Source of the DNA: Nitrosococcus oceani ATCC 19707
GTDB taxonomy: Bacteria > Pseudomonadota > Gammaproteobacteria > Nitrosococcales > Nitrosococcaceae
DNA length: 32,000 bases
Reading direction: 5' to 3'
Assembly (NCBI RefSeq): GCF_000012805.1
Contig: NC_007484.1
Location: 690,001 to 722,000, forward strand
Shown in pieces: positions 1 to 32,000 of the stretch. Every line of letters begins with the position of its first letter. Position 1 is the first letter of the stretch. The notes beneath the pieces were generated by a model. The model saw only the letters and a list, made by a program, of their open reading frames with translations, ran no database searches and had not been told where the DNA came from. The position numbers and the translations under genes were made by a program.

Positions 1-132
1 CACATTTTTAAAGCGTGGCAGACGGTGTGTGCGGGCTAGCAAACCACCCCACCTACCGAATAGATTTCCCATCGTCCACCGCCACTAATTCTCGCACTAT
101 GCCCCGTAACAACTCACGGGAGCAGCAGTGCC

Positions 133-435
133 ATGAAACGCCAATTCTGGCCATCAACTTTTCTGATTCTAGGCTTGTGCGTCGCGCCGGCGGCGTTCGC
201 TGATGCAGACGCGGAGCGTGAGGCGCTGGCGAAAATCATCCATGAGCTCAATGCCCTCGAGACGCTAATCAATCGCGCTGAGGTCAATGCTGATCGGGAT
301 TCCCGTATCCGATTTCGTTATGACTGGCTGCGTCAGGATCTGAAGCAGATCAAGGACGGCATCCAGTCACACATCGATTCCCCCCGCGCGCAGCCTCGCT
401 CATTTCCGCCATTGCGCGGCGATTACCGTCGATAG
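133..435 (+). CDS. RAQPRD-family integrating conjugative element protein (TIGR01690-like), secreted
   Basis: 100-aa ORF with a signal-peptide-like N-terminus (LILGLCVAPAAFA/DAD). The literal family signature R-A-Q-P-R (DSPRAQPRSFPP) lies near the C-terminus. First gene of a colinear ICE T4SS block. Confidence 0.85.
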   Translation: MKRQFWPSTFLILGLCVAPAAFADADAEREALAKIIHELNALETLINRAEVNADRDSRIRFRYDWLRQDLKQIKDGIQSHIDSPRAQPRSFPPLRGDYRR

Positions 436-444
436 GTCTGGAGC

Positions 445-675
445 ATGACCGCCGCACAGCAAACTGCATTCCAGGCCGGCTCCGGTATTACGCCAGCCAC
501 CATGCTGACGTCGATCGCGTCGATGGTTCTGGTGTTGGCGTTTGTCTGGGTTATCTGGGTGGCGTTAGGGGTTTTTCGGGCCTGGCAGGAAGGGCAAGCC
601 ACGGTCTTCGATCTGACCTGGAGCACTCTGCGAGCAAGCATTGTTTTGATGGTTTTGGGTTTCTATTTGCGGTGA
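445..675 (+). CDS. small ICE inner-membrane protein, TIGR03758-like (PFL_4701 family)
   Basis: 76 aa with two hydrophobic helices (MLTSIASMVLVLAFVWVIWVALGVF; ASIVLMVLGFYL). Starts 10 nt after the RAQPRD gene, the position this family holds in ICEclc/PFGI-1-type elements. Family call is from synteny and memory, not a search. Confidence 0.7.
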   Translation: MTAAQQTAFQAGSGITPATMLTSIASMVLVLAFVWVIWVALGVFRAWQEGQATVFDLTWSTLRASIVLMVLGFYLR

Positions 676-775
676 GTCAATCGAGAAAGTCCGGTAAGGG
701 CAAACGGCGATGCATCGCAGTGGGATGCGGGGATAGGCCCCCTTTTTATCAGCGTTACAGAAGAGGACATTTGTT

Positions 776-1153
776 ATGGGTACATCAAATACAAAAATCG
801 GCACCAACAAAAAATCGTCTGCCAATCGCAAGTCGCTATTGGCGGCGGCCGCGGTGCTTTTCCCACTGCCGCTCTGGGCGGCGTTGCCGACGCCGGTCGC
901 GCCGAGCACCGCTCCGCCGGCCGGTGACTGGATAGGCCTGATTCAGGGCTATATCAAAGATGGTGGTTTGGTACTCGGACTGGCCATTGCAGTTCTGGGA
1001 TTTCTCTGGATCGCGTACCTGGGCTTCGCGAAATTCAATGAAGCTCGCCAAGGCAAGGCGGAGTGGGCTGAAGTCGGTGTCCTGGGGATCGTCGGCGCGA
1101 TTGTGCTGATCTTCGCCAGCTATCTGCTCACAGAAGCGGCTGGCGTTATTTAA
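776..1153 (+). CDS. ICE membrane protein, TIGR03745-like (PFL_4702 family; pilin-like candidate)
   Basis: 125 aa. Basic N-terminus, then a signal/anchor segment (LLAAAAVLFPLPLWAALP) and two C-terminal TM helices. Syntenic position in the MPF-G gene order. Confidence 0.7.
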   Translation: MGTSNTKIGTNKKSSANRKSLLAAAAVLFPLPLWAALPTPVAPSTAPPAGDWIGLIQGYIKDGGLVLGLAIAVLGFLWIAYLGFAKFNEARQGKAEWAEVGVLGIVGAIVLIFASYLLTEAAGVI

Positions 1154-1191
1154 CTCCCGACGTCAACAGCTGCTTGCAATAGGAGACGCGA

Positions 1192-1572
1192 ATGTCCAAC
1201 GACCATGAAACTCTGGCGGATCGGCTCAATGCCGAGCCCGCCATCTTTAAAGGCTGCTCATCCTCTGAGCTCGGCATGATTGTGGGGTTTGCCATCGTGG
1301 TATGGCTGCCCCTCAGTCTCTTACTGGCCTGGTTGCTGGGGGCAATCACTATGGGCTTTGGTATCGCCGGTGTCGGTGTGGTGGCCACCGTCGTGGTTAT
1401 GGCGACGTTGTTTCAGCGTATCAAACGCGGGCGGCCTGAGGGCTATTACCAACAATGGCTACGTATTCGTTTGCAAACGATGGGGCTGTATCGCACGCCC
1501 TGGGTATTACGTAGCGGGTCCTGGGACATTGGGAGAACGCACTATGCGCCGCTACCGACTCGAAATCGATAA
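1192..1572 (+). CDS. conjugative transfer region membrane protein, TIGR03750-like
   Basis: 126 aa. Has the N-terminal 'RLNAEPAIFKGCSSSELG' segment typical of the family, followed by two TM helices. AGGAGA RBS upstream of ATG 1192. Confidence 0.7.
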   Translation: MSNDHETLADRLNAEPAIFKGCSSSELGMIVGFAIVVWLPLSLLLAWLLGAITMGFGIAGVGVVATVVVMATLFQRIKRGRPEGYYQQWLRIRLQTMGLYRTPWVLRSGSWDIGRTHYAPLPTRNR

Positions 1573-2221
1573 CGTGCGGTCACATTTGCGCTCCCTGTGG
1601 GTCGTGATCGGCTTGCAAGGACTGATCATTCTCGCGCTCTGGATCGGCTGGAGCCAGGCACCCAAGCAGCTGCGAGTTTATGTACCACCTGATTTGCGCT
1701 CGGGCGCTGTGTTGGCCGCAGAGGAAGTACCTCCAGCGAACGTCTATGCCTTCGCGTTCTACATTTTTCAGCAGCTCAATCGCTGGCCCGAGAACGGCGC
1801 GACAGATTACGGCAATGCGATTTTTCGGATCTCACCCTATCTGACGCCTCGCTACCGCAATGATCTGATCGAGGATATGGAGTTGAAGGCCAGACGTGGT
1901 GAGCTGGCTTATCGGGTGCGCGGTGTTCATGAAGTGCCGGGGCATGGCTACGAAGAACGCCGCGTTGACGTGTTGTCCTCCGACGCCTGGATCGTGTGGC
2001 TGGACCTGGATTTGCTGGAGTCGGTGAAAGGCATGACCGTAAAGCAGACGACGATTCGATACCCGGTTCGCGTAGTGCGCCAAGCCATCGATCCAGAAAC
2101 CAATCCCTGGGGTCTGGCGCTTGATGGGTACGCAAGTGACGGTCCGCGTCGATTAACCGATGCCGAACTGTCTGAACCCAGTGCAACCGGCAGCAACACC
2201 GGTAAGGAGCCCTCCAAATGA
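1544..2221 (+). CDS. ICE protein, TIGR03746-like (PFL_4703 family)
   Basis: ORF-track ORF 1280..2221 trimmed to ATG 1544, which has GGGAGA 8 nt upstream. A TM helix (LWVVIGLQGLIILALWIGW) follows immediately. The 88 upstream codons merely overlap the preceding gene in another frame. Confidence 0.7.
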   Translation: MRRYRLEIDNVRSHLRSLWVVIGLQGLIILALWIGWSQAPKQLRVYVPPDLRSGAVLAAEEVPPANVYAFAFYIFQQLNRWPENGATDYGNAIFRISPYLTPRYRNDLIEDMELKARRGELAYRVRGVHEVPGHGYEERRVDVLSSDAWIVWLDLDLLESVKGMTVKQTTIRYPVRVVRQAIDPETNPWGLALDGYASDGPRRLTDAELSEPSATGSNTGKEPSK

Positions 2222-3042
2222 ATGTCACTGATTACTACGTTCCAGTGAAATGGATTGCCCTGCTCTGGTCCTGTTTTCTCGGGTTATGTTTTCCCTTGGT
2301 CTCCTTTGCGCAAGTCGATGACGCGGCATCGAACAGTCCTGAAAGAATTGTCTGGAACAAAGCGCCTATTGCCATCCCACTGGTCGTCAGTGAAGAGCGC
2401 CTTGTGCATTTTCCGGATTCGGTGAGCATCGGTTTGCCGCAGTCACTGACACCGTTTCTGCGCAGCCAAAGCATCAATGGCACCTTATACCTGTTGGCCA
2501 GACAACCCTTTGAGACCACCCGTGTCATGGTGCGCTCGGAAACCGATGGCCCGATTTACGTCCTCGATATTTCAGCGTCACCAAGCGGATCAGACAGTCG
2601 CTCATTGCCTGATGTGCGGATACTGCTGGAGTCACCGCAAGACGCCGGTGCCGCTGAGTCGACATCTGACAATCGATCACTGTCTTTGGGTTATGCCACG
2701 TTAACCCGTTATGCCGCTCAACAACTCTACGCGCCAACGCGACTGATCCCGCATCAGTCGGGTGTGGTTGCCATGCCGGTAAATGCCGAGCCGGTCGATC
2801 TGGTGCATGGCGCAAAGGTTGAAGCCGTGCCGGTCGCCGCGTGGAAGGTGGGGCTGAAGTACGTTACTGCCGTAAAACTCACCAATCGCACTCAAAGACC
2901 GCTTGTGCTGGATCCGCGCGAACTGCGCGGGTCATGGCTGGCTGCGACGTTTCAGCACAATCGCCTGTTACCAGCCGGCAATGCGGCCGATACCACGGCC
3001 GTCTATCTGGTATCAGATCGGCCCTTCGATGTGGCGCTTTGA
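2218..3042 (+). CDS. periplasmic ICE T4SS protein, TIGR03749-like (PFL_4704 family)
   Basis: 274 aa. ATGA start/stop overlap with the upstream gene (2218-2221). Signal peptide ends ...CFPLVSFA/QVD. Syntenic position. Confidence 0.7.
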   Translation: MNVTDYYVPVKWIALLWSCFLGLCFPLVSFAQVDDAASNSPERIVWNKAPIAIPLVVSEERLVHFPDSVSIGLPQSLTPFLRSQSINGTLYLLARQPFETTRVMVRSETDGPIYVLDISASPSGSDSRSLPDVRILLESPQDAGAAESTSDNRSLSLGYATLTRYAAQQLYAPTRLIPHQSGVVAMPVNAEPVDLVHGAKVEAVPVAAWKVGLKYVTAVKLTNRTQRPLVLDPRELRGSWLAATFQHNRLLPAGNAADTTAVYLVSDRPFDVAL

Positions 3043-3061
3043 GAGAGGATAAGAATCAACC

Positions 3062-4483
3062 ATGTCGATGGTCACCAGTAATCGTTTGTTACCTCTTCTT
3101 GCCGGCTCCGTTGTGCTGATGGCAGTGCTAGTTGCAGTGAAGTCCTGCTCCCCGAATGAGGAGCAACCTCAGCTTTTGGAAGCCGTGCCACAAGCGCCGA
3201 AACCGGATGCCGATACACCCGCAGACACCATCAAGACCCTGACGGCGAATGTCAGCGCCATGACCTCGGAACTCAATGCCCTGCGTCGGGATAACACCGC
3301 GCTCAAACAGGAGAATCGCGATCTGATCAAAGACAGAAAGCAGATAGAAAACAACGTGCTGTCGAGAGTGCAGACAGCATTGGAGACAAAGCGCATGGAC
3401 GCAGCCCCCACCGAAACCACGTCAGCCATCGCTGCGCTGACGGCGAGGGTGGATTCGCTGACTAACCGGTTTGGAACTTCATCTACACGGCCGTCTTCTA
3501 CGGGTTCTGATATTCCGATCGGACTCGGTCTGGATGGCATTGGAACATCGGCCGCGGAATCGGAATCACTGGTGTGGGTCAATCCCCTGGAGTTCACACC
3601 ATCGCCTGACGGTGATAAGGAGACGTTGCTCAACCGCTTCAGTCGCACCAGTCGTAATGCGTTAGATGGCACTCGTCCGGAAGTGCAATCGCTTGTGGCG
3701 AAAGGTTCCGATGCCCTCAATACCGCACTGCCGGTCTACACCGTGCCGCGCAATGCCACGCTGATTGGATCCACTGGCATGACCGCATTGGTGGGCAGGG
3801 TGCCTATCCAGGGGCAGGTCCGCGACCCCATGCCGTTCAAGGTGATTACCGGCAAGGAAAACCTCGCCGCCAATGGTCTGCGCATCCCAGGCGTCGAAGG
3901 CATGATCTGGAGTGGCACGGCGATCGGTGATTGGACGCTCTCCTGCGTGACCGGGAAATTGGAATCGGTGACCTTTGTTTTCGAGGACGGCACCATCCAG
4001 ACCTTGTCCAGTGACGAGAATCAGTTGGGTGGTTCCAGTGGAAACAGCGATAGACCCCTGGGTTGGATTTCCGATGCGCGGGGTATTCCCTGTATCACGG
4101 GTGAGCGCAAGACCAACGCACCGGCGTTCCTGGCACAGCGCATTGGAGTGATGGCGCTCCAGGCTGCCGGTGAAGCTGCGGCGCAGTCCGAAACCACAAC
4201 CCTGATCAGCGACTCGGGTACCGCCACCAGCGTGGTCTCGGGTGAGACGGGCAAATACGTCTTGGGTAAAACATTAGGCGGGGGCAGCGACGAAGTCGCT
4301 CAGTGGTTGCGGGAGCGTCAGGCTCAGAGCTTCGATGCGGTATTTGTGCCCGCGGGTATCGAGCTGGCGATCCATGTCGATCATGAACTCCCCATTGATT
4401 TCCATTCCAACGGCAGGAAACTCCATCATGAAACGAATCTTTTTGAACACGCAACGATTACCACTGGTTCTGGTCTGGACTAG
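3062..4483 (+). CDS. bitopic ICE T4SS protein, TIGR03752-like (PFL_4705 family; TraB/VirB10-like role)
   Basis: 473 aa. N-terminal TM helix (LLPLLAGSVVLMAVLVAV), then a coiled-coil segment (SELNALRRDNTALKQENRDLIKDRKQIENN) and a large C-terminal domain. Syntenic position. Confidence 0.7.
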   Translation: MSMVTSNRLLPLLAGSVVLMAVLVAVKSCSPNEEQPQLLEAVPQAPKPDADTPADTIKTLTANVSAMTSELNALRRDNTALKQENRDLIKDRKQIENNVLSRVQTALETKRMDAAPTETTSAIAALTARVDSLTNRFGTSSTRPSSTGSDIPIGLGLDGIGTSAAESESLVWVNPLEFTPSPDGDKETLLNRFSRTSRNALDGTRPEVQSLVAKGSDALNTALPVYTVPRNATLIGSTGMTALVGRVPIQGQVRDPMPFKVITGKENLAANGLRIPGVEGMIWSGTAIGDWTLSCVTGKLESVTFVFEDGTIQTLSSDENQLGGSSGNSDRPLGWISDARGIPCITGERKTNAPAFLAQRIGVMALQAAGEAAAQSETTTLISDSGTATSVVSGETGKYVLGKTLGGGSDEVAQWLRERQAQSFDAVFVPAGIELAIHVDHELPIDFHSNGRKLHHETNLFEHATITTGSGLD

Positions 4484-4886
4484 TGTGCTGATGGTCGGCT
4501 GCGCCAGCACCAAGGAGTCGGTGTTGCCGCAGGACGGTCCCACCATGAAGTCCATCTACGACCAGCACATGGTTGATGTTCAGCAGTCTGGCCATCGTCG
4601 AACTATCGGTGGTCAGCCGTTACCGCAATCCGGTATCGACCACTACCGGGGCTTTGTGCGAGAGGCCGCTAATGAAATCGACACGGTATTTCCCCGCCTG
4701 CCAAATCCCACCCTGGTGATGTATATCTTTCCTCATCTATCGGGCAGTGAACGCACGCCGGTACCGGGCTATGTCACCACCTTTCCCTTTTACGAGAGGG
4801 TGGAGTACGCCTTACCGGGAGAAGTGCCGGGGGAAGTGCCCGGTGAGGTGCCGGCACCGATCGTACCTTCGCCCGACGAGCAGTAG
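4428..4886 (+). CDS. conjugal transfer lipoprotein, TIGR03751-like
   Basis: ORF 4335..4886 trimmed to ATG 4428. The N-terminus MKRIFLNTQRLPLVLVWTSVLMVG-C carries a lipobox (LMVGC). Overlaps the upstream gene by 56 nt. The C-terminus carries a (GEVP)x3 tandem repeat. Confidence 0.75.
   Translation: MKRIFLNTQRLPLVLVWTSVLMVGCASTKESVLPQDGPTMKSIYDQHMVDVQQSGHRRTIGGQPLPQSGIDHYRGFVREAANEIDTVFPRLPNPTLVMYIFPHLSGSERTPVPGYVTTFPFYERVEYALPGEVPGEVPGEVPAPIVPSPDEQ
4818..4853 (+). repeat. 3 x 12-nt in-frame tandem repeat encoding (Gly-Glu-Val-Pro)3 in the lipoprotein C-terminal tail
   Basis: Read directly: gga gaa gtg ccg / ggg gaa gtg ccc / ggt gag gtg ccg. Confidence 0.9.
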
Positions 4887-4893
4887 GACACTC

Positions 4894-7620
4894 ATGACGA
4901 ATTCAAAATTCCCCGATACTTCGGACGCTTCGCCCTTAACTTCCGATTCGATAAAACAGCACTATCATCGCCCTCCGTCGTTTACCGACCTGTTGCCCTG
5001 GATGGAATACCTCCCCGAGAGCAAAACCTTTCTGTTGGAGGACGGCGTCAGTCTGGGAGCCTTGTTCGAGGTGCTGCCGGTCGGTTGCGAAGCGCGCACG
5101 CCAGCGTTTATGACACAGTTGCGCGATGCTATTCAAATCGCTATCAACGAGGCCATTCCCGAGCGCGATGATGCGCCCTGGGTGTTACAGATCTATGTGC
5201 AAGATGAGCCCAAGCTAACCCAATTGAATGCGTTGCTGGCCAGTTATCCGTCGCCGACGGTTCGTGCATCGGATTATTCCCAGCATTACCAGTCGGTGAT
5301 GTCGCAACACTTGCAGGCGATTTCTCGACCGGGTGGGTTGTTTGACGATACCACCGTCACCGGTTCGCGTTGGCAGGGGCAGCAACGTCGGATCCGTGTA
5401 GTGCTCTACCGTCGTTTGATAAGTAATGGCAAATCCCCAGCCGCTATAGAGGTGGAGGAGGCGATCAACGATGTGGCGACCAAATGGATCGCCTCATTGG
5501 CCTCTGCCGGGATAAAGGTCCAGCGTGCCAATGGTCAGGCGTTTTATCAGTGGTTGCTGAGCTGGTTCAATCCCAATCCACCGTTAGCAGACGGTAATCC
5601 GGAAGCACTTCTGCAGCTGGCGCCATATCCGGGCGATGAAAACTTACCGTTCGGCCATGACTTTGCTGAGCAACTGACCCTCTCGATGCCACGCTCCGAC
5701 GAGGCAACAGCGAGTTGGGTTTTCGATAATATGCCGCACACTGTAGTGACCATCCAAAGCTTACGGCGGGCACCGGACATTGGGCACTTCACGGCGGAGC
5801 GCCAGGCCGGGGATCAGGTGTTTTCGCTATTTGATCGTCTGCCCGAGCACACTATCATGGCGATCACACTCACTCTCAAGCCGCAGGACACCACCCGTAA
5901 TCACATCGCCCAGATCAAACGCGCATCGGTGGGTGATTCCGCTGAAGCGTCGATTACTCGGGAAGATGCGGAACACGTGGAGCGGGAGATGGCACAGGGC
6001 AACAAGCTGTATCCCGTGAGCATGGCCTTCTATGTGCGGGGCGATAATCAAAAGTCGCTGCGTAACAATTTGAATCGACTCCATGCGCTGCTCTTACCCA
6101 ATGGCCTGCAGCCCATTGCCCAGGAAGCGGACCTACTGTCGCTCGACAGCTATATCCGCAACTTGCCCATGGCCTATGACGCAGACCTGGACAAATCCCG
6201 TCGTCGCTCGCGGCTGATCTTCTCTCGCCACATTGCCAATTTACTGCCGTTCTACGGTCGTTCCCGTGGGACCGGTCATCCGGGCCTGGTATTCTACAAC
6301 CGAGGTGCCGAACCTTTGGTCTTCGACCCGCTGCATCGGGATGACCGTAAGAAAAATGCCCACATGCTGATCCTGGGGCCGACGGGTGCGGGGAAGTCGG
6401 CGCTACTGGTGTATCTGCTGCAGCAGATGATGGCACGGCACCGGCCACGTATTTTTATCATCGAGGCCGGTGCTTCGTTTTCGCTGTTGGGACAGCATTT
6501 TGCGCACCACGGTCTGTCAGTAAACCAGATAACCCTGAACCCCAATGTCGATGTCAGCCTGCCGCCCTTTACCGATGCGCTTCGACTGCTGGATCGGCGC
6601 CATGCGTTTAATCCGCTTAGTGTCGATGAATCCACAATGGAGGAGACGTTAGACGAAGATGATGAGATCGAGGAGGAAGGGGGCGGTCGCGATATTCTCG
6701 GTGAGATGGAGATTGCTGCACGCATCATGATTACCGGTGGTGATGAACGCGAAGACGCGCGATTGACCCGGGCCGATCGACTGCTGATCCGCAATGCCAT
6801 ATTCCTTGCCGCAAAAACCGTGAAAGAGACCAGCCGAACCCAGGTAATTACCCAGGATGTGGTCAACGCCTTTCAGACCATCGCCACCAACGCGGAGTTA
6901 CCCGAACACCGGCGTAATCGTGCACTCGAGATGGGCGATGGTATGGCGCTGTTCTGCTCGGGCCTGGCTGGCCACTTCTTCAACCGACCGGGACAGTCCT
7001 GGCCTGCGGTCGATGTCACTATCCTCGAAATGGGCATGCTGGCAAGAGAGGGCTACGAGGATCAGCTCACTGTCGCCTACCTGTCGATGATGAGTCACAT
7101 CAACGACCTGGTGGAACGCCACCAGCACGACGATCGGCCCACACTGGTGGTCACGGACGAAGGCCACATTATTACCACCAATCCCTTGCTGGCCCGTTAC
7201 GTGGTCAAGATCACCAAGATGTGGCGCAAGCTCGGTGCCTGGTTTTGGATCGCCACCCAGAATCTTGAAGATTTCCCGGACGCCAGCCGCAAGATGCTCA
7301 ACATGATGGAGTGGTGGCTGTGCCTGGTCATGCCGAAAGAGGAGGTGGAACAAATCGCCCGCTTCAAGGACCTGAATGACGAACAACGTAACCTGCTGCT
7401 GTCTGCCCGCAAGGAGCCGGGAAAATACGTGGAGGGTGTTGTGCTGGCCGACAAAGTCGAAGCCCTGTTTCGCAATGTTCCACCAGCTTTGTCACTCGCC
7501 CTGGCGATGACCGAAAAGCACGAGAAAGCAGAGCGGGCTGCCATTATGCGTGAGAAAAACTGCTCGGAGCTGGAGGCCGTTTATGAAATCGCCCAGCGTA
7601 TCGAACAGACTCGCGCGTAG
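4894..7620 (+). CDS. traC: conjugative transfer ATPase, TraC/VirB4-like (TIGR03744, PFL_4706 family)
   Basis: ORF 4747..7620 trimmed to ATG 4894, 7 nt after the lipoprotein stop. 908 aa. Walker A GPTGAGKS at 6376-6399, Walker B-like LVVTDEGH, and IATQNLEDF near the C-terminus, as in VirB4-type ATPases. Confidence 0.9.
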   Translation: MTNSKFPDTSDASPLTSDSIKQHYHRPPSFTDLLPWMEYLPESKTFLLEDGVSLGALFEVLPVGCEARTPAFMTQLRDAIQIAINEAIPERDDAPWVLQIYVQDEPKLTQLNALLASYPSPTVRASDYSQHYQSVMSQHLQAISRPGGLFDDTTVTGSRWQGQQRRIRVVLYRRLISNGKSPAAIEVEEAINDVATKWIASLASAGIKVQRANGQAFYQWLLSWFNPNPPLADGNPEALLQLAPYPGDENLPFGHDFAEQLTLSMPRSDEATASWVFDNMPHTVVTIQSLRRAPDIGHFTAERQAGDQVFSLFDRLPEHTIMAITLTLKPQDTTRNHIAQIKRASVGDSAEASITREDAEHVEREMAQGNKLYPVSMAFYVRGDNQKSLRNNLNRLHALLLPNGLQPIAQEADLLSLDSYIRNLPMAYDADLDKSRRRSRLIFSRHIANLLPFYGRSRGTGHPGLVFYNRGAEPLVFDPLHRDDRKKNAHMLILGPTGAGKSALLVYLLQQMMARHRPRIFIIEAGASFSLLGQHFAHHGLSVNQITLNPNVDVSLPPFTDALRLLDRRHAFNPLSVDESTMEETLDEDDEIEEEGGGRDILGEMEIAARIMITGGDEREDARLTRADRLLIRNAIFLAAKTVKETSRTQVITQDVVNAFQTIATNAELPEHRRNRALEMGDGMALFCSGLAGHFFNRPGQSWPAVDVTILEMGMLAREGYEDQLTVAYLSMMSHINDLVERHQHDDRPTLVVTDEGHIITTNPLLARYVVKITKMWRKLGAWFWIATQNLEDFPDASRKMLNMMEWWLCLVMPKEEVEQIARFKDLNDEQRNLLLSARKEPGKYVEGVVLADKVEALFRNVPPALSLALAMTEKHEKAERAAIMREKNCSELEAVYEIAQRIEQTRA

Positions 7621-7636
7621 CGAGAATGCTGACTGC

Positions 7637-8440
7637 TCAGGGTTGCTTCATGACCCCGCGACAGGCCGGAAAGGTTGCGCATCCCCAAAACGCACTTCCG
7701 ACGCTTTTGCCTTTTCTGGCCGTTCTTAACACCATAGCGCCGCCGCACTTCGGGCACTGCGGTGTCGTTGGTGGTGTTGTTGGTGGTGAAGGGGCATTCT
7801 TCTGGCGCAGATGGCGAACGTGTTGCCGGTTGGTAGTCAGCCCTCGCTGCAATCTCAGTTGCTCGATTTGTGCAGTCACGGCCTCCACATCGGCCTGGCT
7901 GAGCACCACTTCACGCCTGGACTTGATATGACGAATGTAACCCCCGGCATAGGTCACGTTGTCGGGTATGTCGGTCTTGAACGTGGAATCTCCGACAAAC
8001 ACCACCAACGAGTGAATTGCTGAAGCCGGAATATCCAGCAGGACTTCAAGGGTTTTGACGTGCTTGTAGTTCTGGTGCAGTGGGTTCTGAAACTTGTTGG
8101 TGTGCTTGTAGATTTTTTGGGTCCAGGTTCTCTGGTTGGCTGAGCCAAAGATCCAGCCTTTCATGTTTTTGGTTTCAATCACGAACACGCCATAGCGCGA
8201 CACAATGATGTGGTCGATCTGTGTGGTGCCATCGTCGGTTGGTAATGTCACATTCTTGATCAGGTGGTATTCGTCCTTCGGAAGAAACAGCCGTGCGGCC
8301 GTATTCACCAGAAACTCACCAGCAATTCCTTTGAACCAGGGCGATTTGAAAATACCAGCAAGTATCGCCAGAGGTATGAGGTACCACAGCGCGTTAAAGA
8401 CTTGTTGGATGATGGGGCTGAAGTCCATTTGCGGATGCAT
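7637..8440 (-). CDS. membrane-anchored NERD (nuclease-related) domain protein with C-terminal topoisomerase-type C4 zinc ribbon
   Basis: 267 aa. N-terminal TM helix (ALWYLIPLAILAGIF). NERD-like core (KDEYHLIKNVTLP...TQIDHIIVSRYGVFVIETKNMKGWIFG). A PSPPTTPPTTP linker precedes CPKCGGAMVLR...FWGCATFPACRG. Opposite strand to the T4SS genes. Confidence 0.8.
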   Translation of the reverse strand: MHPQMDFSPIIQQVFNALWYLIPLAILAGIFKSPWFKGIAGEFLVNTAARLFLPKDEYHLIKNVTLPTDDGTTQIDHIIVSRYGVFVIETKNMKGWIFGSANQRTWTQKIYKHTNKFQNPLHQNYKHVKTLEVLLDIPASAIHSLVVFVGDSTFKTDIPDNVTYAGGYIRHIKSRREVVLSQADVEAVTAQIEQLRLQRGLTTNRQHVRHLRQKNAPSPPTTPPTTPQCPKCGGAMVLRTARKGKSVGSAFWGCATFPACRGVMKQP

Positions 8441-8591
8441 TCGACGTAGTCAATTTGCCCCATTATAGAAATCTCCGCATCGCTCGACCAGAAACATCGA
8501 CCAACCCTGTCTGAATAAACCGTTTTGCCAGAATCCCGAATCGAGCAGGATCGTTATCTCATCAACATTATTTGGTTCTGGATGATCGTCA

Positions 8592-9029
8592 GTGAATGTC
8601 GCAAAGGCCTATTTCATTATCTTGATGGTTCTAACGAGCACGCTAAGTGCTCCGGCCATAGCCGGCGAGGCAGCACCTGCGATTGAGGTATTTACCGATT
8701 CGACGTTCCAGGTTGTCAGTGCTTCCGACAATACAACCGTCTATGTGATGGACCGCATTAACCAGCTGCTGCAAGTTCTCTCCGAGGACTTGCCCAGTGA
8801 CCCGGAAAATGCCAAACAGTTGGTCCTGGCGCGATTTCAACGAATGGATGCTCAGCTCAGCAGTGAACTCGAGAACGCTGCCAAGGGACTGGTGCAGGCG
8901 ATGCAGTACGGCATCAATCGATACCCGGCCATTGTGATCAATGGAAACGCGGTGGTTTATGGCGTGACCGATGTCAGTGCCGCAACCCAGCTCTATCAGC
9001 GATGGCAGACAAGGGGGGCGCGGCAGTGA
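8592..9029 (+). CDS. periplasmic ICE protein, TIGR03757-like (PFL_4709 family)
   Basis: 145 aa with a GTG start and a signal peptide (LTSTLSAPAIA/GEA). The C-terminal 'YGINRYPAIVINGNAVVYGVTDV' matches the conserved block I recall for this family. Start codon uncertain. Confidence 0.65.
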   Translation: MNVAKAYFIILMVLTSTLSAPAIAGEAAPAIEVFTDSTFQVVSASDNTTVYVMDRINQLLQVLSEDLPSDPENAKQLVLARFQRMDAQLSSELENAAKGLVQAMQYGINRYPAIVINGNAVVYGVTDVSAATQLYQRWQTRGARQ

Positions 9030-10048
9030 AAAAATGTTTGCGTTACGGTGCATTGATCCTGCTGCTGTGGATGCCGCTGATTGGCAACACGGGCACAATC
9101 ACCACGCCACAAGTCATCGCACAAACGACGAGCGCGGCACTGAGCTGTATGCGCTGGATGCCGGTAGGTATCTGCTTCTGGCTGCGTTGCTCTTTGTTCG
9201 GCTGCAGCGTCGAAACCTCTCTCAAAGTTGGCCACTATCAGCCGGACGCTGTGGTAAGCAGCTATAACGAACTCGGTGGTAATCCCTGGGTCGAGATTCG
9301 CAGTACTCTGGGTGTGGCGCAACAATCAGCGGCTAACGGGCTGTTGGGAAGCTTGTTACCCGTACCCATTGACAGTGCCGGCAACAGAACGGAAGGCGGG
9401 CAGGGTAACAAGGATCACCGCAATCTGGTTTTCCGGGAAACGGATGTGATCGGCCACCCGGTCAGCTCCCTGTCGAACATCGTTGCCAGTACGGGTTATC
9501 TTTGCAATTCACAAACCACGTCATTCTTCCCGTATTTTCTCTCTGGCCTGGATGCGCTCTCCTGGCGGATGGAAATCCCGGAGATGTTCTATCCCGCCAG
9601 CCTGATACCCGGCCTGCGGGAAATCGGCACCTGGCCACTGCAGACCTGGGGTGGCGTCTATCCCCGCACCGGCTGGACTACCCAGTCCGAAGAGCCGAAG
9701 GCGGCGGCCATCAATGCGCAACGGGCGGGCGACATCGCGACCCGCACCGGCCAACCCCATATCTACGTGCCGATAACCGGTGGCTCCAGTTCCGGCCAAC
9801 GAGTCTGGCCGCCAGGCCCGCTGGTCGAAGACGATCCCGCTACCGGTGAGTGGCAGATGTTGCTGCCCAAGTCGGAAGCTACCTGCAAGGTGTTCGGTAC
9901 CAACGATCTGGCCAGTCTCAGTGGCTGGGGTAGTGGTCGTGTCGATGCCCAAGGCGATTACGTCTGGAACCTGTGGCGCCCCTATAGCTGCTGCCAGGAT
10001 CGCGGCATCTTTCTGTTCAACGTCGACTGGATCAATTACCCACCATGA
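9026..10048 (+). CDS. TraU-like ICE protein, TIGR03756-like (PFL_4710 family)
   Basis: Cys-rich TraU-type block CMRWMPVGICFWLRCSLFGCSVETSLKVGHYQPDAVVSSY. I prefer GTG 9026 as the start: it forms a GTGA overlap with the upstream stop and has a GGGGGG RBS at 9013-9018. The ORF-track ATG at 9002 is the alternative. Confidence 0.75.
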   Translation: MKKCLRYGALILLLWMPLIGNTGTITTPQVIAQTTSAALSCMRWMPVGICFWLRCSLFGCSVETSLKVGHYQPDAVVSSYNELGGNPWVEIRSTLGVAQQSAANGLLGSLLPVPIDSAGNRTEGGQGNKDHRNLVFRETDVIGHPVSSLSNIVASTGYLCNSQTTSFFPYFLSGLDALSWRMEIPEMFYPASLIPGLREIGTWPLQTWGGVYPRTGWTTQSEEPKAAAINAQRAGDIATRTGQPHIYVPITGGSSSGQRVWPPGPLVEDDPATGEWQMLLPKSEATCKVFGTNDLASLSGWGSGRVDAQGDYVWNLWRPYSCCQDRGIFLFNVDWINYPP

Positions 10049-11385
10049 TCAAACGATACGTATTTCATGTGCTGCTGCTGTCATCGGTCTTATCCGTCAG
10101 TCACGGTGTAAACGCTGCTCAAGGTCCTACCGAAGACGGTTTGTGGTACTACGAAATCGGTGGAGCGGAACCCGTCTCTGTGCCCGCCAATCCGTCGGTA
10201 GTCTCCGTCACCCTGGGTGGATCCGCCCAATTGGGGCTTGGATACAGTTGCGGCAAGTTCGATCCGGTGGCGGCGGTTACCAATACCTTGAACGACATTG
10301 GTGCCGGTGTCGACAACATGATGAACGCGATGACGGCAGCCGCCACCAGCGCCATAGCAGCCTTGCCTGCTCTGATCCTGCAACGGGCCAATCCCGGCCT
10401 GTACGACCTCTTTCAAAATGCTCTGATCAAAGCTGAAGAAACCATGCAACTGGCCACCAAATCCTGCGAACTGATGGAGGCGGAAATCGCCCAGGGCAAG
10501 AACCCGTACGCGGATCTGATCACCTTGTCCAAGGGCAATGACTGGAAGGTGCAGATGGGTGTCGGTGGCAACGACGCCGTCACCGCTAAAACCACCGTGG
10601 AGTCGTCCAATGGCGATAACGGTGTGCCCTGGATCGGCGGGCAGGCCGGTGGCAGCGGGCAACCGGTGCTGGAGTTCACTGGCGATATCGTCGAAGCCGG
10701 TTACAACATCAATATGAATCGTGCCGTCACTGATGCAAGCCCGGTACCGGCAGCGTCGTCGACACGTTTATCCGAGATCTGGCCATACCCGGTCGATGCG
10801 CGTGACTGGACGGTGGATGTGGTGGGCGAGAACATCGTCACCACCTGCGATACCTGCCGTAAGGACAGCATTCCCGGTACGGGGCTGTTACCCAAGCTCT
10901 ACCAGGAGTCCGCGACAGTCACCACCGACATCCAGAATTTGGTCAGCGGTGCGACACCACTTACCCTGACTAACCTCGACCAGATCACAGCGCCCGGCGT
11001 GGCCATCACCCGACAAGTGGTCGAAGCGATTCGCGAGATGCCTGCATCGGAACAGAGCCTGATCATGGGCCGCCTGGTGTCTGAAATCAGTACCGCGCGC
11101 ACGGTAGAGAAGGCGCTATTTGCCCGAAGACTGCTACTTTCAGGACGACAAGTACCCGAGGTCTACGCCACCGAAGTCGCCCGCGAGCACGCCGACACCT
11201 CGATTGCCGAGCTCGATAAAGAAATCGAAAACCTGCTGTTTGAAACCCGTGTGCGCAAAGAAGTGGTATCTGACACGGTTACCACATTACTCGAACGAGC
11301 AGCGGCCAGACGACAGAGTTCCCTTACCGTGCCGGAAGTGCCGACCCTCGATCCCAACCCTTTGCGAGGTGGGCGTGTTCAATAA
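10045..11385 (+). CDS. TraH-like ICE protein, TIGR03755-like (PFL_4711 family)
   Basis: 446 aa. ATGA overlap with the upstream gene (10045-10048). Signal peptide (LLLSSVLSVSHGVNA/AQG). Syntenic position between the TraU-like gene and traG. Confidence 0.7.
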   Translation: MIKRYVFHVLLLSSVLSVSHGVNAAQGPTEDGLWYYEIGGAEPVSVPANPSVVSVTLGGSAQLGLGYSCGKFDPVAAVTNTLNDIGAGVDNMMNAMTAAATSAIAALPALILQRANPGLYDLFQNALIKAEETMQLATKSCELMEAEIAQGKNPYADLITLSKGNDWKVQMGVGGNDAVTAKTTVESSNGDNGVPWIGGQAGGSGQPVLEFTGDIVEAGYNINMNRAVTDASPVPAASSTRLSEIWPYPVDARDWTVDVVGENIVTTCDTCRKDSIPGTGLLPKLYQESATVTTDIQNLVSGATPLTLTNLDQITAPGVAITRQVVEAIREMPASEQSLIMGRLVSEISTARTVEKALFARRLLLSGRQVPEVYATEVAREHADTSIAELDKEIENLLFETRVRKEVVSDTVTTLLERAAARRQSSLTVPEVPTLDPNPLRGGRVQ

Positions 11386-11749
11386 CCTCCGGGCTAAGCG
11401 AAAAGGCTTTCTGTTGTTGACTACCTTGGCCGCCCTGTTGACAGGGCTGGTCGGTTTTCTACTCATGCACCGGCTGCAGACTGAATCCGTGCAATCCGTC
11501 CGGCACAGTCTCGATGTCTGGCGGATGACTTTGATGTGTATTCGCTGGACATCGATCACCCTTGTCGCACTCAGCTGGAAATACTTGATCGCCCGGTTGG
11601 TGAGTATAGGCGTGATCAGCCACGACAAAGTTGCATCACTAACAGAGATGCGTTGGCGCGCTGTCACCTGGCTGGTGTTATTGGAACTGGTGTTAGGGCA
11701 GGGGGTGCTGGTTAAGACAGTGAGCCTGGCAGTTGGAGCCGTGCCATGA
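11375..11749 (+). CDS. small ICE membrane protein (unassigned family)
   Basis: This frame is open from 11120, but it overlaps the upstream gene until 11385. Hydrophobic helices (FLLLTTLAALLTGLVGFLL; VTWLVLLELVLGQGVLV) lie downstream of 11385. The stop overlaps the traG ATG (ATGA at 11746-11749). The start is not resolved: GTG 11369/11375 or a later ATG. Confidence 0.45.
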   Translation: MFNNLRAKRKGFLLLTTLAALLTGLVGFLLMHRLQTESVQSVRHSLDVWRMTLMCIRWTSITLVALSWKYLIARLVSIGVISHDKVASLTEMRWRAVTWLVLLELVLGQGVLVKTVSLAVGAVP

Positions 11750-13311
11750 GCGTCGACAGCTATCTGGAACTCTTTACTTCCCTTTTCGGCTGGACCTTCT
11801 ACGGCATTCTCTGGGATGTGTTGGTCAGTACCGGCATCGTCTATTTGCCGTTCCTGGGGATTCTGATCGATAACTGGCGCGAACCAGCGCAGGGCGGTGA
11901 GGTCGGTCATGCCAGCGGCCTCTCGCTGCGGCGCATGGAGATCGAACTGTTTATCGCGTTACTGGTGGTGGTCCTGGCCGGGCAACCCGCTGCCCTCACG
12001 CCACTCAATGCCGGTACCTTGTCCTATTCCCCGCCACCAACGCTATTGGATCCAACGCCGGCTGCAGCGACGGTGGCTGCGCCCCAGAGTACCTATGGCA
12101 CAACGGGCTTCACCGGTACCGCCGCAACCGTCAATGTTCCCGTCTGGTGGTACGGTGTCATCGCACTGAGTTCGGGTTTGAACCACGCTATCGTCGAAGG
12201 CCTGCCGACCGTGGCGGATATGCGGACGTTCGAGCAGCAGGCGCATTTAGCCACCATTGCTGATCCACGCCTCAGGCAGGAAGTGAGCGAGTTCTTCAGC
12301 CAGTGCTACATTCCGGCGCGTTCCAAATACCAGGCTGAACGACCAAACATAGCGGCCATCAACGGCATTCTCGCCACGTACGGTGTCGATGACCCGGATT
12401 GGATGGGGTCCCACGTCTATCGGGACACCTCGGGCTATTACGACACCCTGCGCCCTGCCAGCCCAATCACTGGCTGGGCATACATTGCGGCCAGAGATAC
12501 CGAGTATGACGCCACATCACCACCGGCCTGGGGAAAACCCTACTGCAAACAGTGGTGGGAAGATGGGGCAATCGGCTTGCGTGAGAAGCTGATCAATGAG
12601 GCAGATGCCACCTCTGCCGGCTTCTCCGGACTGGTAGTCGCCATCGCGCCCGCTCTGGCCAGCGAACAGCAAAACGACGCCGTCGCCAAAACCGTACTGA
12701 CCAACGCGCCGCCCTCCTGGTCGAACAATGAGTTAATCGCCAACAACGCATCCGGAGCAGGGTTGGTCAACACCGCCGGATCTATCATCAAAGGTGGTCT
12801 CGCCACCGGTGGTGTGATCACCGCATCAGCCCTGTTTTCCGTAACCATGACGGCCGTCTTACAATCACTGCCCATGGTGCAGGCCATTATGCTGCTGGGT
12901 ATCTATGCACTGCTCCCATTGGTGGTGGTTTTGTCCCGCTACTCCATAGCCATGATGGTAGTGGGCGGTATGGCGATTTTCACCATCAAGTTCTGGACAG
13001 TGCTCTGGTACCTGGCCATGTGGGTGGATCAGAACCTGATTCTGTCCATGTATCCCGACGTTAACGTTTTCCTGCAGATCTTCGCCAACCCTGGCGAACA
13101 CGACGCCAAGCGCATGTTGCTGAATATGATTACCACCAGCCTCTATCTGGGGCTGCCGTTGCTGTGGAGTGGGATGATGGCGTGGGCGGGGGTGAAAGTC
13201 GGTAGGTCGATTGATTCGGCAGCGAACCCGATCAAGGCGCCAGCGCAGGATGCTGGCAATCAGGGAGGAAGTATCGGCAAGATGGTGCTGACCAAAGGTA
13301 AGAAACGTTAG
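11746..13311 (+). CDS. traG: conjugal transfer protein TraG (TraG N-terminal-domain polytopic membrane protein)
   Basis: 521 aa with multiple TM helices at both ends flanking a periplasmic domain. Last gene of the MPF-G block, where TraG_N proteins sit in this ICE family. Confidence 0.75.
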   Translation: MSVDSYLELFTSLFGWTFYGILWDVLVSTGIVYLPFLGILIDNWREPAQGGEVGHASGLSLRRMEIELFIALLVVVLAGQPAALTPLNAGTLSYSPPPTLLDPTPAAATVAAPQSTYGTTGFTGTAATVNVPVWWYGVIALSSGLNHAIVEGLPTVADMRTFEQQAHLATIADPRLRQEVSEFFSQCYIPARSKYQAERPNIAAINGILATYGVDDPDWMGSHVYRDTSGYYDTLRPASPITGWAYIAARDTEYDATSPPAWGKPYCKQWWEDGAIGLREKLINEADATSAGFSGLVVAIAPALASEQQNDAVAKTVLTNAPPSWSNNELIANNASGAGLVNTAGSIIKGGLATGGVITASALFSVTMTAVLQSLPMVQAIMLLGIYALLPLVVVLSRYSIAMMVVGGMAIFTIKFWTVLWYLAMWVDQNLILSMYPDVNVFLQIFANPGEHDAKRMLLNMITTSLYLGLPLLWSGMMAWAGVKVGRSIDSAANPIKAPAQDAGNQGGSIGKMVLTKGKKR

Positions 13312-13538
13312 TCCTTTTCGTACCAGCCGGTAGCATCAGTGCCGTCGTCGAGTTTCCCTGTTTTGTAATTCAGGGCTCCGCCTCGAACAGCACTTGAGAC
13401 TGCATCATCAGACTTGGTCTCAGCGCTTTCAGCCAGCATACCAAGCATACTGCGCAATAAGTGGCCGGCCGCTGCAAAAATAGCGAAGACGGCTAGGAAT
13501 ATCTTTTGCAAACGAGGCCTTTCTTTTACGGTTTTCAC
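13308..13538 (-). CDS. hypothetical 76-aa single-pass membrane protein, possible fifth gene of the helicase-methylase-ATPase operon
   Basis: The GTG start overlaps the DUF499 stop (GTGA, 13535-13538). GAGGAAG RBS a few nt upstream. TM helix [16 protein letters not shown]. No terminator-like hairpin in this 230-bp stretch. Its stop overlaps the convergent traG stop. Confidence 0.4.
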
Positions 13539-16384
13539 GACTCTTCCTCAAATTCTGCTGAGCTAAATTTCAAGACATTACAATTCTCTTTGACTGTTCG
13601 CTGCATGGACTCATTGAATCCATCCTGGCTATTGGCCTCAATCTCCACGGATATCCTGACATTCACGCCGAGCTTGGCAGTGAACTGCTGTACGACTTCA
13701 TCCATTATGGTGGCAAAGTCCATTTTGGCTTTGACCGGGTCGAGTGAAATAGTGCCGTAGAACTGCTTCTTGGTTGCTGCTGGTGTTGTTGTGGCAGCGC
13801 CTCCTAACCCGCCGGATGTTGGGGTTGGTGTCCCCGTGCCGCTCGCGCCACCAACCGGTATTGTAGTGCCTCCAGGTTCGCCGCCTGCAGTCCCGGGCTC
13901 CGCCGTTGGTGGAGTGGGCTGCTGTGTATTTTCGCGGTAAGCAACTGCTGCCTCGCGATCTATCAGGAGAGAGGATTCATCCACCGTGGCAATAGAATTA
14001 CGCCCGAATGTGAAGCCGAGATAACGGTCGCCTTCCTTGCCAGAGGCGAAGGCGAAGTAATCTTCAACCTCGATCCCCTGGGTGATGGCATTGCGGAAAA
14101 CACTGTCGTTAACAAGCCGAGGCAGGTACAGGTAGTGACAGCAGTCCTGCCAGACCTTCAACGCACTGACGTCGTTTACGCCTTCTTTCAGGTACCACTG
14201 TTTAAGTACATTGCGAAGATGAATAGGAGACCACTCGTAAATCATCCACTCCTCTTCGCGCAATTTATCCTCGATCGCCTGAATCAAGTTGGGCGCTGCG
14301 GGTGAGACGGGAACCACCTCCCAATTGAGAGTTGGCTTACCCTTTACGAATTCTTCAACTGGGGCGATTAACCATTTGTAAGTTTCGCGCACCAGTTGGG
14401 CAAGCGACTGATCTGCGCCATCACGATTACGCTTGGCCTGGTTCAAATGAGACAAATCCTGATTCAAGTGGCCATTTTCGATATCTGTGGCAATGGATTG
14501 CCACGCCAGGAAAATGCGGGCCTGCTCTTTGAGTCGGCCAACCACATCGTAGTCGGGAGCCAGGAAGATCAGGCGATTTTGTTTTTGCCGTGGTTGGTCG
14601 CCGCGGTTGCGCAAAATCTCTTCTGCGGCAGAAAATGCCTGGTTGGTCTCACTGCGACTGTAGGCTGTGTTTGTCGGCAACACGACCAGTCGAGGGCCCG
14701 TACCATAGTCGTCCGGGACATCGACGGAAGGTGTAAAGACGTGCACGCCACCAAACTGGTGATTTCTGCCGAATACCTGGGTTACTCGGGTTTTTAACAA
14801 TGGCAGGAGTTCATCTCGTTCGTTGATGTTCTGCTTGCGGCTCTCCATTTCTCGGCGCAGGTTGGGTTTGGTATCTAACCAGAATCGGTCTTTGTCGGAA
14901 TAGAGATAATGCAGTCGATCACGTAAGCGCTTGAGCACGTCTTCAAATACACCGAGCGTTTGACCGGGTTGTGCCGCGCCCAGCAGGATGCGTTCGACCT
15001 GAACACCGCGAATCATCTGCTCAGTGGTTGATGGTGCGCTGCCGAGAAAAATGGTCCGGGCGGTGCGGCGCGCGGCTTGCACGCTGCCGAACAGGGTGTG
15101 GTGGCCATCGATGTCATAGGGGGCCGAGCGGGTACCGTCCACTTCTCGTTCAATCACGGGTTCCCACCCCTGAGGCAGGTAGTGAATGCTCTTGTTGCGC
15201 ACGTTACCATCTTCTAACGGTAATGAACCCGGCATGATCAGCGCATCTTTGTTATCCGAGTTCCACAGGCGGTGGATAACAATGGCCATATATTGAAGAA
15301 CGCCACGGGTGCGCTGAAATTTTTCAAGCGTGGACCAGTCCTCGTACAAGCGGTCGAAAATTTCCGGGTGGATCGGGTAAGACCGGCAAAGACGCTCGAA
15401 ATATTCGTTGGATTGGGTTTCGACCGGAAACTTTTCGGCGTTCTGACGATAAAAGTCAGAGAACTGACGGCTGATACCCTCCACCTCGGCGCGTTCACCC
15501 GGGTTCTCAAATAATCTGCGACGCACAATCTCGAACGCTTCCTCGGTGCCTACCGGCTTCCAGACGGACTCAACTCGTGCGAAGTACTTCTCCAGCGAGT
15601 TAAGGGCGCGCTGCCCTTGCGTGCCTCCAACTTCCAGTTCTGATTCGGGCAGCGATGCCAATAGAATGGCATTGGGTACTGCCTTCAGCGCTTCGGTGAG
15701 CGCCTGAATAAAACTGACATTGCTATCGAATGTGCCAGCCTTATATTGCTTGCCAAGCTCCAGTTGTCGAATAAACGCCACCAGCTCATCCACCAGAATC
15801 ACACAAGGGGCTGCCTTGCTGATCAGTTCAGTGAGAACCTCTTTTCCGGGAGAGGTGCCGTCAGCGTCGCTGTCGGCGACCATCTGATAACCCTCATCCC
15901 CCAGAAGTTGCCAGGCCAGCTCGCCCCACAACGTGTTGGCAGTTATGCTCCCGTACTTCCTGGGCTGGCTAGGCGACAATTTGATGCCGTCAATCACCGC
16001 CACTCTGGCCGAGGGAAGGCTCTGAATCCCTGCCTCATCTAATACCGGAGGAATACCCGTGAGTTTGTCGGTGCCCACCTTGCGCGAAGCCAGGTGAAAC
16101 ACGGCCAACAGCGTGTGGGTCTTGCCGCCACCGAAAGCGGTCTGCAATTGAATGACCGGGTCGCCACCGAGCCCAGCCAACCGTTGCGCGACAGAGATGA
16201 GTAAGAGGCGCATGCCCTCGGTGATATAAGTGCGGGAGAAGAACATCTCCGCATCCTGATACTCTGCAGTGGCTGTGCCATTGGCTACCTGGGTGATGTC
16301 AGCCGCAAACTCGGACTGTTTGAAGGTGCCTTCCAGAACATCCTTGTGCGGAGTGGCAATTTCTCGCCAGGGTTTCAAACTCAT
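13535..16384 (-). CDS. DUF499-family P-loop ATPase (COG1483-like) of a helicase-methylase-ATPase defence system
   Basis: ORF 13535..16465 trimmed to ATG 16384, which has a GAGGA RBS and lies 10 nt after the MTase stop. The N-terminus [16 protein letters not shown]...EFAADI is the typical DUF499 start. Walker [11 protein letters not shown], Walker [11 protein letters not shown] Gly/Pro/Thr-rich linker precedes a small C-terminal domain. Confidence 0.85.
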
Positions 16385-16394
16385 GGTGTAGTCC

Positions 16395-19304
16395 TCAAAA
16401 ATCCAGTCCGAGTTCGGCTTGCGAGCCACTGTGGCCAACCTCGTGGGAGGCGGTGACAATGGCATGCCAGGAACCGATCAATTCGTTGTAGGCGCGGGCA
16501 TCTTCGGCCCACTTCTTGCGTTCGCACAGGGTGTACAGGTGATAGGCGAGCTGACGAATGGGTTCTCCTTTCTCCGGCATCTTGGCCAGTAGTTCGCCAG
16601 CGGCCGATTCACCCTGGTTGTTGAGACTGCGAATCATTTGGTGGCAGGCTTCCCAGATAGGTGTGCGGTTGTCTTTAATGGGATCCCAATCGGCTTCGTA
16701 CTCCGCCCATTTCAATAGGCGAACCTTGCCGCCGCCGGATTCGACGACCCCGGCTGTATTTACGCCATCTACCGTCGTGCCCTTTGCTTGCGCTAGCACG
16801 TTCGCTTCACCAAAGGGACCAGTACTCCATCCGTACTGATCAAACCAACTGGAGCAGAACTGGGTGTCGGCATCGAAACTGCCGGATTCCGGGCTGAGGT
16901 ATTCCGTGATGGCGCGGTTGATCAGGATTAGCGCATCATGCACGCTCATACGTGAACCATCCTGATTCAGTACGGCCTCGTACTTGGAGAAGATGGCCAT
17001 CCCCGGGCCAATCGCGGCCTGGGCTAAATCCACGGGAGCGATGGGTGTAGTGCCCGTTTCTCCGCCGATCATGGCTTCTAGTGCGTCGGGCATCTGTTCA
17101 CGCAGTTCACGTTGGAAGTCGCGTCGTGAAATAGATTCGGCTTCGATTTCACGTTTTTTGCATACCAGAACAACAGAGGAAGCCAAAGCATTAGTACCAG
17201 AGCCAATCATACGATTGGACATTTCAGTTCTCATTGGCCAAGTACCATCGATAGAAAAGCCTGCTCTAATCACAGCCTCTAAAAATGTTTCCCAGCCTGT
17301 ATTAGATGTGGCCCCTTCTTTGGTTTCTGATTGTTTGAACGCGTAGTAAATAGATACAGGGAAAGCAGGATGCCCTTTGTCAGCCATATTATGAATGGCT
17401 TGTGTCATACCATCTAGAAAGAAGGTCTCTGCTTTTTCTTTTGTGCCATGACGATAAGGTATAGCGACCAATTCCTCAGCCTTTGGAACCGCCATAGTAG
17501 CGAACAAACTTGGATAGAATGATTTTAATGAGCGCCTCATCCATACGTAAAAAAAATCAGACAGGTCGGCATAACCAATATTGTCATAGTAAGGCGGGTC
17601 AGTTGAAATGACCTTTTCAGCACTAATGTTTTGGGTTGCTGCGTCTTGTTGAACTGCTATTCCACCACTAGATGGAATCATTCGGCTAAGCACGTCATTT
17701 GCCCATCCAATTCCTCCCATAAAGTTTCCAGTGGAGTCTGAGAGTGGATTTGGTTCTGCAAAATCCCATGTCATTGGTATAGCTTGGCGGCCAAATGTGT
17801 TTCGAGTGCTACTTCTCGATGAATCCCATGTGCAAATGGTTGAGCCTCTGTCTGCCAATTTATTTATCGCGAAGGTCAAATAAACCGCCAAAGCATCGCC
17901 ATAAGCAGTCGCACCTCTGCCTCCATCATCAATACCGATTCCATCGTCGGTCATTCCCGCTGCTTTGGCATCAGCGATGGCTTTGTAGCAGGCTTCCTGA
18001 ACTAGATCAGAGAATGTATTTAGAGCGACAAGTTGGCGGGGAGTGAAAAGATCGCCATAGGATTTCATACCGTACATCGGTGGTGAAAACCAACGAGGGT
18101 TTTCTGGCATTAATGCATCTGGCTTCCAGTCCGGTGATGCAGCACTTGCGGCCTGCTCCATTTCTGCGGTGGGCGTAAGATAGATACGCCCACTTTTCCC
18201 CTCAGCTACAACCGCCATTAGTCGCTGACCCAGATTTCCGGATTGTGCCTGTGCATAAATGTATTTCGGGTCAATAGGTGTATCTGATAGTAGGCAGGTA
18301 AAGTTGGCCCCACGACCCAGTTTAGTTCCGTTCCTTGCTTCTGCTGGCGGAACTCCCATACACACTTCGAATTGATAGTTATGTCCTTCGACTAACGGAT
18401 TAACATAAGACTCTTTTCCCTTCTTGGTGGAAAGTAGAAAGCTAGACGCTAGCGGGATATCGGCATGGCTGAAAGCCGGATTGGGGCTTTTCACGGTTCT
18501 GGCCCAGAGCCAGGCGATAACAGTCAGTTCCTGTCCCTGGTATGGTTTCAGGTCGGGTCGTTCTGCGACCATCTCCTGCGTGATCTTGATCCTAGGGTAG
18601 AGATTACCGATACGCTCGAATGCTTCCTCCCGCATCCAGTGGCCGTAACGACGCACATCCTCGGCCAGGCCTCTTGCGCCAGACCAGTCATCCATCAACT
18701 TGCCTTGCTTCTCGCCTTGGGGCAGAGGACCTACTGGTCGTTGCCCGGCAAACTTCGGAGGGATCTCGATCATGGCTTTGTTGATCATCACCGCCACTGG
18801 ATTCAAGTCACTGGCATAACTTTCTAATCCCAGTCGCTGCGCCTCCAGTGGGATCGCCCCTCCGCCCGCAAATGGATCATGAAAGGCCGGGAGTTTATCC
18901 GGATTGAAAAGTTCTGCTGCTTGGGGATGATTGCGGTTTAGATGACAAGTTTCGCGCCAGCTTTCCCAGATCGCTTCACGTGCGCGATTCAGCACCTCCT
19001 CATTATTGGTGTTTTCCCACTTCACCAAATCACGGATTATCTGAAAGAGTTTCTCGCGTTTGATCTCGGCCTCTTTCTTGTTAACCCCATACTTGAATCC
19101 TTCTCCTTGCTGGTATCCGGGATCGTTGACCATTTGCGCAAACAACACGGCCCTTGCTGCTGCCAAAGGTCGGCGCGCCCACCACAGATGTAAGGTTGAG
19201 GGATGACCATGCCGAATTGACTTTTCTCGCGCTGCCGCTGTGTTGATGTCATCCAGCGGTAGCGCGACTTCAATCAGTTTTTTGGGTGTTTTTATTTCGG
19301 CCAT
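16395..19304 (-). CDS. DUF1156-domain N6-adenine DNA methyltransferase (COG1743-like)
   Basis: 969 aa. The N-terminus ([37 protein letters not shown]) is the DUF1156 signature. SAM motif I is [19 protein letters not shown]. Catalytic motif IV is D-P-P-Y at 17589-17600 ([11 protein letters not shown]). About 400 aa separate motifs I and IV. Confidence 0.9.
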
Positions 19305-19313
19305 TGATAAACC

Positions 19314-21550
<2,237 letters not shown>

Positions 21551-21575
21551 TATCTAAATTTATAAATATTGAGAC
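21551..21575. repeat. IS630-family left terminal inverted repeat
   Basis: See the mobile element entry; aligned by hand to the reverse complement of 22428-22452. Confidence 0.7.
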
Positions 21576-21602
21576 ATTTGTGTTATATTCATTCATACTG
21601 TT

Positions 21603-21938
21603 GTGATGAGATGTTCAATTGATTTGCGCAAACGAGTAATCGATTTTGTAAGGGGCGGTGGAAGCAAGGCGGAAGCGGCCCGGAGATTTCAGGTAGGCCG
21701 CGCGAGCATTTATCGCTGGTTGTCGCAGGATGATGCGCTGTGTTACGAGCGTCCCGGCCCTCGCCGTTCACACAAGCTGGACTGGGAGGCTTTACGGGTC
21801 CATGTGGAAGACAAGGCTGCTCTCACCTATAAAGAACGCGCCCGGCATTTTGGCGTTTCGTATTACTGTATTTGGCATGCGATGCACAAAATGGGGTTAA
21901 CCCGTAAAAAAAATGACGGGGTACACGCAGCGCTGTAA
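21603..21938 (+). CDS. IS630-family transposase, N-terminal HTH part (orfA)
   Basis: HTH-like segments ([20 protein letters not shown]; [25 protein letters not shown]). The ORF track starts at GTG 21603; ATG 21606 is more likely. The frame ends shortly after an A8 run at 21906-21913. Confidence 0.75.
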
Positions 21939-22437
21939 TATGAAAAGAAAGAGCTTTCTTCGCCTTCGTGAACGCTATCGCCGCCGCGGCAAAAGATTTG
22001 TCTATCTTGATGAAAGCGGTTTTGAGCCGGAGGTTTCCCGTCGTTACGCTTACGCTCCAAAGGGGCGGCGTGTTTATGGTCTGATCTCCGGTCATCGCAG
22101 ACCGCGAACCTCTTTATTGGCCGCCCGTATGGATGAAGGCTTTGAAGCGCCGTTTCTATTTGAGGGAACCTGTAACACGGCTGTGTTCAATGCATGGCTG
22201 GAAAAAGAGCTTTGCCCCTTGCTCAACAGCAACCACATTGTCATCATGGATAATGCTCCGTTCCACAAAGCCGTTTCTTCACGTGAAATCATCAAAAAAA
22301 CAGGGGCGGGAATTTTATTCCTCCCCCCTTATTCCCCTGACTTTAACCCCATAGAAAAAGACTTCGGAAATATCAAAAAAATCAGAGAATACAACGAACA
22401 TGAAACCCTTGAGAATATCGTTGCAGCGTATCAGTAA
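21913..22437 (+). CDS. IS630-family transposase, DDE catalytic part (orfB, +1 frame relative to orfA)
   Basis: DD(35)E-type triad context: VYLDESGF, IVIMDNAPFHK, LPPYSPDFNPIEKDFGNIK. The frame opens inside the A8 run. A full-length protein requires a one-nt shift there. Confidence 0.8.
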   Translation: MTGYTQRCNMKRKSFLRLRERYRRRGKRFVYLDESGFEPEVSRRYAYAPKGRRVYGLISGHRRPRTSLLAARMDEGFEAPFLFEGTCNTAVFNAWLEKELCPLLNSNHIVIMDNAPFHKAVSSREIIKKTGAGILFLPPYSPDFNPIEKDFGNIKKIREYNEHETLENIVAAYQ

Positions 22438-22452
22438 TTATAGATTTAGCTA
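22428..22452. repeat. IS630-family right terminal inverted repeat
   Basis: The reverse complement matches 21551-21575 at 19/25 positions. It overlaps the transposase stop codon. Confidence 0.7.
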
Positions 22453-23772
22453 TAACTCATCGAAATTGTCCGGCAGGTCGATCTGCCTTTTTACTGTGTA
22501 TTCGCCAAGGGTTTCTGCGACACCTTTCTGAACACTGTGGCCACGAGCGACCAGCTTCATCTCATCCAAGCGAGATTCAAGACGTTTGCGCCGGCGCTTC
22601 AGCGATTGGTATATCGCTTCTGGACTTGAGGCTAGGCGACGCTGCAGTTGTGTGAGTGCAAAGCCAACTGTGCCCCGGCGTTTACCATCCAGATTGTCGG
22701 CGCGGTTCATCTCATTGCGGACGTAGTCGGTCACTTGCGCGTAAAGCGCTGCTTCTGCATCGGAGAGGTCATAGTTCGCGCTGTATGCGCGGCGCTCGGG
22801 GAAGAGTGGCGTGCCATCAAACTTGAGTAGTTCCTCTTTCACTATGCGGCGCATCATGTCTGAGACATCTACCTTGTGGGCGCCTTCGCGAAACTTGCCG
22901 TAGAAGCGATCGCCATCCAGCAGTGAAAGCCAAATCTGGAAGTCTTCTTCCTTGCCGTTGTGCGGCGTGGCTGTCATTAATAGAAAGTGACGGGTGATAG
23001 AGCCGAGCAACTCACCCAGTAAAAAGCGCTTGGTCTTGTTGACCTTGTTGCCGAAGTAATTGGCGGAGAGTTTGTGAGCCTCGTCAACGATGATGAGATC
23101 CCACTCAGTGTTTTTCAGTTTTTCCTGGTACTCCTCATTACGCGATAACTGATCCAGGCGGCAGAGAAGTTGATTCTGTTCGTCGAAGTAGTTGCCGGAT
23201 GCACACTGCTCCTGCTTCTCACGGCTGAAGATCTCGAACTGAACACCGAATTTCTCCAGCAGTTCGTCCTGCCACTGCTCGGTGAGGCCGCCGGGAGAGA
23301 CGATCAGGATGCGTTTGGCATCGGCCCGCATCAACAGTTCGCGAATGAGCAATCCAGCCATAATGGTCTTGCCGGCGCCAGGATCGTCGGCCAGCACAAA
23401 TCGTAGCGGCTGCCTGGGTAGCATGGCCTCGTACACAGCAGAAATCTGGTGGGGCAGCGGCTCTACGTTAGAGGTGTGTACCGCCATCATGGGATCAAAC
23501 AGGGCGGCCTGTGAGATACGGTAAGCCTCAAGCCCGAGTTTGAAATCTTCACCTGGCGCATCGAATGCCCAGGGTCGACCTGCCTGAGCCAGCTCAAGCC
23601 GTGCTTCGTCCGAGCGAAATAGCATTTGTTCGCCCAGACGGCCCTGGTTGTCTTTGTAGTAGACAGTGATCGCACTATCGCCGACCGGCTCGACCTGGAC
23701 GATGCGTACGATCTCATTGCCCTGTATGCCTAAAACTTGCGCGTCTTTTTTGATGTCTTCGAGTTTGATCAT
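22453..23772 (-). pseudogene. N-terminal fragment of the SNF2-family helicase (RecA1 lobe), truncated by IS630 insertion
   Basis: 440 codons. Motif [15 protein letters not shown], motif [14 protein letters not shown] (DEAH at about 23071-23094), motif [13 protein letters not shown]. The stop codon TAG (22450-22452) is supplied by the IS end. The ATG overlaps the regulator stop (ATGA, 23769-23772). Confidence 0.85.
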
Positions 23773-24674
23773 GAGCCCTCCCTGGCGACGCGGTTGTCCT
23801 GGTTGTAGCCGGGAGCGATGACCAGGTTCTCAACGCCATACAGAGCTTGCCTGTTCTTCAGCCAGAGGTGGTATTCCGGGCCTTCCAGGCTATGCTCTTC
23901 TGAGCAGTCGACATTCCAGCGCCGGAGGACGTAACCAGCGACGGCAGCACGAACATTGACCTTCAGTACGCCGTTTTCCATGGCGTAATCTGTTTCGATG
24001 GTCTTCGGGTGTTTCAGGCTGGGATGGGGGACGATTTCCAGCTCGACGACGCGATTCCATTGGATGTCCGATTCACGGCCTTCATTCTCTTTAACAGGCC
24101 CGTCTAGAATTTCTGGATCTGAGATGCGGGTGACAACAAAATCCGCGAATCTTGACTGCTTCCTGTCATAGCCACGGACATGCCAACGCAAACCATTGTC
24201 AACCAACACGAAGGGTACGATCTCGCGCGTGCTGCGTCCGCTGCTTAGGGAGCGATACACAATTTTGCTCGCCTTATGCTGATGAATGGCGCGGGTCAGT
24301 GCTGACAAGGTCTCTAAGTCAGGGTGGTTGAGTTGCGCCGGGGCCTCGCATGCGATCAACGCCTTATGCGTCCCCACGAAATCGTCACCAAATCCATGAG
24401 CGAGAGCTGCCATGGCCTGGCTGGGCGAGTAATCGAACAACGGTTCAAAGGATGTGCCCCGTATATAGACTTTGGCCTTGGTGTCATATTCCAGATTTTC
24501 TGGGGCAAGATCCTTATACAAAGTGATGTCTCTGGTTGCCGCAGCCTCCTTGATGCCGAAGCGGCTTACGAGGTCATTTCGGCCAATAGTCCCCAAAAAA
24601 TGCGCTTTGAAATCAATGTGCGATAGCCGCTCTTTTTGCGTTTGGTTGATATCCATTGGGATGGCGTTGGGCAT
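23769..24674 (-). CDS. WYL-domain transcriptional regulator, BrxR/CapW-like (wHTH-WYL-WCX architecture)
   Basis: 301 aa. N-terminal wHTH-like segment ([41 protein letters not shown]). Central WYL-type block ([35 protein letters not shown]). First gene of the defence operon and translationally coupled to the helicase. Confidence 0.8.
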
Positions 24675-24720
24675 GCTTTTGTCCGGTGTGGCTCGATTCG
24701 GATGCAGACTGACGCCTATG

Positions 24721-24776
24721 ATATTAAAGATATAAGATTCATGTCAATATGATTTGTTGACATCATCAATATGATT
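24721..24776 (-). promoter_or_regulatory. candidate promoter/operator of the WYL-regulator operon: 2 x 11-bp direct repeat plus -35/-10-like hexamers
   Basis: TCAATATGATT occurs at 24744-24754 and again at 24766-24776, 22 bp start to start. On the minus strand, TTGACA (24747-24742) overlaps the proximal repeat and is followed by TAATAT (24726-24721). The spacer is about 15 nt by my count, which is suboptimal. The site lies about 50-100 bp upstream of ATG 24674. Confidence 0.45.
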
Positions 24777-25033
24777 ATGATCAAATACGCGGGATTATCT
24801 GTTGCGTTTAGCCGGGCGCTAAAGGTCACCCGACTGATTTTTCCTGGGGCGAGTTATGAGTTTTCTAGAGGCGAGCGGAGGGGCAAGAAAAGGTTGGCGG
24901 GCAGCGCAGTGGGTGCGCTCACGTTCTACTTGTCCCCGCTCCATTGTGACTAGCAACTGCTGTTGTGGATAGCATCGTTGGTGTGATCGTCGGTAATTCA
25001 TACGAACCTGATTAATCAATAGGAATTGCATGG

Positions 25034-26881
25034 ATGTGGCCAGATAACGAAACAGAACGTGATTACCTGAATTTCGGTGGGGTGGCCGAGACTGTTGCTG
25101 AAATCACCGTGCAGGCCCAAGGCAGGCCGATTTCTATTGGAGTATCTGGCGCTTGGGGCGTTGGCAAATCATCAATGATAAAGCTGATTCGCACTGCCCT
25201 TACCGAAAAGGACAAAAGTGAGCCAGCCCGATTTATCTATGTGGAGTTCAATGCGTGGCTTTATCAAGGCTACGACGATGCCCGAGCAGCGCTACTTGAA
25301 GTTATTGCAACTAAATTAAATGAAGAAGCTGAAAAGCGAAAAAGCGGTGTCGACAAGGCGAAAGAGCTTTTGCATCGCGTCAACTGGCTGCGCGCAGCCA
25401 AACTGGGCGCTGGTTCAGCGCTCGCACTCGCGCTGGGGCTCCCACCAACAGGCTTGATCGGTGACGTAGTTAGAGTTGGCCGGAAGGTGATTGGAGAAGG
25501 GGCCGGTGCAGAAGAAGCACAGGAAGCGGCCGACGCAGTATCAGAAGTAATTACGACTACAGAAGGCCTAATCAAGGCGAAGCCAGAACTGTCTCCGCCG
25601 CGCGAGATCCATGCTATTCGTGAATGCTTTGAGCAGACGTTAGCCGAGATGGGGGTAACGCTCGTTGTGCTCATCGACGACCTGGATCGCTGTCTTCCAC
25701 CTACCACGATCTCCACGCTCGAAGCTATTCGGCTGTTTCTCTTCCTGGACAACACGGCATTTGTAATCGCAGCCGACGATGCAATGATTAAACATGCGGT
25801 CCGACAGCATTTTGGGGAAGTTGATGACGACTTGGTTATTAACTATTTCGACAAGCTTATCCAGATCCCCATCCGTGTTCCTCCTCTTGGTACGCAGGAA
25901 GTTCGAGCCTATATGATGCTTCTGTTTATCGAGACTACCGATATAGACGATACCCTCAAGGAAGGAATCCGTGAGGCGGTTTGTTCCCAACTTGCCAAAA
26001 GTTGGCGTGGCGAGCGTGTAGACCGGGCATTCATTCAGTCAGTTTATAAAGAAGCGCCGCCGGAGCTGGTGGCGCGTTTTGACACTGCCGATCGCCTCGC
26101 TCCCATCATGGTTAGCGCCAGTCAAATCTCTGGAAACCCACGATTGGTCAAGCGTTTTCTAAACGCGCTCTCAATCAGAATGGCAATCTCGCGTGCTCAT
26201 GACGTAGGCGTTGATGAAGCGGTATTGGCGAAGATGTTGCTGTTCGAGCGCTGCGGTAATCCCAAGGCTTACGATGCTTTGATCGCAGCTGTGAACAATG
26301 ATCCCGAAGGCAAGCCGGTCTTCCTGGCTGAATGGGAGCAGAAAGCTACTTCTGGCGCAGAGGTTGAGCTGGAGCCGCTTTGGGACGATCGCTTTATTAG
26401 AGAATGGCTCACGATCACACCACCGCTCGCTGACACAGATCTGCGAGGAGTGCTTTATGTCAGCAGAGAGCATGCACCACTGATTACACCGGAAGACCGG
26501 TTGTCATCAGAAGGAGCAGAACTACTAACGGCTATCCTCACAAGTCCTGATATGGCGGCGAGTCTGCATGATCGTCTTGCGGTGCTGGCACGTCCAGAGA
26601 CCACCGTAATTATGGACCGCATACTCGAACAGGCGCGGCGCGAGCAGGAATGGGGTACGCCCGCGATCCTGGATGCGTGTATCGCCGTTGCCAAGGCCGA
26701 TCCGTCACTTGGGACGCGCGTCGCAGGCTTCTTGAGCGAGCGACCTCTTGGCCAAATCAAGCCAGGTATCGTACCCAAAATCAGCGACCAGCAGTGGGTT
26801 GCTGAAGTGTTTGCGCGATGGAAGGACGCTGACGTGAGCGCTCCCGTTAAAAAGGCAATTGAAGCTGTGGAGAAGAGCTGA
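25034..26881 (+). CDS. qatA: QatA, KAP-family P-loop NTPase
   Basis: 615 aa. Walker A GAWGVGKS at 25148-25171. Walker B LVVLIDDLDRC. The KAP-type N-terminus (ERDYLNFGGVAETVAEI) is followed by a long helical C-terminal half. First gene of a KAP / unknown / QueC-like / TatD operon. Confidence 0.85.
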   Translation: MWPDNETERDYLNFGGVAETVAEITVQAQGRPISIGVSGAWGVGKSSMIKLIRTALTEKDKSEPARFIYVEFNAWLYQGYDDARAALLEVIATKLNEEAEKRKSGVDKAKELLHRVNWLRAAKLGAGSALALALGLPPTGLIGDVVRVGRKVIGEGAGAEEAQEAADAVSEVITTTEGLIKAKPELSPPREIHAIRECFEQTLAEMGVTLVVLIDDLDRCLPPTTISTLEAIRLFLFLDNTAFVIAADDAMIKHAVRQHFGEVDDDLVINYFDKLIQIPIRVPPLGTQEVRAYMMLLFIETTDIDDTLKEGIREAVCSQLAKSWRGERVDRAFIQSVYKEAPPELVARFDTADRLAPIMVSASQISGNPRLVKRFLNALSIRMAISRAHDVGVDEAVLAKMLLFERCGNPKAYDALIAAVNNDPEGKPVFLAEWEQKATSGAEVELEPLWDDRFIREWLTITPPLADTDLRGVLYVSREHAPLITPEDRLSSEGAELLTAILTSPDMAASLHDRLAVLARPETTVIMDRILEQARREQEWGTPAILDACIAVAKADPSLGTRVAGFLSERPLGQIKPGIVPKISDQQWVAEVFARWKDADVSAPVKKAIEAVEKS

Positions 26882-27726
26882 TGGGCACTTCGTCGTCGAG
26901 CGCCGGCTCTCCCTCTGGCACGCCTATGGTGCCGCCTTGGGTGCCAGACCCGGTGCCACCTGTCGATGGCCCCGGTGATGACGAGGGTGCGCCGCCGGAA
27001 AGCGACGCGCCAGATGAGGCAGTGCAACAGCCAGCCCAGCCTGTACCCATAGCCCCTCCTGCACGTTTTGGCGGTGCGCGCACCAGGCTCGGCCGCTTTG
27101 CTCGCACAGGCTTAGCCGACGATATGCGAAAAGGCGTAGGGCACTACGTCCACAAAGGGCTGGGTGGTAGTGGCACGGCAGTGCGCCGCCTTGGTGGTAC
27201 CGCCCGCACTGCCGGCACGCTGTTTGGTGCGTTATCAGCGGCAGCCGCAGGCCAGGCATCAGGCCCGGGAAATGAGCTGAACCCGACTGTTCTCGCTGGT
27301 CGCAGTGCTGACGAAATAATGAGCGCCGTCGTTGAGGCTGTGCGTCCCGTAGACGGCACGCAAGACGGTGAGGCCAGTCGCGCCGCTATCGGCAAAGCAC
27401 TTTCCGAGCTGCTTACACAGTTTCCGGACGCCGACCTGCTCAACCTGTCAGAGACGCAACGGGTGCTTGCAGTTGAGCGCTTTATTGCATGGGACGTGTT
27501 CAACCGATTTGAGCTTGATCTTGGCAAGACGATTCAGGAAAAAGCACCAAGTGTTGCGAGCGCTCTTTCCCGCCTTAAAGAAGTGAGGGACTTCATTACG
27601 CAAACGGTCGCAGCGAGTTTCAGAAAGCTGTCGACCGACGCAACCGCTCTTGGCAGCAACAAGGTTGCCGCAATTGTCCGAGATGCACTAGGGCTGGCAA
27701 TTGGTGTATTCGAGGGGTATCTGTAA
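26881..27726 (+). CDS. qatB: QatB (Qat-system protein of unknown fold; Pro/Asp-rich N-terminal tail)
   Basis: 281 aa. The start overlaps the qatA stop (TGATG, 26879-26883). N-terminus is MGTSSSSAGSPSGTPMVPPWVPDPVPP. Assigned by its position between the KAP NTPase and the QueC-like gene. Confidence 0.75.
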   Translation: MGTSSSSAGSPSGTPMVPPWVPDPVPPVDGPGDDEGAPPESDAPDEAVQQPAQPVPIAPPARFGGARTRLGRFARTGLADDMRKGVGHYVHKGLGGSGTAVRRLGGTARTAGTLFGALSAAAAGQASGPGNELNPTVLAGRSADEIMSAVVEAVRPVDGTQDGEASRAAIGKALSELLTQFPDADLLNLSETQRVLAVERFIAWDVFNRFELDLGKTIQEKAPSVASALSRLKEVRDFITQTVAASFRKLSTDATALGSNKVAAIVRDALGLAIGVFEGYL

Positions 27727-29004
27727 ATGAGAATTATCTGTGGTCCCTCCAACTCAAAGTTCGAGCGCCTGCGCAAAGACGACTTGCGGTGCATTCTGTA
27801 TGGTTCTGCGGAGAATTCCTATCACGGTTCGGCTGGCGGGACACTTCTCAAACACGTTCAGAGTCTTAAGTTATCCCCAGCGCCTCGCGCGTGGGATCTG
27901 CTGTCGCTCGCTCTCTCGGTCATCTGTGCGGATACAGCTGTCCGGCGCGGCGAGAGCCCGGATGGTTGGACCCGCCAGATTTCTCTTACCGTCGCGGTGA
28001 GTGATCCAGATTTCTGGACAACTCAGCGCTCGCTTATCGAAGATCAGCTTAAGTTCCTTACAACCGATTTATGGGCTCTGCAATTCGTGGGTTATGGCCT
28101 TTACCCTAAACCAAGCAAAGTTCCCAAGCTTCCGGATGGCGATTGCGTTACCTTGCTTTCGGGCGGCCTTGACAGCTTTGTCGGTGCTATCGACCTCGTC
28201 GCTGATGGTAAGGCCCCATTTGCTGTCAGTCAGGTTGCGGCAGGTGATAAGCAATCGCAAGCGGACTTTGCTGCGAAGATCGGTGGCGGACTTAATCATC
28301 TGCAACTGAATCACAACGTCAAATGTCCGGGCGAGAATGAACGTTCACAACGCGCCCGATCATTCATCTTCCTTGCCTATGGCGTTCTGGCTGCTAGTGC
28401 GCAGAAGCACTACCACGATGGTGAGCGCGTTGACCTTTATATTTGCGAAAACGGGTTGATATCGATCAATCCGCCTCTCACGCCGGCCCGGCTCGGTAGT
28501 CTTAGCACGAGGACGACCCACCCGGTTTTTCTGGGATTATTTCAGAGGCTGCTCGATGTTGCTGAACTGCGGATTGCAGTTCGCAATCCATATCAATTTA
28601 GGACGAAAGGCGAAATGCTCCTTGAATGCAAGGACCAGGCATTTCTTAGGAAGCACGCTGCAGAGACAACTAGTTGTGGACGCTATGCGCGCAATGGCTG
28701 GCAACACTGCGGGAGGTGCTTTCCGTGTCTGATCAGACGCGCTGCATTCCATGCATGGGGAAAAGACGATAGGACAAAATATGTCTATGCCGATCTGTCG
28801 AAGAATGATTCGCAGCACGCCCGATATGATGACGTACGATGCGCAGCGATGGCAGCGGCGCTTGTCGATGCAGATGGACTAGACGCGCTTGCGACTAACA
28901 ATCTCAATGCCTTAGCTATGGGCGATCTTACCCCTTATAAGGCCATACTTACTCGTGGAATAAGGGAAGTTGGTCAGTTTCTGGCAGCAGCAGGTGTTCG
29001 ATGA
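27727..29004 (+). CDS. qatC: QatC, QueC-like PP-loop ATPase
   Basis: 425 aa. PP-loop SGGLDS at 28159-28176. C-terminal Cys cluster (SCGRYARNGWQHCGRCFPCLIRRAAF) like the QueC zinc site. The ATG immediately follows the qatB TAA. Confidence 0.85.
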   Translation: MRIICGPSNSKFERLRKDDLRCILYGSAENSYHGSAGGTLLKHVQSLKLSPAPRAWDLLSLALSVICADTAVRRGESPDGWTRQISLTVAVSDPDFWTTQRSLIEDQLKFLTTDLWALQFVGYGLYPKPSKVPKLPDGDCVTLLSGGLDSFVGAIDLVADGKAPFAVSQVAAGDKQSQADFAAKIGGGLNHLQLNHNVKCPGENERSQRARSFIFLAYGVLAASAQKHYHDGERVDLYICENGLISINPPLTPARLGSLSTRTTHPVFLGLFQRLLDVAELRIAVRNPYQFRTKGEMLLECKDQAFLRKHAAETTSCGRYARNGWQHCGRCFPCLIRRAAFHAWGKDDRTKYVYADLSKNDSQHARYDDVRCAAMAAALVDADGLDALATNNLNALAMGDLTPYKAILTRGIREVGQFLAAAGVR

Positions 29005-29729
29005 TCGACTTTCACTGTCACGTCGATCTATACCCTGACCCGCATGCGATTGCCCGGGAATGTCGTGAGCGAAAGCTAAACGTGTTGTCTGTGACCACGA
29101 CACCTAGCGCGTGGGCAGGTACCTCGGCTCTAGGCGGAGGCGCAATCATAACGGCGCTTGGTCTGCACCCTCAACTCGCACATGAGAGAAAGGGTGAGTT
29201 GCCGTTGTTCGATCGCATACTGCCTGGCAGCGCTTATGTAGGCGAGGTCGGATTGGATGGCGCGTCTGAGTTCAAGACACATTGGCAAGACCAAATCGAT
29301 GTCTTTCGACACATACTTGGCGCGTGCACCGAAGCCGGTGGAAGGGTTATGTCAATTCACAGTCGGCGTGCAAGTACGCCGGTACTTGACCTGTTAGAGC
29401 TGTATCCGGAGTCGGGCACACCGATTCTTCATTGGTTCACCGGGACAGCGCGTGAGCTGGATCGGGCTATTTCTCTGGGATGTTGGTTTAGTGTTGGGCC
29501 TGCGATGCTCAGGAGCAAACGTGGAAAGGACTTAGTGATGCGCATGCCTCGAGAGCGTGTACTTACAGAGTCAGACGGACCCTTTGCACAAATAAAAGAA
29601 AGATCGATTTTCCCCTGGGAGGTAAATCTTGCGGAAGCAAAGTTAGCGGACCTCTGGGACTCCGATCCGGGGTCTACGGGGCAGTTGCTGAGTGAAAATC
29701 TGAATATTCTCTTGTCAATTGGTAGGTAA
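29001..29729 (+). CDS. qatD: QatD, TatD-family metal-dependent hydrolase/DNase
   Basis: 242 aa. N-terminal IDFHCHVD (HxH metal motif), GEVGLD, SIHSR, HWFTG and ESDGP blocks typical of TatD. ATGA overlap with qatC. Confidence 0.85.
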   Translation: MIDFHCHVDLYPDPHAIARECRERKLNVLSVTTTPSAWAGTSALGGGAIITALGLHPQLAHERKGELPLFDRILPGSAYVGEVGLDGASEFKTHWQDQIDVFRHILGACTEAGGRVMSIHSRRASTPVLDLLELYPESGTPILHWFTGTARELDRAISLGCWFSVGPAMLRSKRGKDLVMRMPRERVLTESDGPFAQIKERSIFPWEVNLAEAKLADLWDSDPGSTGQLLSENLNILLSIGR

Positions 29730-29810
29730 CTTAAGTCGGAGTGATGGAGTGGCATTAAAGTCAATATCCGCCATCTCACTGTTGTAGGTATGAAGCGTTT
29801 ACACTATTCT

Positions 29811-29823
29811 GTCAAAAATTGAC
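29811..29823. promoter_or_regulatory. short palindrome GTCAA-AAA-TTGAC 15 nt upstream of the HTH gene (possible operator)
   Basis: Read directly. 5-bp arms, adjacent to ATG 29839. No further support. Confidence 0.25.
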
Positions 29824-29838
29824 GGATTTTCCTTCGCC

Positions 29839-30060
29839 ATGCCTGACGAGTCAGTGGACGCAGAGATTCTTACGATCAAGGAGGTTGCCCTCTATCTGAA
29901 GGTCACCGAGCGGACTATCTATCGCTTGGCAGCGGACAAAAAAATCCCCGGCTTCAAGGTGGGTGGGGCTTGGCGATTTTCCAGGAAGGAAATCGATCAG
30001 TGGATTCGGCGTCAGTCTGAAGACCAGCATGGGGACGCGGGTGAGCACGATGACAAGTGA
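29839..30060 (+). CDS. excisionase/MerR-type helix-turn-helix DNA-binding protein (HTH_17-like)
   Basis: 73 aa. The sequence LTIKEVALYLKVTERTIYRLAADKKIPGFKVGGAWRFSRKEIDQWI is the classic Xis/AlpA-type HTH. Acidic C-terminal tail. The 3' end overlaps the next gene. Confidence 0.8.
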   Translation: MPDESVDAEILTIKEVALYLKVTERTIYRLAADKKIPGFKVGGAWRFSRKEIDQWIRRQSEDQHGDAGEHDDK

Positions 30061-30424
30061 ACAGGACGATACGAACGACCAGCTGGAACGATCCCTGATC
30101 GATGTTGCAGTCGAGAGCTGGAGATTTGCCCGACTGTTCTCCCGTCTTGTCAACAAACTGGATGCTGGCGAATCCACTCGTTACGTCAACCAGCTGCGCT
30201 ACTTCCAGAAAAAGCTTGAAGAGAGCCTGGATGCCAGTGGCCTGAAACTGGTGAATGTTGAAGGTCAGCCATATGACCCTGGAATGGCTGCATCGGCGCT
30301 TAATATTGGGGATTTCGGCCCTGATGATGAGTTGCTGGTTGATCAAATGGTGGAGCCCATCATCATGGGGCCAGAAGGCTTGCGCAAGCAGGGCACGGTA
30401 ATGCTTAGGAAGGTGCATGCATGA
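30050..30424 (+). CDS. minimal GrpE-like nucleotide-exchange-factor homologue
   Basis: About 124 aa. The C-terminal block (VEGQPYDPGMAASAL...VEPIIMGPEGLRKQGTVMLRKV) mirrors the GrpE beta-domain pattern (G-x-x-FDP-x-x-H-x-A ... G-x-x-x-R-x-A-x-V-x-V). The start is uncertain: ATG 30050 is preferred, with ATG 30029 or GTG 30041 possible. The stop overlaps the Hsp70 ATG. Confidence 0.6.
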   Translation: MTSEQDDTNDQLERSLIDVAVESWRFARLFSRLVNKLDAGESTRYVNQLRYFQKKLEESLDASGLKLVNVEGQPYDPGMAASALNIGDFGPDDELLVDQMVEPIIMGPEGLRKQGTVMLRKVHA

Positions 30425-32000
30425 AATACGTCGGGATTGATCTTGGAACAACGAACAGTGCAATTTGCTCCTATGACGGAGAGTCGGTGCGCCTTTACAA
30501 AAGTCCCGATCAAAATGACGTCACGCCATCAGCCATTTTTATTGATAGACGGGGCAACAAATACTTAGGCAAGCGAGCCTATGATAGTGCGGCCAAGAAT
30601 CCTGATAATGCCGCTACGAAATTTAAGCGCATGATGGGGACCAGTACCCCAGTCAAGCTTGCCGCCGTTGATATCACCATGACGCCAGAGGAGTGTTCGT
30701 CGGAGATCCTCAAGCTCTGCTTTGGGTATTTACCAGAGGAAATTAGAAACGGTGGAGAAACCGGAACCGTAATCACCGTTCCTGCCGCTTTTAATCAGAT
30801 GCAAAAGGACGCCACGTTGGCTGCTGCTGAAATGGCTGGCCTGGGTAGCGTCGCGTTAATGCAAGAGCCAGTTGCGGCTGTCATGTGTGTTATGAAACAG
30901 CGCAAAGGCGACGGCGTTTTTCTGGTGTTCGATCTCGGTGGTGGGACACTGGATATTGCGATTGCTGAAAGTATCAGTGGACGGGTGAGCCTGCTGGCTC
31001 ATGGTGGTGTCGCGATGTGTGGTGGCACCGACTTCGATCGCGCCATTCTTGATAACGTGGTCAAGCCATGGTTGATGTCCACCTTTGATCTTCCTGACGA
31101 TTTCAGCGCGAATTCGAAATACAAATCGCTTCTGAGAATGTGTCTTTGGGCCTCGGAAAAGGCAAAGATTGAATTGTCGGCAAAAGAGGACGCTGTCATC
31201 AGCCTCACAGAGTCTGATTTAGGTGTTAATGATGAATCTGGTGATGAAATCTATGTCGATATCCCCTTTACCAGAGAGCTGCTCGATAGCTTGATCGCCG
31301 ACAAGGTCGATGAATCTATCCAATCGGCTCGAGATACACTCGAGAAAGCGGGTCTGAGTCCTCATGATGTCGAGCGCGTCGTGTTCATCGGCGGACCAAC
31401 CCAATACAAACCGCTGCGTGATCGAGTCGCGTTTGAGCTCGGCATAGCACCATCATCCGATATGAATCCCATGACGGCCGTCGCAGAGGGCGCAGCCGTT
31501 TTTGCAGAATCGATCGACTGGAGTTCACAAAGCCGTGGCCGAAAGAATGCTCGGGGAGCACTCAGCACCGGCGGCTCGTTGGACCTCTCTTTCAATTACA
31601 TATCAAGAACGCCGGATTCGAAGGCGAAAATTGTAGCGAAACTTGGAGGGGATGCAGCGGCAGGCGTTGAGTTTCAGATCGATAGCCTGGATACCGGTTG
31701 GTCCTCGGGGCGAATGGCTCTTCAAGACGGGGCTGGCGTCGAACTCTCCCTGGCGAAGCCCGGGGAAAACACATTCAAAGTGTTTGTATTCGACTCCAAG
31801 GGTGGGCCTGTCGCATTAGGCGATGACAAAATTGTTATATCGCGAACAGCAGCCAGTATTGATGCCATTCCTGCGTCGCACTCGATCGGTGTCGAGGCGC
31901 GGGACAAGCTTGGTGGGCGTCTCGTCCTCGATCATCTTGTTCGCGAAGGTGATCAATTGCCAAAGAAAGGCAAGAAAATCTTCAAAACGGAGGAGTCACT
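30421..32000 (+). CDS. atypical Hsp70-family ATPase (partial; ORF still open at window end)
   Basis: My own translation; the ORF is absent from the track because it has no stop in the window. Actin-fold NBD signatures present: VGIDLGTTNSA, VFDLGGGTLDIA, GGTDFD, VFIGGPTQYKPL, NPMTAVAEGAAVFA. A non-canonical segment of about 110 aa follows (residues about 368-480). After it comes an SBD-beta-like stretch (IPASHSIGVEARDKLGGRLVLDHLVREGDQLPKKGKKIF). Confidence 0.85.
   Translation, partial: MKYVGIDLGTTNSAICSYDGESVRLYKSPDQNDVTPSAIFIDRRGNKYLGKRAYDSAAKNPDNAATKFKRMMGTSTPVKLAAVDITMTPEECSSEILKLCFGYLPEEIRNGGETGTVITVPAAFNQMQKDATLAAAEMAGLGSVALMQEPVAAVMCVMKQRKGDGVFLVFDLGGGTLDIAIAESISGRVSLLAHGGVAMCGGTDFDRAILDNVVKPWLMSTFDLPDDFSANSKYKSLLRMCLWASEKAKIELSAKEDAVISLTESDLGVNDESGDEIYVDIPFTRELLDSLIADKVDESIQSARDTLEKAGLSPHDVERVVFIGGPTQYKPLRDRVAFELGIAPSSDMNPMTAVAEGAAVFAESIDWSSQSRGRKNARGALSTGGSLDLSFNYISRTPDSKAKIVAKLGGDAAAGVEFQIDSLDTGWSSGRMALQDGAGVELSLAKPGENTFKVFVFDSKGGPVALGDDKIVISRTAASIDAIPASHSIGVEARDKLGGRLVLDHLVREGDQLPKKGKKIFKTEES

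Follow-up and report, generated by a model that had tools for sequence, protein, structure and literature searches.

The minus-strand defence genes in the window (the whole 32,000-nucleotide stretch of DNA that was analysed) form, with a probability that we put at about 0.85, a BrxR-headed Hma operon carried as cargo in the TraG-side hotspot of a PAPI-1/ICEclc-type ICE of Nitrosococcus oceani, a reading that includes both the mechanism proposed below and the IS-broken state of the helicase gene. Hma (helicase, methylase, ATPase) is an already catalogued anti-phage system (Payne et al., 2021, PADLOC, PMC8565338), and since hmaA is split by an insertion sequence, the N. oceani copy is an ordinary example of this known system and probably a dead one. 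The features on which this rests are as follows.

11746..13311, plus strand: ICE traG (TraG_N, profile match), boundary of the cargo hotspot
13308..13538, minus strand: single-TM protein of 76 aa with GTG start and a conserved 26-residue C-terminal motif; ICE backbone gene convergent with traG
13535..16384, minus strand: hmaC, DUF499 AAA+ ATPase, 949 aa (from MSLKPW), intact; PADLOC HmaC, Pfam DUF499
16395..19304, minus strand: hmaB, DUF1156 N6-adenine-type DNA methyltransferase, 969 aa, intact; PADLOC HmaB, Pfam DUF1156, motifs
17655..18407, minus strand: target-recognition insert of HmaB, hypervariable, from residue ~300 to ~550 and flanked by motifs I and IV
19314..21550, minus strand: hmaA 3' part (residues 441-1184), comprising the RecA2 lobe (motif VI), a middle region and the C-terminal NOV_C PD-(D/E)xK nuclease
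21551..22452, plus strand: IS630-family insertion sequence, 902 bp; DNA alignments, Pfam, repeat ends
21603-21938, plus strand: IS orfA, HTH_Tnp_IS630
21913-22437, plus strand: IS orfB, DDE_3
22453..23772, minus strand: hmaA 5' part (residues 1-440), comprising the N-terminal domain and the Snf2 RecA1 lobe (motifs I-III)
23769..24674, minus strand: brxR, wHTH-WYL-CTD regulator, 301 aa; 7QFZ match, Pfam
24718..24747, minus strand: sigma-70-like promoter of the brxR-hma operon (TTGACA, 18 nt, TATCAT; 11/12 consensus matches)
24739..24765, minus strand: putative BrxR operator, an imperfect inverted repeat of two 11-bp arms around a 5-bp spacer, TGATGTCAACA-aatca-TATTGACATGA
25034..29729, plus strand: QatABCD defence system (QatA 498, QatB 124, QatC 344, QatD 293 bits)

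Identity of the operon and its relation to BREX-type systems

ORF calls on the window sequence returned five co-directional minus-strand ORFs at 13308-24674 with the minimal spacing that an earlier note on this DNA had described, and every junction it gave was found in the sequence: the brxR stop overlaps the hmaA start as ATGA (23769-72), the hmaA stop TAA is followed after 9 nt by the hmaB ATG and the hmaB stop TGA after 10 nt by the hmaC ATG, and the hmaC stop overlaps the start of the 76-aa ORF as GTGA. With the insertion sequence removed in silico, HmaA aligns to the PADLOC HmaA model at 2227 bits, where residues 1-1181 cover 1-1173 of the model's 1176 positions, and the full-length matches of HmaB (residues 1-966) and HmaC (residues 1-947) to their own models score 1805 and 1604 bits. 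Pfam recovers SNF2-rel, Helicase_C, ResIII and NOV_C (the former DUF3883; 6e-21) on the IS-free HmaA, DUF1156 (2e-30) on HmaB and DUF499 (3e-30) on HmaC. These full-length matches and domains together identify the locus as Hma, the name that the note had given to this architecture, and with the WYL domain of the regulator they bear out all of its domain assignments. Its description of the trio as poorly characterised is outdated, as the system has been analysed in depth and in 2026 was renamed the Type-1 DUF499-centred BREX-related (BR) system (NAR 2026, PMC12839542).

In Hma or Type-1 BR loci all three genes share a strand, and no more than three others are embedded among them; here the genes lie on one strand with gaps of 9 and 10 nt and no gene embedded between hmaA, hmaB and hmaC, in contrast to the 62.7% of Hma loci with embedded defence genes. 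The three proteins, their order and their strand agree with the published system (PMC8565338, PMC12839542), as do the C-terminal PD-(D/E)xK domain of the helicase and the N-terminal DUF1156 of the methyltransferase. HmaC lacks an N-terminal HEPN domain, as in the 'canonical' Hma sub-variant, in which the DUF499 ATPase has none. The ORF list, PADLOC and Pfam show no DUF3780, PglZ or HKD gene at the locus, which places it in Type-1 BR (PMC12839542); the Pfam scan of HmaA contains no HKD or PLD domain, and the ORF layout leaves no room for further genes. The earlier note had considered that the cluster might belong to a classified BREX or DISARM variant needing further genes outside it; Type-1 BR is instead defined as a self-contained three-gene system (PMC12839542).

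The relationship to BREX is nevertheless real, as the Type-3 BREX core (BrxC, the BrxXI methyltransferase and the BrxHII helicase) is homologous to all three Hma proteins, and both systems have an N6-methyltransferase with a nested TRD and C-terminal HTHs and a RapA-like Snf2 helicase (PMC12839542). HmaA scores 293-314 bits against the PADLOC BrxHI|BrxHII models. However, PglZ, BrxA and BrxF are missing here, the helicase carries an active nuclease domain, and the ATPase is of the DUF499/HmaC type. Canonical BREX (types 1-6) was rejected because there is no PglZ-sized ORF in 13.3-24.7 kb and because the ATPase matches HmaC/DUF499 only, with no BrxC match. DISARM was also rejected: HmaA matches DrmD models over the helicase core only (387 bits, versus 2227 for HmaA), and for the DISARM core of DrmA and DrmB (DUF1998) with DrmC or DrmD/DrmMI there is no DUF1998 or PLD gene at the locus. 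Distant homologues of HmaB and HmaC are found in Type-2 BR, the 'anti-phage-associated DUF499, DUF1156' set (PADLOC PDLC02189-02193; NCBIfam NF042962/NF042963). Matches to these models are partial and reach 88-197 bits, far below the equivalog cut-offs of 1000 and 1200 bits, and the HKD/PLD-helicase and DUF3780 gene of Type-2 BR are both absent here.

The helicase-nuclease and its insertion sequence

The helicase, methyltransferase and ATPase motifs quoted in the earlier note are all present. In the rebuilt HmaA, GAGKT lies at residues 132-136, DEAH at 230-233, TATP at 267-270, an 11-residue motif at 605-615, and E1105-V-K1107 in the nuclease domain. For the latter, the note had proposed a D...E-V-K arrangement beginning in 'PDRH'; the E-V-K part stands, but the catalytic aspartate is D1085, within GWDV, so that the nuclease residues are D1085/E1105/K1107/E1122. 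Compared by residue numbers, their spacing is identical to that of D1084/E1104/K1106/E1121 of Halomonas meridiana HmaA, offset by one residue, and Snf2 motif I (T136) and motif VI are likewise shared. The Halomonas protein needs both Snf2 motif VI and its PD-(D/E)xK nickase for defence against T4 (Liu et al., 2024, PMC11232893), and mutation at its motif VI and nuclease positions, which the N. oceani protein matches residue for residue, abolished T4 defence and nicking (PMC11232893). Its NOV_C domain is an Mn2+-dependent nickase (PMC11232893), and the note's statement that a nuclease role of DUF3883 is not established is therefore out of date. In its intact form, HmaA would translocate on DNA and nick or cut it through the C-terminal PD-(D/E)xK domain, as shown for the Halomonas homologue.

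Motif VI and the D/E/K/E residues are invariant in an alignment of 11 homologues. HmaA is 71-98% conserved, against 39-51% for HmaB residues 300-550. RapA is the nearest PDB relative of HmaA and has likewise been reported as the closest solved relative of this helicase class. The 2026 definition of the Type-1 BR helicase gives the order TUDOR, Snf2, inactive REase, alpha+beta, active REase (PMC12839542), an order that HmaA may share, given that its HMM alignment runs from end to end and that RapA is its nearest PDB entry. An AlphaFold model built for the last 158 aa from a single sequence has a pLDDT of 41.7, too low for use.

One difference from the published Hma system is the IS630-family element, which interrupts hmaA at codon 440, between the two RecA lobes. 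The element has terminal repeats of 15 bp (13/15 matching) and a TA target duplication at 21549-50 and 22453-54, and a frameshift on an A8 run probably links its orfA to its orfB. Where the DNA is aligned with that of intact homologues, the match stops at 21548-50 and restarts at 22453-56. Deleting 21551-22454 (the 902-bp IS and one TA), as the note had suggested, yields in silico a single 1184-aa ORF whose 15-residue junction is identical, with no indel, to those of three intact homologues (L009, L011 and L036). In the sequence as it stands, the 5' ORF spans 22450-23772, with its stop at the IS boundary (22450-22452), and the 3' ORF (19314-21596, 760 aa) starts within the IS end, which supplies it with an ATG and 15 codons.

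The same break point is common to the draft N. oceani contigs bearing the same hmaB. Among the contigs with exactly this HmaB, all eight listed (of nine) either end near the IS or have the 760-aa truncated product; the IS-broken contigs belong to the AFC27, C-27 and NS58 assemblies. While brxR, hmaB and hmaC are intact, the split hmaA sets the locus apart from the high-quality Hma loci of Payne 2024, whose curation admits no pseudogene component, as a functional system would also require. With 902 bp inserted between the RecA lobes, the effector of this copy is, judging from its sequence, very probably inactive, and the operon is accordingly a poor candidate for an active system.

Could the two halves nevertheless work, either by reassembly of the 440-aa and 760-aa products or through the C-terminal nuclease fragment alone? 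Both halves are open, an in-frame ATG for the 3' half is available at 21596 in the IS end, the break falls in the linker joining the RecA lobes, and the C-terminal 142 aa of Halomonas HmaA, taken by themselves, suffice for nickase activity in vitro. However, no Shine-Dalgarno-like sequence precedes the IS-internal ATG, the IS is antisense and would be polar, motif I in the 5' half would have to cooperate with motif VI in the 3' half for ATP hydrolysis, R610A by itself abolished Halomonas defence, and the split is never seen in the intact homologues aligned. We regard continued activity as highly improbable and retain the reading of a broken effector.

Methyltransferase, ATPase and restriction-modification logic

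HmaB carries FAGGG at residues 145-149 and DPPY at 569-572. The original PADLOC text labels HmaB an m5C methylase (PMC8565338); contrary to this label, the DPPY motif and PADLOC-DB indicate the N6-adenine type. Between the two motifs, residues 300-550 are 0.39-0.51 identical to 12 homologues, as opposed to 0.62-0.92 elsewhere in the protein, and GC dips to 0.466 over this insert. One related locus (L036) is a mosaic at just this insert, its DNA identity dropping to 69-80% only in 17142-18641. HmaC has FGGGKT from residue 85 and VILVDE at 195-200 (Walker A and B), and its C-terminal third is more variable among homologues. In the intact system, HmaB would methylate adenines in a motif set by the hypervariable insert, and HmaC, an ORC/Cdc6-like ATPase with a variable C-terminus, may act as sensor or scaffold. 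A search for a methylome of N. oceani returned none.

[quoted passage not shown] There, HmaA alone protected E. coli (PMC11232893) and was non-toxic in the absence of HmaB, and passage of T4 through an HmaB host gave it no protection (PMC11232893), observations that argue against simple restriction-modification logic. HmaA might then act on its own, as a helicase-nickase of abortive-infection type that responds to phage replication structures, with HmaB and HmaC as dispensable modulators and not as a pair that marks self from non-self. Beyond the unprotected HmaB-passaged T4, hmaB or hmaC is missing for 15-20% of hmaA homologues, and the isolated nuclease domain nicked supercoiled DNA with no evident sequence specificity. 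On the other hand, 47 related loci keep the three genes together, the methyltransferase has a hypervariable TRD and mosaic cassettes of the kind typical of specificity subunits, and all three proteins have homologues in the BrxC/MTase/BrxHII core of Type-3 BREX, which is methylation-based (PMC12839542). Moreover, T4 DNA is hypermodified with glucosyl-hmC, which makes the T4 test a poor guide to adenine methylation. An autonomous HmaA is possible, if on the whole doubtful, and the intact system may discriminate by methylation. We also note that Septu is embedded between hmaA and hmaB in the Halomonas locus, with more genes between hmaB and hmaC (PMC11232893), which is not the case here.

The BrxR regulator and the ICE setting

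Residues 8-292 of the regulator align to residues 9-294 of PDB 7QFZ (3e-98), with further matches to CapW and Acinetobacter BrxR. Its precomputed Pfam domains are WHD_BrxR, WYL and BrxR_CTD (PF26109, PF13280, PF26107), of which our own scan returned WYL. By homology it is a canonical BrxR and not the undescribed accessory suggested earlier, whereas the note's general point that BrxR-type WYL regulators head defence operons holds, given the 7QFZ match and the pEFER BrxR literature. The gene lies directly upstream of hmaA in six further loci from several genera (L009, L016, L028, L031, L032 and L041). Like the full-length homologue on pEFER (Escherichia fergusonii, 7QFZ; Picton et al., 2022, PMC9122601), it stands at the head of a defence operon; the difference is that it heads Hma and not BREX (PMC9122601), a link absent from PMC8565338, 10.1101/2024.01.29.577857, PMC12839542, PMC12255303 and PMC9122601.

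The putative operator is an imperfect 11-5-11 repeat adjoining the promoter, as is pEFER R-BOX1 (PMC9122601), although its sequence (TGATGTCAACA...) is unrelated to that of the pEFER box (GAAACCTACTG...). It occurs once in the window, with 0 copies expected by chance, and four other BrxR-Hma loci have its core, TGATGATGTCAACA...TATTGAC, unchanged between diverging flanks. The promoter -35 sits within the right arm of the repeat, and the -10 is conserved in relatives. From this geometry and conservation we infer that BrxR may bind the repeat: in the intact form, a dimer over the -35 would repress the operon until a signal releases it.

QatABCD is divergent from brxR across a 359-bp intergenic region, and BrxR might act from there as an island-level regulator of both the hma operon and QatABCD. 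The divergent layout of Qat and BrxR-Hma recurs in two other loci (QatA 83% identical in L032 and 44% in L016), and on pEFER the repression by BrxR extends to more than one promoter of the island (PMC9122601). Yet the window has a single operator-like site, over the hma-side promoter and ~270 bp from qatA, and four other BrxR-Hma loci lack Qat. Joint control seems rather unlikely to us. Such control would be compatible with a BrxR-headed Hma operon as ICE cargo, and the two are not mutually exclusive.

The 76-aa ORF has no Pfam, PADLOC or NCBIfam match. Its GTGA overlap with the hmaC stop, seen also in L014 and L016, would suit a five-gene system in which it is a dedicated Hma accessory, as the earlier note had suggested, but its distribution refutes this and leaves the idea almost no credence. 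Its homologues adjoin traG_N in 50/52 loci, while upstream of them a full-length hmaC is present in 5/35, only a remnant of it in 6/35 and none in 24/35. L032 has 5.5 kb between the ORF and hmaC, and the ORF is missing from Hma loci that lie outside this ICE family, such as those of Legionella, Grimontia, Alcanivorax and Luminiphilus. It belongs to the ICE backbone, in linkage with traG, and is not an Hma component.

Upstream of traG are the ICE backbone genes TIGR03749-03757 and TraC, and the hma operon and divergent QatABCD occupy the known TraG-side defence hotspot of PAPI-1-type ICEs. As in GI-Hotspots 2 and 3 of PAPI-1/PAGI-5 ICEs (PMC12629846), defence cargo (here Hma and Qat) adjoins traG, and further cargo (here a NERD protein) lies between traC and traU in the same TIGR0375x gene set, although the host is Nitrosococcus and theirs is Pseudomonas.

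Identity and layout of the operon

The operon at 13308-24674 belongs to a system that is already known, both as Hma (helicase HmaA, methylase HmaB, ATPase HmaC) and as the Type-1 DUF499-centred BREX-related system (Type-1 BR). An ORF listing bore out the minus-strand arrangement put forward in an earlier note, and the junctions described there (an ATGA overlap, gaps of 9 and 10 nt, and a GTGA overlap) were read from the sequence, as follows.

23769-24674, minus strand: brxR, 301-aa ORF
22450-23772, minus strand: 5' piece of the helicase gene hmaA, 440-aa ORF
21551-22452, transposase frames on the plus strand: IS630-family element of 902 bp separating the helicase pieces
19314-21596, minus strand: 3' piece of hmaA, 760-aa ORF
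16395-19304, minus strand: hmaB, 969-aa ORF
13535-16384, minus strand: hmaC, 949 aa, its ATG start backed by homologues and the family HMM
13308-13538, minus strand: small ORF, 76 aa, GTG start

Every motif quoted in that note was also found in the proteins. In PADLOC searches, the repaired helicase, methyltransferase and ATPase gave full-length matches to HmaA, HmaB and HmaC, respectively (2227, 1805 and 1604 bits), with the runner-up families far below (DrmD, 387; BrxHI|BrxHII, 314; MTase_II, 115; DUF499, 163 bits), and Pfam assigns SNF2-rel, ResIII, Helicase_C and NOV_C (renamed DUF3883), plus DUF1156 and DUF499. The locus fits Type 1 BR in having a helicase with a C-terminal nuclease and in lacking DUF3780, HKD, PglZ and iSTAND. 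BREX, DISARM, Druantia/Zorya and Dpd were each considered and rejected, as their helicase models match only the Snf2 core of HmaA and their partner genes are absent.

Hma was named as a candidate system with 1,638 loci in 26 phyla (Payne et al., 2021, PMC8565338), and 62.7% of Hma loci contain embedded genes, many of which are defence systems (Payne et al., 2024, 10.1101/2024.01.29.577857). The trio was later reclassified as Type-1 BR, with homology to the BrxC, BrxXI and BrxHII core of Type-3 BREX and a proposed R-M-like mechanism (NAR 2026, PMC12839542). With the system catalogued since 2021, its effector partly characterised and its BREX relation described in 2026, the locus has little discovery value in itself. 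Megablast with the 11.4-kb region found no close relative in the E. coli collection (only partial matches of 73-76% in 10 genomes) or in the plasmid collection (one 86-bp match), and Rfam gave no RNA family within 13.0-25.2 kb.

Disruption of hmaA and the predicted mechanism

The IS630-family element has 15-bp terminal repeats (13/15 matching), a TA target duplication and two overlapping plus-strand transposase frames carrying HTH_Tnp_IS630 and DDE_3 domains. Its removal in silico (21551-22454) restores a 1184-aa ORF, whose junction has the same residues, free of gaps, in the intact homologues of three related loci, L009, L011 and L036, and DNA alignments to relatives stop at 21548-50 and restart at 22453-56. 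The interruption follows HmaA residue 440 and thus separates one RecA lobe from the other. With its effector gene broken, this Hma copy is most probably inactive; brxR, hmaB and hmaC are still intact.

An identical HmaB is encoded on nine contigs, and each of the eight listed either encodes the truncated 760-aa protein or stops close to the IS. Three of these contigs are from assemblies of N. oceani AFC27, C-27 and NS58, and the insertion is therefore common to those draft assemblies; the three strains share >99.99% ANI with the type strain, at a genome GC of 50.3% (genome announcement). For strain AFC132 (JPFN00000000) the ANI is 98.3%. On the AFC27 scaffold DS995301.1 (locus L001, 6850-7750), the sequence past the IS holds sbcD/sbcC where brxR, qat and the 5' half of hmaA would be expected, which reflects rearrangement mediated by the IS or else an artefact of scaffolding across a repeated IS. 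Draft N. oceani contigs break at the element, so it is multi-copy; it has no match in the plasmid collection. At 902 bp it is unusually short for an IS630-family element, and the overlap of its transposase frames at an A8 run (about 21909-21916) suggests that the transposase may be produced by programmed frameshifting.

The nearest PDB relative of HmaA is RapA, and PDB sequence searches found no solved structure for HmaB or HmaC; when the HmaA nuclease domain was modelled with AlphaFold from its single sequence, the pLDDT was 41.7. The nuclease block noted earlier does exist, but its catalytic Asp is D1085 of GWDV rather than the Asp of PDRH: D1085, E1105, K1107 and E1122 are spaced exactly like the four residues that were mutated in HmaA of Halomonas. 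In that homologue NOV_C is a Mn2+-dependent PD-(D/E)xK nickase, the quadruple mutant of which is null, and HmaA alone confers T4 defence on E. coli, which is lost with R610A (Liu et al., 2024, PMC11232893). By homology, defence by an intact HmaA would require both its Snf2 motor and its nickase; adenine methylation by HmaB would provide the self mark and HmaC would act as sensor or scaffold.

At the family level, a serious rival to this R-M-like scheme is that HmaA is an autonomous, Abi-like effector. It retains that standing because the lone Halomonas protein is non-toxic as well as protective and because T4 passaged on HmaB is not protected (PMC11232893). Bearing on the R-M-like scheme is the variation among homologues, for which identities to the window proteins were determined across 11-13 sequences.

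HmaA, whole length: 71-98% identity
HmaC, first ~600 residues: 82-96% identity
HmaC, beyond residue ~600: 51-75% identity
HmaB, residues 300-550, between motif I and motif IV: 39-51% identity

A dip in GC coincides with the HmaB 300-550 insert. The DNA of L036 is at least 91% identical over most of the locus and drops to 69-80% at 17142-18641 and to 77-86% at the hmaC 3' end, with no such drop elsewhere. This is the pattern expected of exchangeable specificity and sensor modules, and as such it lends indirect support to sequence-specific methylation by HmaB. A tblastn identity of ~50% for the L036 HmaB had raised the possibility of a whole-gene swap, which was rejected upon DNA alignment as the divergence is confined to those two stretches. 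L036 is contig CAVONO010000020.1, with an intact hmaA (protein 98% identical to the repaired HmaA); it is binned as 'Chloroflexia', which looks doubtful because its gene set is otherwise seen in marine Gammaproteobacteria.

As a natural hmaA knock-out with hmaB and hmaC intact, N. oceani could reveal the HmaB motif in its methylome without effector toxicity; a literature search for an N. oceani methylome gave nothing relevant. Functional work would be served by the near-identical intact relatives L009, L011 and L036, in which HmaA is 97-98% identical. Another intact relative is in Luminiphilus syltensis NOR5-1B (NZ_DS999411, 745115-767955).

BrxR and its candidate operator

The 301-aa protein has precomputed Pfam matches to WHD_BrxR, WYL and BrxR_CTD, and its residues 8-292 align with BrxR of E. 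fergusonii pEFER (PDB 7QFZ; 3e-98), with weaker alignments to CapW and Acinetobacter BrxR. The earlier interpretation, which suggested that the regulator and the small ORF might be undescribed accessories, stands only in part: the former is a canonical BrxR and the latter a gene of the ICE backbone. Two elements lie upstream of brxR.

24747-24718, minus strand: near-consensus promoter (TTGACA, 18 nt, TATCAT)
24739-24765, minus strand: putative BrxR operator, an imperfect 11-bp inverted repeat with a 5-bp spacer, the right arm of which covers the -35 box

The geometry is that of the BrxR boxes of pEFER and Acinetobacter, whereas the pEFER box is unrelated in sequence: the pEFER R-BOX sequence was not found upstream of brxR, and geometry alone is in common. 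Four other BrxR-Hma loci have the core, TGATGATGTCAACA...TATTGAC, unchanged within flanking DNA that diverges, and the window holds a single occurrence of the pattern (0 expected). BrxR would repress at this conserved candidate operator, which offers a concrete and testable candidate site of regulation for an Hma operon.

Among related loci, L009, L016, L028, L031, L032 and L041 have a BrxR homologue immediately upstream of hmaA and L013 has a remnant of one, but it is missing from seven others with sufficient flank; Hma operons are thus repeatedly, though not always, headed by BrxR. At least some of the BrxR-less loci have different small HTH genes upstream of hmaA, and the regulatory head therefore appears to be interchangeable. 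In locus L026 an HTH_17-like 81-aa ORF (3290-3533) overlaps the hmaA start, and in the Legionella loci L035, L039 and L044 there are ORFs of 80-100 aa about 420-720 bp upstream. The BrxR-Hma pairing is mentioned neither in the BrxR paper (PMC9122601) nor in the four papers on Hma or defence regulation that were checked (PMC8565338; 10.1101/2024.01.29.577857; PMC12839542; PMC12255303).

The ICE setting and the 76-aa ORF

The window belongs to an ICE of the TIGR03749-03757/TraG_N/TraC family, with these neighbours.

4747-7620: ICE traC
7637-8440, minus strand: NERD nuclease-related protein with a topoisomerase-type Zn ribbon, between traC and TIGR03757/traU
8592-10048: TIGR03757/traU genes
25034-29729, plus strand: complete QatABCD (QatA KAP NTPase, QatB, QatC QueC-like, QatD TatD), divergent from brxR across 359 bp
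29839-32000, plus strand: three genes 3' of Qat (73-aa HTH_17/excisionase-like protein, 124-aa ORF, HSP70-like gene running off the window)

The 76-aa ORF is a real, conserved gene whose product has a single hydrophobic helix at its N-terminus and, at the C-terminus, an invariant motif. In related genome loci it is found only with traG_N adjoining, and in one of these, L032, it lies 5.5 kb from hmaC. We collected 80 metagenome loci with an alignment of the ORF. Of the 52 whose flank was long enough, 50 have traG_N adjoining it; of the 35 that extend 3 kb or more upstream, 5 carry a full-length hmaC, 6 keep a C-terminal remnant of it and 24 have none. The ORF is missing from Hma loci that are not in this ICE family. 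By its distribution, the ORF is linked to the ICE and not to Hma.

In many relatives of the ICE, the last 30-80 hmaC codons alone are left immediately upstream of the 76-aa ICE gene, as in loci L054 (10001-10464), L058, L059, L062-L066, L068 and L070. This suggests repeated cargo replacement, with the hmaC 3' end left as a scar or recombination joint.

The Qat/BrxR-Hma arrangement recurs in L032 (QatA 83% identical) and L016 (44%). In a broader scenario, one BrxR would use the conserved operator between the divergent genes (359 bp apart) to co-regulate the unrelated systems Hma and QatABCD as a portable two-system ICE-hotspot cassette, and the intact hmaB-hmaC would also persist as an orphan methylation module in globally clonal N. 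oceani after the IS knock-out of hmaA; we consider this combination unlikely, at roughly one chance in seven.

The sites of Hma/Qat and NERD match the TraG-side and TraU-TraC defence hotspots known from PAPI-1/PAGI-5 islands (PMC12629846), the NERD site between traC and traU being the equivalent of PAPI-1 'GI-Hotspot 3'; the NERD insertion is kept in all N. oceani contigs. The genes 3' of Qat may be further hotspot cargo: the 73-aa protein has a weak PADLOC mad1 match, and the 124-aa ORF and the HSP70-like gene have no PADLOC match. The HSP70-like gene is 830 aa in the related locus L137. Finally, other same-family ICEs carry, in this same place beside the small ORF and traG, BrxR homologues or other Snf2-type helicases (L078, L102 and L105; L091, L098, L107, L114 and L135), which is consistent with a general defence hotspot.

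Follow-up and report, generated by a model that had tools for sequence, protein, structure and literature searches.

Three plus-strand genes with overlapping start and stop codons were found at the 3' end of the window, i.e., the whole 32,000-nucleotide stretch of Nitrosococcus oceani ATCC 19707 DNA that was analyzed. The genes encode an HTH protein, a minimal GrpE-type protein and an atypical Hsp70 and are preceded by a hairpin, as follows:

29808..29826, no strand assigned: palindrome/hairpin TCTGTCAAAAATTGACGGA (terminator-like scan)
29839..30060, + strand: HTH_17 gene, 73 aa (Pfam, NCBIfam and PADLOC matches)
30050..30424, + strand: minimal GrpE-type gene, 124 aa (AlphaFold2/Foldseek, weak Pfam GrpE)
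30421..32000, + strand: atypical Hsp70 gene, codons 1-526 of 830 (truncated at the window end)
30421..31509, + strand: Hsp70 NBD, aa 1-363, catalytic residues intact
31510..31860, + strand: family-specific insert and altered linker of Hsp70, aa ~364-480, between NBD and SBD
31861..32000, + strand: SBD-beta-like domain, first part (D481 onward)

The ATG of the GrpE-like gene (30050) lies inside the HTH gene and its stop codon at 30422-30424; an alternative in-frame ATG at 30029 would yield a 131-aa version of the protein. The Hsp70 ATG (30421) shares an ATGA with the GrpE-like stop, and its frame is open to nt 32000. These ORF coordinates reproduce the overlaps from which the initial annotation had described a translationally coupled operon. 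The coupling was general at one of the two junctions, as the 4-nt ATGA between the GrpE-like and Hsp70 genes was present in 71 of 72 independent loci, and thus the pairing of these two genes is not due to chance. By contrast, the overlap of the HTH and GrpE-like genes was confined to this lineage; in loci outside of it that carry the HTH gene, the gap to the GrpE-like gene was mostly 14-44 nt. A foreign base composition had also been proposed. The GC content of the module was indeed lower than that of nt 1-13400, but the contrast was modest (52.2% vs 56.6%), and 60-nt windows ranged from 38 to 65% GC rather than the 37 to 52% originally counted.

The HTH protein matched Pfam HTH_17 (E = 2.9e-19; excisionase/MerR-like), scored 86.7 bits against the NCBIfam model antiphage_MADS1 (above the cutoff of 80) and matched PADLOC mad1 (E = 5.7e-9). 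Membership in MADS was considered since the MAD1 cutoff was passed. MADS is defined by mandatory mad6-8 plus the mad2 methyltransferase, and MAD1 is a widespread regulator type whose deletion in MADS, the one tested system, affected defence little (10.1101/2023.03.30.534895). As MAD2-8 were absent from the cassette, leaving the MAD1-type HTH as its only MADS gene, MADS identity was rejected. The HTH gene heads the operon here, as the initial annotation had it, but is optional, being directly upstream of the GrpE-like gene in only ~25 of 80 loci (about a third); its product is a generic MAD1-type regulator. The hairpin TCTGTCAAAAATTGACGGA, separated from the HTH start by 12 nt, consists of 8 pairs followed by TTTTCCTT. 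A block reading ...ACACTATTCTG(T/C)CA..TTGAC.GATTTTCC..ATG recurs ahead of the HTH gene at several loci besides this one. The hairpin may serve the HTH protein as an operator or, alternatively, be a weak terminator of the qat operon. No sigma-70-like promoter was detected upstream of the HTH gene by consensus scan.

Atypical Hsp70 and minimal GrpE-type protein

The Hsp70 sequence encoded in the window matched, at 100% identity, an N. oceani ATCC 19707 protein annotated as 'Heat shock protein Hsp70', which has a full length of 830 aa. The Pfam HSP70 match (E = 1.4e-53) was restricted to aa 4-362. The four signatures GIDLGTTNS, DLGGGTLD, GGTDFD and IGGPTQ were all found, and residues D7, K69, E149, D171, T176 and D178, which align with the catalytic residues of DnaK, were invariant among 32 family members; the ATPase signatures are therefore kept, as the initial annotation had stated. 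Directly after the NBD lies an insert of ~115 residues (aa ~364-478, nt ~31510-31854) that is absent from E. coli DnaK, HscA and HscC. The insert precedes a linker region, reading ...ISRTAASIDAIP..., that has 'RTAASID' in place of 'VLLLD'. Alignment with the three E. coli proteins thus agreed with the insert and the missing hydrophobic linker described from the window. ATP-to-substrate coupling as in DnaK may or may not hold, given the changed linker. The insert gave no match to Pfam or PDB sequences. That it might be a regular trait of HscC had been named as a case against the initial reading, and an HscC-type assignment was rejected on the absence of the insert from HscC and an identity of 25%.

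Past the insert, the opening motif of SBD-beta, D-x-x-P-x(3)-S-x-G-x-E, was conserved, with D481, P484, S488, G490 and E492 invariant with DnaK, HscA and HscC. Alignment to the canonical SBD-beta by hhalign was collinear over 99 columns, at a weak E = 0.082. No Pfam or PDB profile reached past aa 363, and the C-terminal 466 aa gave nothing significant against PDB sequence profiles. The C-terminus is long and probably helical, with ~95 extra residues that form an extension absent from DnaK, HscA and HscC. Identity to DnaK and HscA was 32 and 27%, respectively. NCBIfam scores were far from the family cutoffs, at 198.8 bits for DnaK (cutoffs 648 and 822) and 187.7 bits for HscA (cutoff 620). Phage genomes searched with the Hsp70 returned generic DnaK-NBD matches only.

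The GrpE-like protein was modeled with AlphaFold2 from a deep alignment (pLDDT 95.7, pTM 0.84) as two helices (residues 3-34 and 39-62) and a beta domain. When this model was compared to the PDB by Foldseek, ranks 1 to 13 were all GrpE or GrpEL1 (including 9a81, 9bls, 4ani, 3a6m, 8gb3 and 1dkg), with E = 4.6e-4 to 0.34, a best probability of 1.00 and query-normalised TM scores of 0.36-0.53; matches after rank 13 were unrelated, with E about 1 or higher. A PDB profile search gave GrpE 4ANI as its sole match, aligning residues 19-80 of the query with residues 110-172 of Geobacillus kaustophilus GrpE. Pfam GrpE was likewise the sole Pfam match, at 13 bits and E = 0.084, below the cutoff of 25.8, and ranked first among families for 7 of 56 relatives; no NCBIfam model matched. 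Of the Pfam families expected by the initial annotation, HSP70 and HTH_17 were therefore found, but GrpE stayed below threshold. An earlier AlphaFold2 model from a shallow alignment (83-100% identity) had a pLDDT of 57 and retrieved generic helical hairpins in Foldseek, and is superseded by the deep-alignment model; the PDB sequence profile search with the shallow alignment gave nothing significant. A metagenome scan for diverse GrpE with E. coli GrpE as query yielded nothing below 91% identity to it, and no copy of the GrpE-like protein was found in phage genomes.

By the predicted structure, the 124-aa protein has a GrpE fold, composed of a helical hairpin and a beta domain. Compared to canonical GrpE, it lacks the disordered N-terminal tail and the greater part of the long helix, consistent with the minimal GrpE-like protein originally called. 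In canonical GrpE, the long paired helix and disordered tail act as a thermosensor and aid substrate release. The protein is predicted to be the exchange factor of the adjoining Hsp70, to which its gene is coupled in nearly all loci.

A conserved five-gene cassette and its genomic neighbourhood

The N. oceani contig was extended past the window, where further components had been predicted and were found. Downstream of Hsp70 are genes for an AAA protein (480 aa), a PG_binding_1 protein (508 aa) and a 669-aa protein. What had been described as a three-gene unit is thus the 5' end of a larger cassette, whose five core genes encode, in order, the GrpE-like protein, Hsp70, AAA+, a single-pass inner-membrane protein and a 550-670-aa partner protein. 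Neither dnaJ nor clpB, which would mark an ordinary proteostasis operon, was found downstream.

The AAA+ is of the FtsH/PAN/Cdc48/IetA type (classical clade), with Walker A, Walker B and SRH present, and is expected to act as a hexameric unfoldase. Its 240-aa N-domain is novel, with only a weak TGS/beta-grasp hint (E = 0.38). In PADLOC it matched IetA (E = 3.5e-22) and was TRIP13-like, and its NCBIfam IteA score was 86 bits vs a cutoff of 510. The membrane protein varies from 202 to 718 aa and has one TM helix. Nearly all copies, as well as a paralogue, carry KGFAGLSS[LM]VSDVD in the cytoplasmic N-terminus, and the periplasmic part has a conserved domain containing Cys, in many cases a peptidoglycan-binding domain as well, and a C-terminus that varies greatly. 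The partner protein (gene 5) is cytoplasmic. In Aminobacter pAM01 (35% Hsp70 identity), its N-terminal module is fused to a TM helix and a periplasmic/PG-binding module, revealing a physical link between genes 4 and 5. A J-domain protein had been anticipated downstream, and no canonical one was found. The partner protein has no HPD and no DnaJ match in Pfam, NCBIfam or PDB profile searches, and its alignment to four E. coli J domains by hhalign covered 10 columns only (E = 0.13). A J-domain reading, suggested by eye from 'NPFxxLGV...ARSDLTNPRxR', was dropped, as the profile searches were unsupportive. Neither the full partner protein nor its N-terminal 127 aa gave anything significant against PDB sequence profiles. 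Extended variants of the cassette also encode an RDD membrane protein, secreted/lipoprotein-like proteins and another paralogue of the membrane protein, which has a weak GspM-like match.

Among 80 species loci from Proteobacteria, Planctomycetota and Acidobacteriota, the Hsp70, GrpE-like, AAA, membrane and partner genes were present in 76, 67, 58, 54 and 56, respectively, with gaps of 2-14 nt between the first four genes. Hsp70 identity among these loci was 68-100%, and over the 526 residues encoded in the window it was 72-97% across classes and phyla. The same five genes, with the last two swapped in order, are on a Vibrio plasmid (Hsp70 54% identical). By contrast to this breadth, the cassette was detected in 1 of 5,426 complete E. 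coli genomes. The family is common, comprising at least 2,834 clusters of GrpE-like proteins at 90% identity and at least 618 at 50%. The five-gene cassette is thus conserved and horizontally transferred. The accessory, mobile nature first suggested for the module is borne out by the high identity across phyla, the sporadic occurrence in E. coli, and the location on plasmids and as Tn7-like cargo.

Directly upstream in the window are Hma with a BrxR/WYL regulator and QatABCD. Across loci, the cassette was often found among defence genes, so that the placement noted in N. oceani extends beyond this window. The E. coli copy is flanked by RADAR rdrB and a dptF remnant, another locus (L179) has BrxR, a type I RM system and an McrB-like gene upstream, and in Shewanella the cassette follows TnsABCDE. 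Copies that are intact include those of E. coli HeN100 (WP_076487106 to WP_133301086) and Serratia grimesii. PADLOC analysis of 121 flanking proteins from 40 loci identified Hhe, Mokosh, retron RTs, SoFic, AbiEii and PDC-S37 together with type I and mad2-like MTases and type IV RecD; Pfam searches of the flanks identified integrases, Tn3 transposases, TrwB/TrwC and DUF932. These neighbourhood data are raw counts without a matched random control. Two loci (L177 and L178) argue against a defence role, as the cassette lies there between the isc operon and tctABC, with a ParD gene the only neighbour of note; a normal hscA is also nearby. In N. oceani, IS elements interrupt both the adjacent hmaA and one of the cassette's accessory genes; the island is decaying, and this copy of the cassette may not work fully.

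The cassette itself was not described by any NCBIfam model or in the searchable literature, in which the nearest accounts (CoCoNuT CnuD and GAP1-N2) are of different systems. PADLOC-DB v2.0.0 gave no match for the GrpE-like, full-length Hsp70, membrane or partner proteins, its matches in the cassette being limited to the AAA (IetA/TRIP13-like) and the HTH protein (mad1-like). This agrees with the view, first taken from the three genes in the window, that no experimentally characterised defence system is known to have such a composition.

Proposed function and relation to known systems

The conserved genes very probably encode a genuine Hsp70/NEF/AAA+ machine of several genes that includes a membrane partner of its own. 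Our best overall explanation, with a probability of roughly 55%, is that the cassette is an undescribed, mobile and self-contained Hsp70 machine that probably serves as a conflict or defence system. Genomic context favors a conflict or defence role by a small margin over none, and the most likely target is phages or other invaders. On this explanation, the clients of Hsp70 would be the partner protein, the membrane protein's cytoplasmic tail, or both; Hsp70 would hold or remodel them via its SBD and ATP cycle, the private GrpE would reset the cycle, and the AAA+ ring would unfold or extract those same clients. The variable periplasmic wall-binding end could report envelope events, such as phage attack on the wall, with the chaperone cycle as a switch that would release a response in the infected cell. 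An envelope-sensing switch of this specific kind is speculative and, taken by itself, rather unlikely. Against a defence role, the core genes include no recognisable effector, whether nuclease, protease, NADase or pore former.

A housekeeping Hsp70 paralogue (DnaK-, HscA- or HscC-type) that lies with its GrpE beside a defence island by chance is extremely improbable. The NBD is 32% identical to DnaK, and the order regulator-grpE-dnaK is known from classical heat-shock operons. The initial annotation had taken as established that housekeeping chaperone units are not headed by an Xis-type HTH gene, a premise that is E. coli-centric: in Firmicutes, repressor-headed hrcA-grpE-dnaK-dnaJ operons are standard, and gene order alone is therefore no evidence. 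In our judgement, distribution and architecture refute the housekeeping reading, as the Hsp70 scores about 200 bits vs the DnaK and HscA cutoffs, has an insert, linker and C-terminal extension foreign to DnaK, HscA and HscC, lacks dnaJ and clpB downstream, is nearly absent from E. coli yet near-identical in different phyla, and coexists with a normal hscA in L177 and L178. Stabilization of the mobile element by an addiction or toxin-antitoxin-like mechanism, in which a membrane or partner protein would be toxic unless held or remodeled by Hsp70/AAA+, is less far-fetched but still improbable. Such a role would be analogous to IetA restraining IetS or to SecB in toxin-antitoxin-chaperone systems. 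It is favored by the resemblance of the AAA to IetA, which is reported as antitoxin-like (PMC13069673), by the tight operon coupling and by carriage on plasmids, ICEs and islands. However, 5-11 genes are large for such a module, known toxin folds were not detected, and modules of this type usually act in abortive infection too, thereby overlapping the main explanation.

The more serious competitor, still unlikely but clearly ahead of addiction, is a mobile module for envelope proteostasis or envelope stress rather than immunity. Hsp70, GrpE and AAA+ would maintain, insert or extract the cassette's own wall-anchored membrane proteins and so help the host tolerate damage to its envelope from conjugation, bacteriocins, T6SS attack, antibiotics or metals. 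The peptidoglycan-binding domains and single-pass membrane partners, the secreted/lipoprotein-like, GspM-like (weak) and RDD membrane proteins of the extended variants, the lack of a recognisable toxic effector and the ordinary chromosomal surroundings of some loci are consistent with this proposal, as is the precedent of HscC, for which a role as a membrane-protein chaperone, together with DjlB/DjlC, has been proposed (PMC8215388). By contrast, the frequent location among defence genes, in Tn7-like cargo and on integrative islands, the extreme sporadicity within species, and a periplasmic end that is hypervariable like immune sensors argue against it, and the usual regulators (envelope-stress sigma factors and two-component systems) are unlinked here.

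Among the closest parallels to the cassette is the DnaK-GrpE(-DnaJ)-ClpB system, with which it shares an Hsp70 NBD followed by a putative SBD-beta, a GrpE-fold factor, an AAA+ partner, intact ATPase residues and, likely, the logic of an ATP-driven cycle of holding, remodeling and unfolding. It differs by its 830-aa Hsp70 with the ~115-aa insert, no VLLLD and ~95 extra C-terminal residues, by a GrpE of only 124 aa, by the lack of a detectable HPD J-domain protein, and by an AAA+ that is not ClpB but has just one module, of the classical clade, behind its novel N-domain. A dedicated membrane/peptidoglycan-binding partner and a mobile, sporadic rather than universal distribution further set it apart. 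Compared to IetAS (Gao_Iet), the AAA is IetA-like but has a different N-domain, and no IetS protease is encoded with it. Zorya (ZorAB), a MotAB-like ion-driven motor and not a chaperone, offers an analogy only, in that a peptidoglycan-binding inner-membrane component is combined with cytoplasmic ATP-dependent proteins in defence islands; homology was not detected. GAP1-N2 systems are predicted conflict systems that co-encode HSP70 and GrpE with non-chaperone partners, but are GTPase-built with DnaJ- or TPR-fused FNIII proteins, with Actinobacteria and Firmicutes as their main hosts (Kaur et al. 2020, PMC7159879), whereas the cassette core has no GTPase, a different composition and mostly proteobacterial hosts. 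CnuD/Hsp70-McrB fusions of CoCoNuT type III place an Hsp70-like NBD/SBD in a predicted defence system, with degenerate Walker-like motifs and with McrBC-type GTPases and HEPN RNases as partners (PMC11090510); in the cassette, the Hsp70 motifs are intact, GrpE is present, and McrBC and HEPN are absent. E. coli HscC with DjlB/DjlC is likewise a specialised, sporadic Hsp70 thought to act at membranes with dedicated partners (PMC8215388). It is, however, only 556 aa, is thought to be independent of an exchange factor, has partners with true J domains, and is without an AAA+ partner or PG-binding protein.

Three prokaryotic Hsp70 types, DnaK, HscA and HscC, are recognised in a review whose authors contend that specialised Hsp70s do without exchange factors (PMC8215388). 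To these three the cassette would add another type, one that is mobile, retains a stripped-down GrpE and has its own AAA+ and membrane partners. In its fullest form, which we put forward tentatively and at somewhat less than even odds, the cassette may be the first Hsp70-centred bacterial immune system, in which this mobile Hsp70 class, the minimal GrpE and the AAA+ unfoldase would act as a switch between a hypervariable periplasmic sensor bound to peptidoglycan and a cytoplasmic response to phages or other invaders. If a role in phage defence is true, the cassette would represent a new mechanistic class of immunity based on chaperone-driven switching, possibly with cell-wall sensing. If its role is not in defence, it would still be a previously unrecognised chaperone machine, linked to the envelope and spread by Tn7-like elements, plasmids and ICEs.

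Gene layout and conservation of the cassette

Three overlapping genes on the plus strand were found at the end of the window, with open reading frames (ORFs) at the positions reported in the initial annotation. The genes and the upstream block are as follows.

29770-29838, upstream block TTACACTATTCTGTCAAAAATTGACGGATTTTCC with palindrome TGTCAA-AAA-TTGACG, preceding the HTH gene and recurring at other HTH-bearing loci
29839-30060, plus strand, HTH gene (ORF; Pfam HTH_17, E=2.9e-19)
30050-30424, plus strand, small GrpE-like gene (ORF; ATG at 30050, TGA at 30422-30424), starting inside the HTH gene
From ATG at 30421, frame open to nt 32000, plus strand, Hsp70 gene (ORF; Pfam HSP70, E=1.4e-53)

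The Hsp70 start codon and the stop codon of the small gene form an ATGA overlap, and an alternative in-frame ATG for the small gene is present at 30029. The block at 29770-29838 is a candidate that may serve as operator and promoter of the cassette; no sigma-70 promoter was detected by consensus scan of this block. The module was found to have a GC content of 52.2% compared to 56.6% for nt 1-13400, with 60-nt windows ranging from 38 to 65%, and the earlier figure of 37-52% for such windows was overstated.

The Hsp70 fragment of the window is 100% identical to an 830-aa 'Heat shock protein Hsp70' of N. oceani ATCC 19707, encoded on a contig, L085, that runs beyond the end of the window (adding 22425 to an L085 coordinate gives the window coordinate). 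As anticipated, further components were found past the window on L085, in the following order after Hsp70.

Downstream gene 1, AAA ATPase, 480 aa
Downstream gene 2, PG_binding_1 protein, about 508 aa
Downstream gene 3, 669-aa protein without family match
Downstream gene 4, L085:15519-17641, small accessory gene interrupted by an IS element

In a comparison of 80 loci representing different GTDB species, identity was 72-97% for the Hsp70 fragment and 68-100% for the full-length protein, the latter relative to the reference locus L006. Hosts include Gamma-, Beta- and Alphaproteobacteria, Planctomycetota, Acidobacteriota and others. The recurring order is small gene, Hsp70 (almost always 828-831 aa), AAA ATPase (~479 aa), membrane protein (202-718 aa) and partner protein (530-590 aa counted from the conserved start, ~670 aa including an N-terminal extension). 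The HTH-led three-gene unit proposed at first is instead a five-gene core cassette, to which the HTH gene is an optional addition (~25 of 80 loci). The small gene and Hsp70 overlap by 4 nt in 71 of 72 loci, Hsp70 and AAA are separated by 2-5 nt in 61 of 65, and a gap of 6-14 nt precedes the membrane-protein gene in most loci.

Serratia grimesii NBRC 13537 and E. coli HeN100 are among the hosts of minimal five-gene cassettes. Extended cassettes also encode a 214-aa protein (after the partner-protein gene in ~23 loci), a 165-aa lipoprotein-like protein, a 350-aa second membrane-protein paralogue, a 217-aa secreted protein and an RDD membrane protein. In N. oceani, an IS (DDE_Tnp_1/DUF772 transposase, L085:15792-17120) divides the 214-aa accessory gene into parts of 86 and 109 aa. 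In one lineage (loci L179:17214-22493 and L180:10239-15704), the cassette is followed by co-directional genes for proteins of 448, 551 and 132 aa, for a protein with Sel1 repeats and for one with an SNase domain; this last, staphylococcal-nuclease-like gene may encode a lineage-specific effector.

Predicted features of the cassette proteins

The Pfam match of the Hsp70 is confined to residues 4-362. Equivalents of DnaK D8, K70, E171, D194, T199 and D201 are conserved without exception among 32 family members, and all ATPase motifs quoted in the initial annotation were found in the sequence. Alignment with E. coli DnaK, HscA and HscC also bore out the insert and altered linker proposed to precede an SBD-beta-like segment: ~115 extra residues follow the NBD (nt ~31510-31854), 'RTAASID' stands at the position of 'VLLLD', and past the insert the conserved SBD-beta opening D-x-x-P-x(3)-S-x-G-x-E is regained. 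Profile-profile comparison with canonical SBDs was collinear over 99 columns and statistically weak (E=0.082). Membership of the DnaK, HscA or HscC subfamily was excluded by family scores and architecture.

For the small protein, sequence methods gave weak but convergent GrpE signals. For the window protein, Pfam gave GrpE and no other family, at a sub-threshold E=0.084, and it ranked GrpE first for 7 of 56 diverse relatives; GrpE 4ANI was the only PDB sequence match of the diverse-relative profile (E=0.94), and hhalign placed residues 48-99 onto residues 122-175 of E. coli GrpE (E=0.028). A shallow alignment gave an AlphaFold2 model too poor for use (pLDDT 57). By use of a deep alignment of 55 diverse relatives collected by all-against-profile search, the protein was modelled with a pLDDT of 95.7 and pTM of 0.84 as helices at residues 3-34 and 39-62 followed by a small beta domain. 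When this model was compared to the PDB by Foldseek, ranks 1-13 were all GrpE or GrpEL1 chains (best E=4.6e-4, probability up to 1.00, alignments of ~120-137 columns), and no related structures were detected below rank 13. Based on the model and these matches, the small protein has the GrpE fold, reduced by the N-terminal tail and the greater part of the long helix, although it fails the Pfam GrpE family threshold; the earlier description as a 'minimal GrpE' was right and now has the support of a confident fold match.

The small-protein family comprises at least 2,834 clusters at 90% identity, every one annotated hypothetical, and 618 clusters at 50% identity. Some relatives are longer (proteins P0241, P0262, P0334, P0278 and P0321); among these, P0241 is a tandem duplication, and others carry N-terminal membrane segments, or EVE/PD-(D/E)xK-like or HsdR-N-like regions. 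Such long proteins may be true fusions, or neighbouring genes may have been called as one in metagenome contigs.

The AAA module (residues ~240-462) belongs to the classical clade and is FtsH/PAN/Cdc48-like (PADLOC IetA, E=3.5e-22); it has GPPG(T/C)GKT, a Walker B with DE and an arginine-containing SRH. Its 240-aa N-domain gave only a weak TGS/beta-grasp-like hint, in the opening 'P.G..LPDG' segment (L085:10494-10740; PDB profile E=0.38). The membrane protein carries a nearly invariant KGFAGLSS[LM]VSDVD at residues ~12-25, followed by a Pro/Ser/Ala-rich linker and a single TM helix. Its periplasmic part has a conserved '(I/V)RYC...YNxRC' domain, often with PG_binding_1, and a C-terminus that varies by locus: the Shewanella protein, for instance, has EGF-like repeats there, and the N. 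oceani protein has 'CISGEYPSLCKHS' repeated four times.

The partner protein starts with 'NPFxxLGVTTRDDRRRIVELAEEKSL...ARSDLTNPRTRL'. By eye, this N-terminus resembles a J domain that lacks HPD; profile methods gave no support for a J domain, and the resemblance is therefore regarded only as a lead. Some partner proteins have an N-terminal zinc ribbon (CFSCG...CGAC in the N. oceani copy, L085:13477-13560), and a minority have a hydrophobic C-terminus in place of the beta-rich one. The J-domain protein or effector suggested to lie downstream was not recognisable among the cassette genes.

Among distant relatives, a Vibrio rumoiensis plasmid carries all five genes (Hsp70 identity 54%) with the last two in swapped order. 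Aminobacter sp. MSH1 plasmid pAM01 (L174) keeps the small gene and Hsp70 as a pair (Hsp70 identity 35%), has no AAA gene in this operon and encodes a fusion protein.

L174:6097-8622, 841-aa fusion protein, directly upstream of the GrpE-like/Hsp70 pair

Residues 1-333 of this protein match the partner protein (E=3e-22), and the remainder has a TM helix together with the periplasmic Cys-domain and the PG-binding module known from the membrane protein. The fusion speaks for physical cooperation between the partner and membrane proteins.

Genomic surroundings

Within the window, the cassette is preceded by QatABCD (25034-29729; PADLOC E 2.5e-36 to 1.1e-149), upstream of which are a BrxR/WYL regulator and then an Hma system that is complete except for a split hmaA. 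These Hma genes and a minimal E. coli cassette are located as follows.

13535-16465, HmaC
16395-19304, HmaB
19314-23772, minus strand, hmaA, split by an IS630/Tc1-type insert at ~21597-22449
L173:14001-20784 (NZ_CP044443 4115537-4122320), E. coli HeN100 minimal five-gene cassette in a CP4-like integrative island

The hmaA ORF at 22450-23772 corresponds to HmaA model positions 1-436 and that at 19314-21596 to positions 436-1173; the ~850-nt insert encodes a frameshifted IS630/Tc1-type DDE transposase (DESGF...MDNAPFHK...SPDFNPIE). Because this insertion splits hmaA, the Hma system is probably inactive, and the presence of IS elements in both hmaA and the 214-aa accessory gene shows that the N. 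oceani island is decaying via IS activity. Elsewhere in the window, a 957-aa protein (4747-7620, plus strand), encoded in what is presumed to be the ICE backbone, contains a mad8-like region (PADLOC E=6e-11).

On a Shewanella plasmid the cassette lies directly after TnsABCDE. The HeN100 cassette, the only one in 5,426 complete E. coli genomes (one other has an AAA-gene fragment alone), neighbours RADAR rdrB, a dptF remnant, a CbtA/YeeU toxin-antitoxin pair and IS elements. At L179 a divergently oriented BrxR gene lies upstream of the cassette, with a type I RM system and a McrB-like gene beyond it, and at locus L176 many IS elements and a DruA-domain gene fragment are nearby. Among 121 flanking proteins from 40 loci, PADLOC matches (E<=1e-10) included Hhe, Mokosh MkoA/C, retron RT-Toprim and RT-TIR, SoFic, AbiEii, PDC-S37, PDC-S21, PDC-M27C, type I and mad2-like methyltransferases, type IV RecD, ZorD-like helicases and WYL regulators, and Pfam matches included six integrases, Tn3 transposases, TrwB/TrwC, DUF932 and ImpB. 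The survey covered cassette loci only, and among these the association with defence genes is termed frequent. No cassette was found in phage genomes. The initial proposal of an accessory mobile module among defence genes was partly supported, as the cassette is accessory, mobile and often located in defence islands. This location is not shared by all loci: L177 and L178 lie between the isc operon and tctABC, where the only such neighbour is a ParD gene.

Comparison with known systems and proposed working

The cassette has a parts list like that of DnaK-GrpE-ClpB. No core protein matched the PADLOC v2 and NCBIfam defence models beyond generic IetA-like AAA similarity; the same models classed the HTH protein as MAD1-type, a widespread regulator type whose deletion in MADS has little effect (10.1101/2023.03.30.534895). 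Two predicted systems with Hsp70 have been published: CnuD of type III CoCoNuT has degenerate ATPase motifs and McrBC and HEPN partners (PMC11090510), and the GAP1-N2 GTPase systems of Actinobacteria and Firmicutes include HSP70, GrpE and DnaJ-FNIII proteins (PMC7159879); both are unlike the cassette in composition. The initial view that no experimentally characterised defence system of such composition is known agrees with the absence of a matching model and of any description in the literature open to full-text search.

Judged from the sequences, the core combines a GrpE-fold protein in obligate genetic linkage with an ATPase-competent Hsp70, an AAA+ ATPase of the unfoldase type, a bitopic, wall-binding membrane protein with a nearly invariant cytoplasmic peptide and a variable outer end, and a partner protein that occurs fused to this membrane module in the distant Aminobacter variant. 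In the working we propose, the Hsp70 (through its SBD) and/or the AAA+ protein would engage the cytoplasmic KGFAGLSSLVSDVD peptide and the partner protein, with the private GrpE setting the release rate; the periplasmic end of the membrane protein would sense an event at the wall, which the ATP-driven cycle would turn into a response. That the cassette is a dedicated Hsp70/NEF/AAA+ machine with its own membrane partner is considered highly probable (roughly 0.9). A conflict or defence role is slightly favoured, and an envelope-sensing switch in particular is suggested only tentatively. There is a substantial chance that the cassette represents a categorically new kind of immune system.

The cassette might instead serve mobile elements in envelope proteostasis or stress, a possible but doubtful reading, and an addiction or TA-like module, which would overlap with abortive infection, appears unlikely. 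That the Hsp70 is a housekeeping paralogue is highly improbable, being contradicted by its architecture, family scores and distribution. Prokaryotic Hsp70 types have been reviewed as DnaK, HscA and HscC only (PMC8215388); the cassette would be a fourth, mobile type of prokaryotic Hsp70 machine, apparently undescribed.
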